From positions 2,212-66,211 of the IMG/VR virus record IMGVR_UViG_3300021075_000003: a stretch of DNA of 64,000 nucleotides; one strand, written 5' to 3'. The first letter of the stretch is position 1. The number at the start of each line of letters is the position of its first letter. The position numbers and the translations under genes are program-made. Below are positions 1 to 64,000 of this stretch, in pieces. A model generated the notes under the pieces. It searched no databases. It was not told the DNA's origin and saw only the letters and a program-made list of their open reading frames with translations. The stretch is from a virus (taxonomy: Duplodnaviria; Caudoviricetes).

Positions 1-67
1 TGGTCGCGTCGATGGCCAAGGCGGCAAAGGCTATCACCGCATAGCCGACATTCAAATCAATACACAC

Positions 68-102
68 AAGGGCCCCGGCTACAACCGGGGCCCTTCTCTT
101 TT
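68..102 (+). terminator. Rho-independent terminator
   Basis: aagggccccgg / ccggggccctt inverted repeat followed by ctctttt. Confidence 0.75.
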
Positions 103-502
103 AGAAAGTAGATCGAATGCTATCAAACAAAGGAATTTGGGCCGATGTTAACAGCGGTAAATTGGCTAAGCCAAAAGCTCTCGCGCTTCTGGAAGAAATG
201 CCTGGCGGCCGTGACACGCAAACCTATCGACGAGTCAAGCGGTACGAACGTGACGAGGCGAAAGTCAAGAAGCCGGCCTCAGTGGCTATTAACGTCGGCT
301 GAGACTAGGCTCTTTTGGAATCAGGATGCGTTCACGTCAGTATCCTATCCGTTTCCGAACGATCTGGGGCTTATCAAAAACGCTCCTCGTCCTGTATTGG
401 TGGCATGGTACTGTTGTTGCATGTCACCAACTAACTTAAGTGAACTACAGCAGCTAGTGCTCATAATAGAGCGGCTGCGTCAAACTTATCCTAAGGAAAC
501 TC

Positions 503-700
503 ATGCTTACAGATGAGCAAATCAGCGACATGATTGCCGACATGCGAGCTTTAACACAACACATGTGTGAAGTAAAGACGAAATGGGAGCCAGTCCTAGA
601 CGCGATTCCAGAGCACGACATGTCAAAAGCATTACCCGCTGACCGGTGCAAGGAATACGAAGAAGCCGTAATCGCACTCGAAAGTGCGATGACGCAGTAG
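503..700 (+). CDS. hypothetical protein
   Basis: 65 aa ORF with AAGGA SD upstream. Confidence 0.6.
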   Translation: MLTDEQISDMIADMRALTQHMCEVKTKWEPVLDAIPEHDMSKALPADRCKEYEEAVIALESAMTQ

Positions 701-787
701 GAGACAACGATTAGGCAAGTGTTGCCAAACTGTCTCCACAACCACAGGGGCTATAAGCTCCGCAACTCGTAGAAAAGGAGTATTAAA

Positions 788-1165
788 GTGAACAGTAATT
801 GTACGGAAGTAAAAACAATGCCAGGACAACATGGCCGAACAGCGCAACGTAAATACACGCACTGCGAGCATTGTTGCCAACCTATGGGTAAGCATGCGCA
901 TTTTGAGTGCGCATTGGCCGCGCCTCCGGTACTGCCTCCGCTGACTGCACGAGAGGAAAAAGAAGGGTTAAAGTACAAGCTCGCCGCGGCCGAGGCAGCT
1001 ACCCTTGCCGAACTTCGCGCTGTTCGCGACGCTAACGGCGGTAAGCCGGTGCTGGGCAGCGATGAGTATGCCGGAGAGCCAGTTAGCGATCGGAGCGATC
1101 AGAGACTAGTACGCTCAGCAGTCTCGGTACGCTACCGACGTAATAACGTGGCCGTTTATGGCTGA
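788..1165 (+). CDS. hypothetical protein, Cys/His-rich N-terminus
   Basis: GGAG SD; HCEHCC...HAHFEC cluster. Confidence 0.55.
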   Translation: MNSNCTEVKTMPGQHGRTAQRKYTHCEHCCQPMGKHAHFECALAAPPVLPPLTAREEKEGLKYKLAAAEAATLAELRAVRDANGGKPVLGSDEYAGEPVSDRSDQRLVRSAVSVRYRRNNVAVYG

Positions 1166-1403
1166 GCGTCGTCCGCTTAAGCGCGGCTGCGTAAAAGGTT
1201 GGCGCATCGTTGCATTCGGCGGTACCTGCAGGTGCTGCAGGATCAACGATGCGCCTATTGTTTGTCCCCTCGGATCTATAGTAGACACGTCACAACATAT
1301 CGAGAATCCGTCTCTAGCAGCAGCACGTAAACTGCTGGCAGAGCAAGGACCTTCCGATATGCTGTGGAACTTTGCAACAGAAGGAAAGAAAGAAAATGAT
1401 TGA
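1158..1403 (+). CDS. hypothetical Cys-rich protein
   Basis: 81 aa ORF coupled to both neighbours. Confidence 0.45.
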   Translation: MAERRPLKRGCVKGWRIVAFGGTCRCCRINDAPIVCPLGSIVDTSQHIENPSLAAARKLLAEQGPSDMLWNFATEGKKEND

Positions 1404-1656
1404 AGCGACGGCAACACGCTGCACAGAATGCAGCAACGACGCGACGCAAACGTTTCTCAACAAGCCTTATTGCGGTTCGTGTTACAACGCGGAACGCTTG
1501 CTGGAGCACTTCAACTGGGACACTTCGCTAATGGAGGAGCTGGCCACCTCGGCACAGCTGTTCGTTGGCAGTCCGCATCTGGAGAAGCCTTTCAGCGAAT
1601 GTCAGTACGATGGAATCGACAGCGACGAGTTCGACTTGTTGGACTGTTTGATCTAA
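1396..1656 (+). CDS. small Zn-finger-like hypothetical protein
   Basis: CTEC...CGSC pairs; start overlaps the upstream stop region. Confidence 0.55.
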   Translation: MIEATATRCTECSNDATQTFLNKPYCGSCYNAERLLEHFNWDTSLMEELATSAQLFVGSPHLEKPFSECQYDGIDSDEFDLLDCLI

Positions 1657-1698
1657 TTTCAAGTTTCAGGTTTTTCACATTTTTTCTAGGAGGGTTTA

Positions 1699-2523
1699 AT
1701 GACCCCACAAGCAATTGCACAGTTGGCCACTCAGTTGGTCGCACAAGACAGCACCGCACGCGAAGACAATGTTATCGCAAAGTATGCGATCGCGGTGCAG
1801 ATTCGCTCCGTACAAGCCACTTCGGTATACGGAGATCAGGCGCTCTGCCTCCTGGCCGCAGGCATGCACTGGAGCCTAAATCGCCTCTACAGCTACATCG
1901 CTGTAGCTAATAAGTGGGACGCCGCAGCGTTGCGCGCTCTCGCTGCTCGTCGCATGACTAATGGCGGCGCTTTAACGTTCAACCATCTGGAGCTTCTAGC
2001 CGGAATCCGTAGCGCTTCGCGGGTTAACTACTTGCTGGGCCAGATTTTCTTACACAATTGGAATTCCAGGCACCTGGCTGACGCGCGTTGGCCCAATCGC
2101 GTAACCGCCAGAGCAGCCCGAGCCGCCACCCTTGCCGCCGCAGCATCAACAGTTACGACTCCAGTCGCGACGGTGGTGCCTGCCCCTGCAAGCCCGGTCC
2201 AAGCCACTACGGCCGCTGCCGTAGCTACACCAACTACCACCACACAAACCACGCCTGCCCTGGTGCAGGCCGTAGGCGATACGTCGAACGAACGTATCAC
2301 TACGCTGGAAGCTACCGTTGAGCTCTTGAAGCTTGACGTGGCTGCGCTGCTTGACTACTGCGATGCGCACAGCCGTATCACTCTGCCAATGCGCGAGCGG
2401 CATGCTTCTCACCGACCGGTGGGAATGTCTGCCCTACAGCTAGCCACAGGCGTTACACAATCGGCGCATCATCCCAGTCAGAATCAACAGCCGGCGACGC
2501 CGCCCGCAGTTGCTCATCAGTGA
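1699..2523 (+). CDS. DUF1016(YhcG)-N-like DNA-binding protein with Ala/Thr/Pro linker
   Basis: GGAGG SD; YGDQAL...LTFNHLELL...NWNSRHL pattern resembles DUF1016_N; similar to the protein at 40068. Confidence 0.5.
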   Translation: MTPQAIAQLATQLVAQDSTAREDNVIAKYAIAVQIRSVQATSVYGDQALCLLAAGMHWSLNRLYSYIAVANKWDAAALRALAARRMTNGGALTFNHLELLAGIRSASRVNYLLGQIFLHNWNSRHLADARWPNRVTARAARAATLAAAASTVTTPVATVVPAPASPVQATTAAAVATPTTTTQTTPALVQAVGDTSNERITTLEATVELLKLDVAALLDYCDAHSRITLPMRERHASHRPVGMSALQLATGVTQSAHHPSQNQQPATPPAVAHQ

Positions 2524-4333
2524 TATTGTACTGTGCAATCTGATCTAACCGTGGCCATACATTTGTCCGGTGCCAGATCGCAGTACAACCTAAATTGACT
2601 GACTGCGCGAAGTCGTCTGAGAAACCCTCTTGGCGGCCGATGCGATAGATTTCGCCGGCCGCCATCGTATTAACCTTGTCTTCTGTAAGCGCTAAAAAAT
2701 CACGTATAAGCCCAGCATCTTCGTTAGAGGTAAAGTCCTTATCGAAGAAGTGCAGCTTTTCGCACTTAATCATTGCGCATGTCAGCAGTAAGGTTCTGCT
2801 TTTGTCGATTCGATAATGTGATCGAGGATGCTGTACCGTCGGGGCAACGTGGTAACACGGCTTCTGGCTTGCAGAGCGAACGTACATGCAAGGCATTACG
2901 GAACGCGCTGGTACGCCAGCCTGCACCAAGAACGTTTCGCGGAGTGAGCCAGCTCCGGTATAGTCATGCGCTATAACGTCCGGCTTGAACTTGTTGTAGT
3001 AGTGCATTACATCCCGCGCTTCACGAAGGTGATCGTGCGGCGTGAGTAATCGCTTACCCCATATTACATCAATACCGCCGTCAAAACGTAAACCAACAAG
3101 CGCTAACGTGGTAAAGCTAATCTGCTTTTCACCGCCGCCTCCCCAGTCTACCCCTAGAACCTTCATCCGGTAATTTGGCAAGCGCCCCACAGTGGCTGCG
3201 TCGGTATTGGGACCTAGAGTAGAAACAGTATCCAATTCGGTCAGTGTTACGAGCTTTGCGGCCGTGTCGTAGGACTCACCTAGAATTTCGTTGTAAAAGA
3301 CGTTAATCGGGGTGTTTCCTCGGCCGGCCTGCTTGGCTAGTAGCTCTGCCCATTTAGCAGGAAACGCATAGTGCAGCGGCATTATAATCTGCGGCACGTG
3401 ATAGCCAGCCTGATCCCATAGGCGCCCTGGGTATCTGTGTACCCAGCGCCCCATGCGCGGTGAAATAATACCGCCACACTTATAGCAAATCGTGGCGGGC
3501 GCTTTTTCACTGATGTCCGTACGGTACGGACCAATCATCTTTTCCAGATGGAATTCCGTACTTGGAATGTTCCAAGTTGGATGCCCATCAGTGGTACAAT
3601 GTAGGCATGGTATAAACCACTCGGCTTGCGACGACTCATGCCATAACCCCTCTAACGTATTGTCAAGGGTTTTCGGTGTGCCGGTGTACTGTTTCAGTGA
3701 CATCTTAGAAGCCGACATTGTTTCGCGAATAATAGGCAGATGCTCGCGATTCATGTCTTGTACTTCATCGATCGCTACTTTATCGGCCGAGATACCACGG
3801 CAGCGGTCGGCGTTCAAAAACGCAAAAGAGAAGATCATCTTAGATCGTGACTTGAAGCTTCTATGCAATACGCTATTAACCGTTTCTGTTCCCACCCATA
3901 ACTGACGAATAGGTGACTCATCAATGAACGGCTGCACAAACATAGTACTGAAACGCCTGACCTGTTCAAACAGCGGCGTAACGTATAGGGTTGTGAAGTT
4001 GGGACGTGATGCAGATAGCACCACACCATGAGCAGCTAGGGACGTAGACTTTGAAACCTGCCGACCGGTCTTATAGACGATCGACGCAGGCATCCGGAAA
4101 CGGAAAAGTTCTTCAAAGGGGAAGTGATCGTCAAGCGTATAGGGCTTAGATTTTAGATTCAGCAGTACGGGTAGGCAATGCGCCAGCGAATCCAGTTTGT
4201 CTGCGTTATATAGCGCCTGCAATCTACGGATACGTTCTTCTGGCAATATATCCTTCGCCGCTGGGTCGAGAAATGATGCTACAAGTTGAGCCGTGTCCGC
4301 TAAGGCACTAGGCTCCTGCCAAGGATCTGACAT
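2453..4333 (-). CDS. terL: terminase large subunit (GpA-like)
   Basis: Walker A-like KTGRQVSKST, Walker B AIDEVQD, TGTP coupling motif, CxxC pairs, nuclease GVDWGGG and C-terminal DD; start placed at the ATG with a GGAG SD on the - strand. Confidence 0.85.
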   Translation of the reverse strand: MSDPWQEPSALADTAQLVASFLDPAAKDILPEERIRRLQALYNADKLDSLAHCLPVLLNLKSKPYTLDDHFPFEELFRFRMPASIVYKTGRQVSKSTSLAAHGVVLSASRPNFTTLYVTPLFEQVRRFSTMFVQPFIDESPIRQLWVGTETVNSVLHRSFKSRSKMIFSFAFLNADRCRGISADKVAIDEVQDMNREHLPIIRETMSASKMSLKQYTGTPKTLDNTLEGLWHESSQAEWFIPCLHCTTDGHPTWNIPSTEFHLEKMIGPYRTDISEKAPATICYKCGGIISPRMGRWVHRYPGRLWDQAGYHVPQIIMPLHYAFPAKWAELLAKQAGRGNTPINVFYNEILGESYDTAAKLVTLTELDTVSTLGPNTDAATVGRLPNYRMKVLGVDWGGGGEKQISFTTLALVGLRFDGGIDVIWGKRLLTPHDHLREARDVMHYYNKFKPDVIAHDYTGAGSLRETFLVQAGVPARSVMPCMYVRSASQKPCYHVAPTVQHPRSHYRIDKSRTLLLTCAMIKCEKLHFFDKDFTSNEDAGLIRDFLALTEDKVNTMAAGEIYRIGRQEGFSDDFAQSVNLGCTAIWHRTNVWPRLDQIAQYNITDEQLRAASPAVDSDWDDAPIV

Positions 4334-4460
4334 GAAAACTGACTCCGAGCGCGAACTCGCTAAATTCGAGTTCTTGGAAAAAACGTGGTATGAACACAGG
4401 CCGTTCTGGATAGCTTTGCTAGGCGTCTGGATCATAATGGAACTTTTGAGCTACCTGTAA
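4332..4460 (+). CDS. 42-aa single-pass membrane protein (below ORF-track cutoff)
   Basis: MKTDSERELAKFEFLEKTWYEHRPFWIALLGVWIIMELLSYL; AAGGA SD at 4321. Confidence 0.45.
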   Translation: MKTDSERELAKFEFLEKTWYEHRPFWIALLGVWIIMELLSYL

Positions 4461-4520
4461 TCAGTGTAGCGCAATTATACTAGTGGAGTCCAGCTCTATG
4501 AAGCTCACCGGAGATAGCTT

Positions 4521-4736
4521 ATGACAATTAATCAGAATGCGCGATTATTTTTAGAGAGGGCCGGTTTACGACCGACTTACCGTCGGCCATGCCCTACCGT
4601 GGTTCCGGGTGATAACCCAATCAACAACTATCCGATCGACAGACCGACTATTCCAGGCCGTGATTTGCCTGATGGTTATCCGCCACCTGATCGGTCCTCT
4701 ACGAAGAATGATCCGTGGCCCTTTGGGTCAAAATGA
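4521..4736 (+). CDS. Pro-rich hypothetical protein
   Basis: GGAG SD; 71 aa ORF. Confidence 0.45.
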   Translation: MTINQNARLFLERAGLRPTYRRPCPTVVPGDNPINNYPIDRPTIPGRDLPDGYPPPDRSSTKNDPWPFGSK

Positions 4737-4737
4737 C

Positions 4738-4923
4738 ATGTTCGGTGAATTCGCTAAAGTTAGCATCCCTATGGTGCTAGCGTGTCTGTTCATGCTTTTA
4801 ATAGTACCAGGACTATATATGCTAATACCGCTCGCTATAGGCGTCGGTGTAGTCTGGTCGCTATTCAATGTCGCTAAAGGCTTTGCCCTTGGCGATTTAC
4901 GCCGTGAGAGCGAAGACTGGTAG
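4738..4923 (+). CDS. small two-TM membrane protein
   Basis: two hydrophobic stretches and a charged C-tail. Confidence 0.5.
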   Translation: MFGEFAKVSIPMVLACLFMLLIVPGLYMLIPLAIGVGVVWSLFNVAKGFALGDLRRESEDW

Positions 4924-5285
4924 TGAGCCTACTAGACTTGATTGCCCTTGCATTTGCTGCGCATGCGCTAGCATATGCTTGGACAAAGAAAGACGGGCTA
5001 TTCTGGGAGTTGCTTGATAGGATATCCGCTTGGGGTAGCTATACCCCAAGCGACCTTGTCGCTGGCGTTCCTAAGAGATGGCCTTATATAAAACACAAGA
5101 TCTCTGAGGGCCTGCAGTGTCGCGTATGTTTGTCATACCATACTGCTTTCTGGCTTGGATTGATCTTCTTCGGCCCTAGTTTCTTTTGTTCGGCGCCTAT
5201 TGCGCTACTCTGGAAACTGCCGATCTACAGCCTTGCTGCAACCCGTATAGCTTTATGGTGCTTTGAAAGCAATGAAAGCTTATAA
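4923..5285 (+). CDS. membrane protein with CxxC-x-H (DUF1360-like)
   Basis: hydrophobic segments; LQCRVCLSYH. Confidence 0.5.
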   Translation: MSLLDLIALAFAAHALAYAWTKKDGLFWELLDRISAWGSYTPSDLVAGVPKRWPYIKHKISEGLQCRVCLSYHTAFWLGLIFFGPSFFCSAPIALLWKLPIYSLAATRIALWCFESNESL

Positions 5286-5664
5286 GATATTCGATGTCGG
5301 GTGGCGCGGAGATGACCCAGTGCCTAAGACACTCTTCCACGGAATACCCGGCAGAGGCACTAGCCGTACGCGCGTATTGCCTGTAGGCCGCTGGCTATGG
5401 GCAGAAGCAAAGCTAGTCAAAGACGGCTCTGGTAAGAGTCAATATATTTCCGGTTTTCACTGCTACACTAGTATGGATGCTGTAAAAGATTGGTTCAAAA
5501 CTGGTAGCGCGTTTAACCGCATAGTCGTACAAGTAGAGATTGGCCCAAACTACAGAAGCAAAAATCGTGCAGTGCGACATACATTACTGGCAGACAAAAT
5601 AAGAATTAGCGAAGACGATTGGGCTAATCGGATTCTCGCAGTAGATTTGATGGGAGAAAAATAA
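5272..5664 (+). CDS. hypothetical phage protein
   Basis: AYKIF...YISGFHCY motif; coupled ORF. Confidence 0.6.
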   Translation: MKAYKIFDVGWRGDDPVPKTLFHGIPGRGTSRTRVLPVGRWLWAEAKLVKDGSGKSQYISGFHCYTSMDAVKDWFKTGSAFNRIVVQVEIGPNYRSKNRAVRHTLLADKIRISEDDWANRILAVDLMGEK

Positions 5665-6041
5665 TCGGGTATCTTCATGTGAAAAATTTGTACGCTGATC
5701 AAAGCATACTGCTCTTCAAAGAGTGCTACGCCAGCGAGAAAATTCATGGCTGCCTTAATAAAGGCACATTAATACGAACTGCAAATGGTGCAAACATACC
5801 TATAGAGCAGATAACGGTTGGTACAGAAATTTTATCTTATGATGAAAAGTTAAAACAATTTGTGCCAGCTACAGTCTCCGCAGTAGTCATACAAGAACGC
5901 GATATCAGGCTAGGTTGGATGCGCATTGTTGTCGAAGACGGCAGCGCTATTGTGTGCACAGAAGATCATCCTTTTTTAACAGCACGCGGCTGGGTAATTG
6001 CCTCACAGTTAACTGCAGAGGATGATATATTGACAGTATAA
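5664..6041 (+). CDS. RNA ligase (Rnl2-like) N-extein plus N-intein
   Basis: motif I EKIHG, then intein block A CLNKGT from 5751 and block B TEDHPF, then stop; start is either ATC 5664 (with SD) or GTG 5679. Confidence 0.85.
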   Translation: MGYLHVKNLYADQSILLFKECYASEKIHGCLNKGTLIRTANGANIPIEQITVGTEILSYDEKLKQFVPATVSAVVIQERDIRLGWMRIVVEDGSAIVCTEDHPFLTARGWVIASQLTAEDDILTV

Positions 6042-6093
6042 GAAAAGTTTGCTAGTTTTAGGTAATACTAAATTTATCTAGGGCATAGCAATT

Positions 6094-6855
6094 ATGAAAA
6101 GTTTATCTGAAGTAGAGCTGCGCAAACTATACGAGGCCAGGGCAAAAATAGTGGATATTGCAGAGCACTTTAATGTTTGTGTACCTACAATTTATAGGAA
6201 TATTAAAGCATTAGGTTTGACACGCAAACCGCTTACAGTACGTCAAGATGTAACTAATAATGTTTATAATAGTCTAGTAGCTTTGAAATTTGTAAAAGTT
6301 GATAACCACGCTAAAGCTATATGGCTATTTCGCTGTAATTGCGGCAAGGAATTTGAATGCGGAATTGCTTCAGTAAAACGCGGTCTAACAAAATCTTGCG
6401 GCTGCTATAAGCGATCAAAATTACGTAAAGGTATTGGAGACCTATCTTGGGCATATTGGCATAAACTTGCAAAGAGCGCTGCTCAGCGTAATTTTGTTTT
6501 TGATATTACCATACAGCAAGGTTGGGAGTTATTTTTACAGCAGCAGCGGCAATGTGCCTTAAGTGGTTTGCCGTTGCTACTATCTCCAAATAATGACAGA
6601 TACCGTATACAAACTGCATCTTTAGACAGAATAGATTCAACATTAGGTTACATTTTAGACAATGTTCAATGGGTACATAAGCGAGTACAGTTCTTAAAAC
6701 GAGATTATTCAGAAGAGGAGTTAATATTTTGGTGTACAAAAATAGCCAACAAACAACATACGCGTTACATAGATATAACGGAACGCGTACCCAAGGAGAT
6801 GCGTTTTGCGCATAATACAGATATACAGATTGCCAGAATTTTACACACGGTATGA
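6094..6855 (+). mobile_element. free-standing HNH-like homing endonuclease between the split-intein halves
   Basis: N-terminal HTH-like segment; WLFRCNCG...KSCGC; SLDRIDSTLGYILDNVQWVH; AT-rich relative to flanks. Confidence 0.8.
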
Positions 6856-7681
6856 TTTAACTATAGCGGAAACACATAATTTTGTAGCTAATGGTTTTGT
6901 CGTACATAACTCGTCGGCGCACATAACTTGGAGTGGCGGCTTTCTTAGTTTCTTCTCTGGCGGCGCTAAGAGCGAGCAGTTCATAGAGCTGTTTAATCAA
7001 GACGAGCTACGTAGCGCATTTGAGAAATTTGGCGAGGGCGATGTAAAAATTTACGGCGAAGTATATGGCGGCAAAATGCAAAAAATGTCTGCCACATATG
7101 GTAAAGAACTTAAATTTGTAGCATTTGAAGTTAAGGTTGGGGAGAGCTGGCTAGTTGTCCCTGCGGCAGAATCAGTGGCGTGGGCCGCTGGTCTTGAGTT
7201 TGTGCATTACAAACAGATACCTGCAACGCTTGAAGCTATTGATGCCGAGCGCGATGCAGAGTCCTGGCAAGCTGTACGCAATAAAATGGGCCCAGGACAT
7301 ATCCGAGAGGGTGTAGTACTTAGGCCGCTAATGGAACTGCGCAAGAACAACGGTGAGCGCATCATAGCCAAGCACAAGCGCGCAGAGTTTGCTGAGCACC
7401 TACATCAGCCCAAGGTGGTAGATCCTGCGCAACTGCAAGTACTGATGGCCGCAGAAGCTATCGCCGATCAGTGGTGTGTACCAATGCGGCTAGAGCATGT
7501 ACTGCAGACGATCGAGGCGACGGGCATGGAGCACACTAGTATGGTCATCAAAGCCATGCTAGCGGATATACAACGTGAGAGTGTAGGCGAGATTGTTTGG
7601 AGCAAAGCTGCCGAACAAGCTATAGGTAAGAGAGCCGCGCAGCTTTGGAAGAAACGAGTTTGTAATATAGCTAATGGATAA
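6806..7681 (+). CDS. C-intein (35 aa) plus RNA ligase C-extein
   Basis: YDLTIAETHNFVANGFVVHN then Ser +1 at 6911; ligase motifs YGEVYG, FVAFEV, REGVVLRP, IAKHK; AGGAG SD. Confidence 0.85.
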   Translation: MRIIQIYRLPEFYTRYDLTIAETHNFVANGFVVHNSSAHITWSGGFLSFFSGGAKSEQFIELFNQDELRSAFEKFGEGDVKIYGEVYGGKMQKMSATYGKELKFVAFEVKVGESWLVVPAAESVAWAAGLEFVHYKQIPATLEAIDAERDAESWQAVRNKMGPGHIREGVVLRPLMELRKNNGERIIAKHKRAEFAEHLHQPKVVDPAQLQVLMAAEAIADQWCVPMRLEHVLQTIEATGMEHTSMVIKAMLADIQRESVGEIVWSKAAEQAIGKRAAQLWKKRVCNIANG

Positions 7682-8084
7682 TGAAGCTAAAATTCATCCT
7701 GAGATGAAAAAGTCTGAGACCTTCTTAGACAAGTTGCGTGTGCGAACCGATGACTTCGCTAAAAGTAGGCTGGAAGAAGTTCCAGAACTAGATGCCATAG
7801 TTGTTACCTTCGTCTACGCCGCCGCACTAGGCGATTCGGTAGAGCCGGCCGCGCTAAGTTACATTTCTAACGACAACCCAGTAACACGAGCGCGGATAGG
7901 TACTGCCTTAAGTAAAACCGTAACAATTGCAACACGGTACGTAGCCAGCGGGTTTTACGACGCAGTGGAAACGCTCAAAGCAATGGATAAGGAATTTAAT
8001 GCCAGACGAATCGCAGTCGAAGCAATCGACAAGCAAGTCGAGACTGCCGGTGGCGGGAATACCAACACTAGCGGAACTGCTTAA
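7674..8084 (+). CDS. hypothetical protein
   Basis: 136 aa coupled ORF. Confidence 0.55.
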   Translation: MDNEAKIHPEMKKSETFLDKLRVRTDDFAKSRLEEVPELDAIVVTFVYAAALGDSVEPAALSYISNDNPVTRARIGTALSKTVTIATRYVASGFYDAVETLKAMDKEFNARRIAVEAIDKQVETAGGGNTNTSGTA

Positions 8085-8634
8085 ACACTGCAATATTCTT
8101 GACTGGGACGCCTTAATAATAGGCGACGGGTCTGGGCAGGGTTGGAAGATGGGCGCCGGCTGGGCCGGTGTGTTAATTGATCGCGCAAGTTATGCACGTA
8201 AGTTATTCTTTGGCGCGATGAACACGGGTACGGTAACGCTAGGAGAGCTTATGCCGTACCTGCATGCATTGTCCTGGTACACAGGTAAAGACGGACCAGG
8301 TACGCATCGACGGAAAGAGAAATTGGCTAACTCTAAGCAGATGCAGATACATATCTGCACCGATAGCCAAATCATCGCTATGTCTGGTAACAATCCAGAA
8401 TCGCGACACACGCATCAGGAGATATGGAAGGTCTTTGATGAGTTTCGTAAGCGCGGGTTCGTGATCACCTTCCATTTTGTGGATCGCGGGCGAATCAACA
8501 TGAATGTGCTGGTAGATGAAGTTTCACGCCAGGCGCGCATAGATTTAGAAAAAACGTACGATAGCGCAATACAAACGCTTAGCGCACGGTATGAGCTTCC
8601 AGAAGACTTGTCAATTTACGACTTCTCTGACTAA
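7999..8634 (+). CDS. rnhA: ribonuclease HI-like protein
   Basis: GDGSG...GWAG, E in GELM, ICTDSQ, NVLVDE; exact start uncertain. Confidence 0.7.
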   Translation: MPDESQSKQSTSKSRLPVAGIPTLAELLKHCNILDWDALIIGDGSGQGWKMGAGWAGVLIDRASYARKLFFGAMNTGTVTLGELMPYLHALSWYTGKDGPGTHRRKEKLANSKQMQIHICTDSQIIAMSGNNPESRHTHQEIWKVFDEFRKRGFVITFHFVDRGRINMNVLVDEVSRQARIDLEKTYDSAIQTLSARYELPEDLSIYDFSD

Positions 8635-8687
8635 GCTATACCGCCATTGTGTAGCGTTATAACAGCAGAGGAGAAGTGTAAGACTAA

Positions 8688-9014
8688 ATGTACAAAGCAT
8701 TTATACAGATGCCGTTGGCTCTGTATCAGGAAAAAATTGCCGTCGTGGAGGCTGAGATTGAGTTGGCAGATGAGTTTAGTCCACAAACAGGGCAATGGAT
8801 ATACCATGAACTATTTGGCGGACTCATGCCGCTCGGCACAATCGTCTACGACGGTGACCGGAATGCGATTGTCTTGACCGCAAGTGGTACTACGTATGAC
8901 TTTACAATGACTCTAGAAGAATGGCTGGAAGCTAGACCGAAATGGCATGTAGCTGATAGGCCGTTTATAGGGGTCGGACAAAAGAAAGAAGAGATACTCG
9001 ATAATGACGAATGA
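8688..9014 (+). CDS. hypothetical protein
   Basis: 108 aa ORF coupled to ligA. Confidence 0.55.
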   Translation: MYKAFIQMPLALYQEKIAVVEAEIELADEFSPQTGQWIYHELFGGLMPLGTIVYDGDRNAIVLTASGTTYDFTMTLEEWLEARPKWHVADRPFIGVGQKKEEILDNDE

Positions 9015-11028
9015 GCAAGTTACGGCAAAGCATGCAAAGCTATGCTCGGACATACGTAGGCACGACCGTCTATACTATGTGGACGCGCAACCGACTATTA
9101 CGGATAAAGAATACGATGAGCTCTTTCAGGAACTGCTTGACTACGAGTCCAAGCATACCGCGCTAGACATCGCCGATAGTCCTACACAGCGTGTCGGCGG
9201 AGAACCCGTAGATAGCCTCAACTCGATAACACACGGCGAGTACATGCTATCGATCGATAACGCTTTCAATTCGGAGGAGTTAAGGAAGCGCTGGGATAAG
9301 TGGCATAAAGAGCTCGGTACAACTCCTCAAGTTATGCTGGAGGCAAAAGTAGACGGCTTGGCTGTCAGTTTGCTGTACAGTAACGGCGTACTGACGAGCG
9401 CGGTAACACGAGGCGACGGCTCCAAGGGTGACGACATCCTACACAGTGCGCGTAATATGCGCGGTGTGCCAATGAAGCTAGAGAAAACGGGCGCCCCGGA
9501 TTTCTTCAAAGATACCTTCGTAGAGGTTCGCGGTGAGGCGTTCATCAGCCAGGACGACTTTCGACGGCTAACCGCTGCGCAAACTAAAGCAGGAGAGAAG
9601 CCGTGGACACATCCCAGATCCGCGGCAGTGGGGGCGCTAAGGAGCCTAGATCCGAAACAAGCATGGGCGCGACACGTGCGCTTTATCATGCACGGCATAG
9701 GCACATGTTCAGCAAAACTACTTGCCGACAACTGGAATAGCACCAAGCACCAGTTTAAGCTCTACGGCATGCCTGTGATATTAACACTAGCGCATGGCGC
9801 ATTACAGTTTGACGACATATCTCCTACCGTAGACGCTGCACGGCGTACGATCGCTGCCAGCGAGCTACCTACGGACGGTGTGGTAGTTAAACTAAGCAAG
9901 TTTGCTGACCAGAATGCACTAGGCTCGTCCTCGCGTGCGATTAACTGGGCTATTGCTGTGAAGAAGGATCTCTACACAGGTATTACCACTGTAGCTAATT
10001 TGGCTATACAGGTAGGCAAGCTCGGCACCCTTACTCCAGTAGTACTGCTGAACCCAGTCGATATTGACGGCACCTCGATCACCAAAGCTACTCTGCATAA
10101 CTTTGATGAAGTGGATCGGCTTGATATACGTATGGGCGACACCGTGCTGGTAGAGAAAGCCGGTAAGATCATTCCGCACATCATTAGTGTGGATAAGAGT
10201 AAGCGCGTAGGCAGCCCCAAACCATTTCAACGGCCAACCACCTGTCCGTTGTGCAAGGGCGTAGCAGCGCAAGACGGAGTGGCAATCAAGTGTACTAACA
10301 CGCTAGGCTGTAACGCGCAGCTGGCAGCCACCATACTAGCAGCGGCAGATAGGGATCGACTTTGTATTGATGGACTTGGTCCGTCGCTTGTCCAGAACAT
10401 GATTAGTAATGGACTAGTCAAGAATTTTGTTGATCTGTGGTATCTGGGTAACAAGCGCAAAGAACTGATCGAGCTCGATAGGCTGGGCGAGAAGAGTGTT
10501 AACAAGCTACTAGCTGAGCTTGAAGCGGCTAAGAAGCTGCCGCCGGATAGATTGCTATCCTGTTTGAATATACCTGGCTTGGGTAGAACGAAATCCAAGC
10601 TACTGGTAAACACATACGGCAAACTTGAGGAGATCGCCAGTCTCTCTGTGGAGGAGTTGAAGCCGCTTGTAGGCAACGTGGCCAGCAAGTCGATCGCGGC
10701 TTGGTTTGAGAAGAAGGAAAATGTTGTGCTAATAGGCAAGCTATTAGCCCTGGGATTTAATCCCGGCGAAGAGGAAACACAGCCAGCTAGTGCAGACGGT
10801 CCGCTTGTAGGCAAGAAATGCTGCGCTACAGGATCATTTGAGAAGTACACCCGGGAAACCATCCATAACGCTATTGTTACTGCCGGCGGAACCGTGGCTT
10901 CTAGTGTTTCCAGCAAAACCGCCTACTTGATTGTAGGCAAAGACGGAGGATCAAAAGTAACCAACGCGGCAAAACTAAAGGTGCCGTGTCTAACGGAAGC
11001 GCAATTTGATGCGCTAATCAAAGTGTAA
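9004..11028 (+). CDS. ligA: NAD-dependent DNA ligase
   Basis: YYV..P.ITD.EYD Ia domain, EAKVDG, EVRGE, TDGVVVK, C4 Zn finger, HhH, C-terminal BRCT. Confidence 0.97.
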   Translation: MTNEQVTAKHAKLCSDIRRHDRLYYVDAQPTITDKEYDELFQELLDYESKHTALDIADSPTQRVGGEPVDSLNSITHGEYMLSIDNAFNSEELRKRWDKWHKELGTTPQVMLEAKVDGLAVSLLYSNGVLTSAVTRGDGSKGDDILHSARNMRGVPMKLEKTGAPDFFKDTFVEVRGEAFISQDDFRRLTAAQTKAGEKPWTHPRSAAVGALRSLDPKQAWARHVRFIMHGIGTCSAKLLADNWNSTKHQFKLYGMPVILTLAHGALQFDDISPTVDAARRTIAASELPTDGVVVKLSKFADQNALGSSSRAINWAIAVKKDLYTGITTVANLAIQVGKLGTLTPVVLLNPVDIDGTSITKATLHNFDEVDRLDIRMGDTVLVEKAGKIIPHIISVDKSKRVGSPKPFQRPTTCPLCKGVAAQDGVAIKCTNTLGCNAQLAATILAAADRDRLCIDGLGPSLVQNMISNGLVKNFVDLWYLGNKRKELIELDRLGEKSVNKLLAELEAAKKLPPDRLLSCLNIPGLGRTKSKLLVNTYGKLEEIASLSVEELKPLVGNVASKSIAAWFEKKENVVLIGKLLALGFNPGEEETQPASADGPLVGKKCCATGSFEKYTRETIHNAIVTAGGTVASSVSSKTAYLIVGKDGGSKVTNAAKLKVPCLTEAQFDALIKV

Positions 11029-11076
11029 CTACGAAGTTTATTCGTAATCACTTCTAACCCAAAGGAGCTGTTTAAG

Positions 11077-11400
11077 ATGAGTACTACCAACGATTTCTGT
11101 GGCGTTTGTGGCGAATTTGATACTTGTGTTTATGCCACAATGCCCGGCACTGCTATTGCTGTGGCCTATTGCCCGGATTGCAGTCTTGTTGGCGCCCAGC
11201 CTTTTGACCTGCTTGCTTTGCAAGTGGCGAAGGCCGGAGGGTTTGATGCAATGGTGTCTGGCGACGCCGTAGACTTACTACCAACCACTTACGACACACT
11301 AGAACGACTCGACCGCACGATGGAAGAATTCGAGGCGGCGGTCACCCACTGCGCTGCGTTCATTGAAATGAACGATCTGCAGGAGGTAGAAGGAAACTAA
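11077..11400 (+). CDS. hypothetical Zn-binding protein
   Basis: CGVC...CPDC; AGGAG SD. Confidence 0.6.
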   Translation: MSTTNDFCGVCGEFDTCVYATMPGTAIAVAYCPDCSLVGAQPFDLLALQVAKAGGFDAMVSGDAVDLLPTTYDTLERLDRTMEEFEAAVTHCAAFIEMNDLQEVEGN

Positions 11401-11855
11401 TGACGAAAACAACAGTACGGCCGGTGGCTACAAAAGCAACCAAATTACCGCAGTCCACAAAGCCTGCCCTGTCCAGCATCCAGCGCATAGTTATGCTCTG
11501 CATGTTCAACAACAACAAGCCGCTTAGCGACCGTGACTTGACGCTCCTCACTGGACGTCACAACAGTTCGGTGCGTGGAGCGCGTGAGGCGCTTGTTAAA
11601 GCTGGCATAGCCAAGCATAGCGGCTTTAAGTACCATGCCGACAGCCGGAAGGCCCACATGACTTGGAGCTACGTACCGCCAGGCCGCGGGCGTGGCCAAG
11701 CGGTGGAGGTGATGCTGCATAAGCGCATTATGGACTGCGTGAATAAGATCTCGTGCCTTAAAGAGTCGGTCAGGACCGACCGGCGCGCACTACGTGCGTT
11801 AGAGGCGAAGGCGGGCAAGAAACAGCGAGAGCTCGCCGCAGCGGCCGCCAGCTAA
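11400..11855 (+). CDS. putative winged-helix DNA-binding protein
   Basis: LSDRDLTLLTG..NSSVRGAREALVKAG wHTH-like pattern; basic. Confidence 0.5.
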   Translation: MTKTTVRPVATKATKLPQSTKPALSSIQRIVMLCMFNNNKPLSDRDLTLLTGRHNSSVRGAREALVKAGIAKHSGFKYHADSRKAHMTWSYVPPGRGRGQAVEVMLHKRIMDCVNKISCLKESVRTDRRALRALEAKAGKKQRELAAAAAS

Positions 11856-11873
11856 GCTACATATTGATACGTG

Positions 11874-11910
11874 AACACGGCCCGGCTATTATGGTCGGGC
11901 CGTGTTTATT
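11874..11910 (+). terminator. stem-loop / probable terminator
   Basis: aacacggcccggc / gtcgggccgtgtt followed by tatt. Confidence 0.6.
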
Positions 11911-11936
11911 AAGTAACCAACAATCGGAGGTCACAT

Positions 11937-12773
11937 GTGACTGAATTTGCTGACACTGGGCTTACACTAGAACAACCAGAAGCAATAGTAATCCCTGTAA
12001 TTGTTCCCAGCAGCCGCCGCAGAATGGCGCGCTATAACTCTAAATTAAGCGTATACCAGCTAGACACGCAGGGATGGACAGTAGTAGGTACCAATAGACT
12101 GTTTGGAGTTTACCAACTTCCGTTAAAGGCAGTCCATTGGGGTTTAGCGCACATACCAACAGGCTATGTACTATTCGGTAAATTTCGATTACGCGAAGAG
12201 GCAGAAGACTTTGGTTCTTGGGTGTGGCTTAACAGTGTAAACCGTGAGGGCTTAACGTTAGCTACGCAGACAGAGCTAGTAGCTGCGCTTGGTCCGCGTG
12301 TGCGCAGCCGAGCGTCGTCAGATAAGGTGCTGATTGGTAGACCTGTCCGTACGCGCAATATTGGTTGCGGCACAGAGACAACTACCACAGAGAAGCTAAT
12401 GCTGGAACGTGCGGCCGAGATGTATGCGGCACGGGCGGAGCTAAAAGAGGAGCAGACTAAATTCCTATTAGCGCTAAATACCAAAGAACAGCTAGCGGAG
12501 CGCACGCTTACACGGCTTGAGGCTATGAGTAAGGCTGCTTCTGAAAACCTAACTGCCAGTGAAAGCATGCGACGTAGCGTAGAAGCAGATAGAGCTGAAT
12601 TTGTCATTGATCAGCAGGACTTACGCATAGACGAGCAGCGACTAATACGGACGCGGGACAGCTTGGCGCGCGCTGTGCGAGGCTGTGTCGATCCAGACGA
12701 AGATGTAGGAGTATTGCGCGCACTGCGTGGTATTCGTTCGCGCGTGCCATTAACTAGCGAATTTTTAATCTAA
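11937..12773 (+). CDS. hypothetical protein with coiled-coil C-half
   Basis: GGAGG SD; 278 aa. Confidence 0.6.
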   Translation: MTEFADTGLTLEQPEAIVIPVIVPSSRRRMARYNSKLSVYQLDTQGWTVVGTNRLFGVYQLPLKAVHWGLAHIPTGYVLFGKFRLREEAEDFGSWVWLNSVNREGLTLATQTELVAALGPRVRSRASSDKVLIGRPVRTRNIGCGTETTTTEKLMLERAAEMYAARAELKEEQTKFLLALNTKEQLAERTLTRLEAMSKAASENLTASESMRRSVEADRAEFVIDQQDLRIDEQRLIRTRDSLARAVRGCVDPDEDVGVLRALRGIRSRVPLTSEFLI

Positions 12774-12786
12774 CTAAGGAGTAATC

Positions 12787-13374
12787 GTGTTTGACCACGT
12801 GTTTGTGGATATGGACGGCGTACTGTGTGACATGATAGGAGCCGTGCTGAAACTGCACGATCGATCAGACATGTACAAATCCGTAGAGTATCATTTTGAA
12901 CGTACTCTGGACATGAGCGTTGCAAATGCTTGGGCCCCTGTGATCGCCTCCGGCCCAAAATTCTGGGAAAACCTGGAAATGTTTCCGTGGGCTTTGGAGC
13001 TGATCGACTTCGCGAATAAGATATCGCGCGAAGTGACTATACTAACGCGCCCGCTAATACTGGAACATTCTGATGGGCGCGAGACTGGCTACTGCGTGCA
13101 AGGCAAACTAGCCTGGCTGCGGAAAAACTTGAACTGGAACAGAGACGTTATTTTTACTGCTAAGAAGAACGCAGTATCAAAGCCAGGAGCGTTGCTGATT
13201 GACGATGACGAACTGTATGAAGAACAGTTTAGAGCAGCAGGCGGACACCAGATCATTTGGCCGTCATTTCACAATAAGTTCAAAGATAAACAATTTTCCC
13301 CTATGAACGAGGCGTATCGTCAATACGCGCTCGCCTTACGGGAAATACGACACAAGAAATGGGGAACCACATGA
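12787..13374 (+). CDS. 5'(3')-deoxyribonucleotidase (HAD, NT5C-like)
   Basis: FVDMDGVLCD, K.AWL, LIDDD. Confidence 0.85.
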   Translation: MFDHVFVDMDGVLCDMIGAVLKLHDRSDMYKSVEYHFERTLDMSVANAWAPVIASGPKFWENLEMFPWALELIDFANKISREVTILTRPLILEHSDGRETGYCVQGKLAWLRKNLNWNRDVIFTAKKNAVSKPGALLIDDDELYEEQFRAAGGHQIIWPSFHNKFKDKQFSPMNEAYRQYALALREIRHKKWGTT

Positions 13375-13862
13375 CGCTGTTGGCAATTTGTGGCCATGGC
13401 AGGTCCGGCAAAGACACCGCATCAATTTTCCTGCAAGTACATTCCACACTTCGATATGAAGGCAGTACTTCAGAGGCGGCCGCGAAACTATGTTTTACGC
13501 AACTTCATGCCAAATATGGATATACGTCCGTAGAAGAGGCGTTTGCAGATAGGCATAGCCATAGACTAGAATGGGCAGAGATCATCTGGGACTATAATAA
13601 ACCAGACGGTATTCGCCTCTATGAGGATATGATAAAGAGTAGCGATATTCTCAACGGTATCCGGCGTAAGGGCGAGCTAGATGCTCTTCGTCAGAGATAT
13701 GCCGCTCTGCTAGTTATATGGATTGATCGGGAAGTGCCTACCGATCCGTCATTGGAAATGACCAAGGACGACGCAGACATAATCATACCGAACAACGGTA
13801 CGATACTTGAATTTCACAGCCGATTATTTCGTTTCGCAGCCACAGCTAAAATACTGAGGTGA
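13359..13862 (+). CDS. dNMP kinase-like P-loop protein
   Basis: ICGHGRSGKDT; GIRRKGE; ADIIIPNNG. Confidence 0.75.
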   Translation: MGNHMTLLAICGHGRSGKDTASIFLQVHSTLRYEGSTSEAAAKLCFTQLHAKYGYTSVEEAFADRHSHRLEWAEIIWDYNKPDGIRLYEDMIKSSDILNGIRRKGELDALRQRYAALLVIWIDREVPTDPSLEMTKDDADIIIPNNGTILEFHSRLFRFAATAKILR

Positions 13863-13865
13863 CAA

Positions 13866-14144
13866 ATGTTAGTTACAGTCGGCGGCAAAAAGTGGAATAT
13901 GTTGTTTGCTCCGACCCCAGGTTGTGATGGCGAGTGCGATCCGCCAAATAAGAAGAAGAAACAAATACGGCTACCAGCTAGATTAAAGAGAGACCAGCGC
14001 AGGCTTCTAACGGTAATTCTGCACGAATGCCTACACGCCTCTGACTGGTCTAAAGACGAAAGCTGGGTTGAACCTATTGCAGAAGATTTAGCGCGCATAC
14101 TGTGGCGCACGGGATTTAGATTATCAGAACCGAAAGAGCTTTAA
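13866..14144 (+). CDS. small zincin-like (HExxH) protein
   Basis: VILHECLH plus downstream E. Confidence 0.6.
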   Translation: MLVTVGGKKWNMLFAPTPGCDGECDPPNKKKKQIRLPARLKRDQRRLLTVILHECLHASDWSKDESWVEPIAEDLARILWRTGFRLSEPKEL

Positions 14145-14515
14145 TGCCAGTAACAGTACCAGTTGACAAATGTCACAGTGTAACCATGACCCCTTTACCC
14201 AATAAGGATGTCACAACATACGACAATCAAAGTATACAGTATCTGGACATACTATACTTTCGATTTGGTACTGGTCCCTCAGCATCTGAGTACACAGTGT
14301 TATCGCACTCTGCGATTAAAGAGCCAGGCAGCTATAAAGTTGCAGTGGTTGGACCTGCCGGTGTCCCCGGTTGGCTATCCGTAAAAGATTTAGTTAAGGA
14401 CAAAGCGGAGTGGTGGGCGTTTTACCAGAAACGGTACGCGGCAACCCCTCCAAAGGAAGAACAAAAAGAAGATGTCGAACGAAAACCAACTCGTAAGCGT
14501 AAACCAAGTACTTGA
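14144..14515 (+). CDS. hypothetical protein
   Basis: TAATG coupling. Confidence 0.55.
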   Translation: MPVTVPVDKCHSVTMTPLPNKDVTTYDNQSIQYLDILYFRFGTGPSASEYTVLSHSAIKEPGSYKVAVVGPAGVPGWLSVKDLVKDKAEWWAFYQKRYAATPPKEEQKEDVERKPTRKRKPST

Positions 14516-15104
14516 GTTAGACCGTCGCGTGGACAAGGAAGACGTGGCTGCGATCCTTATGGCTCGCGCCGAGGCGACGATCAAGAACCACATCAAAGCT
14601 TGCGAGTCGCTTGAGAAGAAGCTCAAGTTAGAGCAGGCAGAGCATAACAAGGAGTTGTACGAGTTACTCCAGGAATGCGCTAACACTGCTTCGGAAAAGA
14701 CGCTCAAGCTGCTTACCGATGCAGCTGCAGAACTTGGTTGCAAGGGAATCGTGACCAATGTATCGACTGAGGGATTATGCTCAACAAAGAACACCTTCAC
14801 GGCTGCGATTCACGTGCGCGCCAGCAAGCCAAATATCAGCTGGAGTGTCCAGTCAGATATCAAAGCCAACGCCGCTATCAAAGTCAACGCCAAGACTGGC
14901 AAGGACTTGCAGCAGCAGCTCCACAACAACAACGTCACCTGGATCGATTGGCGCCGTAAGTTGCAGGATCTGCCTTCGCTGGAGCGTCGCGCTAAGGCTG
15001 CCGTTGCGGCCGACCGTCTGCGCGACTCTGTAGAGGGTCAGCGCCTTCTTGAGGTACTGGAAGGCCAGTTGCTTGACGGTATTCAGCTTCTGGGCGTTAA
15101 CTAG
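14472..15104 (+). CDS. hypothetical coiled-coil protein
   Basis: 210 aa ORF. Confidence 0.6.
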   Translation: MSNENQLVSVNQVLELDRRVDKEDVAAILMARAEATIKNHIKACESLEKKLKLEQAEHNKELYELLQECANTASEKTLKLLTDAAAELGCKGIVTNVSTEGLCSTKNTFTAAIHVRASKPNISWSVQSDIKANAAIKVNAKTGKDLQQQLHNNNVTWIDWRRKLQDLPSLERRAKAAVAADRLRDSVEGQRLLEVLEGQLLDGIQLLGVN

Positions 15105-15118
15105 CCTAGGAGTTTAAT

Positions 15119-16330
15119 ATGGATACGGAACTGCTGGGATATATACAAACTGGGGTCAATACGTGGGAACCATTCTACGCCCAAGAGACAGCGCGTACAG
15201 CAGACCTAGACAAAATAGTGTTTGGATCTACGACTGAAGAATGCCAGCGCGCGCTAGAGGTCAAATATCCGCCGGAAGATCCAACACTTTGTAGGGTGTC
15301 GCTAATACACCGCTACGGCAACATACTCGATACTATTGAGATCATTCCTTCGGAGTTATGCTGTTACACGGGTTACAGCGTAGATGAGGCAATAGCCATA
15401 GGAAGACGTATCGGCAGTATTAGGGTATCTGGTGAACTGCTACACGATAACGTCGACAAGTTTACGGGCGCGGGTTTTTATGTTCCGCTTAAATTCCATA
15501 GCTGGTATAAATACTCGCTGAAGTACGACCCGAAGGGTGTGACCAGACTTCTCAAGATGCGCGGAACGCGGCAGCGCAATGGCCCAGTGCGCTGTACTGA
15601 TCTCTATAAGTTTGGTCGTAAGTTAGGCAAACTTATTGACAAGACCCCGATAACGGCGCCTTTGGTGGATTTTGGTAAGTTAAACGAGATGTGCAATTCG
15701 CTGTTGAGGCTGGTTGTAGTTTTTAACTATATCTATGGCGATAATGCGCATCGTAAGTTGCCGGAGTTTAGAGAAGTAAAGATCTTGTGGAAATCCAGGA
15801 AGACTCAAACAGAGAGACTGTTTAGAGAAGACAAGTCGATAGTTAACCACAACTGGGGATATTATCTGACTACCAGAAGGCAATTTTGTAACTGGATGGA
15901 TGCAGAGATAAGAGTTCGCGACGGCGCTCTATGTAACGAAAAAAGCTGGAAGCCATTACGTAAATGCCCCAGCATGGATAAATTTCTCGATGTTAATTAC
16001 AAGAAGAAGGAAGAACCGATGGCAAAGAAAAAAGCAGCCCCTAAGAAGGCGACTAAAAAGGCAGCCAAAAAAGCTGTGAAAAAGGTAGCCAAGAAGGCAG
16101 CCACCAAAAGTGCTAAGCTGGCCGCCTCGCGCGTCCGGTCGCCAAAACCGATCGCACCCCATATCGCTGAAGCCAGCGTCGACGTCTGTGTCCACGACAA
16201 CGTCGCGATCGCAGCCGGCCAAATTGACGACACGCAGTGTATCCAAAGCTGCAATGATAGCGGCGCAGATACCGCCAATGCCGCCCAAGATCTGGTCGAG
16301 TCCACAAACGACTGCTGCTGTTCTACGTAA
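15119..16330 (+). CDS. hypothetical protein with histone H1-like Lys/Ala-rich C-terminal segment
   Basis: AGGAG SD; MAKKKAAPKKATKKAAKKAVKK from internal ATG 16019. Confidence 0.65.
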   Translation: MDTELLGYIQTGVNTWEPFYAQETARTADLDKIVFGSTTEECQRALEVKYPPEDPTLCRVSLIHRYGNILDTIEIIPSELCCYTGYSVDEAIAIGRRIGSIRVSGELLHDNVDKFTGAGFYVPLKFHSWYKYSLKYDPKGVTRLLKMRGTRQRNGPVRCTDLYKFGRKLGKLIDKTPITAPLVDFGKLNEMCNSLLRLVVVFNYIYGDNAHRKLPEFREVKILWKSRKTQTERLFREDKSIVNHNWGYYLTTRRQFCNWMDAEIRVRDGALCNEKSWKPLRKCPSMDKFLDVNYKKKEEPMAKKKAAPKKATKKAAKKAVKKVAKKAATKSAKLAASRVRSPKPIAPHIAEASVDVCVHDNVAIAAGQIDDTQCIQSCNDSGADTANAAQDLVESTNDCCCST

Positions 16331-16806
16331 CGGTAAAGCGCATGCCAGTGAGTTCTCAAACTTTGGCCGTATCTTCGGCCGTGGTTTAGATGACTTCTGG
16401 GGTCGGCCAGGAAAAGACTTTGATGACGTGACTCGGATGTGGCCAAGTAATGCCTCTGGTTTCCACTTAGATGGTTTTCTAGCGGCGTTCCAGTTAGGCC
16501 CCGAACACAGCAAGCCCGACAAGGCCTCCAGGAAGCGATTCCTGAGCCTTATTAGGGTAAAGTGGGGCGAACCAGGGGTTGCGACCTTAACGCAGCTCCT
16601 GCCCCGTCCTAGCGCGTCAAAACGAAAATAAAGAAAAGAGGCTAAGGATGGACAGCGAGAGACAAAATCTTTATCGTGATTCGCAGCAAAGTTACCTCTT
16701 AATGAGGTTCAAATCCTGTTTGTAGTCATCGTAAAGATTGGACACTGTAGTTTGGTGATGCTCACCCGAAACTATAAGACCGTCGAGCTGGTGCCATGTT
16801 AGCCTG

Positions 16807-16847
16807 GCGGAGGGAGCGAACTAGAGGTTCGGCTCCCTCCGCTTTTT
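16807..16847 (+). terminator. Rho-independent terminator
   Basis: gcggagggagc / gctccctccgc plus T-tract. Confidence 0.8.
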
Positions 16848-16903
16848 ATATTAAAAATTTCTAACACTACTCAACTTCTTACTAAAAATAAAGAAATTCC
16901 GGA

Positions 16904-16935
16904 CTTTATTTCTTTCTGTTAAGAAAGAAATAAAG
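16904..16935. repeat. perfect 14-bp AT-rich inverted repeat
   Basis: ctttatttctttct-gtta-agaaagaaataaag. Confidence 0.85.
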
Positions 16936-17021
16936 GATAAACAGCTCCAAACATTTCTTCGAGGAAGTTGACATTTTCATCATGAGATGAATTTTAGCCG
17001 GTAAGTCCAATAGGATGCGAA

Positions 17022-17864
17022 ATGCCAAGGATTGAGTTTCAACTACAAACGCTACCGCTGCACCCTTCGATGGCAGCTCAGCTATACGCTGTAATACATC
17101 CGATTACCGGATCAGTAACAGACTACAAACAACAGATCATCGAACGGTTGCAAGTTATACAGGAAGCATGGCGTAGTCGTTTGCCAGCGCTACGAGACGC
17201 AGGATGTGAGCAATTACAGACTGAGAGATTGGCCTATATACGTAATTGTCCTCCATCTACTTGTGCATACTCGCCCAAGACGCAATCCTGCAACCTACGA
17301 ATTTGTCCGTATTGCCATGCGCGACGAGTGTCGAACATTTACGGACGGTTGCGCGAGCTGCTTCGTGCAAACCCAGGCGCGAAAGTGGCATCATGGAGAA
17401 AGTACACAGGGCACGAGGATGACGCCTCCCGCATCTACTTTGATGCGGATATGGGGTTGAACAAGACATTCCTGCGCGATGTATATCCGCAACAGAAGGA
17501 ATTCCGTCACGTTTTTCAGCAAGAAAACATGACAAGCGCAATCGGTGGAGTCTACTGGTACTCGATAACTCCCTACACATATAAGCGCATAGCTGCCGAT
17601 GGCAGTGAAGGACGCTGGAATACACTACACGGCTGTTGTGCGGTTATGCCGCCCGACTGGAAGTCTTGGAAGTCAGACGACTTGCGCGTTGTCAGACAGC
17701 CAGACGATTATCAACTTGCATGGCTCGTGGGGCGGTGTTTTCAGTATCGGCAACAATGGCTCTTAAGTGACCCAGACATAATGTCAGCCTTTCTGAATGC
17801 CACGCGTGGCGATGTTTTCCTCTCAGCATTCGGAAGGTTGGCCCCAAATGCCAAATCAAAATAG
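17022..17864 (+). CDS. Zn-finger protein, Rep/IS91-like N-terminal motif
   Basis: SCNLRICPYCHARR resembles the Zn motif of rolling-circle Rep/Y2 transposases; WNTLHG is a degenerate HUH. Confidence 0.5.
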   Translation: MPRIEFQLQTLPLHPSMAAQLYAVIHPITGSVTDYKQQIIERLQVIQEAWRSRLPALRDAGCEQLQTERLAYIRNCPPSTCAYSPKTQSCNLRICPYCHARRVSNIYGRLRELLRANPGAKVASWRKYTGHEDDASRIYFDADMGLNKTFLRDVYPQQKEFRHVFQQENMTSAIGGVYWYSITPYTYKRIAADGSEGRWNTLHGCCAVMPPDWKSWKSDDLRVVRQPDDYQLAWLVGRCFQYRQQWLLSDPDIMSAFLNATRGDVFLSAFGRLAPNAKSK

Positions 17865-18435
17865 TCCATCTTTTTATGTATTAGCAGATAAGTACGGTAT
17901 TGAGTCAGATATCCAGATTGAATTGTTACTGGCATTTGCTGAAAGCGTACAACCTGCATTCACTCACTGGCTAGCCGAGGTCGAAGCTGACCTAGCAAAA
18001 CCAGTTGAAGAAGCACCAGTGATTAGTGAAGCAGACGCGTTCTTTGATCGCGATCTGGCTTGTCGGTGTATTCCAGAGCTCTTGCAGCTGGAGTATGAAG
18101 ACTTAGACCCTGCAACGAATACGTATTTCCTCAGCGGCAAATACTTCGACCTGCTGCAGGAAACGTTAAAGGATAACAAGACAGCCGACGACGAAGCGTG
18201 TAATGAAATACTCGGCGGCTATTATTTGACACTGCCAGATGCCACGATACTCATCATGGTGCTGGATGGAGATTCTGTCGGAGGTCCGTATGTAGATGCG
18301 GTGATGGTTTTGCCCAAAGACACGCCATTTCGAGATGCGCCTAATGTATCGCTCGAACCGCGTGATACCCTTGTCGGGGAGTACTGCTTTGACTATCCCG
18401 ACGGAACAACAAGGACTCTTAAATTATGCAGTTAG
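17848..18435 (+). CDS. acidic hypothetical protein
   Basis: ORF likely starts at MPNQN. Confidence 0.55.
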   Translation: MPNQNSPSFYVLADKYGIESDIQIELLLAFAESVQPAFTHWLAEVEADLAKPVEEAPVISEADAFFDRDLACRCIPELLQLEYEDLDPATNTYFLSGKYFDLLQETLKDNKTADDEACNEILGGYYLTLPDATILIMVLDGDSVGGPYVDAVMVLPKDTPFRDAPNVSLEPRDTLVGEYCFDYPDGTTRTLKLCS

Positions 18436-18614
18436 CTGATGATAGAGCCGTAGAGAAGCAGCGACATTGTTTGCGCTGCAATAAAGAGTTTTTATCCACA
18501 GGCGCTGGTAATCGCATTTGTTCAAAATGCACCAGCAATGCGCCCAGCGTAAGCGGGCTCAGATGTATAACCTTTGACCACGAATCTGAAAGGAACACAG
18601 ATGCCAGTACCTAG
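18426..18614 (+). CDS. small C4 Zn-finger protein
   Basis: RHCLRCNKEFLS..GNRICSKC. Confidence 0.65.
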   Translation: MQLADDRAVEKQRHCLRCNKEFLSTGAGNRICSKCTSNAPSVSGLRCITFDHESERNTDAST

Positions 18615-20028
18615 AGTTTTGGTAGTGGGTCCGACACTGGTAGATATTTACTATATCGGCCAGCCGCGCGGACTCGATCAGACTGCGCCTATACCCGTGA
18701 TTAACATTACGGAAGCCGCGCACGGTGTCGGAGGCGCGGCTAATGCGGCGTCTACGCTTGCGCGCCTAGGCGCTGACACTGTACTAGTGACAGCGCTTGC
18801 TGCCGACAGCGCTGGCGAGATATGCGCGCAATGTCTGAAGCAGAATGACGTTAAGCTAGCGTCGGCTAAAACGCCGGGCTACAAGCATGCTGTTAAAAAT
18901 CGGCTCTATGTTGGCGACCATCTGGTAGCACGCTTTGACTCCAGTGCTGAGGAGGCCAATGTGCATGACTATATTCGCGATCAGTTTGAGCGCGCATATG
19001 ATTCGCACCGGCCCAACGTAGTGCTTGTTTCTGACTACGGTAACGCCGTCATCGACGATAGCGTGTTGGACACAGTCATGCGCCGTGCTGCAGAAACAGA
19101 TACGCCAGTCATCATCGATCCTAATGTTCGGCGCATGCATTCCTACAAAGGCGCATATGCTATTACGCCGAGCGCGCAACAGTTGGCCGAGTATGCTCCC
19201 AACACGCCAGTTGTGCAGGCAATGCGTAGCCTGTTTCGTGAACTGGAGCCGAAGAATGTTGTGACTACGCTCGGCGCAGAGGGTGCTAGTCTGTTGAATG
19301 CGCTAATGCACCAGAACTTACCTGCCATTCCCACTATTGTTCGTGACACTTGCGGTGCAGGAGATGCGTTTGTGGCTGCCCTCGCGTACTGTGTCGGCAA
19401 TAGGCAATCTATGCGGTACGCCGTTGAATACGCCAACGCGGCCGGCTCTGCTAAGGTGGGGTACTTTGGCGCTGTGCCAGTAGGAGCGCATGACGTTCTG
19501 CGCAAGGAGATCGTGTCGTTAGGTTCGGCTGCCAAAGAGCTGTCTTTAGAAGAAGCCCTGCGCATGCGTAAATCGGTAAAAATTAGTAAGGGTAAGTTTG
19601 GCATAGCCAATGGCGTGTTTGACCTAATGCACATTGGGCACGCGGACATGCTGCGCAAAGCGGCTAAGGAGTGTGACTTTTTACTAGTACTAGTCAACTC
19701 TGACGAGTCAGCAAGCAACTTCAAGCGACGGCCCATCAATTCCTACGAGGTGCGATCGCTGATGGTTGCCAGTCATCCACAGGTTAGCGCTGTGCTGGCG
19801 CTGGAAGCTGATGACCCGGCAAAGCTGCTTGAACTTCTTGAGCCTGATGTCCTTATCAAGGGGCCAGACAACACTATCGAAATGACACCTGGAGCCTCTC
19901 AAGTGGTCGCTAATGGCGGACGCTTCGTGGTTACTACAAAGGAACACGACATTAGCACCACAGCTATAATCGCGGAGCATAGCAGTAAAAACCACACTGA
20001 GACAGCAACGACTGACATCGGCACTTAA
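18601..20028 (+). CDS. hldE: HldE/RfaE-like bifunctional sugar kinase / nucleotidyltransferase
   Basis: PfkB domain (GGAANAA, VSDYG, DTCGAGDAF) fused to cytidylyltransferase-like domain (NGVFDLMHIGH, NSDES, STTAII). Confidence 0.85.
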   Translation: MPVPRVLVVGPTLVDIYYIGQPRGLDQTAPIPVINITEAAHGVGGAANAASTLARLGADTVLVTALAADSAGEICAQCLKQNDVKLASAKTPGYKHAVKNRLYVGDHLVARFDSSAEEANVHDYIRDQFERAYDSHRPNVVLVSDYGNAVIDDSVLDTVMRRAAETDTPVIIDPNVRRMHSYKGAYAITPSAQQLAEYAPNTPVVQAMRSLFRELEPKNVVTTLGAEGASLLNALMHQNLPAIPTIVRDTCGAGDAFVAALAYCVGNRQSMRYAVEYANAAGSAKVGYFGAVPVGAHDVLRKEIVSLGSAAKELSLEEALRMRKSVKISKGKFGIANGVFDLMHIGHADMLRKAAKECDFLLVLVNSDESASNFKRRPINSYEVRSLMVASHPQVSAVLALEADDPAKLLELLEPDVLIKGPDNTIEMTPGASQVVANGGRFVVTTKEHDISTTAIIAEHSSKNHTETATTDIGT

Positions 20029-20309
20029 TGAACTGCCAACACTTACTGCCGAACTTGCATTTGAACGACTGACCGTTGAGTGTAGTGACGAGAATCGTCA
20101 CTGGAAGTTCATGTTTGGCTCAAAGCATATTGCCGACTATTGGCCGGCATCCGCTAAGGGCCAGATCATAGGCGAGTTAAAGCCAGTTTCTTGTGCCAGC
20201 CCAGCGCAGGCACAGAAACTGGCTATCTCGGCAAAGAAAGCAATGATTAAGAGAATCGCATCTAAGCTGTTACTCTGTAAAAACTGTACCTGTATAAGAG
20301 GAAAACAAG

Positions 20310-20699
20310 ATGGGAATTAGACACTTCAAGCAAATGTATGCGGATGCGGTTGAAGTTGACCGTCAGGCAGTAGTGACAGCTATGCTGATGGCTACTGAGA
20401 CACCCGCCGAGCGCGCCTCTACGGTACCATATCTTTGGAAAGACATGCCGCGAGACGCGCTATTGGATATAGCCAGAAAAGCCGAACAGATCGGCGAGGA
20501 GTTTACCGAGCAGATTAAAATAATGCTGCTTACCGGTGATATTACCGTATTGATGACAGATCAGGCTGGACATACACACAAGGTGAATGATCCAGACGTA
20601 ATAGACTTCGATGCGCCGACATTAAGCGATGCCGGATTGCTATTAGCGCTTGGTATTTATCTGAGCGAAAAGAAGCTGAAGCAGGGAGAACACAATTAG
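20310..20699 (+). CDS. hypothetical protein
   Basis: GAGG SD; 129 aa. Confidence 0.55.
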   Translation: MGIRHFKQMYADAVEVDRQAVVTAMLMATETPAERASTVPYLWKDMPRDALLDIARKAEQIGEEFTEQIKIMLLTGDITVLMTDQAGHTHKVNDPDVIDFDAPTLSDAGLLLALGIYLSEKKLKQGEHN

Positions 20700-21795
20700 C
20701 AAGCAACCGTTTGCACTAGTTTCGTCTGATTGGCATGTTAGACGTGCCGATCGCACATGGTATAGGCGCAATGAGATATACGGCGATACCGGTTATTCGA
20801 TAGGCCAAATAAACGATATCGCAGACGCCTATGATGTCCCCAACGTATTTCTAGCCGGTGATCTATTTGACATGAAGCTGCAACAATCTGATGCGCTACA
20901 TGTTATGCGCTTGGCCTTAGATCGCTTCCAGGAAGAGAGCCGCCGTGTGTTTTACATACAAGGACAACACGAGCGATCAGCGCCGCCTATTCTATCCGCT
21001 ATGCATCCTTGGCCGGACTATCTGCATAAGACTACTGTCGAGCTTGCGGGTATGCGCGTACACGGTCTGGATTATTGCAATCCGGGCGAAGTGGAGAGCG
21101 AGTTAAAGAACATACCGGAAGATATAGATATCTTTATGACCCATCAGGTCTGGAAAGATTTCTTAGGCGATAAGCATGGGGATGCATGGATTGATTGGAC
21201 ATTTGGTAACCCATTGATCATATCTGGTGACTATCACAGAGCTATGGTAGTTACACATGGCGCTAGAACGTTAATATCGCCAGGCTCATTGTGTATGCAA
21301 GACATAGGCGAGATACCTGTTAAGAGTGTCTACATACTATTTGATGACCTGTCTACAGAATGTATACAGCTGCGTACACGTAACTATTTTGAGAACATCC
21401 TTAACACAACGGAGGAGTTAGATGAATTTGTTAGTACCTGGGATAGAAACCCTGCCAGGATTCCACAATCTGCCGTACCTTCCAATATTGCTGTTAACCT
21501 GTTACGCGTGCGTTATCGTAGTGATCTGCCACAGGCAAGACAACGGGTAGAAGCAACCGTAGGTACAAGCGCACATCTATTTGTAGATCCGCTCAAAGCA
21601 ATTGTTACGGAGCAAATGAACGTGGAGCAGTCACGTAGGGTAGAAGCAGTGATGCAGGGCGGACTAGAAGGCTGCATAGCAGAATTCTATTCTGACAATG
21701 TCAGGGTTCGTGATTACGCAATACGGCTGGCGCGTGCCAGCAATATTCAAACAGAATTACTTTCAATCTTCGGAGAATTGACACAATGTCAATAA
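20695..21795 (+). CDS. sbcD: SbcD/Mre11-like metallophosphoesterase nuclease
   Basis: SDWH (upstream of the track ATG), GDLFD, GQHE, THQ, GDYH, SPGS; needs a non-AUG start (ATT 20695). Confidence 0.85.
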   Translation: MSKQPFALVSSDWHVRRADRTWYRRNEIYGDTGYSIGQINDIADAYDVPNVFLAGDLFDMKLQQSDALHVMRLALDRFQEESRRVFYIQGQHERSAPPILSAMHPWPDYLHKTTVELAGMRVHGLDYCNPGEVESELKNIPEDIDIFMTHQVWKDFLGDKHGDAWIDWTFGNPLIISGDYHRAMVVTHGARTLISPGSLCMQDIGEIPVKSVYILFDDLSTECIQLRTRNYFENILNTTEELDEFVSTWDRNPARIPQSAVPSNIAVNLLRVRYRSDLPQARQRVEATVGTSAHLFVDPLKAIVTEQMNVEQSRRVEAVMQGGLEGCIAEFYSDNVRVRDYAIRLARASNIQTELLSIFGELTQCQ

Positions 21796-22439
21796 CAGTA
21801 ACAGACAAAGAACACTTTCAAAGGCGACTATCTGAGCGCGCTGCTGATCTTAATGCCGAGATACTGGCCAGCGACGCTACGTGGCAAAAGGAGCTTGTTA
21901 CACAAGCCGTAGAGCGAGCAGAAGCTTACTACAACATGGAAGAGCTGCTAGCTAAAAAGCAACTATGGGAGCGACGAAGTGCTCGGGCAGCAACCAGACT
22001 TCGGCAGACAGAAGTTGAGATTGTGGCGCATGTTCGCGGCCTCAGGCCAGAAAATGTAGGTGCGCCAGATAACTACACCTACTACGGTCGTAATTCTATA
22101 CGGCTGGCCGACGGACCAGTGCCAATGCCGATACCGTTCAATGACGATGACTTCAACAGATACCCGACAGATGCGCAGAAGATCATACGCCTGACCGCTG
22201 AGGCAGAGTTTAAGAGCTTACTGCACATGCATCCAATCGGGCAAAGGCTGATGAAGTTACGCGAGCAGTATATTACTTTTCAGGACCGTCTTGTGGCGTG
22301 CGCTACACATACGCAGCTGAGCATGGTCTGGAAAGAGCTACAAGAAGCTTTCGACATTGTTATGCAAGAGACACAGTCACGGCAGTTACGTAAGGTCAGT
22401 ACCGTGCGCAGTAACAAAACTACAACAAGTAACAAATAG
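21786..22439 (+). CDS. hypothetical helical protein
   Basis: GGAG SD; 217 aa. Confidence 0.6.
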   Translation: MSITVTDKEHFQRRLSERAADLNAEILASDATWQKELVTQAVERAEAYYNMEELLAKKQLWERRSARAATRLRQTEVEIVAHVRGLRPENVGAPDNYTYYGRNSIRLADGPVPMPIPFNDDDFNRYPTDAQKIIRLTAEAEFKSLLHMHPIGQRLMKLREQYITFQDRLVACATHTQLSMVWKELQEAFDIVMQETQSRQLRKVSTVRSNKTTTSNK

Positions 22440-22448
22440 AGATTCCAA

Positions 22449-22808
22449 ATGGATCCAGAACTAAAAGATTCTACTAAAGAAAATTACGTTGCATGTGTGC
22501 GTCTAACCAAGGGACTCATTGTCGCTGGGCGTAAACTGGGTGAAAATCTGCAAGCGATGTATAAGTACATACCGGCAACTGAAGACATAGCTGCCGATGA
22601 AACTAACTGGCTCAACTTGATCCAAAAGGAATACGGTATCGAGCCAGATATTGCGCTGATCTTTGCGGACTTTAGCCTTATGGACGAGGTCCAGCAAGCA
22701 GTGGCGCTGCCGACGCAGACTATGCCGCTGTTGGACGCGCTAACGCTACTAACATACCTAACGCCATGTGGCGTGGCCGAAGACCCAGCAGACTGTTTGC
22801 TTGTATGA
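22449..22808 (+). CDS. hypothetical protein
   Basis: 119 aa; stop overlaps sbcC start (ATGA). Confidence 0.55.
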   Translation: MDPELKDSTKENYVACVRLTKGLIVAGRKLGENLQAMYKYIPATEDIAADETNWLNLIQKEYGIEPDIALIFADFSLMDEVQQAVALPTQTMPLLDALTLLTYLTPCGVAEDPADCLLV

Positions 22809-24670
22809 TTATAGATCGACTAACGCTGGATAACTTTTGCCAGCATAGGGATTTATGTCTAACATTCAGCCCACGATTGAATTTATTACTTGGGCCTAAC
22901 GGTAGCGGTAAGACTAACATCTTGCGCGCTATGCAATTTGCTTTGACAGGTGACGCAGGTGGCGATAGGAATAAGCTAGAAGATATAGCGCAGGGCGCAG
23001 ACGCTACTGGCAATGCAGGTGTTACTCTATCGCTAACACATGCCAACGCTCCGATAGAGATAGTGCGCAGCCTAAGGCCGAATCGTAATACGCTAGTAGT
23101 CGGTGGTCAGCAGTTCAACGGCGCAATAGAGATTAATAAAGAACTGTGGACGCGACTCGGTGTAACCAAGAAGCAGATAGTAGACTATGTGTTTGTTGGT
23201 CAGCGTAAGATAGACGAGATGTTTGATCAGAAGCCAGCGGAGCGCGCCGCTTCGTTGGCTGCGTTGTTTGGGCTAAGCCATGCGGCTGCCGTACACAAAC
23301 ACACCGGCGAGTTCATCAATAGCATTGAGGTGCCTACAACACTACTCAGCGAGGATGCGCTGCTGAGCCAGCTGACAGCATTTGATACGTTGGATACAGA
23401 GCTGGAAAATAGGCGACAAGCTGTAATACGTGTGTATCAGGAAGACATAGCACGCCTAGACCTGGATATTGAGATACTGGAAGACGACCTCACCGAGGCT
23501 GGCAACTATTATGACGAAGCTAGAGGGGCGTTGCAGCAATGGCGCGTATACCATGCCAGCCAGAAGGCACGAGAACAGGCTGAGGCGCGGCTTAAAGCTA
23601 CTGCAGCTAAGCCGCAACTGCGTGTACCAGTGCAGCCAGCCAAGGCCACACTCAATGCTAAGGAAGTGCAAACACTAGCCGAGTATCAGTCGTCAGTTGC
23701 TACCTGCCGCAGCTCTATTCGTGACCTGTCATCAAAGGCGCATGCTACGTGCACAGCTTGCGGTCAAACCATGCCAGGGCAGGAAGCGCGACAGTCTCAG
23801 ATTATGAAGTTGCAACTTGACTTGGCTACGATTGAGCCAAAGCTAGCAAAACTAACTGCGCGCAAAGATGCCTGGATACAGCATGACACTGATATGAAGG
23901 CGTACCTAGCCTGGCAGCAGGAGTGCTCTAATGCACAAGCCGCTGTGGCTGCGCTTAAAGCATGCGCTGCTCCATCTGCAACAGAAGTTGATTTACAGCG
24001 CATTGTTGCAGAGGAGCGTGAACTGATGGACGCTATATCGTCATTACAGGAGCAACGCAGTACGCGAGGGATGACGCACACGGGTAACATTCAGTCTTTG
24101 GATTTGCAACGTGAGCGCGCTAGGGGCGATCGTGAGCATGCGACGCAGAAGTTAGCTGAGTTTAGGCAGATACGTGAGCATGCTTCCATGACACGCGATG
24201 CTAAGGATATGCTCACGCTGGTGCGACAGGTATTCCACCATGATGAGGCTCCGCGCATGGTGAGTTATACCTATATTGAAGATATGCTTGAACAAGTCAA
24301 TGACACATTGGAGATCTTTGATGCACCATACAGAGTCAGCATGGACGATAACCTCGGTTTCGTCGCCGGGTTCCTTGACGGTATCAGGTCCCAGCCAGAT
24401 AAAAGACTATCAGTGGGAGAAAGGATTGTTTTGGCGATGGCCTTCCGTATTGCCGTCAATTCAACTTTCGCAGGTCAAGTCGGCGTTCTCGTCCTCGACG
24501 AGCCCACAGCGGGTTTGGATGAGCACAACATTGGGTGCCTCCCCCGTGCAATCGACCGGCTCAAAGAGCTTTCCGAAGAACGTGACCTACAGGTGTTTTT
24601 CGTAACTCACGAGCCTAGAATTACAGGTCAGTTTGATAACGTGATTCAATTAGAGGCAGCGCAAATATGA
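22805..24670 (+). CDS. sbcC: SbcC/Rad50-like SMC ATPase
   Basis: GPNGSGKT, coiled coil with CTACG zinc hook, LSVGE signature, VLDEP, VTH. Confidence 0.92.
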   Translation: MIIDRLTLDNFCQHRDLCLTFSPRLNLLLGPNGSGKTNILRAMQFALTGDAGGDRNKLEDIAQGADATGNAGVTLSLTHANAPIEIVRSLRPNRNTLVVGGQQFNGAIEINKELWTRLGVTKKQIVDYVFVGQRKIDEMFDQKPAERAASLAALFGLSHAAAVHKHTGEFINSIEVPTTLLSEDALLSQLTAFDTLDTELENRRQAVIRVYQEDIARLDLDIEILEDDLTEAGNYYDEARGALQQWRVYHASQKAREQAEARLKATAAKPQLRVPVQPAKATLNAKEVQTLAEYQSSVATCRSSIRDLSSKAHATCTACGQTMPGQEARQSQIMKLQLDLATIEPKLAKLTARKDAWIQHDTDMKAYLAWQQECSNAQAAVAALKACAAPSATEVDLQRIVAEERELMDAISSLQEQRSTRGMTHTGNIQSLDLQRERARGDREHATQKLAEFRQIREHASMTRDAKDMLTLVRQVFHHDEAPRMVSYTYIEDMLEQVNDTLEIFDAPYRVSMDDNLGFVAGFLDGIRSQPDKRLSVGERIVLAMAFRIAVNSTFAGQVGVLVLDEPTAGLDEHNIGCLPRAIDRLKELSEERDLQVFFVTHEPRITGQFDNVIQLEAAQI

Positions 24671-24867
24671 GTACATGGGAAAGTGAACATTGCCCAAATT
24701 GCGGCTCAGAACCATACGATCCTGATGACGAGAAGGCTCCTAACTATTTGCACATAGATAGCGCATGGCTATGCGGTAGTTACAGACCTTATCATCACGA
24801 CATAGACCTATCGCCAGTATGCAAGATACTGCAGCAACGAAAGCCCAACAGTGCTGCGAGCGGATAG
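24667..24867 (+). CDS. small Zn-ribbon protein
   Basis: HCPNCG...WLCGS; ATGA coupling. Confidence 0.55.
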   Translation: MSTWESEHCPNCGSEPYDPDDEKAPNYLHIDSAWLCGSYRPYHHDIDLSPVCKILQQRKPNSAASG

Positions 24868-25810
24868 TTTACGCGTCCATGTCATAGATAACCGGCTCTG
24901 GTATCAGGGAACTGAATCAGAGCCGGTTCTATATGGTGACATGAATGCATTCTTAGAAGACAAGCTAGTAGACAACTATGCGCGTATTAGACTTCTGGGT
25001 ATGTCTTGCAACGCAGAGCTCATAGTAGGGCTTTACGACCAGAAGCGCCGTGTCGAAGTATGTACGCCGGCAATTGTTGCGCAACGTACTAATAGGTATA
25101 AACCCGGACCAGTGCTATTCGAGCTAGGTCTCTGTTGTTGGGGACCATCCCAGGGAGGTTTTCATGAAGTTGTAGCAAGTGATAGAGCGGCATACGCATT
25201 GGCCGCATATATGCGCACATCGCACACAGAGGTTGATAAAGAACTGGTGCAACAGCATATAGCATGGAAGCCGTTAGAGTTTTTACAGTCAGTCAGTATT
25301 GCGAATGGGGCAGCTATACTAGCTAAGATCATAGATCCGCGCTGGTACATAGACCCATGCTATCCTGACAGACCTAATAGGCTTTATGAGGCGCTAGGTT
25401 TGAATCTACATACACAGCGGGCAGTAACAGGCACAAAATACTACAAAGCCAAATACCAGAACATCTGCCGATGTGTACTACACAGCTGGAAGGACGAGCA
25501 GCAAGAGCAGGCTATCAAGGGCCTATACGAGTTAGCGGGCACTAAGCCGCACGCGGATGCTACATTGCCTGGTATTCGTCCGCATGATTTTTGCTGGCGT
25601 ACATGGGCAGGGCATAGAGACCCTGTTAAAGCTGATGTCCGCGGCTCTCAGCGATTTGCTAACTATATGCGCCAGACCTGGCTTAGCGAGATCTATCGCG
25701 GTGCAGCGTCTACCCCAGAAGAACGAGCAGGATTATTTAGGGCTGCGGACTTCTTCAAGTATGAAGAAGAAGTCTATGCTTACGAGCAATTTGCAGCGAA
25801 ACTTTCATAA
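24851..25810 (+). CDS. IS110 Transposase_20 / Nop-domain-like protein, apparently non-catalytic
   Basis: LEFLQSVSIANGAAILAKIIDPRWY...RLYEALGL parallels the L.sIpGiG...Aa.ilaeigD..rF...l.ayaGL motif. Confidence 0.5.
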   Translation: MLRADSLRVHVIDNRLWYQGTESEPVLYGDMNAFLEDKLVDNYARIRLLGMSCNAELIVGLYDQKRRVEVCTPAIVAQRTNRYKPGPVLFELGLCCWGPSQGGFHEVVASDRAAYALAAYMRTSHTEVDKELVQQHIAWKPLEFLQSVSIANGAAILAKIIDPRWYIDPCYPDRPNRLYEALGLNLHTQRAVTGTKYYKAKYQNICRCVLHSWKDEQQEQAIKGLYELAGTKPHADATLPGIRPHDFCWRTWAGHRDPVKADVRGSQRFANYMRQTWLSEIYRGAASTPEERAGLFRAADFFKYEEEVYAYEQFAAKLS

Positions 25811-25830
25811 CAAGATGAAAAGGAGAGACA

Positions 25831-26091
25831 ATGATAAAGTCCGCTATTGATGTGGAATTTGAAGAACACGTGAAGGCACAAGCGAATTACGCCGACATGG
25901 TGAAGGAGGCGTTCGAGCACCAAGAAGAAGAAATGCGCACGATGAGTCATCGCGGAAAAGCTAACTTCATGATTAAGAAGGCGCATTCCGAAGATCAGGC
26001 CAATTTGGCCTTGGCCTATGCGGCAGAAGCACAAGTCTATGCCACGTTAGCACTTGCGGACGCTATCAAAGAAAGTTCGCATCGGCGCTAA
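25831..26091 (+). CDS. small helical hypothetical protein
   Basis: AGGAG SD; 86 aa. Confidence 0.65.
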   Translation: MIKSAIDVEFEEHVKAQANYADMVKEAFEHQEEEMRTMSHRGKANFMIKKAHSEDQANLALAYAAEAQVYATLALADAIKESSHRR

Positions 26092-26194
26092 ACACCAGCT
26101 GTAGTGGTGACATTAAGCTGTCATACAAAATGCATTTAGTGGGCTAGCTAACAACCCAGGAGTTATCTAACATGTCTAAACGAGAACGCGGCAC

Positions 26195-26671
26195 ATGCGA
26201 GAAGTAACTATTACCTTGGAGTTTACTCAACACTGTTTGGGCGACTGCAGGTATAAGAATAAATCGAAAATGTTACGCGATCCAAAAGGCCGTGTGATGC
26301 TATTGGCGCCCTGGTGGTTAGCCATAATGCGTTACGCGGCCGAAGTGCTTGGCGCACATCTTGAAGCGGTGAAGGATATTGATTGGGACCCCATAGTCGA
26401 AGGAGAAACGAATGACTACAAGCGATTCTACAGCCCCGGCAAATGGACACTTCACGAAGCTTTCTACCCAGGCGACCAGGTCGTCGCAAAGGCGGTCATA
26501 CCAGACGCAATTTCATTGGATGACTTCCGAGAACTCCTGCGAATCGCAGGGAGATATAAAGGAATCAGCCCATATCGTAAAGATAGACAATATGGAACTT
26601 TCGACGTAGTGTCAGTGGAGCCAGTATGCCAGATGCCACAGTCCGCAAGGGCGGACAATTCATTGAAGTAA
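26195..26671 (+). CDS. stand-alone RAMP/Cas7-like protein
   Basis: N-terminal strand ITLEFTQHCLG, RDPKGRV..WW..MR, HEAFYPG, C-terminal LLRIAGRYKGISPYRKDRQYGTFDV resembling the RAMP Gly-rich loop. Confidence 0.6.
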   Translation: MREVTITLEFTQHCLGDCRYKNKSKMLRDPKGRVMLLAPWWLAIMRYAAEVLGAHLEAVKDIDWDPIVEGETNDYKRFYSPGKWTLHEAFYPGDQVVAKAVIPDAISLDDFRELLRIAGRYKGISPYRKDRQYGTFDVVSVEPVCQMPQSARADNSLK

Positions 26672-28155
26672 GCAGCAACGGACAGAATCCATTGCCTATG
26701 GCCGCTTTGAAGACTTTAGAAGGATTGCTGTATTACGACCATGTCACATTTCATTTTGGCTGCAACCGCTTTGATGATGGCGGCAAACGAGGTTTGACAC
26801 ATGAACGCAGAGTCATGTTCACCTACGATGACAGCGGACGTCTATGTTGTTTTAAGGGCTTTTATCCTAAGGTTAAAGCAAACTTAGAGAAGCTTGGCTA
26901 TAGGGTAGTGTACATAGATAAAGACACGCCCAAACGGCCAGAGATTTACCAAGCTAATTGGGAGCGCGTATTCGAGCGCTTCCAGTTACGTGCAGAGCAG
27001 GACACGTGCTTGTCACAGATTGACATGCACGACTATGGCGTTGTTGTAGCGCCCCCTGCGTTCGGCAAGACGCACTTAATGGCAATGGTCGCTAACCTTT
27101 ACCCAAAGGCGAAGATAGACATTGTCACCAAGCGCAAAGACGTAGTGGGGCGCATTATACAACTTGTCAGCGAGACCGTACCAGACGTAGGGCAGGTAGG
27201 CGGCGGTAAACATCATGATAGTCGTGTAACTGTCTATACAGCTGACAGCCTACACCGATCAAACTACACTGCTGACATCCTGCTTGCCGACGAGGGGCAC
27301 GAGTTAATGACCGATCGCTTGGCAGAGATGCTAGGCCGCTACGCATCTTCGCGTAACTATACTTTCACTGCCACACCAGATATGCGGCTGGATGGCGCAC
27401 ACGCACGTATGGAGGGTATTTTTGGACCCAAAATATTCAGCATGTCCCAACGAGACGCCGAACGACATGCACTTGTCACACCAATCATGGTCCAGTGGGT
27501 CGACGTCAGATCAGACGCCGATGTCGCCGGACCCTACAAAACCATCGTCTCCCGTAAGCGACATGGAATCTGGCGCAACCACCAAAGGAACTCCATTCTG
27601 GCTGAGACTGCTAAGTCTTTTCTTGAAGATGGGCTTCAAGTTCTCGTGTTGGTTGATACTATCGATCATGCGCTCCATCTACGCCGTTTTCTTCCGGAAG
27701 CGAAACTCTGCTATTCAGAAGGAGCTTTGGGTCAAGGAACGGAAAAGCGCGCGACGTACATAAGAGCTGGCTTGCTGACAGAGGAAGAAGAGATGACATC
27801 TGCTCAGCGCACAGAACTACGTAAGCAATTTGAGCGCCGTGAAGTTATGTGTTGTATCGCTACAGGGGTATGGGCAGTAGGCGTGTCGTTTGACTCGCTG
27901 AATGTTCTCATACGCGCAGATGCGGGCGACTCAGAAACGCTGAACGTACAAATGCCTGGGCGCGTATGTCGAACGGATACTGGTACGGGTAAAGAGTGCG
28001 GCATCTTGATTGACTTCATGGACCACTGGAGTGACTACTTTAGAGCGCGCTCTAGTAACAGACGCAGAGACTACCATACGCGCGGGTGGGTGCAGCTTAA
28101 CGGTGATGGCAGTATATGGGAGCCTATGTCGCGAGGGCACCGTGGCAACCTATAA
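26626..28155 (+). CDS. superfamily 2 helicase (UvsW/XPB-like)
   Basis: APPAFGKT, DEGH, TAT, QMPGRVCR. Confidence 0.9.
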   Translation: MPDATVRKGGQFIEVSSNGQNPLPMAALKTLEGLLYYDHVTFHFGCNRFDDGGKRGLTHERRVMFTYDDSGRLCCFKGFYPKVKANLEKLGYRVVYIDKDTPKRPEIYQANWERVFERFQLRAEQDTCLSQIDMHDYGVVVAPPAFGKTHLMAMVANLYPKAKIDIVTKRKDVVGRIIQLVSETVPDVGQVGGGKHHDSRVTVYTADSLHRSNYTADILLADEGHELMTDRLAEMLGRYASSRNYTFTATPDMRLDGAHARMEGIFGPKIFSMSQRDAERHALVTPIMVQWVDVRSDADVAGPYKTIVSRKRHGIWRNHQRNSILAETAKSFLEDGLQVLVLVDTIDHALHLRRFLPEAKLCYSEGALGQGTEKRATYIRAGLLTEEEEMTSAQRTELRKQFERREVMCCIATGVWAVGVSFDSLNVLIRADAGDSETLNVQMPGRVCRTDTGTGKECGILIDFMDHWSDYFRARSSNRRRDYHTRGWVQLNGDGSIWEPMSRGHRGNL

Positions 28156-28831
28156 CGCACGACGAGCACCGGCACCGCCGCCTGAAGAAGTTGAAATACT
28201 GCCACAGGTAGAGAACGAGCAACAGGCAATGGCGCGTAGGCTGTCGATGGCGTTTAACCGCGAGACAGCTTTACGACAGATGCGCTTATGCGACGAGGAA
28301 TGCGAGCCCATCAGCGCTAAACAAGAGAAGTGGATGTCAGCGGCCAGAGAGCTGCTAGCTTTGGGGATTACTGAGCCAGAGCGATTCGTGCATTCGGCGT
28401 TTGTCAACTCAATAGAGATGGACGCCACACTATTGCATGGACCACAAGCTAATTCGTTTAACGGTGCGAAGGGGCTAACTGCGCTAGTTAATAACTATAA
28501 GAAGTTCTGCCAACGAGCAGATGCGGCGTTAGAGGCCGCCTGGCAGGCAGAGGCTAGGCAGTTTCAACTTACCGTAGCCAGCATGCGACACGAGCTTCCT
28601 AAGGCTAGTGTGAAGCGCATATGGCGGTGCGCGTTCAACTCAGTATGGCGCGCACAGCTATCGCCACTGTTTGTATACTGTGTTGCATACTCAGAAGATT
28701 TAGAAGACATCTGTCACGAAGTACAACATGAGGCAGTACAGCAGTTAATTTGTGACCCTTATGGGTATGCGCGTGTCTGGAAAAACCGGATACCTCAGCA
28801 TTTTATAGATATGGCTTTAAGTAAACTGTAG
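28142..28831 (+). CDS. hypothetical protein upstream of DnaB
   Basis: GTG with GAGG SD inside the track ORF 28010-28831. Confidence 0.6.
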   Translation: MATYNARRAPAPPPEEVEILPQVENEQQAMARRLSMAFNRETALRQMRLCDEECEPISAKQEKWMSAARELLALGITEPERFVHSAFVNSIEMDATLLHGPQANSFNGAKGLTALVNNYKKFCQRADAALEAAWQAEARQFQLTVASMRHELPKASVKRIWRCAFNSVWRAQLSPLFVYCVAYSEDLEDICHEVQHEAVQQLICDPYGYARVWKNRIPQHFIDMALSKL

Positions 28832-28840
28832 GAGACAACA

Positions 28841-30469
28841 ATGGCCGACATGGACTATGCCAATCAAGAAGTAACTAACTTCACGATTGAGTTTACGCTC
28901 CAACACATCGCACGTTGCGAGAGAGTGTTTCAGGCAGCACGCACACACCTGAAGCCAGAACATTTCTCGAAGCCAGGAGAGTCGACCTACAGAATTATCT
29001 GGTCGGCTATTCTGGATCATTACGACAAGCACCAGGAACTGCCGAACTACAACGTGCTGTCCATGCGCGTGCTAACAGCGGTAACTAACTCTCCGCTTGT
29101 ACTGCCAGCGCTACGCGATGAAGCGGCTGCTACGGCAGACGCTATTCTGCGTTACATGTACACTGTGGACCCGGAGAATGAACTAGAGCCGAACTCTGCT
29201 CTAGAGACTCTACGCGAGATACTAATTGATCGCGAGACCGGTGATGCTATACGTGCAGCGGTACTCAACGCGGGCGGCAAGCATATCCATGACCTGCCGA
29301 AGCTACTTGCGGTACAGCAGCAGAAGATTGAAACGATTACGGCTATAGGCCGTGAAGCGGAAGATGACACCACAATGCCAGCTAACTGGGACGAGGTTGC
29401 GAGACCCAGGTGGCCAACAGGTGTAACGTTTGTTGATCGCATCATGGAGGGCGGAAGTGAAGCGTGTGATTGTAATGTAGTACTAGGTCCTTCAGGCGGC
29501 GGAAAAACTACGCTGCAGATGCAACTAGCTTGCTCTATAGCAGAACTACAGAGTTTGTATGAGCAACCAGATAGCGTAATAGCTCCTGGGCTAGCAGTCT
29601 TCATAGGATACGAAGACAACAAGCGAATGCAGCAAATTCGCGCTGGCTCGTGTGCTGCTAAGGTGCTTAAGGATCGTTTGAAGAATAGGATTATGGCCGG
29701 CGGTAAGCTCAGTACCGAAGGCAACCTGCAACAGTATGAACAACTGATGTATGCTGGCTTGAAGTCAGGCATGCCGCGCCCTGGCGAATCTGAGCGCTTA
29801 GAGATGGCTCGACCGTGGATGAACAAGTACCTAGTGCTTGTCGATCATAATGATCCTAAGAGCGGAGGGCGTGGCGGTATCGGAGAGATCAGGCAGAAGC
29901 TAACAGCTATCCAGCAGAAACGCGGATTGCCGATCAAAGCCGTATTCATCGACTGGGCTGGTGAGCTAGTAGACAACTGGTTACTAGCAACAAATGCCAA
30001 GGGGGTTGAAGGATCACAGCGCGCGCTTGAGCTGGCTGGTCTTATCAGACGGTGTAAGAGTGAGCTTGCTATACCCTTTCAGACAACTGTGTGGGTATCG
30101 CATCAGATGGCTGGCCGCTTTACAAGCGCACCTCCTGCGCGTAGGCCACACCATAATGAGGCAGAATGGTGTACTTCCTTTGCTAATAACGCATGGTATG
30201 CTTTCTGCCTTGGAACCAAAGATGAGGAGCACAGTGTATGCCAATTCGTGGCGACTAAGACTAGACACGGTGAAGCTGGTCCTCCTACAATTCTGCGCGT
30301 TAATGGCGCATTCTGTAGACTGGACGATGTGTCAGATAAGTTTAAGCCAGACCATGCAGGTATGCGCTTGTTGCCTAAAGAAGATGTAGACCGTGTTCAA
30401 GTAGCGGCAGCGCCGGTACGCAAATCCGGCAGAGCTAAGCTATTTGATGAACTAGAAGATCAAACATGA
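28841..30469 (+). CDS. dnaB: replicative DNA helicase (DnaB-like)
   Basis: GPSGGGKTT, YED, FIDW, SHQ, KTRHG. Confidence 0.85.
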   Translation: MADMDYANQEVTNFTIEFTLQHIARCERVFQAARTHLKPEHFSKPGESTYRIIWSAILDHYDKHQELPNYNVLSMRVLTAVTNSPLVLPALRDEAAATADAILRYMYTVDPENELEPNSALETLREILIDRETGDAIRAAVLNAGGKHIHDLPKLLAVQQQKIETITAIGREAEDDTTMPANWDEVARPRWPTGVTFVDRIMEGGSEACDCNVVLGPSGGGKTTLQMQLACSIAELQSLYEQPDSVIAPGLAVFIGYEDNKRMQQIRAGSCAAKVLKDRLKNRIMAGGKLSTEGNLQQYEQLMYAGLKSGMPRPGESERLEMARPWMNKYLVLVDHNDPKSGGRGGIGEIRQKLTAIQQKRGLPIKAVFIDWAGELVDNWLLATNAKGVEGSQRALELAGLIRRCKSELAIPFQTTVWVSHQMAGRFTSAPPARRPHHNEAEWCTSFANNAWYAFCLGTKDEEHSVCQFVATKTRHGEAGPPTILRVNGAFCRLDDVSDKFKPDHAGMRLLPKEDVDRVQVAAAPVRKSGRAKLFDELEDQT

Positions 30470-31563
30470 ACGACTCAGTAGCGCTGCGCACGTCCTTCGA
30501 GATCAATGTTTTGAATCCGGCGCTGTATATTGCTTTACAGCGACGCTTCCATGACGTGAAGATTGCTAAACCTGGCGTGCCGCTGGTTGGCGGCGCTTAC
30601 GTGCAGTCAGGTTCAAGAGTTAAATTTATAGCCACGGACGACGGAGAATACTATCAGGTCTGTTGTCCTTTCTGCGCTGAAGATCGCTATAGGTTGTGGA
30701 TCAATCATAGATGGGGCGCCGGCCTAGATGTAAATCACCCTGCATATGATTCATCAGATCGCTTCTGGTGGAGTTGCCACTGTTTTAATAATGGCTGCAT
30801 GGCTAACCCGGAGAACGTAGCACAGCTGCGAACCTGGACTTATGGCGGTATAGGGCGCGAGCTACACGTTAAGCGCCCAACAATTAATGCAGGGTTTTCT
30901 GCACCAGCTGCACTAAACCATGTGGAGCTACCAGGAACCTGTGTTGGCCTTGATGACCTGCCAAGTCATCACATTGCGTGTACGTACTTGAAGGAACGCG
31001 GATATGACCCACACTGGTTAGGAGCGGCCTTTGGCTTACATTACTGTGAGGAGGCACCACCAGAGTATCCGATGACCAACGGGCGCATAATCATACCTAT
31101 CATCATGAATGGCGATCTGGTTGGATGGCAGTCTCGTCCGCCGTATGAATGTGATTGGAAGGCAATGCACACACCTAAGTATTACAACTTGCCTAACATG
31201 AGCCGTTCCTTGATGTTATACGGCTATGACTTTGCCAAACAATATCCGATATGTATTGTCACTGAGGGTGTCACTAATGTGTGGACACTGGGTGATGGTG
31301 CAGTAGCTACCTTTGGCAAGTCTATGTCATTTCAACAGGCCGAGATGATCAAGCACAGCTGGAAGGCTGCTGTAGTAGCATATGATAGCGATGCTATCAA
31401 AGAGAGCCCAGCTGTCGCGATGATGCTAGAAAGTCCTGACTTTCCTGTTGTACGCGTGCAGTTACCCGAGGGCGAGGACCCGGCCAGCATTGGCTATGAC
31501 CGGTTTATGAATCTAATGTACGACACTGCACACAAGGCCAACATAACACTACCAGAATGCTAG
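30466..31563 (+). CDS. dnaG: DNA primase (Zn finger plus TOPRIM)
   Basis: CPFC...CFNNGC, RIIIPI, PKYY, TEGV, YDSDA, GEDP. Confidence 0.85.
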   Translation: MNDSVALRTSFEINVLNPALYIALQRRFHDVKIAKPGVPLVGGAYVQSGSRVKFIATDDGEYYQVCCPFCAEDRYRLWINHRWGAGLDVNHPAYDSSDRFWWSCHCFNNGCMANPENVAQLRTWTYGGIGRELHVKRPTINAGFSAPAALNHVELPGTCVGLDDLPSHHIACTYLKERGYDPHWLGAAFGLHYCEEAPPEYPMTNGRIIIPIIMNGDLVGWQSRPPYECDWKAMHTPKYYNLPNMSRSLMLYGYDFAKQYPICIVTEGVTNVWTLGDGAVATFGKSMSFQQAEMIKHSWKAAVVAYDSDAIKESPAVAMMLESPDFPVVRVQLPEGEDPASIGYDRFMNLMYDTAHKANITLPEC

Positions 31564-34136
31564 ACCTTAAGGATGCTGATTATGCCGCTATATTTCGCGG
31601 CGATCCAAACAATGTACGGGCACAGCGATATCCGATGTACCCGTTATTGTCGCCCGGTATGCCGCCAGCCGGACCAGACTTCATAGACCATGCTCTGGCT
31701 ATAGATGGCAACGCTCCGATACAAGTGGAGGGTAAAGGCAAAGATAAGCACATTGTAAGTATTAGCGATACACTTCATCGACTATACCTGCGTGCGCTAT
31801 ACGACAAAGACTTCAGCCCGCCAATTAAGAACAAAGGGCGCGTTGAGAGTGTCAAGATTGTACTAGGGCATATCTGGGCTGATGAGGCTGACGGTCCTAA
31901 GTACTTGCCGGACGCAGTGCTGAACGGCAAGCCGCGCGTGATGATAATAGGCAAGATGCCCACGTCGGAAGAAGTATCGCTTGGACGCAATTTCACTGGC
32001 CCATCAGGTGAGTATCTACGCGAGTCTTTGATACATTGCGGAGTACCTGAAGACCAGCTAGCCGACTGGTACGTGTGTAACCTCATACGTTGGCCAATGC
32101 CATCTTCGATGACCGGTGCTGTGCCTGCGGCATGGATTAAAGACTGTTTACCTTTGATCCACCAAGAGATGCGCCTCTATAAACCAGACTATGTACTATG
32201 TCTGGGCGCCGAAGCCACCAAGGCTGTATGCGGTAAAGAGTACTCGGTCAATAATATGATCGGGCGCTTTATTACTAAACAAGAGCCCTGCTATGAAGTT
32301 GGAGAGCCTGAAATTCATCACGAGATGAAAATCATGGCCATTACACATCCAGCAGCGGTGCTGCGTACTACAGAGTTGCATCAGCAGTACGAAGCTACAT
32401 TGCGTAATTTCGTAGAGCTAATCAAGGGTAATAACTTCGCCGTATCTTCTGACAAGAGCGTACAGTGGTCGGCCATCTACAAAGAGCGCGATCTTGCCGA
32501 GTATGTGGATTTCTTACTAAGCAAGAAGGGCATTAAGACGATTGCGCTAGACTGCGAATGGCACGGCAATCACCCTAACGAGCCTAACTCGTATTTGCGC
32601 ACTGTGCAGCTAAGCGCCGACGGTAAGTTTGCAGCAGTGATAGTCATGCGGCATCAGGGAGGTGCGCCGGCCTTTGCTCCGTCACTGGCCGGAGCTATAC
32701 GTCAACTCAATCGTTTGCTGGATCGCGATGATGTGCAGATGATTGGTAGCTTTATAGCCGCTGACTTGCCGTGGCTTATGCTGAACGGTGTTAATATCCG
32801 TAAGCGCATTAGCGTACCGGAGAGTTTTGAACAGTTCCAAGGTGGCGATTATCCTGGCGTGTTCGACGTAGCGCTGGCACATCACGCCACTAATGAAACT
32901 GGCGACTATAAGCTAGAAGTGATGGGATCTAGGCTGTGCGGTACTGATCGTTGGGATGTCGAGCTACAGCAATGGAAGCATCGGTACTGCGCAGAGCACA
33001 AGATTAAGGCAGAAGAACTTGGCGGATATGGTGAGTGTCCTAAAGAGATACTCTTCCCGTATAGCGCTAAAGATGCCGCGATAACGTGGAGGCTGGCAGA
33101 GCTGCACAAGAAGCAGTTATTGAATGCAGATCAGTTTGGCAATGAATGCTGGCATGCATGTCATACCTCCATGATGGCGCTGCCTGCTTTTAATGAGATG
33201 GGCGTAGAGGGCGTTAAAGTTGATCCAGAGCGCATTGACGCGCTAACAGATCTATTCAGCTCTGCTGCTGTTGCTAAGATCAAGGCGCTGCGCACTGCAA
33301 TCAACTGGCCAACTTTTAACCCTAGAAGTAATCAGCAGTGCGTAGAGTTTCTGTTTGGTGAGGCATACTCCACCAAATTCGATAAAGAGACTGGCGAGCG
33401 GTGTCGCGTTAGACCGGCTGGCGCTATGTCGTTGAAGCTAACGCCTGTTAAGAGTACGGCCGGCAAGTCGTGGGCCCAGGTTGAAGCTAAGGGCGAAATG
33501 GATAAGTACAGCCCATGCACTGATAAAGAAACCTGCGGTATATTGGGCGCTCGCCATCCATTGGCGATGACACTTCGAGACATTCGATTAATCGATCAGG
33601 TCACTAAGAGTGTTTTCAGTATGCCCAAGGCTAAAGACGGCAAGCTACTCATGAAGTACGGGCGAAGAGTGTATAGCGGCGGACTAGGCAAGTATGTCGG
33701 TCAAGATTGCCGCGTGAGAAGCACGTTCGTACAGGTTAAGGAAACAGGTCGAGCCAGTAGTGCGCGACCCAACCTTCAAGCGCTCAGCGCTCGTAGAGAA
33801 GATGACTACCGGCGCATACTGGGGGATAAGTACACATTCCCAATCAGATCCTGTATTACCAGTAATACAGACTGCGAGTATGGTGAAGAGACACTTCTGG
33901 TAGAAGCCGACTTCAAAGGCGCAGAGCTAATGCTAATGGCAGTGCTCACCAGAGACGATACGATGCTAGACCATTGCGCCAGGGCTAACCTGCCAGAGAG
34001 TGATACTAACTACTATGACATGCATAGTCGAGTAGCTGTGCGCGCTTTCAGGTTAGATTGCGCTCCAACTAAGAGTGGCTTAAAGAGCATAGGTAAAGGT
34101 GGCCTTAGGGTGGCTGCTAAGGGAATTCTATTCGGT
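31557..34136 (+). CDS. polA: DNA polymerase family A, exon 1 (UDG-like domain, 3'-5' exonuclease, pol motif A)
   Basis: family-4 UDG-like GKMP..EE...FTGPSG and ITHPAAVLR; ALDCEW exonuclease; TGRASS.PNLQ; ADFKGAEL; ends inside motif B R.AAKGILFG. Confidence 0.92.
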
Positions 34137-34173
34137 CAATTTGAAAATTGGCCCAGAAAATTATCTCCAAACA

Positions 34174-34202
34174 TTGACAGCTTAGCGGCATAACGCTATA
34201 AT
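34174..34202 (+). promoter_or_regulatory. consensus sigma70 promoter inside the intron
   Basis: TTGACA-17 nt-TATAAT, then AGGAG SD and ATG 34223. Confidence 0.8.
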
Positions 34203-34222
34203 GTATATTTTAGGAGATAATT

Positions 34223-34993
34223 ATGTCAGAAAATGCTTGTAGATGTTGCAGTAAAATATTGCCAGAAAGTAGCCGACGCATATATTGTAATAATTATTGT
34301 AAAGGTAAATATTACATCAGCCAGCTGCCAAAGCGCGAATGTCATCATTGTAAAGTGTTATTTGCGCCAACTAGACGAGATCAATCTTATTGTTGTGTTA
34401 GTTGCGGCTTAAACGCTACATTAACACAACGTGATATTGAATGTATACGTTGTCATAAAAAGTTTATACATCGTGGCAGAGGTTGGCGTAAATATTGCAA
34501 AGAATGTAAGCCTATAGTAGCACGTTTGCGTTGCTATATGCATGATGTGAAAACTGGTGTAATCAAAAATCCAGGAGTTGGTAGCGGAGGCGCACAATTA
34601 GGCGAAGCTAATCATCAATGGAAAGGCGATAAACGTATACGTGAGAAATATGCTCACGGTTATCGCGAAACATGTTATGCTGTTTGGGAAAAGCAATGTG
34701 CAATAAATGTGCCACAATGTACTGGTAGAGTAGTGGTACATCATATTGATGGCAATAAAATGAATATTGCTTTAGATAATTTGATACCTTTATGTGATTT
34801 ACATCATAGACGTACACATGCATCTATTGTGCCCACAGCAGAACAATTAGAACAAGCATTACTGAAAATCTGGCCCGAAGGCCGAATTAAAATCGCGGAG
34901 AAAATCGGGGAAGCCTGCCAACGGGTAATCCGAGGTGAAGGTCAGCAGCAAAATGCTGACCAGCCGCAACGACTAGAGAATGAACCTTCGTAA
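34223..34993 (+). CDS. intron-encoded HNH endonuclease with tandem Zn-finger repeats
   Basis: multiple CxxC..YC motifs; VVHHIDGNKMN...NLIPLCDLHH. Confidence 0.9.
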   Translation: MSENACRCCSKILPESSRRIYCNNYCKGKYYISQLPKRECHHCKVLFAPTRRDQSYCCVSCGLNATLTQRDIECIRCHKKFIHRGRGWRKYCKECKPIVARLRCYMHDVKTGVIKNPGVGSGGAQLGEANHQWKGDKRIREKYAHGYRETCYAVWEKQCAINVPQCTGRVVVHHIDGNKMNIALDNLIPLCDLHHRRTHASIVPTAEQLEQALLKIWPEGRIKIAEKIGEACQRVIRGEGQQQNADQPQRLENEPS

Positions 34994-35130
34994 GAAGAAA
35001 ATAAGTTCTCCAAGAGGCCGCGACACCATTAGGTGAAAAGATAGTCTGGACTGCAACATATTGGATTTTGTTTTATTAACAATTTTGAGTTGCAGAAGTT
35101 TCGGATAAAGAGCCGAGACGATAACAAACG

Positions 35131-35733
35131 CTAGAGTATGGACAATCCGCAGAGTCAGCTGCACGCAAGTGCGGAGAAGAAGGCGTTACTGTGACGACAC
35201 AGGAAGCGCAGAACGTTATCAATGCTATATTTGAAACGTATCCCGGAATACCCACATTGCAGGATGCGCTTAGAGCTAGAGCGCATAGTCCAGGCTGGAT
35301 CAGGAACTACTATGGCCGTATGCGCAGATGCATAGCATCTAGCGATAGAGGAGCTATGGGCGAACTAGAGCGACAGTTCCTGAACTTTTTGCTGCAGTCA
35401 CAAGTGGCTGACGCCACCAGCATTGCGTTGTATCACCTATACAATCATCCAAATAAAGCAGACCTAGGGTACAAGATAGTGCTTCAGCTTCATGACGCGA
35501 TAGTGTTGGAAGTACCGGCTAGGAGCTTGGATGAGGTCTACACGCGCATATTCCCAGAGTGCATGGTAGATGCAGTTAGCTTCAAGTCTTGCGATTTGTC
35601 TGGTGAGCCGTATGCGGATTCGCCACTGTATCATTTCGGAATAGATGTTAAAGCTTATACGCGCTGGGGCTTGCCGCTCACAGCCGCAGAATGCGATTCT
35701 TTTGGTATAGCGCCTAGCTACGCTAAGGCTTGA
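35131..35733 (+). CDS. polA: DNA polymerase family A, exon 2
   Basis: LEYG completes motif B; GRMR, NF..QS.VAD, motif C LQLHDAIV. Confidence 0.9.
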   Translation, partial: LEYGQSAESAARKCGEEGVTVTTQEAQNVINAIFETYPGIPTLQDALRARAHSPGWIRNYYGRMRRCIASSDRGAMGELERQFLNFLLQSQVADATSIALYHLYNHPNKADLGYKIVLQLHDAIVLEVPARSLDEVYTRIFPECMVDAVSFKSCDLSGEPYADSPLYHFGIDVKAYTRWGLPLTAAECDSFGIAPSYAKA

Positions 35734-35758
35734 TAAACAGTCGGATGTATGCGATAAT
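35730..35758 (+). promoter_or_regulatory. sigma70-like promoter
   Basis: TTGATA-17 nt-GATAAT with extended TG. Confidence 0.5.
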
Positions 35759-35823
35759 ACACCCTGCAGTTGGCTAATAGTCGACTTACTTACTTTCTTA
35801 CTTTTTTACTTAGGAGTCAATTA

Positions 35824-37098
35824 ATGGCAAGATCAGGCGCTGTTTCTACAGGACGCTATAAGATGGCCAGCGAAGGCCAGAGCACGCAGCACGGTTTAAT
35901 GGGGATGTATGTCCTCAAAGACAATCACGGCTGCCAGGTGTATCGCCCAACATGGAGCGGTACACGTACAATCATTCGCCCGTTTCCGGGACGCAATCCG
36001 GAAAATCTAAACGAGTGGGAGCCGTTCCGGCTATCCGATCAGCCTCGTGACTACGGTGACTGGATTCGTCGCTATGACATGGCCGTCTCGCTAGGCAATC
36101 CTGGCATCACGTTCATCGTCAAAGATCCGATGGATCACATGGCCGATAGCCAGCAGTGCCCGGTGTGGATGCTGCATCGTGCTATCACAAACGCGATCAA
36201 GGCTGGCACCGGCTTGCCGAGTTGGCCGCCGTTGACCATGGGCTCTGCTGGTCGTGGAGCGCAGCTGGATCGTCCTAAGGACGGTTACTTGATCCAGGGT
36301 ATTCTGATGGAGCACAAGTCGCTTGCGCAAGATCCTCCGCGTGGCTCGCAGGTGGATCATAAGCCTGTGGTGATGTTGCTAAGCCAGTCAGCCGGCAATG
36401 CCTTAATGGCCAAGCTGGAAGAGCGCAATCCTGACAACAGCTTCCGATACGAGAACCTGGTCGATCTTGATTCTGGTTTGTATATCCAGTTCCATCAGGC
36501 AGGTACGCAGAACCGTAACAATGCGCCCAGGACAATGAATACTGTTGGCGGCCGCCAGGCTGACAATATGAAGTATGAAGTTGAGATCCTGGAAGATTAC
36601 AGCGGCATCCTGCCCACCTTCCCAGGCATCCACGAGTTGGCACAGTCGCATGTGCGCGCTTGGGACGACATCATCCGTATCCCGACTTACGAGGAGCAAG
36701 TAGCGCTTCTCTGTAACGCCGGCTTACCTGAGTCTGCAATCGTCTACGCTCTGGGCGACGTCTACGGGGATATCATCCCGCAGCACATCCACGACAAGGC
36801 GCGTGAGGGAATGACCGGCGGACCTGCCGGTCCGGTTGTCGGTGCGGTGCGTAGCAATCCAATGCAGCGCCAAGCGCCGGCAATGACAACCACTAATCCC
36901 ATGCAGCGTCGCGCTCCTGCGCCGCCGCCAGAGGACGTGGAAGAAGTGCCTGAGCCTACTATGGCTCCTGTGGCCACCCAGGCTGCCACTACGGCGCCGT
37001 TCGACGCCCAGCCGACCCATGCGGCTCCAGAGCGCACTAAGGCTACCTCAGACGCCTTGGCGCGTGCGCGTAGTCGAGCGCTGCAGCCGAAGAAGTAA
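35824..37098 (+). CDS. probable single-stranded DNA-binding protein
   Basis: lies between polA and recA; TIIRPFP N-terminal strand; low-complexity tail; AGGAG SD; function inferred from context. Confidence 0.45.
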   Translation: MARSGAVSTGRYKMASEGQSTQHGLMGMYVLKDNHGCQVYRPTWSGTRTIIRPFPGRNPENLNEWEPFRLSDQPRDYGDWIRRYDMAVSLGNPGITFIVKDPMDHMADSQQCPVWMLHRAITNAIKAGTGLPSWPPLTMGSAGRGAQLDRPKDGYLIQGILMEHKSLAQDPPRGSQVDHKPVVMLLSQSAGNALMAKLEERNPDNSFRYENLVDLDSGLYIQFHQAGTQNRNNAPRTMNTVGGRQADNMKYEVEILEDYSGILPTFPGIHELAQSHVRAWDDIIRIPTYEEQVALLCNAGLPESAIVYALGDVYGDIIPQHIHDKAREGMTGGPAGPVVGAVRSNPMQRQAPAMTTTNPMQRRAPAPPPEDVEEVPEPTMAPVATQAATTAPFDAQPTHAAPERTKATSDALARARSRALQPKK

Positions 37099-37122
37099 TA
37101 CAGATTCGAGTAAGTTTAGCTG

Positions 37123-37154
37123 GCCCGGAGGGTAACCCCCTCCGGGTCTCTTTT
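37123..37154 (+). terminator. Rho-independent terminator
   Basis: cccggaggg / ccctccggg plus tctctttt. Confidence 0.75.
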
Positions 37155-37167
37155 GCATAGGGGCCAA

Positions 37168-38520
37168 ATGGCAAAACGTAAACCTAAGGTAGCGGAATTA
37201 GTCGAGACGTCAACTGGGCGTGCGACTGTAGATGATTTCTTTGCACGGGTAGTGCAGAATGTGCATACCAAGTGGCAAAAGAAAGGAATACTGGTCGGGC
37301 ATAATCCGCAAATTTCGGTGTTGCCTGTACCAGCCTTTATAGTCAGATATCTACTACAGAATGAGGGGTTGCCGTTGAGCTGCTGTTACCAAGCAGTAGG
37401 CGAGCAAGCTTCTTATAAGTCAACATTCGCTGCCGAGGTGATGCGTTGGCATGCTATTTGCGGAGGTAAGGGTATTCTGCTAGAGGCAGAGACTAAACCA
37501 ACTGCGGATTTGCGTAACAGCGTGCTGAACTGGGACATAGACGCGATACACGTGGAAGACTGCGAAATGCAGGAACACTGGCAAGACAAGTGTACGGACT
37601 TAACTAACCAGATTCAAAAGCTTGCAGAGCAAAGCGCTGGACCTGGACGTACGCAGCCATACTGCATTGTAGTTGACTCGCTGACAGGTAAAGCCAGCAA
37701 GAAGACGATTGAGAATATTGACGAAGTCGGACATGCCGCTATGCACTTTCCAGTAGAGGCTAAGAATATTGCCGACTACATGCGCGCCTATCCGCAAAAG
37801 CTGCTCGGCTGGCCTTGGACTTTCTTAGGCGTAAACCACTGTAAACCGTCATTAGACGAACGTGGTAATATCGTTTACAACATACCTGGCGGTTATGCGC
37901 TAAAGTTCCAATGCGCTGCTATTTTCGAGTTAGCGCGCCTTGGGCAGATTAAGGAGTACAGCAACTATAAGGCTGCTACGATATCACTCAACACGCTCAA
38001 GAATTCATACGGGCCAGATCGTATTCGTATCCAGGTGCGTTTCAAGACGTGGCTCGTTGAAGAAGAGCAGGGCATTAATCGCCTGCACAGTAGGTTCGAG
38101 TGGTGGGAAGCCGGGATTCTTCTCCTCGCAGAGGGCGCTGGCCTTTCTAAAGCCCGTGCGGCGTCGCTACTTCCTAAGCTCAAGGAGGTCTGTGATGTTA
38201 AGACTAAGGCAGGTGGCAGCACTGGGAAGCTTTACCACTCCAATAGGTTGGAGGTTTCGGCCGCTTCCGCAATGTCTGCACACGAGCTTGGTGTCCTTCT
38301 TGAAACAAAACCAGAGGTTCTTGCTGACATCTATCAAGTCTTGGGTATCCAAAGGCGCCCCTTCTTCCGACCCGGGGTGGATTTTATGAGCCAGCTGGAA
38401 GAGAACGCTCACGTGACAGCTCAAGCAGACGCGGCAGATGATGCTGTGCGTCGTATGGCCGCGCTACAGCGTCCAACGTTTTACACTAAAGCTACGGAGC
38501 TAGCAGAAGAAGATGAATAA
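37168..38520 (+). CDS. recA: RecA/UvsX-like recombinase
   Basis: Walker A-like GEQASYKST, EAE, IVVDSL, GVNH, PGGYALKF, KN. Confidence 0.8.
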   Translation: MAKRKPKVAELVETSTGRATVDDFFARVVQNVHTKWQKKGILVGHNPQISVLPVPAFIVRYLLQNEGLPLSCCYQAVGEQASYKSTFAAEVMRWHAICGGKGILLEAETKPTADLRNSVLNWDIDAIHVEDCEMQEHWQDKCTDLTNQIQKLAEQSAGPGRTQPYCIVVDSLTGKASKKTIENIDEVGHAAMHFPVEAKNIADYMRAYPQKLLGWPWTFLGVNHCKPSLDERGNIVYNIPGGYALKFQCAAIFELARLGQIKEYSNYKAATISLNTLKNSYGPDRIRIQVRFKTWLVEEEQGINRLHSRFEWWEAGILLLAEGAGLSKARAASLLPKLKEVCDVKTKAGGSTGKLYHSNRLEVSAASAMSAHELGVLLETKPEVLADIYQVLGIQRRPFFRPGVDFMSQLEENAHVTAQADAADDAVRRMAALQRPTFYTKATELAEEDE

Positions 38521-38974
38521 TGCGGCAATGGATGCATTCTTTGCAGCGCGCTCTACTGGACAACCAACAGTAGAGCGTGCGGCGGTAAAGAAGATTCTCA
38601 CAGTTTGCGGAGTGAAGCACAGCACTGTAAACACATTTGCTGGTCTTCTAGATATAAACTTTCCTATGCGGCTTGTCTCCGCCAACTTAAATAGGAATGA
38701 AATACGCAGCACTGTTAATGATCTGATGCGCCGACCAACTAAAGCTGGCGCATACAATGCGTACGAAGATGCACTTGCAGCGTTCCCAGATACAGTTGGG
38801 TCATTAGGTGTAGTGTATTCGTGGCTAGGCTCAATTATGGTATTTCATGACCTGGAGCTGTGTAACAACCTCGGCGCATTCGGGGTGTTTGTTAAGATCA
38901 AAGACAAGCAGTTCTTTCTGGAACGTTTAACTAATTTAGCCGCTAAAATAGGTCCGGCCGCTGACTGGGTATGA
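38513..38974 (+). CDS. hypothetical protein
   Basis: coupled ORF. Confidence 0.55.
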   Translation: MNNAAMDAFFAARSTGQPTVERAAVKKILTVCGVKHSTVNTFAGLLDINFPMRLVSANLNRNEIRSTVNDLMRRPTKAGAYNAYEDALAAFPDTVGSLGVVYSWLGSIMVFHDLELCNNLGAFGVFVKIKDKQFFLERLTNLAAKIGPAADWV

Positions 38975-40059
38975 GTGAACAAACCGGACTAGCAGTCTAT
39001 CCCAGACTAAAAGAATTCGACTCCGAGGTCGAGTTCGTAGAGCACGTCGAGCGTGTGGATGGCTGCACTACTAAGCAGTTAATCTCTTCACCCAGGGATA
39101 TCACACTAACGAAGGATGGCCGTTTAGCTGCAAACGGTTTCAGGCTTACCAGCTTAGCGTTTAAGCAGTTATGTCAGTTCACCGCTAAAGGGCTGTATGG
39201 CCTAGTGGCTGACATAGGGGCAGTAGATATTAATGCACGCTCTCTGGATCAGTTTACATCGCCAGCGCTGGCTGCCGATATTATTAACAAAGTTGTTGAA
39301 CTGCGCTTTCATGTGCAGGACGGCATCTCAGCTAAGGCGCTTATTCTAAACGCTGACAGCAAAACTGTTGATGGACTTGTCGGAGCACGATATCGCTATG
39401 TACCGCATCATCAGCTATACGACAGCGTAAAAGAGTGCATGACTACAACGTCGGATATCCCAGTCTTTAAGCGAGGCTTAGTAGCAGGACGCAGATGTGC
39501 ATTCACACTGGCGTCACAGCAGCCCCATACTACGCCAAGCGGCTATACGCTGGCACGTTGCGCGTACTTCACTAATAGCGAAGCAGGCGAAGCCGGGATA
39601 CATGCTACTGCTGGCATAGTAATAGATGATACCTACTGTGCGATAGACAGCGCGCATATGCGCCATATAGCGCACTCCAATAGCGACTTCGATGCAAGGC
39701 TAACAAACCTTGTGTCGCAGACTGTTAGACAGTACAGCGGAATAGCGTTAGCTGGATACGGCAGCCGCCTTGAGGAGAATCTGGGTGTAGTTGTAGATCG
39801 AGCAGTGTCCAAGTCGGTACGTAAGAAGCTGGTAGGAGATGTAGCTACAGCAGTAGGGCAGGCTTTAGCAGAGCAAGTGATACGTAAAGCAATCTTTCAG
39901 GGTGCTGATCGTACCACAACGCCGGCGCAAGTCTCACTAGTAGACATAGCGCAACGAACTAAGCGAGATCTAGTTATATTGCTCTGCCGTGAAGGTGAAG
40001 GGCGTAATCATACAACAAGAGAGGCACTTGAAGGTGCCGCATTTCAAATCATAGTCTAA
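38971..40059 (+). CDS. DUF932-like protein
   Basis: VGARYRYVPH...FTNSEAG pattern. Confidence 0.5.
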   Translation: MSEQTGLAVYPRLKEFDSEVEFVEHVERVDGCTTKQLISSPRDITLTKDGRLAANGFRLTSLAFKQLCQFTAKGLYGLVADIGAVDINARSLDQFTSPALAADIINKVVELRFHVQDGISAKALILNADSKTVDGLVGARYRYVPHHQLYDSVKECMTTTSDIPVFKRGLVAGRRCAFTLASQQPHTTPSGYTLARCAYFTNSEAGEAGIHATAGIVIDDTYCAIDSAHMRHIAHSNSDFDARLTNLVSQTVRQYSGIALAGYGSRLEENLGVVVDRAVSKSVRKKLVGDVATAVGQALAEQVIRKAIFQGADRTTTPAQVSLVDIAQRTKRDLVILLCREGEGRNHTTREALEGAAFQIIV

Positions 40060-40067
40060 GGAACAAA

Positions 40068-41144
40068 ATGGCTAAAACAAAAACAACGCTGCCGGCAAAA
40101 ATTGCCGACATGACAGCGGTGCAGGCCAAGAAGACGTTTACCGAACAGGAAGAGAAGTTCTTCCGGGATTTGCAAGCCTACATCAAAGCGCACAACAAAG
40201 AGAACCTGACATGGTATTGGGAACTTGGCGTGCGCATGACCAATGTTCGCGAGCTTGCTAAGAAGGACAAAGAGCATTACGGCAGTAAGCTGCTTGAGCG
40301 TCTGGGTGCAGCATTAGGCTACTCTTCGCATGGTCCGCTTTACCAGGCAATCTCTGTGGTGGAAGCTTTCGGAACTAAGAAAGCCTTTACCGAGTACACC
40401 AAGCTGGCTGGCGAGTCAGGCAATGTGCTCACCTGGGGGCATATCGTTATGCTGTCGGGTATCAGCGATACGGCTATTCGTCTGGACTTGGCCGCTACGG
40501 CTTTGGAACAGTGCTGGACAGTGCAGCGCCTGGGAGATCAGGTACGTGGGCTAGTGGACCGCAAGGCGCGCGGTATCCGCACAGGCAACAAGAAGGTCAA
40601 GATCCCCACCAGCGTTAAGCGATGCCTGCAAGACGTGGCATCCAAAGCGGAGCAGTTCCGTGACTGGGTGCAGAGCTCTTGGACAGGCGATGCCTACGAC
40701 ATCACAGCGCGTGTCGAGGAGACGCCAACCAGCAGCCTCAGCGAGAAGCTTCTCGATGACTTTATGACGGCCCAGAAGCAGTTGGCCGACATGATCGAGA
40801 GCGCCGAGACAATGTCTGACGAGTTGTCACAAGGCGAGGCAACTATTCGTCGTAAGCTGGCCGCCCAGGCCGATGCGGATCTGGCAGCAGCGGACGATGA
40901 AGAAGAGGAAGAAGATGAAGACGTCGAAGAAGAGGCAGATGTCGATGATGACGACGCCAGTCTGGCCGATCTAGCCGGCGATGATGATGATGACGATTCG
41001 GTTGTCTTCAGAAGTACCGCACCGGTGGCTGACGATGACGATGACGAGTTTGTCAGTGTTGCCGCGGAGCGCAACACTCGTCTGCGTGAGGCACGGGCTC
41101 TTGAACGAACTAAAGAGCGTCTAAGAGCAGCACGCGGTAAGTAA
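40068..41144 (+). CDS. DUF1016-N-like protein with long acidic tail
   Basis: WYWELG, YGSKLL, LTWGHI, WTVQRL; D/E-rich C-terminus. Confidence 0.6.
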   Translation: MAKTKTTLPAKIADMTAVQAKKTFTEQEEKFFRDLQAYIKAHNKENLTWYWELGVRMTNVRELAKKDKEHYGSKLLERLGAALGYSSHGPLYQAISVVEAFGTKKAFTEYTKLAGESGNVLTWGHIVMLSGISDTAIRLDLAATALEQCWTVQRLGDQVRGLVDRKARGIRTGNKKVKIPTSVKRCLQDVASKAEQFRDWVQSSWTGDAYDITARVEETPTSSLSEKLLDDFMTAQKQLADMIESAETMSDELSQGEATIRRKLAAQADADLAAADDEEEEEDEDVEEEADVDDDDASLADLAGDDDDDDSVVFRSTAPVADDDDDEFVSVAAERNTRLREARALERTKERLRAARGK

Positions 41145-41211
41145 TGAAATGTCCCATGTCCGGCCCGCCATAACTGGCGGTGCCGGGCATTTGTTGGTAA
41201 CAGGAGCATAA

Positions 41212-41631
41212 ATGCGAAATGTAGAGCACACGGCAGAGATGTTTGATTTGGCGCCGTTTATTGAGGCGGCGCAAGTACCCACCGATCCGGTATCCGGACT
41301 GCCACAGATACAGAAAGTATTGCCCAGAAGCGGCCGTGAGATATGGCGAGCGCGTATCTTGCCCATAGTGACCTCGCAACCTGACAACGAGGTTAACTGG
41401 TCAATAGTTCAAGAAGGGCAGTTGGTTCGTATACCTTTGCTGCCGTATCGTCTTAGTCGTGAGCCGGCGCAGGCCATGCTAGGCACTATGGATATCATTC
41501 AGCGCTGCGTAGAGGCATGGCCTAACGCAATACGTACACACATTATTATGGGCCAACAGATTCAAGACCTATTCCCGGAAGGGTTAGAATACCTACGGGT
41601 CTGGATTGGCTTTGCTGTGAGGATGGCGTAA
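41212..41631 (+). CDS. hypothetical protein
   Basis: AGGAG SD. Confidence 0.6.
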   Translation: MRNVEHTAEMFDLAPFIEAAQVPTDPVSGLPQIQKVLPRSGREIWRARILPIVTSQPDNEVNWSIVQEGQLVRIPLLPYRLSREPAQAMLGTMDIIQRCVEAWPNAIRTHIIMGQQIQDLFPEGLEYLRVWIGFAVRMA

Positions 41632-42008
41632 TGGAAAAAGACAAACCAGTCACACTGGACGAATGCGCTCAATATGTATGCGAGCTTAATGAAGATCTAA
41701 AACATAACACCGAGGCGTACCGCTACTTTACGCGCATAATCGGCACGATAAATAAGGTTGTTGAGGGCAATCACCTAGAACCAGACGAGCGGCTGCCCAC
41801 GCTACCATTCGCGTTCGATACTGCTGTAATAGATGGCAAGTATATGCTGCGCTTATCAGAGATGGATGAGGATGACCTCATTACCATGGTGCCGACTTTC
41901 ATGACACTATTGGGCGCGGTAGGTGAAGATCTGCTTCGTACGTGGGATCGTCTAATTGCTGTCATTGAAGAAGCAAAGTTACTGGTAGCCAATGCTAGAT
42001 CATCTTGA
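41631..42008 (+). CDS. hypothetical protein
   Basis: TAATG coupling. Confidence 0.6.
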   Translation: MEKDKPVTLDECAQYVCELNEDLKHNTEAYRYFTRIIGTINKVVEGNHLEPDERLPTLPFAFDTAVIDGKYMLRLSEMDEDDLITMVPTFMTLLGAVGEDLLRTWDRLIAVIEEAKLLVANARSS

Positions 42009-42480
42009 GCCTGGCGAAGTGGCGGCGCGTACGGTCATGACTGACCAGATGCGCTTGGCCATAGATGGCTACCAGTTAATTGACGATGACACTGATGGTA
42101 CGCTGGGTCTGGCCATCCGTCTGGTCGATGGTCAGAACCATTTTGATAACGTAAGAATGTTCAGCGCCGTGCGCAACAAGCAAGGCCAAGTAGACAAAGA
42201 CCTACATGGCCCGCTGCTTCAAGCAATGACACACTTCCTAAATGCAGGCGGCGACCCAGCCGATCTAAAGGAATACGCTGACGACCTAGCACATTGCCCT
42301 AAACTAAATCACAAAGGCTACGAGCTTGCCGGCATCTTTGAAGATGTGGTGCGCGAAGTCTATTACATCACCAAAGACGAACGTGTAGTCCGGGTCTTCC
42401 CAGGCATTACATGGGAGTATGTTTCACAGGAAGAATTGGAAGAACAGCATGAAGAAGATTCGACCGGCTTTGCCGACTAA
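41992..42480 (+). CDS. hypothetical protein
   Basis: 162 aa coupled ORF. Confidence 0.55.
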   Translation: MLDHLEPGEVAARTVMTDQMRLAIDGYQLIDDDTDGTLGLAIRLVDGQNHFDNVRMFSAVRNKQGQVDKDLHGPLLQAMTHFLNAGGDPADLKEYADDLAHCPKLNHKGYELAGIFEDVVREVYYITKDERVVRVFPGITWEYVSQEELEEQHEEDSTGFAD

Positions 42481-42572
42481 GACAACGCCGAAGAAAGCAA
42501 CAAAGAAGCCCACGGTACAGAAAGCAAAACCACAGCCTAAGATACCGCGCTCGCAGGATATTTACATCTAGC

Positions 42573-43397
42573 ATGGCAAAGCATCGCGTTGCTGCCGTGC
42601 CGTATAACCTGGTGCGGATTTTTGCAATCCGCGCCAGGTTGTTGACCGATACCCTAGTACCATACGTTGGTACTGAGCTCGTTGGTGACTGGTTTGGCGA
42701 GTTGACGCGCGATCTTGCTAGGGCGCTGGATGTGCAAGAGGATGTTATCGAGGACAGCATACGACATTGCGCTGGCGAGGTATTACTTCGTCCCAGCGCA
42801 TTTGTCCTAGCTTGGCGCTTAGCCGGTAACATCGACAGATTGCGCGACGGTACAGCTTGCCCGCAGTGGTTCACACAGTCAGAGGAAGAGTGGTTACCTA
42901 CACAAGTCCTTGACTGGCAAGCAGATAAGACATCGCGCGGAAAGCCAGTTAACGTCTACACCTTGCGCATACTGGCTGGCACATCATGCCCTATGCGCGT
43001 TATCGCCTCATGGCCTGTTAGCTTCACACGTATGTTAGCGCGTCAGATAGGCTTCTCTAATCGCCGAGGCAAGACGCCGTTCCAACATCCAGCCGAGTTT
43101 GTTCGGCTACGTCTGCGCGTTCTTGCCGATCCGGCTAGATCCAAACCAGGACAGCTGGGCTTTTGGGAAGTAGCTGGCGCTGCTGGCTTAACCAAATGGA
43201 ACAGGTCAATCCTGCAAAAGCGCGCAAGGATAGGATTTCAGTGTCCAGAGAACTATACCCATGCCTGTCATGTTTGTCCGTACGGCTACGATGAATGCCC
43301 GGCAGCTTGCAGACCGAAAACTATCTATGATGCCGGAACAGCAGTTAGCGATACTGCAGAAATTAGCAACGAACGAGTAGACAATCCAAACAACTAA
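42573..43397 (+). CDS. hypothetical protein with C-terminal Cys cluster
   Basis: CP...HACHVCP.GYDECPAAC. Confidence 0.65.
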   Translation: MAKHRVAAVPYNLVRIFAIRARLLTDTLVPYVGTELVGDWFGELTRDLARALDVQEDVIEDSIRHCAGEVLLRPSAFVLAWRLAGNIDRLRDGTACPQWFTQSEEEWLPTQVLDWQADKTSRGKPVNVYTLRILAGTSCPMRVIASWPVSFTRMLARQIGFSNRRGKTPFQHPAEFVRLRLRVLADPARSKPGQLGFWEVAGAAGLTKWNRSILQKRARIGFQCPENYTHACHVCPYGYDECPAACRPKTIYDAGTAVSDTAEISNERVDNPNN

Positions 43398-43428
43398 CGA
43401 AGTCGACTTTGTCGACCAGTTTCCAGAT

Positions 43429-44175
43429 GTGACCGCGCTAGCTCAGAGCGCCATTAACTATACTCGCATGAGTTCTTACATCCAGAGTTATGCAACTCTG
43501 CAGCCTGCCAACCAGGGGCAGTTATTCGACAGGGCTATGTACGTGGTGTGCACACAGAACACCGGTACAAGGCTATCACTCAGGCAATACGAACATGTCT
43601 CGACAGTGCCGTGGACTACTAAGGATGAGCTAGAGCAGGCTATGGCTGCTGGCGGCGGAGGACTCAGTCCGCAGAAAGCCAGCACCTGCTGGAATATCTA
43701 TACGGCGATGTGCGAAGGTTTACGGCTGGGACATCCCACTCGTGACATGGGCATTGCAGAAGATGACCCTGCTGGCATATGGCATAAGGCACGCGAGAAA
43801 CTGGATGCGATTTCCGGACTGGGGCTAAAGCTGTCCTCGCTGATCCTGCATGTTACCTGTCCGTTTGAATGCAAATTGCTTGTGCTTGATACATGGTTTG
43901 CAAGACAGGGCTGGTACGACATTAAGCCCAGTAAGCGCGGCGCTTATCTGGAAGCGGAGCAGCATTGGCTATCACTCTGCGAGCGCAAAGGCTGGCAATA
44001 TCCAAGCATAGCGCGCGAGATACTGTGGTCGACAATAGGGCAAAAACGGGTACTGGATGCTGACGACACTTGGTGGACTTATGCGCTGCGTTTAGAGCAA
44101 ACGTCGCCGTTAATTCAACCATTCCGCAGTATTGCGATAACACCGCGCCCTGTCAGCTTAGATAAGCCAGCATAA
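43429..44175 (+). CDS. HhH DNA glycosylase-like protein (Ogg2-like)
   Basis: ISGLGLKLSS..LH...LVLDTW with catalytic-type K and D; YLEAE. Confidence 0.6.
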   Translation: MTALAQSAINYTRMSSYIQSYATLQPANQGQLFDRAMYVVCTQNTGTRLSLRQYEHVSTVPWTTKDELEQAMAAGGGGLSPQKASTCWNIYTAMCEGLRLGHPTRDMGIAEDDPAGIWHKAREKLDAISGLGLKLSSLILHVTCPFECKLLVLDTWFARQGWYDIKPSKRGAYLEAEQHWLSLCERKGWQYPSIAREILWSTIGQKRVLDADDTWWTYALRLEQTSPLIQPFRSIAITPRPVSLDKPA

Positions 44176-44191
44176 TTATCTCGCCGACCTG

Positions 44192-44220
44192 TTGAACCGT
44201 AACTGGTCGTTTTCTATAAT
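44192..44220 (+). promoter_or_regulatory. sigma70-like promoter
   Basis: TTGAAC-17 nt-TATAAT; ATG 44227 lies at about +1, suggesting a leaderless mRNA. Confidence 0.55.
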
Positions 44221-44226
44221 CTGGGC

Positions 44227-44745
44227 ATGGAAACACCAAAAACAGAATCCAGCCCAGTTGCGCCAAAGCACCCCTTGCTTCAATGGCGCCCTAAAGATGC
44301 TAAAGACGTAGCAATACGCAACGCGTACTATTCGCCAGCACGCGACATCGCCTACTGTGGACCAGTAATCGTCGAGAGGGCTATGAAGTCACTCAACGAA
44401 GACTGCTGGGAGCCGTGGCTTAAAGAATACCTAGCGCAGGTCGGCATCACAGTGGATACCCTTATTGAAACGGAAGCGCCGCTTAAGTTAGCGCATACGT
44501 TAAATAAGATCATCACTCATTCACTGCAAGAGGCGTTAAAGGCGTCTGGGTTCGAGGAGATCCCGGCAGCCATACAGCTGTTAATCTATGCCCGAATAGG
44601 GCAGCTACTATTAGCCGCTCTCTGGAGCGGTATAAAGGACGTACATGCCCCGGATAGTGACCCACCGGCCACCATCGCCTCCCTCTTGTCCGAAATCGAA
44701 ACCCAGCTCTCAGAAACCATGCGCCAAGGAGCTGCACATGGGTGA
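44227..44745 (+). CDS. hypothetical protein
   Basis: 172 aa ORF. Confidence 0.6.
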   Translation: METPKTESSPVAPKHPLLQWRPKDAKDVAIRNAYYSPARDIAYCGPVIVERAMKSLNEDCWEPWLKEYLAQVGITVDTLIETEAPLKLAHTLNKIITHSLQEALKASGFEEIPAAIQLLIYARIGQLLLAALWSGIKDVHAPDSDPPATIASLLSEIETQLSETMRQGAAHG

Positions 44746-45466
44746 ATGGTTTGGGATGTTGAATAAACACTTCTCGTTTCCGCGAGACTATACTACGATC
44801 GATTTAGAGACAAATGGACTGCAACCAGACGTATGCGAGATATGTGTTATCGGACATACAGTAGTTCGAGACGGCAAACCAGTTGAGAACAAAGAGTCTT
44901 ATATCAACTGGTGGCTAGATCCTGACGTAGATCATGCGGCTATTGAAAAGCGCCTGACCAGTACGCAGAAAGTCATGGAAGAGAAGAATAAGACATTCCT
45001 ACACACTAAGGCAAAACTGTTAGAGTGTGGCCGGGCCCCTAAAGAAGTGCTCGAAGAATATCTGGATCTCTTTGAGGCTATGGAAGCTCGTAACGAGATT
45101 CTAGTGTCGCACAACGGCGTGGCTTTTGACTTGCCCTTCCTTGTAGCGCATTTGCACAATGTACTGCGCGTAGGCTGGGAGTTCAGAGAAGACCTGATAT
45201 TCGATACAGGCGTGATAATGAAAGCCAGCCAGATGGCTACAGTGCCATCGCCAATGCCGAACGAAACATTCTATTCATTCCTTAGGCGCGTAAGTAGAAC
45301 GCCAGGGTACGGCATAAAGTGGGCGCTTGACGGCTACTGCGAGGACCGCTTCGGACTACGTAAGAAGGCTGGCGCCAAGGCAGAAGGCGCACACACGGCT
45401 GGCGTAGACAGTTTACTAACCGCTTACCTGTACGAGGAGCAACGCAACCTAGCCCACAATGGCTAA
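44738..45466 (+). CDS. DEDDh 3'-5' exonuclease (DnaQ-like)
   Basis: IDLETNG, HNGVAFD, AHTAGVD; AGGAG SD. Confidence 0.88.
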   Translation: MGEWFGMLNKHFSFPRDYTTIDLETNGLQPDVCEICVIGHTVVRDGKPVENKESYINWWLDPDVDHAAIEKRLTSTQKVMEEKNKTFLHTKAKLLECGRAPKEVLEEYLDLFEAMEARNEILVSHNGVAFDLPFLVAHLHNVLRVGWEFREDLIFDTGVIMKASQMATVPSPMPNETFYSFLRRVSRTPGYGIKWALDGYCEDRFGLRKKAGAKAEGAHTAGVDSLLTAYLYEEQRNLAHNG

Positions 45467-45956
45467 AAAAAAGTTACAGATACTTAGTCTTGACCCGGCC
45501 ACAAAGTGTGGCTGGGCACATGTATCAGGCGTATCCGGCACTTGGGATCTTTCTGTAAAGAAGGACGAAAGTAGCGGGATGCGCCTGATTCGTTTACGCG
45601 CTGCTTTAGCCGACATAAAAGAACGGCTAGGCATTGATCTCCTTGTATTTGAAGCAAGTCGCAACAGCAAGTTTGGCAATGCTGTTAAGATTGCCGGACA
45701 GATACAGGGAGTTATTGAAGTTTGGTGCATCGACAATGAGGTTGACTACAGAGGCTATTCTCCCACGGAGATCAAAAAGCACGGCACTGGCAGCGGCAAT
45801 GCCGATAAGCCAAAGATGATGGCAGCCGCTGCAGCTAAGTGGCCCAAAGTCAAACTAGTCGACGACAACCATGCAGATGCGCTTTGGTTGCTTGATCTAG
45901 CATTACAGGAATATGGCGACCTGACAATACAGGAATATGTCGACCGAACAATTTAA
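45459..45956 (+). CDS. ruvC: RuvC-like Holliday junction resolvase
   Basis: LSLDPAT, VFE, P.EIKK..TG.GNADK, DDNHADA. Confidence 0.88.
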   Translation: MAKKKLQILSLDPATKCGWAHVSGVSGTWDLSVKKDESSGMRLIRLRAALADIKERLGIDLLVFEASRNSKFGNAVKIAGQIQGVIEVWCIDNEVDYRGYSPTEIKKHGTGSGNADKPKMMAAAAAKWPKVKLVDDNHADALWLLDLALQEYGDLTIQEYVDRTI

Positions 45957-46146
45957 TCTCAAGAACAAAATGGATAGACCAAGAGACGACGCATCGCTTG
46001 AATTTCAGGAATGGGCTGCCCGTAGAGCGCGAGAGTTGTATGTAAAGAACTCCAACGACATCGAGGTGGACGATAGGCCCCCTGTAAGCAGTGCCGATGA
46101 CGGTACCTGGGTAGCTGCCTGGGTGTGGGTGCCATATGACGAATAA
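45937..46146 (+). CDS. hypothetical phage protein
   Basis: DIEVD...GTWVAAWVWV. Confidence 0.6.
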   Translation: MSTEQFNLKNKMDRPRDDASLEFQEWAARRARELYVKNSNDIEVDDRPPVSSADDGTWVAAWVWVPYDE

Positions 46147-46819
46147 CAGACCGCCGCTGAAGTCTGGTACTAACTGGACTGAACAGCACTCAAACACCAC
46201 TGCACCAGCAACGTCAATACGTTACAGCTTATCTGAGTTAGCCTCGGAATGGCACTTCTTTAATCACGGCGTGCTGTTTACATACGGTGGCCTTAAATTC
46301 CCAGAAGAAGACCCACTGGCCGACTGGTATGCACTACAGACTAAAGGCACAATCATCATGCGCGAAGCATTCAAAGCCCGCATCTTCGAGGGCTTACCTA
46401 CGTTTGCGCATAATGGATCGACATGGGACCACACGCTATGCGCAGTGCGGCACGAGGACTGGCAGAGTCTATGGACGTTTCTGTGCGGCACAGCAATAGT
46501 GGATCGTAAGCAACGAAGGTATGCGCAGCTGTTTTCAGGTGTGCTTAAGATCCTAGACCCGACGCTTATCGAACGATACGAGGCGCCGCACAAGCTGATT
46601 GATGTGACAGTGTTCTGCTTAGACGGCAACACTGCGCGCTGGGAAGTTCGACCAGCCCAGACGCTAGCAGGGCTAGCTAAGTTCGTTAAAATACCAGCCC
46701 GGAAGGAGATTATCGACAAGGCGGCACTCATACTGGATGGAGACGTGAATGCTATCAAGGACAACAACAACCAGGCTATTACAACACTAGTTCAAGGAGA
46801 ATTAGATAAATGCAAGTAG
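46136..46819 (+). CDS. hypothetical protein
   Basis: 227 aa coupled ORF. Confidence 0.6.
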   Translation: MTNNRPPLKSGTNWTEQHSNTTAPATSIRYSLSELASEWHFFNHGVLFTYGGLKFPEEDPLADWYALQTKGTIIMREAFKARIFEGLPTFAHNGSTWDHTLCAVRHEDWQSLWTFLCGTAIVDRKQRRYAQLFSGVLKILDPTLIERYEAPHKLIDVTVFCLDGNTARWEVRPAQTLAGLAKFVKIPARKEIIDKAALILDGDVNAIKDNNNQAITTLVQGELDKCK

Positions 46820-47115
46820 AGTTAGCTATGCCAACCGCTATCGAAGGCGATTGGGAGTTACAGGACGCTGATGGCAAAATCATTGCCGTGTCCAAAGATC
46901 ACCAAGGAGCTCTGCTCAGGATCGAGCCGTTCTTTTACAAGGGCACCTATTCCCAGATTCTCATGCGCACGCTTACGCACGGTAAGAAGGGTAAGGAGAA
47001 TCGGAACACCTTGCGCATTGGCGCACAGACCGGCAAGATCACATCCGAGGCGGCTTCACAGCTTCCAGCCAAGATCACGCCCAAGTTTGACACACAGACG
47101 AAGGAAGTTAAGTGA
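46810..47115 (+). CDS. hypothetical protein
   Basis: AGGAG SD. Confidence 0.6.
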   Translation: MQVELAMPTAIEGDWELQDADGKIIAVSKDHQGALLRIEPFFYKGTYSQILMRTLTHGKKGKENRNTLRIGAQTGKITSEAASQLPAKITPKFDTQTKEVK

Positions 47116-47290
47116 CACACAACGAGAGACGTGATTACAACCGCTTACGAGAACGCTACCGATTACAGGTGCTGTACACAGTACGCAATATGGCCCCTAA
47201 ACATCGAGAGGCTTGTAAGGTAATTACCAACTACACACTGCAACAGCTGCGCGAGTTCGAGCAGCAACACTCCAACGAGACAGATGTAAC

Positions 47291-47830
47291 ATGGGAGAGC
47301 TAGAACAACTAAATCACGAGGAATTGCTCGACATTGTGCGGCGGCTAGGTCAGGCGCTTAACTTTGTTGACCATGTACTCACAGAAGACAAGGCAGCGCA
47401 TCAGATCTGGGCCGTATCTGGCGTAGTAGGCGGACCTCTGCCTAACCTAACGCCACTGTCTACTATGACAGAGTTATGCGAGCTTGTAGCAGACTTGCGC
47501 ACACGCCAGCTGGCAAACCCAGAAGAACACCGATGGATGCATATATTCATCGGCAGTCGCGTACAAATTCAAAAGGGGCCGCAGTGGCGGCTATGGGACG
47601 GCAAGCAATCAATACCGGTTACAGGCGAATTACCGCCTAACGCTATTGATGACACCGGCAGCTTATTCGAGAACATCGATCTTGATCGAATACTCGCCAA
47701 TAATGCCGAGGCAGTCGCTGCCGTAACTACTCTTCCGGAGATCAGACTCCGTCCACAAGTCGTTGGCTCGACAGTAGACGAGGATGATGATGACGTAGCA
47801 GATCCTAATGAAGACCCAGAAATAGTCTAG
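47291..47830 (+). CDS. hypothetical protein with acidic tail
   Basis: 179 aa ORF. Confidence 0.6.
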   Translation: MGELEQLNHEELLDIVRRLGQALNFVDHVLTEDKAAHQIWAVSGVVGGPLPNLTPLSTMTELCELVADLRTRQLANPEEHRWMHIFIGSRVQIQKGPQWRLWDGKQSIPVTGELPPNAIDDTGSLFENIDLDRILANNAEAVAAVTTLPEIRLRPQVVGSTVDEDDDDVADPNEDPEIV

Positions 47831-47929
47831 CGGTACCAACTTAAACCGTAGTATTTCTGGGGCATTATAATAGGAGCTATTCTGCAGCTGATGTTTTTAC
47901 CTCTCTTAATACCCTACGAGGACACGGTC

Positions 47930-48187
47930 ATGGCAGGCTATGTAGACCACTTGGATTTGGACATGGAGCGTCCAGGCGCTACTAAGATTTTCAAAAGCAA
48001 GCAACCAGATGGCTCGGTATGTGTGGTAGTACACTATCCGGAGCAGTCTTTTGGTTCGCTAGCTGCAACCCTCAAACGCACGATGAACGGTCTTGTGGTT
48101 GAGCGGTTTACAGAAGACGAATACTGTAAGGTTTGCGCTAAAGGTTTGCGCAAGCATAAACACGCACGGGATATACTCCTGTGTTAG
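47930..48187 (+). CDS. hypothetical protein
   Basis: GAGG SD before MAGYVDHL. Confidence 0.55.
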   Translation: MAGYVDHLDLDMERPGATKIFKSKQPDGSVCVVVHYPEQSFGSLAATLKRTMNGLVVERFTEDEYCKVCAKGLRKHKHARDILLC

Positions 48188-48201
48188 GAGCAAAGTAGTA
48201 A

Positions 48202-49752
48202 ATGTCGAATCAAGCGTCGCCAGAATTGGCGACATTGCGTTTGGGCGGCGAGCGCGCCGCAGTGTTAGTTCGTGAACAATCGGAGCAGCCGCAAGATCGG
48301 ACAGTCTCGCCTGCAGTGAGCAGCATGGCAGATGCGATGTTTCACGATTACGAGCATGGGCAACCCTGGTTACCAGAGACATTCTTTAACAAGGGTGGCC
48401 CAGATATTCTGCAAGCGGTCCGCCTTTTCTGTCAGAAAGTAAACTTTAGCCGTACTGAGAATAATCAGTACTCGCTGAATATTATCCAACTGGCAGATTT
48501 GGTGGCCAAGCAGAGCAAGGCTTTGACATCCTCACTGCAGCTACTGTGTGACTGGACCGTATTAGTACGGATTGGTGTACGCAAGTTGCAGCGGGATTTG
48601 TCGGGCCTTGTGGCCATGGTACCGATGCCGCCGCCGGCGGGCGTTACTCTGGCACAGCCAGCCGACAGTATCGGCAAAAACCATTATGTAATCACTCACT
48701 TGCTAGGAGAGAAATTTCTCTGCCGCGGCTATGCCATGCATGTGACGCGTGATTACGATTGGGTCCTTGGCGGTGCAGAAGGCAACCGCTGGCACAAGGA
48801 CTTGTGGCTAACTCCGGGTATCCAGAGCGTCGAAGCCATCCTAGCCGCAAAGCGCCGCAAGCTAGAGCCAGGTGGGCATAAGTCCGACGGTAAAGAAGCT
48901 GCTTTTATTAAGCGGACTCTTGACGGGGCACGAACCTACTTGGAAAAGACACGTGGCGCAGCTGGCATTAAGGCTGCAAACTTCGGCGCCGCTCATGGCG
49001 CGCGACTGGATCTGGAGAACAAGCCAATCATGCAGGCCGCGCTGGCCTGTGTGCGCGCTATGATTGCGCAAATATTGAGTGCCAAAGAAGATCAGGTACT
49101 CGATGAGATTGTTAGCAGGCACGGCATCTCAAAGACCGATGGTTTACAAGATCCTAGCCTGGTAGGCAATGAAGAAGCATCACTGCGACACCACGCTGAG
49201 CAGCGAGAGCATGCAAATGCAGCGCATACAGCATGCGGTAGATTTGTAATACCGCAGTGCTTTATGGTATTTGCAGAGCAATCCATTCCAGACACTATTT
49301 CGGATGAGATCCGTACAACAGTGGATGGGCAAGCTGGTGTTGCAGTGAGTGCTGAAAATCTGACAGGTGCAGATTACGGACGGCTGAAGCGCAGTCCTGC
49401 TGCGCTATCCGATATTGAAGACTTGACGCCTCTGATTAACGCCTGCGGAGTAGCGGTCGTTAATGGGCAACAAGTAATCAATATGGAATCCGTAGAAGAA
49501 GGCGACACGAAGTGCACTAAGTATTATGTGGCAGACCAAGCACCTGTTACATTACCTACGTCCGAATTTAATAAGAAGGCAACAGTAAAGTTTATTCCTA
49601 TGGTGATCCGCTGCAAGCGGAAGCGCTTATGCCCTGAAGATATGCAGGGCAGCCAGGGTGGAGTTTACTTTGCAATGTCGTTCGAGGATGTAGCCGAGAG
49701 GTTTATACCGTGCAGTCGCCAAATGACAAAATCGGATCGATCAATTTCGTAG
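48202..49752 (+). CDS. large hypothetical protein
   Basis: 516 aa, AGGAG SD; no motif recognised. Confidence 0.7.
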   Translation: MSNQASPELATLRLGGERAAVLVREQSEQPQDRTVSPAVSSMADAMFHDYEHGQPWLPETFFNKGGPDILQAVRLFCQKVNFSRTENNQYSLNIIQLADLVAKQSKALTSSLQLLCDWTVLVRIGVRKLQRDLSGLVAMVPMPPPAGVTLAQPADSIGKNHYVITHLLGEKFLCRGYAMHVTRDYDWVLGGAEGNRWHKDLWLTPGIQSVEAILAAKRRKLEPGGHKSDGKEAAFIKRTLDGARTYLEKTRGAAGIKAANFGAAHGARLDLENKPIMQAALACVRAMIAQILSAKEDQVLDEIVSRHGISKTDGLQDPSLVGNEEASLRHHAEQREHANAAHTACGRFVIPQCFMVFAEQSIPDTISDEIRTTVDGQAGVAVSAENLTGADYGRLKRSPAALSDIEDLTPLINACGVAVVNGQQVINMESVEEGDTKCTKYYVADQAPVTLPTSEFNKKATVKFIPMVIRCKRKRLCPEDMQGSQGGVYFAMSFEDVAERFIPCSRQMTKSDRSIS

Positions 49753-50015
49753 GATCTTTTGATCCTACCATATGGCTTGAAAACAAGAATGACGAACATA
49801 GCCCACTCCTAGTACCATTATGGCCGGAAGATTACCCCAAACATCTGGCCGTGTATTTTTGTGAGTCTGGCAAATTAGGCGTCGCATTATCCCGCGAAGC
49901 AATGCTCAAGGCTTGTCATTCGTTGCTATCTGAGGAGCCCACCTTATGGTTTTGTAATATCCCATTGGATGAGCTACTCTCTGCAACAACAGCGGATCCA
50001 ACACTTTTCTTATAG
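49710..50015 (+). CDS. hypothetical protein
   Basis: 101 aa ORF. Confidence 0.45.
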   Translation: MQSPNDKIGSINFVGSFDPTIWLENKNDEHSPLLVPLWPEDYPKHLAVYFCESGKLGVALSREAMLKACHSLLSEEPTLWFCNIPLDELLSATTADPTLFL

Positions 50016-50027
50016 AAGGACTGTTTC

Positions 50028-50204
50028 ATGTCTCAGCCATGCGTTATAGTCATTTCCAGCGAGTATCTACATCAGTACGTGGATAGGGAATATGAGCCAA
50101 AGCCATGGGAAGAAGGCCCGTGCTTCGCAAAACTCAACGAGTTTGACATCGACTTTGGTACCTTCGAGCTGCCGGATCAGCCACTAGCAGTGTTGCATAG
50201 CTAG
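50028..50204 (+). CDS. 58-aa hypothetical protein (below track cutoff)
   Basis: AAGGA SD; MSQPCVIVISSEYL... Confidence 0.45.
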   Translation: MSQPCVIVISSEYLHQYVDREYEPKPWEEGPCFAKLNEFDIDFGTFELPDQPLAVLHS

Positions 50205-50230
50205 CACTAGCATGCATTAGAGAGTAAACT

Positions 50231-50271
50231 GAGTTGGGCGTGGGGAATTTCCCCCGCCCGACTCTTTTTTT
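50231..50271 (+). terminator. Rho-independent terminator
   Basis: gagttgggcg.gggga / tcccc.cgcccgactc plus T-tract. Confidence 0.8.
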
Positions 50272-50293
50272 ACCCATTGAAGGCCAAAGGCAT

Positions 50294-51388
50294 ATGTCGA
50301 TAGCAAAAGATAGTTTCTGGGATAGTGGCGGAGCTGGAGAATCACAGTTAGATCCAGCGCAATACCACGACCCATCCGAGGAGTTACTGCCACTCAGCCA
50401 CGCTACAACGGCTGCAGTGTTACCTACTGGATTCGCAGGCGCACGCGGTACAATTATTCGTAGGTCAACGATGGGCGGCGCGCCGCTAGGATTTGACCCA
50501 AACGGTGTTTCTATACGCGTTAACGTAGATCCGGATATTCCGGGGCAGGGTTTTGTAATTGACCCCACGCGCATATCTGAGGCGATGGCGCTGGCTGTAG
50601 TGCAAGAGGAGGGCGTAGGGCAAGCTTCGACTATCGAGGAGTTGCGCTATAGGGCTTCCAATGCAATGCAGCGTTTCGCTATAAATGAGAAGGTAGCAAC
50701 TGTACCAGACAGCAGACGGCAGCCAAGACACTCTCCGATAGCCATGCCCGGCGTCTATGTAGTGCCGGAGGCAACCCAGGGTGGCGGACAATTAGCTCCG
50801 GCACAGAATACAATACAGCCGTATAGCGCACAGGGCATACAGACGAAACCAGCAGCAAAACGAGATCAAATGGCAAAACATTCACAATTACAGGGGTTTG
50901 CCCCTGACACCCCGCGTAGTAATATCAGTGTACAGCAAGCGCAGCCAGAGGTAGTGCAACAGGCACCGCGACAAGAAACTGTAGTGCAACGGCCTGCCTC
51001 GCTATTTGCGTCTATGGCCAAGCAGCCCAAGCTTCAAGCTGCGGCGCACAGCAATGGCGATACGGCAGTGCCGCCGACATACAAAGTGACTATAGAGGTC
51101 AAAGACTCTCCTATCAGCATGGATACCTGGTTTCACGAGGTTATCCGTAACGAGCAGGTGTTGGCGCTTTGCTATGATTTGCGCACTATTGGATGCACGC
51201 GCACCCGACTACGAACGCAGCAAGAGGACCTAGCCATACACGTGGAAGGCTCGGATTCAATCTACATTTGCACCGATCCTGGCATCACCTTCAATCACCG
51301 AAATGAAGAGATTGCCATATACCTAATTAAGGCAGAGCATCCGGTCCATCCGCAAAATGATGGTCCACAAATGCCCAACTTGCTATAA
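50294..51388 (+). CDS. hypothetical protein, Gln/Pro-rich middle
   Basis: start after the terminator at MSIAKD. Confidence 0.65.
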   Translation: MSIAKDSFWDSGGAGESQLDPAQYHDPSEELLPLSHATTAAVLPTGFAGARGTIIRRSTMGGAPLGFDPNGVSIRVNVDPDIPGQGFVIDPTRISEAMALAVVQEEGVGQASTIEELRYRASNAMQRFAINEKVATVPDSRRQPRHSPIAMPGVYVVPEATQGGGQLAPAQNTIQPYSAQGIQTKPAAKRDQMAKHSQLQGFAPDTPRSNISVQQAQPEVVQQAPRQETVVQRPASLFASMAKQPKLQAAAHSNGDTAVPPTYKVTIEVKDSPISMDTWFHEVIRNEQVLALCYDLRTIGCTRTRLRTQQEDLAIHVEGSDSIYICTDPGITFNHRNEEIAIYLIKAEHPVHPQNDGPQMPNLL

Positions 51389-51431
51389 AATTCATCCTGT
51401 GATGAAATTAGGCATAACTACGGAGGATGCT

Positions 51432-51593
51432 ATGGAGAAAACCGGAGAGATTCGGCCGGGCGTGACGCCCGAGGTTAAGGAGCCCGAGAAGCGGGCCTGT
51501 ATAAAGTGTACCTTCAAGATACCATTCAATAAGCAAGTGACACAACTCGAAGACGATGCTGTCAATCGCTTAGTCAAACAGGTCAGCAAATAG
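51432..51593 (+). CDS. small protein upstream of portal
   Basis: GGAGG SD; MEKTGEIRPG. Confidence 0.5.
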   Translation: MEKTGEIRPGVTPEVKEPEKRACIKCTFKIPFNKQVTQLEDDAVNRLVKQVSK

Positions 51594-51600
51594 GTAACTC

Positions 51601-53577
51601 ATGAGCTTCATGGACCCAAATTACTACTCTCCTACGAGTGGTACCCAAGCAGAGCCGTTCCCAGATCCCTTTTGCGATTATGCCTCTACAGCGATGCCAA
51701 CGTCGCTGGAGAACGCATTACGCTGGTGTGAATATATCATGCTGGCTAATGGCGTATATCGCTCCGCTGTTGATCGATTAGTATCCTACTTCGTTACTGA
51801 TGTGGATATTAAAGGAACGGATCGCGAGAGCCGCGACAAGTACATGGACTATCTAAACAACACTATAGGCATCCATGCGCATTTGCGTACGGTTGCCTTA
51901 GATTATCTCACCTACGGAAACTTCTTTTCGTCGGTGGTTATACCGTTTAGGCGTAGTCTATCTTGTCCCGGCTGCGGCTTTGAGGCTCCTTTGAAGCAAA
52001 TCCATGGCAACCAGAAATTCGGGTTTAGCTGGACCGGACATGAGTTCTCTGCCACTTGCCCATTCTGTCAGTATGCTGGCAAGTGGTCGCATGTGGATCG
52101 TCGGGCTGCTGAGGACGACGCTATCGTTATTAAACGATGGAATCCGCATGAGATAGATTTGATCTGGGATCCGTATACCGATCAAGTCAGTCATATCTGG
52201 AAAATACCTCCGCACTATAAGCAGTATCTAGCTAAAGGCACGCTGTTCCACTTGGAGCGCGCGCCTTACGAGGTATTGCAAGCCGTTAAGAATAACAACC
52301 ACATTCAGTTCACGAATGACGTTATTTACCACGGCAAAGAACATACGCTGGCCGGCATCCTAAACAAGGGGTGGGGCATATCGCGCATTCTCACTAACTT
52401 CAGACAGGCATGGTACTTACAAGTACTACATCGCTATAACGAAGCAGTGGGTTTGGACTACATTATTCCATTCCGTGTCATCACTCCTATGCCCCGACCT
52501 GGCGGTGGTGAGGGCGCTGGCATGAGTGATCCGCTGTTCACTACGGACTTTGGCGGTTTCTCGGGTCAAGTTAATTCGATGCTACAAAAGCGTCGACGTG
52601 ATCCGACAGCTTGGTTCTCATTGCCATTCCCTGTGCAATACCAAGCGCTAGGTGCCGAGGCTGGGAATATGGCACCGCATGAATTAATGGATCAGGCACT
52701 GGATACATTGCTGAGCGCAGTCGGCGTGCCTGTGGAGTTCTATAAGGGTTCGCTTACCATTCAGGCAGCTCCAGCCGCGTTGCGTCTTATGGAGAGCAAC
52801 TGGAGCCATCTCACCCGCGTGCTAAATAACTACCTCCAATGGCTGGTAGACAAGATTAGCATCGCGCGTAATTGGGATGAGGTTACTGCAACCTTAGAAC
52901 GTCCGCAGCACGCCGACGACTTGCAACGCCAGCTGGCAAAGCTCCAGCTTATGATGGGACAACAGATCTCCCAGACAACCGGTCTCAAGAGCGTTGGCCT
53001 TGTCTTCGAGGACGAGCAGAAGCGCATGCAAGAAGAGCAGAAGTTCGTGGCCGAAGAGAGCCAGAGCACGCAAGAAGAGATGCAGATGGCTGGACTGGGC
53101 GAACAGATGGCGCAAGGCCAAGACCCAACACAGGGAGGCGCTCCTGGCGCTGCCCCTGGCGGTGCTCCTGGTGGCGACCCATCCCAAGGTGGCGCTGCTC
53201 CGGCTGGTGGTGCTCCTCAGGGCGACGCATCTTCTGGGCAGGCTGCAACAGCACCTGTAGACCCAGTGCAGGCAGCACTAGCAAACGTGCCGCCTGAAGG
53301 GCAAGCGCAAATGACTCCTCAGGAGTTAAACGATGCGGCAAATACGATCAGTCAGCAAGTGTTTGCGCTACAGCCGCCTGATCGTATCAAGGCACTGCGA
53401 CAACTCAAGCAAAAGAATCCCACGATTCATAGCTTGGTTAAGAGTTTACTCGAACAGCTTGACCAGCAAGCGGCATCCAAGGGTAAACAAATGCAGCAAC
53501 AGCAAGCGCAGCAGACGCAGAGTCAATCAATGGCTCCGCCTCCTGCGCAGGGTGGCGGGGGCGCGCCGCCGCAGTAA
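51601..53577 (+). CDS. probable portal protein with Zn-ribbon insertion and Gly/Gln-rich tail
   Basis: DYLTYGNFF portal-like motif; size and helical pattern; CPGC...CPFC insertion. Confidence 0.55.
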   Translation: MSFMDPNYYSPTSGTQAEPFPDPFCDYASTAMPTSLENALRWCEYIMLANGVYRSAVDRLVSYFVTDVDIKGTDRESRDKYMDYLNNTIGIHAHLRTVALDYLTYGNFFSSVVIPFRRSLSCPGCGFEAPLKQIHGNQKFGFSWTGHEFSATCPFCQYAGKWSHVDRRAAEDDAIVIKRWNPHEIDLIWDPYTDQVSHIWKIPPHYKQYLAKGTLFHLERAPYEVLQAVKNNNHIQFTNDVIYHGKEHTLAGILNKGWGISRILTNFRQAWYLQVLHRYNEAVGLDYIIPFRVITPMPRPGGGEGAGMSDPLFTTDFGGFSGQVNSMLQKRRRDPTAWFSLPFPVQYQALGAEAGNMAPHELMDQALDTLLSAVGVPVEFYKGSLTIQAAPAALRLMESNWSHLTRVLNNYLQWLVDKISIARNWDEVTATLERPQHADDLQRQLAKLQLMMGQQISQTTGLKSVGLVFEDEQKRMQEEQKFVAEESQSTQEEMQMAGLGEQMAQGQDPTQGGAPGAAPGGAPGGDPSQGGAAPAGGAPQGDASSGQAATAPVDPVQAALANVPPEGQAQMTPQELNDAANTISQQVFALQPPDRIKALRQLKQKNPTIHSLVKSLLEQLDQQAASKGKQMQQQQAQQTQSQSMAPPPAQGGGGAPPQ

Positions 53578-54623
53578 TGACAGAACGTGTAGCAATAGTC
53601 ACGCGTTACATGCAACGTGAAATCTGCCATGCTGCGCTGCAGCTGGCAGATTCCGCTACGCGCTACGGACTGCCAGTGCGGTTAATAGGGCGGAACGACT
53701 GTAATAACAACGTGTCGCACTGGGATCGTCATGTAATACCAGAGCGCTTCACTAACGTGGGCAGCTGGATGCAAGGGTGCAGTTCTGTCATCTGGACCCA
53801 GGTGCCTTCTATGTTTGAGCTGGGCTATGCCAAAGAGCATGGCATAGCCACAGCGCTGTTAGTGAACTGGGAAGAGTTACAACCAGTACATGAAGGTATA
53901 TTGCGCGAACTGGACAAGATTATTGTTCCATATAAATGCACTCAAGCCGCACTGGCTAGCCACTGCTATCTCAAGCATGTGAAAGTGTGCTATCTGCCCT
54001 GGGTAACCAGGGCTCCGCTGTGTAAGCCAAACTTACTGCGCAAGGGACTAGTCGTACATTTCCCACTGTACGACTCACAACCGGCCAGAGCGGATCAGCA
54101 CGTGTTTAAGCTGATGTCTAGCATACTGAGCGAATTCCCTGCCGCGATTGTGAGTGTTGCTTGCGGCCATAAGTGGTCCCGCTCGTCTAGGGCATTGCTC
54201 AAACAATTGAAGAAAGACTATAATAACCGACTTGTGACATATGCTGCGCCCGGCGCATATGAACGGCTAGAGCTATTCGCTAAAGCCGATCTAACTGTAT
54301 GGGCGCCACGCTTTGAAAGCTTTGCGCTTATTGGACTTATGTCACTGGCAATGAGCACACCAGTCATTTCGTGGGATATCCGGCCGCAGACCGAATACCT
54401 GCAAGGATGGAAGAATTCAGTACTGGTGCCGTGCGAGACGAATAGTAATTGGCTAGACATACCAGAAGTAGTAGGGGGTTACGCGCGATTCGAGGAGCTG
54501 TTGCTTTCCACGTTGCATGATCGCGCATTACTGGCCAAACTAAAGTGTTCCGCTTCCAATGGATTAGACGCCAGGCGCAAACAGTTTGATGCTGCCTGGT
54601 CTGACTTTATTAAGAAAGACTAA
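53577..54623 (+). CDS. GT-B glycosyltransferase (GT4-like)
   Basis: ADLTVWAPRFESFALIGLMSLAMSTPVI, NSVLV. Confidence 0.7.
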   Translation: MTERVAIVTRYMQREICHAALQLADSATRYGLPVRLIGRNDCNNNVSHWDRHVIPERFTNVGSWMQGCSSVIWTQVPSMFELGYAKEHGIATALLVNWEELQPVHEGILRELDKIIVPYKCTQAALASHCYLKHVKVCYLPWVTRAPLCKPNLLRKGLVVHFPLYDSQPARADQHVFKLMSSILSEFPAAIVSVACGHKWSRSSRALLKQLKKDYNNRLVTYAAPGAYERLELFAKADLTVWAPRFESFALIGLMSLAMSTPVISWDIRPQTEYLQGWKNSVLVPCETNSNWLDIPEVVGGYARFEELLLSTLHDRALLAKLKCSASNGLDARRKQFDAAWSDFIKKD

Positions 54624-55023
54624 ATTGACAGTACCAAGCCAAATAGAGTGGCGCGAGCGCATCCGTAAAATGCGTAGCGAAGGCGTAATTCTTACACACG
54701 TACCTGTACAACAGCTGATGCCAGCAGTACGGCCGATACCTAATACTAGGCCATTTGTGCCTACGCCTGGGTTAGCGCCTATCAAGCTAGCGCCGCCTCC
54801 GCAGCAAGCAGAGGTAATCAAGCCTAGGGAGCAACTGCTTCCGCCAAACGTACAGGAAACTTCCGTAGCGCCAATACAGGCGTACGTTGAAGCCCAAGCT
54901 AAAGCAATCCCGCCAGCGCCAATACCAGCGCCTACGGTGACGCCAGCTAAAGTTCGCGCAAAGCGAACTATCTAGTTAGCATACAATCAGACTAAGAAAC
55001 TAGAGCAATAGGAGTTCACACAC

Positions 55024-55491
55024 GTGAACGATGTAACAGAATTATTGTCGTTGCTGGTAAGCCAGTATCAGACGAAGCAATTCAGGGTAGATGGCGCGCA
55101 GGAACAATCCGTACCAGCGCCGCTAGATCAGCTTGATGCTGAGTTTACTTCAGGTCGTTCTCCGGCCACGCAGGAAGAGCGCAGCGAGCAGCTTGCCGCG
55201 CGACGAGGCATAGAGCACTTTGTAGCATTCTGCCGCCAGTTCCTAAAGGAGCATCCGCCTGAGACGCACATCATGCTTGCGCAAGGGTTCGGGGTGCGCT
55301 TGACAGGTGGCTACGATGTAAGCCTTACTCCAACTCAGTACGAGTCACTTGGCGGTCAGCTTGAAGATGCTCCGTCGTATGCGGTGACTGTGGGTATGGG
55401 GCATCCGGCAATGCGCGGAGTAGAGTCTAGCCCAAGCTATGCAGTTACAGGAGAGCAGGCGCACCCCGGCTTGCGCGGACCCGGTGCCTGA
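55024..55491 (+). CDS. hypothetical protein with PSYAVT duplication
   Basis: AGGAG SD; two PSYAVT..HP..RG units. Confidence 0.55.
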   Translation: MNDVTELLSLLVSQYQTKQFRVDGAQEQSVPAPLDQLDAEFTSGRSPATQEERSEQLAARRGIEHFVAFCRQFLKEHPPETHIMLAQGFGVRLTGGYDVSLTPTQYESLGGQLEDAPSYAVTVGMGHPAMRGVESSPSYAVTGEQAHPGLRGPGA

Positions 55492-55554
55492 AGACAGACT
55501 TAGTATGCGGCATTATAATACGAAGTATAGTCATTTAATCAACACGGGGCAAAA

Positions 55555-56013
55555 ATGAAAACTATACCGATGGATGACATCAATATTGGCCAGGCCGTTA
55601 CAATTCTTCACGGCCCTTACGAGACGGTAATGATGCCGCCCATGATGTTAAATGGCGAAGACCCGCCTACCATAGATACGGCTACGCCTGGCCGTGTATT
55701 CATTATCGAGGCTGTCGATATGAATACAAAACTGATCATGCTTAAAGCTCTGGATGGCGGCGGACCGCCACAACAGAAGATGCAGCAGGTCGGCTCACTG
55801 ATGGCGCTGTTCCCGGAACAATCAAAGCCGGATACCTACATTTACGAGCTCAATAAAATCGAGCTTGCCGTAGTCAGCCCGGAATGGCTGAAAGCCTACA
55901 CGCGCAACTTCTGCGCACACAAGAGAGGTACCACTGAGCTACGAGAGAGGCCGCGTAAGCCACGACCCGCCATTGCGGATGAAATGGCAATTAGAGACAG
56001 GCCAGCTAGTTAA
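55555..56013 (+). CDS. hypothetical protein
   Basis: 152 aa, downstream of a GGCATTATAATA motif. Confidence 0.55.
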   Translation: MKTIPMDDINIGQAVTILHGPYETVMMPPMMLNGEDPPTIDTATPGRVFIIEAVDMNTKLIMLKALDGGGPPQQKMQQVGSLMALFPEQSKPDTYIYELNKIELAVVSPEWLKAYTRNFCAHKRGTTELRERPRKPRPAIADEMAIRDRPAS

Positions 56014-56168
56014 GGTAGATCTGGCAAGCGACCAATGCTATAGGTTGCGCACAGGGGATAGCGTAACAACGCCTGAAGGACGCGCTAGAATCAAAGAGAT
56101 TTTCTGGCACACGCAAACAAGCGCCACATCGGTGCTGCAGCTAACATAGCTAATACAAAACAATACAT

Positions 56169-56204
56169 AAGCCCGTCAGCTAACAACTGACGGGCTTTTC
56201 TTTT
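56169..56204 (+). terminator. Rho-independent terminator
   Basis: aagcccgtcag / ctgacgggctt plus T-tract. Confidence 0.8.
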
Positions 56205-56207
56205 GGA

Positions 56208-57128
56208 GTGACAATGTTACAAGACCTATTGTTAGGGCACCTACTAGGCAATCGAGATCCGCGCACCCTAGTTGAGTTAGCGCATCTACAGCTTAAGTCT
56301 GGTAGGCTTGCGCTAGCGAACTCGCCAGAGTTAATGGCTACGGCTGCAAAGCTGTGTAAGGAGCGCGCAAAGCTATACGAGGCTAGCTCGACGCTGGAAG
56401 ACTTGAAGGCGCAATACGACTTCAATAGTCATATTGGGCGCTTAGCGTTTGCAGCAGCCTGTCTGCCAGAGCATTTGCGGAGCACCGTGCTGCACGACGT
56501 ATTCAAGACATTGTGTGTATGGATAGGTAAATCAGGTGAGTGGGCTGAGACTACGCCTGGTAGTATGCTTCGAGCTAGCAAGGAGCGGCTGCGCTGCATG
56601 GATACATCTGCCGCGGTATTGCAGCAAGTGAAAGACGTCCTGTGTCCTGCAGTAGACAGTAACGCAACACTCGACGAGTTTGCGGATGCGCTTCATGACT
56701 ACCTGGCAGAGATGTTTGATAAGGCAGATGTAGAGCTAGCGAAGATGGAGAAGTGTACCGAGGATCTAAACGACGATGGGTTGTTGGATCGGCTAGCTGC
56801 TGCCATGCCTGATGATGAAGAGGAAGACTCGGAGACAGATGTGGTTGATAACTGGGCATCTGCGCATCCGCTAGCTGGCAAGCGTTGCTACCTGCGTGAC
56901 GATGTAAGGCATCCGCATCGTCAGATAAGTAGTATACCAGTGGATGTTATCGACTGGGATGTTAGAGCTAATCCGCAGCCAGAGGAGCTCTACGAATTCA
57001 ATATGCGGCAGGACATATACAACCTACCGCAGGACGGAAAGTACGTGATGGTCAAAGCAGTAGCGCACGAGTACGGTGAGGACCGACTCATCGTACATGA
57101 GACTGAGATAGAAGCTGACACCCATTAA
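56208..57128 (+). CDS. hypothetical protein
   Basis: 306 aa ORF. Confidence 0.65.
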   Translation: MTMLQDLLLGHLLGNRDPRTLVELAHLQLKSGRLALANSPELMATAAKLCKERAKLYEASSTLEDLKAQYDFNSHIGRLAFAAACLPEHLRSTVLHDVFKTLCVWIGKSGEWAETTPGSMLRASKERLRCMDTSAAVLQQVKDVLCPAVDSNATLDEFADALHDYLAEMFDKADVELAKMEKCTEDLNDDGLLDRLAAAMPDDEEEDSETDVVDNWASAHPLAGKRCYLRDDVRHPHRQISSIPVDVIDWDVRANPQPEELYEFNMRQDIYNLPQDGKYVMVKAVAHEYGEDRLIVHETEIEADTH

Positions 57129-57133
57129 GCGGA

Positions 57134-57382
57134 GTGGATGTCAGATATAACTTTTCCGCTGTAACCTGTAAGGGAGTACCTAAGGTGGACGATAACAAGA
57201 TGTTGCCTGTGGTGCAGGAGCACTACGCAAAACTCAGGATTGCCATTGAGGCAGCGCTAGGGCCGAAGAAAGAATCTTCGGATTCGGCAGCAACAGATGC
57301 CCAAAAGGAAGACGACATCTGGGCTGCGCATTTCAAGATGGACCTAGGTGGCTATAGGTGTCCACCCAAGCCACGATTGTAA
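57134..57382 (+). CDS. hypothetical protein
   Basis: 82 aa ORF ending before a terminator. Confidence 0.5.
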   Translation: MDVRYNFSAVTCKGVPKVDDNKMLPVVQEHYAKLRIAIEAALGPKKESSDSAATDAQKEDDIWAAHFKMDLGGYRCPPKPRL

Positions 57383-57388
57383 ACACTC

Positions 57389-57428
57389 GTAGGATGACTG
57401 GCTTCGGCCAGTCATCCTGCATCTTTTT
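57389..57428 (+). terminator. Rho-independent terminator
   Basis: gtaggatgactggc-TTCG-gccagtcatcctgc plus T-tract. Confidence 0.9.
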
Positions 57429-57518
57429 GTTAGCTATCAGCTTTAGATTTTGTAATTGATATGAAAATCTAGGGTATGGTTTATACCCCTAAAACACGTT
57501 AACAACGGACATAAACGC

Positions 57519-57531
57519 GGCAGTATATAAT
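57519..57531 (+). promoter_or_regulatory. putative promoter for the large ncRNA
   Basis: GGCAGTATATAAT with TATAAT at 57526-57531, similar to the recurrent GGCATTATAAT motif. Confidence 0.5.
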
Positions 57532-57536
57532 GATGG

Positions 57537-59185
57537 AGATCATAGTACTCTGGGTCTGCAGCCCAGACGAGGTGGTCTTCAAGACGAAGCGTGAAGGCTT
57601 CTAAGGCGCCCGGTCAACAAGGTTTGACTGGACGGTCTCTCTACATCAAGTGATGTCTGAGAGCGGAACAACCCTACGACCCTAACTACAGTCGACTGTA
57701 GCGGGAAGTTTGGGCCCCAGCCTATAGGACAGTCACTCGGAAGGGTGGGCATGTCTTGGGTAGTAGGAACTTCACAATTCGTTCAGGGGTGAACTCAGGA
57801 GTCGCGTCCTGTCAAGTCACCCCGTCAGTACAGACTAGTCACCTGTACTGACAAACGGTTGCGATAATTGGCCTACTCTGATGGAGTAGCGATTATCGTA
57901 ATCGTGGCGGAGTTAGAGGCGTAAGCTACCTCTAACCGAGCCGAAGGCGCTAGCTATACGACAACCCGTAGGCTTAAACGGGAAGTCGCTCACTTGACGT
58001 AGCACTTGGGTTTCTGCCCCAGGAGGTGCGTCCCAACAACTACCTTTGACTGCCTCTACTGTGCAGCAAAGGCGCCTTAGTTGTGGAGTCGGTGAGTAGT
58101 TATAGCTAGTGCCGAGGAGTGGCTGTGGTCTTCAACAGTACCTGCGTTGCGGGTAGTGTGACGAAGATGGCACAGTTACTTCAGCGATGTGGTTATAGGG
58201 AGGTGCATATACGGCACACCTATAATCCGGTGGTTCAAGAGAACTGCCCGGGTTAGCCAGTGGACGACAATCACTGGTAAGTCTATGGTCGAACATTCCT
58301 CCGACCATAGCGCGCGAGAAGAGCCGATCAGCGCGCTCGCGTTCCCGAATGTCCCTAGCACAGGGAAAGCCGTGACGGCGACAGTCCTCCACCGGGACAG
58401 AAAAGAAAGGGTCCTCTCAAAACAATGAGGGGAGGTGTCGCATGTAACGGACAAAGCCAATATCTACGTTTCGATACGTAGATGGGTGTTGGCATAGTGC
58501 AAAAAACCAGAGGGCGTGTATTAGCCCAATGGCTAAGTTGAGCGCATATGGCATGTGCTCGCTTAGATAAGTACACCGGCGTTTCTCTCGCCGAAATCCC
58601 GAGACAGCAACATAGACAGCCTCGCTGTGTGTTGCTAGTGGGAAGCTTGAAGCTTCTGCCGAGGCAAAAAAGTCGCGTAGCTAAGGCTGCGTGTGCACGC
58701 TCAGTATTTGCAGGCATGCAAGTGCTGAGCGTGTACGGAGGCCGCTGTATCGCTCGTACAGTGGGAGTACATCACACTCGAGGGTGTGGTGTATTCATAG
58801 TAGAGCTTTATAAGGCAGGTTGTCAGATCAGCAGGACATGCCCGAACTATCGGCATCCTCAGATCGCACATGGACAACCTGTCTTACAAAGCTCTACTGA
58901 GTACATGCGTGGTCCGGTCGTCCACGCGTGTCAATGGGACCCGCCAACTGTTTGCCTAGCAGTTGGTGTACCATCGATAGGCCTGAAGACTCCAGTAGGA
59001 GTCATATACCATGTGGAAGGTATACGTTGCAGCGCCGACTACGTTAGTGGCGGCAGGGGCGATTCTGTATGATCGCCCGACTATCAGGCGCAGTGAGCTG
59101 CGCCACCTCATCATTTCCCCCCTAAAGTTTATCGCCATCTTACGAATGGCGCATAAGCTTTAGTGGGGGCGTCTTTGATTTTTTT
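57537..59185 (+). ncRNA. putative ~1.6 kb highly structured non-coding RNA, class unknown
   Basis: more than 30 adjacent hairpins with many G-U pairs on the + strand only; long-range helices; end pairing; no credible ORF; bounded by a promoter and a terminator. Confidence 0.8.
59117..59185 (+). terminator. terminator-like long hairpin closing the ncRNA unit
   Basis: ccccc.taaagtttat.cgccat / atggcg.ataagcttta.ggggg followed by a T-rich tract. Confidence 0.7.
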
Positions 59186-59210
59186 CTTAACTATTGAAGG
59201 AGAATGAATA

Positions 59211-59399
59211 ATGGCGGCGAAGGTATTCACGGCGGGATGTTTGATGATGGTAGTGGCAAAAGACATAGAAGCGGCGCGCAGGTTATTGGTGGCCTGCCCG
59301 CCCTCGCGGCTACGTGATGCCGCAATACTCCAGCTAGCAGCGCTGGAACGGACTACTACACCAGAGGAGCCTAAGGATGTCAGTAAGAAAGCCGCTTAG
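59211..59399 (+). CDS. hypothetical protein
   Basis: AAGGAG SD. Confidence 0.55.
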   Translation: MAAKVFTAGCLMMVVAKDIEAARRLLVACPPSRLRDAAILQLAALERTTTPEEPKDVSKKAA

Positions 59400-59805
59400 C
59401 CATACGTTGGCAAGTGGTTGGATGAAGCCGTTCAAATGCACACGATGTGCAAAGAGCGTGCTTCTATCCGAGCGGGAACTCTACTACAGCGAAACGTGGA
59501 GTCGTCACGTTCACTGCGGTGGACAGCTGGTTCCCGCACCAGAGAGGCTGCACAGCTTAATAAAAGCAGCCTCAAGTAAAGAGCGAGCTACCGCTAAAGC
59601 TCGCGCTGCCAAGAAGGCAGAAGCCACTGCACGTCGCAGGGCGGAGTGGCAGCGGAAATTGGCGCCTAAGGAGTATAAGCTGCTCCAAGACGCCAGAATT
59701 AACCCAGAGGCTGCGCAAGCTCTATTGGAAGCCTCGGAGGCTTTCGAGAAGGCTTGGAAAGCGGCTGCACTTAGAAAATATATGAGCCAACTCAAACTTT
59801 TATAA
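59377..59805 (+). CDS. Zn-ribbon / basic helical hypothetical protein
   Basis: CTRC...HCGG; GAGGAG SD. Confidence 0.55.
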   Translation: MSVRKPLSHTLASGWMKPFKCTRCAKSVLLSERELYYSETWSRHVHCGGQLVPAPERLHSLIKAASSKERATAKARAAKKAEATARRRAEWQRKLAPKEYKLLQDARINPEAAQALLEASEAFEKAWKAAALRKYMSQLKLL

Positions 59806-59820
59806 AAGGAGACCGAGACA

Positions 59821-60180
59821 ATGAAACTAGACAAAGAAGCGTGTCGAAGGCTGGATTGGAAGTTGTATGATCGCTGCAAGCGTCTGACGTTGATAGTCCG
59901 GCGCCAGGCCCCAGACTGTATCGTGGAGGGGGCCATTAGGTTGGTGCTCCAGGCCGGTCTCGGCCGGTACACAGGGTTGGCCGCCTCCATATTCCATGAA
60001 ATGGCGCGCAACACCCAGGCTCGCCTGGGTGTTTGTAGCTGCGGCACGGCAATCGAAGAGCCGGCAAAAGGCGACTGGCCGGAATTTTGCCCAACCTGCC
60101 AGGCGCGGCAGGATGAAGAAGACGAGCGGGCGGCGGTCGACGCCCTCCGCGACGAGGAGCTCGACGCCGAGGAACTGTAG
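59821..60180 (+). CDS. hypothetical protein with C-terminal Zn finger
   Basis: CSCG...CPTC; AGGAG SD. Confidence 0.6.
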   Translation: MKLDKEACRRLDWKLYDRCKRLTLIVRRQAPDCIVEGAIRLVLQAGLGRYTGLAASIFHEMARNTQARLGVCSCGTAIEEPAKGDWPEFCPTCQARQDEEDERAAVDALRDEELDAEEL

Positions 60181-60285
60181 TCAAACGGGTTAGCCTACCC
60201 ACTAAAAGGGCGACTTCAATCCGCTCGCTGTTGACTGTCCGGGAGGTCCGGATAGTCAACAGTGGGCAAACAAAAGGAGACAAAC

Positions 60286-60843
60286 ATGGTCGAGTACGAG
60301 GAGAACAAAGTTGGTACAGCACTCCAGAGAGTGGCAGACTTTGGGGTATTCATACTGCTGACGGGATTTGTTATGTGCATCCCGGTACTGCTAGGAGCGT
60401 GGTGGGACGAGCAGCGACATTGGGCGCAAACTCCCGATTCATTAATGTGGACGCTCGTAGGCGTCATAGCCTACACCTGTACTGGCCTCGCCATTGCCGC
60501 AGTGGCGATGGCCCTGATATTCCTAGGCTACGCCTGGGAATGGTATCAGGAGTGGCGGCTTGAGAGCACCGGAGACCACATCCAGGCGTATGAAACCTGG
60601 TATGTCGACGAGAGATTGCGACTCTTGTCAGAAAACCAAAAAACGTACCAGTTCTTGCTAAACTGGTACAAGCCAGGGGGAAGGCAGTTCTATGTGGAAG
60701 AGCTGCCAACTCTAGTAGCATGCGCCAAGAGTGCGCCAAAGCAGCAGGTGCAACAAGGCCCGCTTCGAGTGCAATTCATGGCCGAGGCGGGCTGGTATGA
60801 GATCACGTGCCTAGTACACGTGAGAGGGGGGGCGTTGGTATGA
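60286..60843 (+). CDS. two-TM membrane protein
   Basis: AGGAG SD before MVEYEE; two hydrophobic helices. Confidence 0.6.
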   Translation: MVEYEENKVGTALQRVADFGVFILLTGFVMCIPVLLGAWWDEQRHWAQTPDSLMWTLVGVIAYTCTGLAIAAVAMALIFLGYAWEWYQEWRLESTGDHIQAYETWYVDERLRLLSENQKTYQFLLNWYKPGGRQFYVEELPTLVACAKSAPKQQVQQGPLRVQFMAEAGWYEITCLVHVRGGALV

Positions 60844-61118
60844 TGCTTCTACAACGGTTGTGGGGCTGGCATCTCATGGGGTTGCTCTGGTCCCTAGTGC
60901 TGGGGTTCGCTGCTCTACTAATAGGTATGATACCGGGCACATGGTATCAGGCCGAGCAGGAAGTGCCACCTGCCGTCGAACTCTACGAGAAGGTAATGGG
61001 GTACGTTCTGAGCGTACCCCTGTTGACCGGAACGTACTGCCTGGTAGCGCTCAGCGCGCTATGGGCGAGTATGTTACTTCTAGGGATCTACACCAAAGCA
61101 GTAGAGCCCTTGAAGTGA
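60840..61118 (+). CDS. two-TM membrane protein
   Basis: ATGA coupling; hydrophobic. Confidence 0.5.
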   Translation: MMLLQRLWGWHLMGLLWSLVLGFAALLIGMIPGTWYQAEQEVPPAVELYEKVMGYVLSVPLLTGTYCLVALSALWASMLLLGIYTKAVEPLK

Positions 61119-61281
61119 AAAACAAAAATAGCGCAAAACGATCGAGCAATGCTCCATCGTGGTAGATCTGGGTTCGAGGCCCAGGCGCTATTCTGGTACG
61201 TTAGTCCGCCTTTCGGCGGCGTTTAGAGTCACGATACGACTACACATTTCAGCCGATTTAACACCGGCAAAGGAGACTCAG

Positions 61282-61746
61282 ATGCGATACGATTTCCCGA
61301 TAGTGGTAGTGGACAATGACGAAGGTCGGACATGGCGCGGAGAGGGACAATACCTACCATCCGGCATATTTGCCGGGATTGCAACAGCGTCCTTCTCAGT
61401 AGAGGACGCCCCAGACGACCACCCGACATACTACATTGTGGAGTTTCTCGGCTTTAACGCCGAGGAGCTCGACTTGTCCAATATGGAGGTGGGCGAACCA
61501 GGGGTTGAATTCAACGGATTCAGCCATCCGGTTGGGGCGATGTTCGCTAAGGCGCCACGAGACTACACAATAGCGCTGGATGGAGAAGTGCAGGGAGTGG
61601 TCAGTTCCTACACAATCAGGGGAGCCCTGAGTAAGTGGGACACAACTAACATGACCTACGAGTGGTTGGTGGTCAAAGTCGAAAAAGACATCTACGTAGT
61701 GGAGTCGCCTGATGAGGCGCACCGAGTGACCGTGACCCCCTCGTAG
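61282..61746 (+). CDS. acidic hypothetical protein
   Basis: AGGAG SD before MRYDFP. Confidence 0.6.
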   Translation: MRYDFPIVVVDNDEGRTWRGEGQYLPSGIFAGIATASFSVEDAPDDHPTYYIVEFLGFNAEELDLSNMEVGEPGVEFNGFSHPVGAMFAKAPRDYTIALDGEVQGVVSSYTIRGALSKWDTTNMTYEWLVVKVEKDIYVVESPDEAHRVTVTPS

Positions 61747-62010
61747 GTGGTCGCGACATCAGTGGGAGCCTAAACCCAATAGTGGGGCGTAACGTACGCC
61801 GATAAGATATCGGCGTGCCGCTTGGTGATCCAAGGAGTGGATCCGGCACAGGTCGTAAAGTCCGTGACCGTACTGGGGGCCTTACAAGCCCTTGAGGCTC
61901 CTACGGAAAAGGAGGACCAGCTGAAAGGCTGGGACTGAATCACTGTGTGACAGTGATGCAGCTATACTGGGCCGTCCCTCGTCGGGGCGGCTCGGTATAG
62001 TTTTTCTTTT
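61747..62010 (+). ncRNA. putative ~260 nt structured RNA ending in a terminator
   Basis: run of short hairpins plus terminator gctatactgggccgtccct / ggggcggctcggtatagt and T-tract. Confidence 0.5.
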
Positions 62011-62154
62011 AGCTATCAGACATCAAGTATGAGGCACTATCATGGCATTATACAGTGGAGACGTCAAAGATTGCCCAGCACGGGCGCTTGTTTTTAGCTA
62101 TCAGCCACTCCGCACTTTTAGTAAACTAATAGCTACACATTCCACGGAGTACTA

Positions 62155-64000
62155 ATGGCACAAGATCTTAATCAGAGTTCGCAATCTACTACCGCAATCA
62201 AAAGCCCAGGAGCGAGCCTTGGAACAGTAAGCGCATTGCCTACTGCGGCTAAAGCTCCGGCGCTAAATGCTAGCCCGCTAGCTAAGGCCCCCATGCAGTC
62301 TGCGCTTACGCTTAAAGGTACCACGCCTGGCTCGGCAAGCGCGCTATCTCCTACTTCAGGTACAGTGGCCCCGCCGCAACCAAAACAGCCTGTGGTGAAG
62401 GCGCAACAAAACACACTCGGTAGTAAGCCTCCACAAGCTACTGCATCAATTCAAGCTGCCGGTCGTGCTATGCAGCCGCAAGCCGGAAAAGGCTTCTCCA
62501 ACATAGCGAATATCATGGCAGCAGGGCGCATGCTTTTAGGGTCTCGACCTGGGGTGAACACTGGTACGTCGACCATAGCTGGAGCCAGAACTAACTCTTT
62601 ATTGGCTCCTCCGGCCAGAAAACCGATGCTCCCGCAATTACAGCCCGGTGGAATGAAAATGCAGACCGGTGGGAAGTACTTACAGGCATCTTCTGACCCA
62701 ATTAAGGTAGACCTACCCGGCCACAGACAGGAGACAGATTACACTTGTGGCCCTGGTGCGCTTGCCTCTGTGGCCGAAAGCGACAACAAGGACATATCGG
62801 AAGACCAAATAGCCGATATGGCGCATACCGACGAGGACACTGGGACCACCCCAGATAACCTCGAAACTGCTGCGCATAAAGCTGGTATTCCGGCCCATGT
62901 AGAAGAGCCTATGACTTGGGATATGCTTAAATCGCGGCTCGATATAGGCAAAGCAGTTATAATCAATATGCAAGCATGGGGAGAGCAGAAAGATTATGAC
63001 GAGCGCGCATCAGGCCATTACCTCAATGCTATAGGGTATGACAAGGACAACGTATACTTCCGCGATCCTGCACTCGGCAATAAGATAGGACATCTGGCTA
63101 TACCTGAGTTCCTGTCCCGGTGGAAAGACCAGGAAGATGACACTACTGGCGGCACAAAAACCGATCACTACGGCCTCATTATAGATAAGCCTAAACCTAA
63201 TATGGATAAAGACTTAGAGGACACTACAAAGGTGGCGTACTCTGCGCTAATTTCATCTCAAGATGAAAAGGTAGTAAAGTGGGCGCTAGACTTCGATTCA
63301 CCTGGGATACACTCCGCACTAGTAGGCGGCACTACAGGCGCTTTACTTGGCGCACTCAATGCCAGCCCAAGCGACAAAAAGAAAGGCATGACATGGTCTG
63401 ATCGTATAATGAGCGCCGGTGCTGGCGGTATGGTAGGCGGCCTGGGCGGCTATGCGCTAGGCACACTACTAGCAGATCCACGCAAAAAACTAAGAGAGAA
63501 TTACCCAGTAGAGCAACACGACCTTAAGACGGAAATTAGCGCTGATTATGGGGATAAGTACGACCAAGCAGTAGAGCAAGCGCAGAAGCGATTAGGGGAA
63601 CACAGCCCGCTAACCACCGACTTTGAATCGTGGACACCTAAGCAGCTAGAGCACAAGATCGACGTAGTGCGCACAGCCGAGATGCCACCTCCAGAAACCT
63701 CCGGTGTTAGAGGCAATTACAACGAGCCTGAGGATAATAGCACCACGCACGGTATGACAGTATTCGGCCCCGGAGATCCGGTAATCGCGATAAAGCGAGA
63801 CGACGATATCGATACCGCGCAAAGAACCCTAAAACACGAGCTCACACACGCCAGTATCGGAGGAGGCTTTCGTGCGCTAAGACAGGGGCCAGAGTACCGC
63901 GATGTCACAGCTGGGCCCATGAAGGGCATGCGCACAAAGCTAGAATCACCATACACTAAGTATATTAATTCGCCACTAGAATTGGATGCTCGTATAGCCG
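62155..64000 (+). CDS. multidomain protein: low-complexity N-terminus, C39-like peptidase, Gly-rich hydrophobic segment, zincin; runs off the window
   Basis: open frame from ATG 62155 with GGAG SD (absent from the track because no stop occurs); QETDYTCGP, GHY, YFRDP; LKHELTH...ELDAR. Confidence 0.8.
   Translation, partial: MAQDLNQSSQSTTAIKSPGASLGTVSALPTAAKAPALNASPLAKAPMQSALTLKGTTPGSASALSPTSGTVAPPQPKQPVVKAQQNTLGSKPPQATASIQAAGRAMQPQAGKGFSNIANIMAAGRMLLGSRPGVNTGTSTIAGARTNSLLAPPARKPMLPQLQPGGMKMQTGGKYLQASSDPIKVDLPGHRQETDYTCGPGALASVAESDNKDISEDQIADMAHTDEDTGTTPDNLETAAHKAGIPAHVEEPMTWDMLKSRLDIGKAVIINMQAWGEQKDYDERASGHYLNAIGYDKDNVYFRDPALGNKIGHLAIPEFLSRWKDQEDDTTGGTKTDHYGLIIDKPKPNMDKDLEDTTKVAYSALISSQDEKVVKWALDFDSPGIHSALVGGTTGALLGALNASPSDKKKGMTWSDRIMSAGAGGMVGGLGGYALGTLLADPRKKLRENYPVEQHDLKTEISADYGDKYDQAVEQAQKRLGEHSPLTTDFESWTPKQLEHKIDVVRTAEMPPPETSGVRGNYNEPEDNSTTHGMTVFGPGDPVIAIKRDDDIDTAQRTLKHELTHASIGGGFRALRQGPEYRDVTAGPMKGMRTKLESPYTKYINSPLELDARIA

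What the first reader, a model, noticed from the sequence alone, without database searches (positions are those of the whole stretch)
57537..59185. A ~1.6 kb almost fully base-paired phage RNA with closed ends: candidate new giant ncRNA class
Seen: this is a 1.8 kb gap in an otherwise gene-dense genome. It is bounded by a UUCG terminator (57389-57428), a TATAAT at 57526 and a terminal hairpin with T-tract (59117-59185). Inside, hairpins follow one another with short, often A-rich linkers. Examples: gtcagtacag / ctgtactgac (57824-57852); a 16-bp stem 57855-57870 / 57890-57905 with three G-U pairs; a 13-bp long-range helix 57946-57958 / 58101-58113 enclosing a multi-branched domain; a 21-bp stem with a GGCA (GNRA) loop at 58692-58737; and a two-part ~25-bp helix 58799-58824 / 58873-58898. 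GAGGTGG (57569) can pair with CCACCTC (59103) and close the whole molecule. Stem imperfections are mostly G-U on the + strand (A-C on the - strand), which points to selection on an RNA rather than DNA cruciforms. Known: the large bacterial and phage ncRNAs GOLLD, ROOL and OLE are under about 1 kb, and I see no group I P7, group II domain V, tmRNA or RNase P signature here. Inference: an undescribed large structured RNA, possibly a scaffold or cage, a decoy for anti-phage RNA sensors, or a precursor cut into hairpin guides.
Basis: partly seen in the sequence, partly recalled or inferred. Interest (0 to 1): 0.9.

Follow-up and report, generated by a model that had tools for sequence, protein, structure and literature searches.

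The report
Orphan giant hairpin-rich phage RNA
A 1.8-kb gene-free stretch of an uncultured lake jumbo phage folds into an unusually dense chain of long hairpins and is probably a non-coding RNA, but no relative of it could be found, so its class and its job remain unproven.

Summary
The gap is real. 57383-59210 has stops in all six frames under every single-stop recoding and negative coding scores. It is the most strongly folding part of the 64-kb window and is denser in long perfect hairpins than any of 4761 1-kb windows from 81 related phage loci. Rfam gives nothing. A promoter-like block shared with the nearest relative precedes it.

- 70% of bases are paired, about the same as coding controls.
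- The 'GGCA' loop is not GNRA, and stable tetraloops are not enriched.
- The end-closing helix is not favoured.
- The 3' hairpin is not a canonical terminator.
- The + strand G-U advantage is confined to about 58.5-58.95 kb.

No homologue turned up in any collection I could search, so covariation could not be tested and a 'class' is not established. The nearest relative carries an unrelated ~230-nt structured RNA at the same spot.

Best reading: an orphan, fast-turning-over accessory cassette for a ~1.65-kb hairpin-array RNA. Transcription and function are unproven. Earlier notes of this scan describe ~2.1-kb hairpin-dense loci in crAss-like phages, on DNA unlike this one.

The parts
57389..57420 (+). 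Intrinsic terminator (14-bp stem, UUCG loop, T-run) ending the upstream operon (306-aa and 82-aa genes)
   Evidence: sequence
57430..57440 (+). TTAGCTATCAG junction motif that follows terminator T-runs in this phage family
57488..57531 (+). Promoter-like block (AAACACGTTAAC ... GGCAG-TA-TATAAT) alignable with five other sites in this phage, L004 and L019; invariant GGCA and TA
57537..59116 (+). Body of the candidate non-coding RNA: 41 hairpin loops, 79 helices of 4 bp or more, MFE -770 kcal/mol over 57537-59190
   Evidence: non-coding
57946..58113 (+). Branched domain closed by a 13-bp helix (pair probability 0.98)
   Evidence: single-sequence covariance model R1 found no copy elsewhere
58675..58968 (+). 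Run of abutting long hairpins (7, 20, 9, 14, 12+14, 10, 11 bp). This is the only part with a clear + strand (G-U) stability advantage
58548..59072 (+). 174-aa ORF, judged not coding: codon score 0.018 per codon (24 training genes 0.05-0.26), no Shine-Dalgarno, ATG inside a hairpin loop, no family, no homologue
59117..59186 (+). Terminal 22-bp hairpin, then CGTCTTTGA and T7. Terminator-like but non-canonical
   Evidence: absent from the list
59187..59210 (+). Degenerate junction (TTAACTATTGA) with AGGAG Shine-Dalgarno before the first downstream gene; no room for a separate promoter block
59211..61746 (+). Downstream cassette of six small genes (two zinc-ribbon-like, two membrane-like). They are coding-like with good Shine-Dalgarno sites, have no homologue in relatives, and may be co-transcribed with the RNA
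61747..62002 (+). Structured non-coding tail ending in a strong terminator (19-bp stem plus T-run), followed by the next TTAGCTATCAG at 62009

Best explanation
57.43-59.19 kb is a self-contained accessory cassette of an uncultured freshwater jumbo phage. It specifies a non-coding + strand RNA of about 1.65 kb (up to about 1.75 kb if transcription starts at the junction motif), built as a chain of about 40 hairpins, several of them 10-26 bp and near-perfect. SHOWN: it does not code for protein; its hairpin content is exceptional for this genome and for its relatives; it lies behind a promoter-like block that also precedes protein-gene cassettes here and in two relatives; and it matches no known RNA family. 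INFERRED: it is transcribed together with the neighbouring late/structural-region cassettes. Its duplexes of 20 bp or more (58693-58736, 58798-58899, 59117-59169) are cut by host RNase III, which releases stable stem-loop pieces and separates the RNA from the downstream message. The RNA acts in trans as a duplex-rich decoy or sponge for a host RNA-binding or RNA-sensing factor. The decoy idea rests only on two things: its fast turnover, which is typical of host-interaction cassettes (the nearest relative has an unrelated 230-nt structured RNA in the same slot), and the absence of antisense targets in the phage itself.
For: Non-coding: there are 5-16 stops of each kind in all six frames, and no frame opens under TAG, TGA or TAA reassignment. 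Codon scores are negative in all frames over 57450-58500 and about 0 over 58500-59100. The 174-aa ORF has no Pfam or PHROG match and no homologue among 5.8 billion proteins. No small ORF combines a Shine-Dalgarno site with a coding-like frame.
Structure: z -9.6 and -18.1 against shuffles. The excess stability of -89 and -115 kcal is 1.4-4.8 times that of four control segments. The five most extreme of 425 windows lie here. Hairpin cover is 0.337 against a maximum of 0.242 in 4761 windows of relatives and 0.225 in 13 further loci. There are 11 helices of 10 bp or more against 0-3 in controls.
Strand and transcription: a canonical terminator ends the upstream operon. A promoter-like block is shared by 6 sites in 3 phages. 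The + strand stability advantage at 58.5-58.95 kb is z -4.3 and -4.8 after skew correction, and G-T against A-C is 11:0 in those stems.
Same slot in the nearest relative: L004 has the same block, then a ~230-nt structured RNA (z -7.7), then a canonical terminator.
Real DNA: an independent assembly of the same run covers 55000-59747 in one 13.8-kb contig with 0 differences.
No antisense enrichment against the rest of the window: for 12-mers, 6 antisense against 12 sense.
Against: There is no expression data of any kind. No homologue exists, so there is neither covariation nor conservation evidence; everything rests on one sequence. Coding regions of this phage also fold better than shuffles (z -2.8 to -6.8). 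For the 5' half, the two strands are equally favoured (z -9.6 on both), and skew-corrected asymmetry is absent there. RNA-specific loop signatures are absent: 1 GNRA and 0 UNCG among 14 tetraloops. The 3' hairpin is not a canonical terminator, so the RNA may not be a separate molecule. The promoter-like block is not a good sigma-70 consensus and was not listed by the promoter scan. The 66-kb record, which is about 31% complete, encodes no RNase III, Ro60/TROVE or reverse transcriptase. The decoy function is conjecture.
Confidence: 0.5

Rival explanations
1. It is not a separate RNA. It is a giant structured 5' leader of one ~4.5-kb transcript that runs from the promoter-like block (about 57.53 kb) through the six small genes to the strong terminator at 61960-62002. 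The hairpin 59117-59169 would act as an attenuator, or as a processing and stabilising site that sets expression of the small genes. From memory, the nearest precedent is the promoter-proximal terminated leader of lambdoid late operons.
For: The 3' hairpin is followed by CGTCTTTGA before its T-run and was not called a terminator. Only 24 nt, with no promoter block, separate it from the Shine-Dalgarno site and ATG of 59211. Long hairpins continue inside the downstream cassette, for example a 21-bp hairpin at 60223-60267 between two genes. Hairpin cover there is 0.30-0.32 and G-T against A-C is 26:6. The whole 57.43-62.0 kb block is bounded by two terminator+TTAGCTATCAG junctions, and none of it has homologues in relatives.
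Against: In L004 the equivalent structured RNA is closed by a canonical terminator and followed by its own second promoter block, so there it is a stand-alone unit. The junction after 59186 resembles the family-wide 'terminator-motif-SD-ATG' junction that separates units elsewhere. I know of no precedent for a 1.65-kb leader before six tiny genes.
Confidence: 0.25
2. It is a DNA-level element: single-stranded DNA hairpins or cruciforms used in replication, recombination or packaging, not an RNA.
For: Both strands beat their shuffles (- strand z -9.6 and -8.1). In the 5' half there is no strand preference. G-T wobble also stabilises DNA hairpins. RNA-type tetraloops are not enriched.
Against: There are no iterons or direct repeats (3 two-copy families of 14-25 nt only). 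There is no AT-rich unwinding tract and no turn in cumulative GC skew. The terminase gene is 53 kb away. The 41 hairpins are all different in sequence, which argues against a protein-binding array. The element sits exactly between a terminator and a terminator-like hairpin, behind a promoter-like block.
Confidence: 0.07
3. It is function-less filler: the remnant of decayed genes or of inserted palindromic elements, whose hairpins were made or kept by template-switch mutation rather than by selection.
For: It is an orphan. The closest relative does without it. No conservation can be shown. The surrounding region is a hypervariable cassette zone.
Against: Phage genomes rarely keep 1.8 kb of ballast. 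No trace of coding frames or homology remains. The hairpin arms match nothing else in this record or in relatives, so they are not copies of a mobile palindrome. The hairpin excess is beyond anything in 4761 windows of relatives.
Confidence: 0.1
4. It is a protein-coding region after all: the 174-aa ORF 58548-59072, a small ORF such as 59011-59163, or a recoded gene.
For: The 174-aa ORF is open, and the source record's gene caller evidently called it (it is in the protein collection only as this contig's own). 59011-59163 has AGGAG 8 nt upstream of its ATG.
Against: The ORF's codon score is 0.018, below all 24 training genes. The frame of 59011 scores -0.33 to -0.34. There is no Shine-Dalgarno site before 58548, and its ATG sits in a hairpin loop. 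There is no Pfam or PHROG match and no homologue. No stop reassignment opens the region.
Confidence: 0.03

Closest known systems
GOLLD and ROOL RNAs (large 'ornate' RNAs of phages and prophages; cryo-EM cages, PMC12286853, passages read)
   Same: Phage-encoded, non-coding, very large for a bacterial-world RNA, no known protein partner, function unknown.
   Different: There is no match to either Rfam model, even at E up to 10. It is about twice the length of GOLLD ('many members exceeding 800 nucleotides'). It has no tRNA neighbours: 0 tRNAs in the window. It is built mainly of long regular hairpins rather than many short helices with junctions. It is an orphan, whereas GOLLD and ROOL are widespread families defined by covariation.
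Long non-coding RNAs of crAss-like phage phi14:2 (bioRxiv 10.1101/2020.03.07.982082, one passage read) and the ~2.1-kb hairpin-dense loci that earlier notes of this scan report in Suoliviridae (AI notes, not checked here)
   Same: Kilobase-scale intergenic regions of large phages that are, or are proposed to be, abundant ncRNAs of unknown function.
   Different: This is a different phage group: the portal is only about 25% identical to any cultured phage. There is no sequence likeness to any noted window. The crAss loci are reported as conserved across a family, whereas this one is unique to one contig.
Promoter-proximal terminated leader RNA of lambdoid late operons (6S RNA with Q antitermination) and HK022 put RNAs. 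Recalled from general knowledge; not looked up.
   Same: A promoter, then a structured non-coding transcript, then a terminator-like hairpin, then late genes without their own obvious promoter.
   Different: Those leaders are roughly 70-200 nt (recalled), against 1650 nt here. No antiterminator gene was identified in the record.
RNase III processing hairpins between genes of T7-like phages. Recalled; not looked up.
   Same: Long, slightly imperfect hairpins in phage transcripts; here also one between genes at 60223-60267.
   Different: In T7 these are single sites between coding regions, not about 40 hairpins in a 1.65-kb gene-free tract. Cleavage here is untested.
CsrB/RsmZ-type hairpin-array sponge RNAs. 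Recalled; not looked up.
   Same: A chain of consecutive stem-loops in one non-coding RNA acting as a sponge, which is the mechanism I propose.
   Different: Those carry a repeated GGA loop motif. Here only 2 of 41 hairpin loops contain GGA, and no repeated loop motif is present.

Membership tests
GOLLD / ROOL / OLE / raiA and every other Rfam 15 family | Score at or above the family's gathering threshold with its covariance model | tested here: not met
   0 matches at gathering over the whole window. In 57300-59300 the best rows are microRNA/sRNA chance hits with E 0.29 or more, far below gathering scores.
GOLLD / ROOL | Frequent neighbourhood of tRNA genes (typical, not strictly defining; PMC12286853 passage) | tested here: not met
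   ARAGORN finds 0 tRNA or tmRNA genes in the 64-kb window.
Group I / group II self-splicing introns | Catalytic-core match (Rfam intron models) and an interrupted host gene | tested here: not met
   No intron model appears among matches up to E 10. The flanking ORFs are complete, the upstream one is followed by a canonical terminator, and there is no reverse transcriptase in the record.
A new RNA family or 'class' | At least two homologous members whose helices are kept through compensatory changes | tested here: not met
   No homologue by blastn or nhmmer in the 83 related viral/metagenome loci. None in 13 further loci, 5 whole related records, 50,697 phage records or 9 promoter-pattern loci. 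Model R1 found nothing in 1.33 Mb. Only the probable source run holds the sequence. Covariation could not be computed.
Stand-alone bacterial/phage RNA gene | Own promoter and own terminator, with a transcript of defined ends | tested here: inconclusive
   A promoter-like block is conserved at 6 sites but is not a sigma-70 consensus. The 3' hairpin with a distant T-run was not called a terminator. Transcript ends are not testable: no RNA run was available.
Protein-coding gene | Open frame with the genome's codon bias, a ribosome-binding site and homologues | tested here: not met
   (details under parts and rivals).
CsrB/RsmZ-like protein sponge | Repeated GGA (or other) motif in many hairpin loops | tested here: not met
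   2 of 41 loops contain GGA, with no recurrent loop sequence. Direct-repeat search finds only 3 short two-copy families.
Ro60/Y-RNA-like, retron or CRISPR-type RNA modules | Partner gene (TROVE, reverse transcriptase, cas) in the genome, and repeat units | tested here: not met
   No TROVE or RVT_1 in the 66-kb record. Pfam finds nothing at E up to 0.05 in the 'Nop-like' and 'RAMP-like' ORFs. There is no repeat array. The record is only about 31% complete.

The most novel reading that the evidence does not exclude
A stand-alone, abundantly made 1.65-kb RNA that is the founding member of a new kind of phage RNA. It would be a giant chain of near-perfect duplexes, about twice the size of GOLLD. 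It would be encoded in a swappable late-region cassette and used as a duplex-RNA decoy, or as a precursor of many hairpin RNAs, against host RNA-sensing or RNA-cutting defences. The cassette junctions (terminator+TTAGCTATCAG) would let such RNAs be exchanged between phages.
Probability: 0.2. Interest if true: 0.8.

Novelty: new variant of a known kind. Interest (0 to 1): 0.45.

Why it matters
Large structured RNAs of phages (GOLLD, ROOL, the long RNAs of crAss-like phages) are among the least understood gene products in microbiology. If this stretch is transcribed, it would be one of the longest non-ribosomal structured RNAs in the bacterial world. It would also have a different build, a string of long duplexes rather than an ornate fold, and would sit in a fast-evolving cassette, where anti-defence functions tend to lie. 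It would be a concrete candidate for an RNA-based decoy. As it stands it is one sequence from one lake sample, with no relatives and no expression data. Its present value is as a well-delimited target for a simple experiment, not as an established new class. The conserved cassette junction and promoter-like block found on the way may help to read transcription units in a large, uncultured jumbo-phage family: more than 900 portal homologues, with contigs up to about 230 kb.

Tried and rejected
Homologue hunting: all negative for the RNA.
- blastn 'distant' against 50,697 phage records found no match.
- The window's own record holds only itself plus two 26-nt internal inverted matches.
- Single-protein search for related loci found nothing with the 306-aa upstream protein, the C39-like protein, the 154-aa protein or the 142-aa protein.
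- The upstream protein has only 1 homologue in the search for homologous proteins and 5 non-self hits (4 with E below 1e-30) in the 1.84-billion representative search. Its alignment A1 retrieved only L005 (same contig as L004) and a 1.4-kb metagenome contig, L006.
- The portal alone gave L004. Portal alignment A2 gave 80 viral loci and 9 MAG loci carrying mixed taxon labels, so no host can be named.
- blastn and nhmmer of 57383-59210 against these loci gave a best blastn E of 0.16 over 27 nt, and nhmmer found nothing at E up to 1.
- BLAST in 5 whole related records found only 14-15-nt matches with E 0.7 or more.
- The covariance model of domain 57940-58120 found only itself, plus one row at E 9.
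- The promoter-pattern scan of viral contigs gave 10 loci. One is the L004 contig, and 9 look like chance (no terminator context, no protein or RNA likeness).
- The ~230-nt RNA of L004 also has no homologue beyond the shared promoter and terminator blocks, and Rfam gives it only chance rows.
- Rfam at gathering scores on 6 related loci found one tRNA.
- Earlier findings: no look-alike stretch in other scanned genomes.

Public runs: one DNA run, the probable source, holds the stretch, and no RNA holder is listed. That run is kept as contigs only, so it gives neither population variants in the RNA nor expression.

Context proteins. Pfam and PHROGs give nothing for the neighbours. The AlphaFold2 model of the 306-aa protein has pLDDT 74, and Foldseek against the PDB finds nothing below E 0.17; the weak KOW/Tudor-like rows were not taken as evidence. 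No phage-type RNA polymerase was found in 5 records, but the control rang nowhere, so that search is uninformative.

Ideas dropped:
- An antisense regulator of the phage's own genes.
- A tandem array of diverged units: repeat spacings are inconsistent.
- A recoded gene.
- A-rich unpaired regions as a hallmark: 35-38% A here against 36-45% in controls.
- TTAGCTATCAG as a general late promoter: only 3 exact copies in a complete 195-kb relative.

Literature. Four word searches turned up no description of a hairpin-dense phage RNA longer than 1.5 kb. These were word searches of open-access text only. Of the papers, I read passages of PMC12286853 and one passage of 10.1101/2020.03.07.982082. The rest I saw only as listings. 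Supplements were not opened.

These include a Logan-only contig whose portal is 81% identical. They might hold a homologous RNA.
Full report
WHERE IT IS. The window is bases 2212-66211 of a 66,211-bp IMG/VR virus record that CheckV rates about 31% complete. The only public run that holds the stretch is a lake-water metagenome, probably its source. The genome encodes a gpA-type large terminase, an NAD ligase, an SbcC-like ATPase, helicases and a UDG-PolA fusion. Its 658-aa portal-like protein (weak PHROG portal hit) has more than 900 homologues on contigs of up to about 230 kb. The nearest cultured phages are only about 25% identical (Vibrio phages D69, D181 and D148, and Salmonella phage Arash). 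It therefore belongs to a large, uncultured jumbo-phage family.

THE OBSERVATION. Between the stop of an 82-aa coding-like ORF (57382) and the ATG at 59211 lie 1828 nt. Among ORFs of 100 aa or more, no other gap in the window exceeds about 400 nt. All six frames carry 5-16 copies of each stop codon, and no single-stop reassignment opens the region. A codon-usage log-odds score trained on 24 long genes of the window (0.05-0.26 per codon) is negative in every frame across 57450-58500 and close to zero across 58500-59100. The one long ORF is 58548-59072 (174 aa). It scores 0.018, lacks a Shine-Dalgarno site, has its ATG in the loop of hairpin 58539-58561, matches no Pfam or PHROG family, and has no homologue among 5.8 billion proteins. 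A 50-aa ORF with a good Shine-Dalgarno site (59011-59163) lies in a frame that scores -0.33. By contrast, the small ORFs from 59211 to 61746 have strong Shine-Dalgarno sites and positive scores in their own frames only, so they are real genes.

The full fold of 57537-59190 has MFE -770.2 kcal/mol. It has 79 helices of 4 bp or more, 577 pairs of which 62 are G-U, and 41 hairpin loops. 47.5% of bases have a partner at probability above 0.9. Against dinucleotide shuffles, the two halves give z -9.6 and -18.1 on the + strand.

CONTROLS THAT TEMPER THIS. Coding segments of the same phage also beat their shuffles:
- 52000-52969: z -6.4
- 56208-57177: z -2.8
- 59211-60180: z -4.8
- 60181-61150: z -6.8
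The z-values alone therefore exaggerate. Measured as excess stability, the RNA halves (-89 and -115 kcal) are 1.4 to 4.8 times the controls (-24 to -65). The paired fraction (68-71%) is barely above controls (62-69%). What differs is helix length: 4+7 helices of 10 bp or more against 0-3 in eight control segments. Two independent yardsticks place the region at the extreme:
- The five lowest GC-corrected values among 425 sliding windows all lie in 57751-59100.
- Cover by perfect hairpins reaches 0.337 per kb, against a maximum of 0.242 in 4761 windows of 81 related loci and 0.225 in 13 more loci.
An independent (Logan) assembly of the run reproduces 55000-59747 in one contig without a single difference, so the region is not an assembly artefact.

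WHICH STRAND, AND RNA OR DNA? The minus strand also beats its shuffles (z -9.6 and -8.1), as any set of inverted repeats must. After regressing the +/- energy difference on G-C and T-A skew, only two windows (58501-58800 and 58651-58950) show a real + strand advantage (z -4.3 and -4.8). The 5' half shows none. In stems detected while treating G-T and A-C alike, G-T against A-C is 11:0 in 58693-58968, 14:8 overall, and 146:150 in the rest of the window. RNA-specific stable tetraloops are not enriched: 1 GNRA and 0 UNCG of 14. The structural evidence for an RNA, and for the + strand, is therefore local and moderate. The stronger argument is context.

CONTEXT.
- Upstream, a canonical UUCG terminator (57389-57420) ends the operon of the 306-aa and 82-aa genes.
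- It is followed by TTAGCTATCAG (57430). This motif also follows the terminators at 62002 and 62086 and recurs after GC-rich hairpin+T-run terminators in many relatives, often only a few bases before a Shine-Dalgarno site and ATG.
- Next comes a block (57488-57531, ending in TATAAT) that aligns with five other sites: two before protein-gene cassettes in the closest relative L004, one before a gene in L019, one at 62016 in this window, and one in L004 directly after the homologue of the 306-aa gene. GGCA and a downstream TA are invariant.
- L004 is syntenic with the window up to that gene: the portal is 84% identical in its best segment, and the 306-aa protein 35%. There, the same block drives about 230 nt of unrelated, strongly folding sequence (z -7.7) that ends in a canonical terminator, followed by the next motif and promoter block.
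The position is therefore a conserved slot for a promoter-to-terminator unit without a gene, and its content turns over completely between close relatives. In the window, everything from 57134 to at least 63999 lacks homologues in all 83 related viral/metagenome loci held at that call, whereas the genes just upstream have them: 77, 14, 6 and 6 loci.

At the 3' end, the 22-bp hairpin 59117-59169 is followed by CGTCTTTGA and then T7, and the scan does not accept it as a terminator. The next 24 nt (TTAACTATTGA AGGAG ... ATG) look like a worn copy of the family's terminator-motif-SD-ATG junction, with no second promoter block. Read-through into the six small genes is therefore plausible. Those genes end at a structured tail and a strong terminator (61960-62002), followed by the next motif.

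WHAT IT IS NOT.
- It is not any Rfam family.
- It is not an intron: there is no core match, the flanking genes are intact, and there is no reverse transcriptase.
- It is not a tRNA island.
- It is not a repeat array.
- It is not an antisense regulator of genes in the window.
- It is not a GGA-type sponge: 2 of 41 loops carry GGA.
- It is not partnered with a TROVE, RNase III or reverse-transcriptase gene in the part of the genome we have.
- The 'Nop-like' and 'RAMP-like' ORFs that first-stage notes linked to it have no Pfam support at E up to 0.05.
- The proposed end-to-end closing helix is one of many possible 7-nt complements and is not favoured in the ensemble.

HOMOLOGUES. I found none, by any route open to me (see Tried and rejected). 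The covariation test that would decide between 'selected RNA structure' and its rivals could not be run.

HOW IT MOST LIKELY WORKS. Shown: this is a non-coding, exceptionally hairpin-rich segment, placed as its own unit behind a family-specific promoter-like block, in a slot whose content is replaced between relatives. Inferred: the RNA is made with the neighbouring late-region cassettes. Duplexes of 20-26 bp are the size that bacterial RNase III cuts (general knowledge). The transcript is therefore probably processed at 58693-58736, 58798-58899 and 59117-59169, which would also detach it from any read-through message. Fast turnover, accessory position and the lack of targets within the phage point to a trans-acting role towards the host, such as a duplex-RNA decoy or sponge. 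I put 0.5 on 'stand-alone non-coding RNA gene' and 0.25 on 'giant leader of the small-gene operon'. The specific decoy mechanism is conjecture and deserves perhaps 0.15-0.2 on its own.

COMPARISON AND NOVELTY. It works, at most, like the known large phage RNAs in being big, structured and protein-free, but it is a member of none of them. It is about twice the length of GOLLD and is built differently. The long intergenic RNAs of phi14:2 and the ~2.1-kb hairpin-dense loci that earlier notes of this scan report in crAss-like phages (unchecked) show that kilobase-scale phage ncRNAs are a recurring theme. No sequence likeness links them to this one. I rate it a new variant of a known kind, not a new class, because a class needs more than one member. 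Interest is 0.45. The feature is striking and cleanly delimited, but it rests on a single sequence with no expression or conservation evidence.

Noticed in passing
window 57430-57440, 62009-62019, 62094-62104; L004 17395, 17684, 19446, 21183; many of L009-L086: T-run + TTAGCTATCAG directly follows GC-rich terminator hairpins across this jumbo-phage family, often only 3-10 nt before a Shine-Dalgarno site and ATG. There are 85 matches with at most 1 mismatch on 67 locus-strands, some of them chance hits inside genes. There are only 3 exact copies, all on one strand, in a complete 195-kb relative. It may mark cassette junctions, a processing site or a special promoter. No T7-type RNA polymerase was found, but that search's control did not ring.
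   Followed up: partly
window 57488-57531 and 62016-62070; L004 17402, 17691, 19453; L019 16111: Shared promoter-like block (..TTAAAAAC..N..GGCAT-NN-TAtAaT) with invariant GGCA and TA. It is not a sigma-70 consensus.
   Followed up: partly
window 62016-62093: Mini-cassette: junction motif, promoter-like block, about 40 nt, a small terminator (62072-62086 plus T-run), then the motif again before the C39-peptidase-like gene at 62155. It looks like a promoter-proximal terminated leader.
   Followed up: no
window 61747-62002: Structured non-coding tail after the last small gene (hairpins 61794-61818, 61874-61903, 61939-61957), ending in a 19-bp terminator. It has no promoter of its own, so it is more likely a 3' UTR than a separate RNA.
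   Followed up: partly
window 60223-60267: Near-perfect 21-bp hairpin (3-4 G-U) in the 105-nt spacer between two small genes, with no T-run. It is a candidate RNase III processing or stabilising site. Hairpin cover stays at 0.30-0.32 per kb across the coding stretch 59.75-60.75 kb.
   Followed up: no
window 59718-61000: The source run's contigs break here and carry low-depth variant pieces at 80-90% likeness, including one that skips 60849-60994. This indicates strain-level variation in the small-gene cassette but none in the RNA.
   Followed up: no
L004 8750-12724; proteins P0015, P0020, P0037, P0038: Some portal homologues are about 1000-1300 aa and carry intein or LAGLIDADG Pfam hits. The L004 portal match spans 2673 nt against 1977 nt here, so it probably holds an intein.
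   Followed up: no
window 56208-57128: The 306-aa protein just upstream has only 5-6 relatives in 1.84 billion representatives. The AlphaFold2 model (pLDDT 74) is a helical N-terminal part plus a small beta C-terminal domain. Foldseek gives only weak KOW/Tudor/SH3-like rows with E 0.17 or more.
   Followed up: partly
window 16631-17022: AT-rich (40% GC) intergenic gap that folds unusually well, more so on the - strand (-3.4 sd).
   Followed up: no
window 31557-34193: One 878-aa protein combines uracil-DNA-glycosylase, 3'-5' exonuclease and family-A polymerase domains.
   Followed up: no
L004 17447-17680: About 230 nt of gene-free, strongly folding sequence (z -7.7) between the shared promoter block and a canonical terminator, in the slot that holds the 1.65-kb RNA here. 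It has no Rfam family and no homologue.
   Followed up: partly
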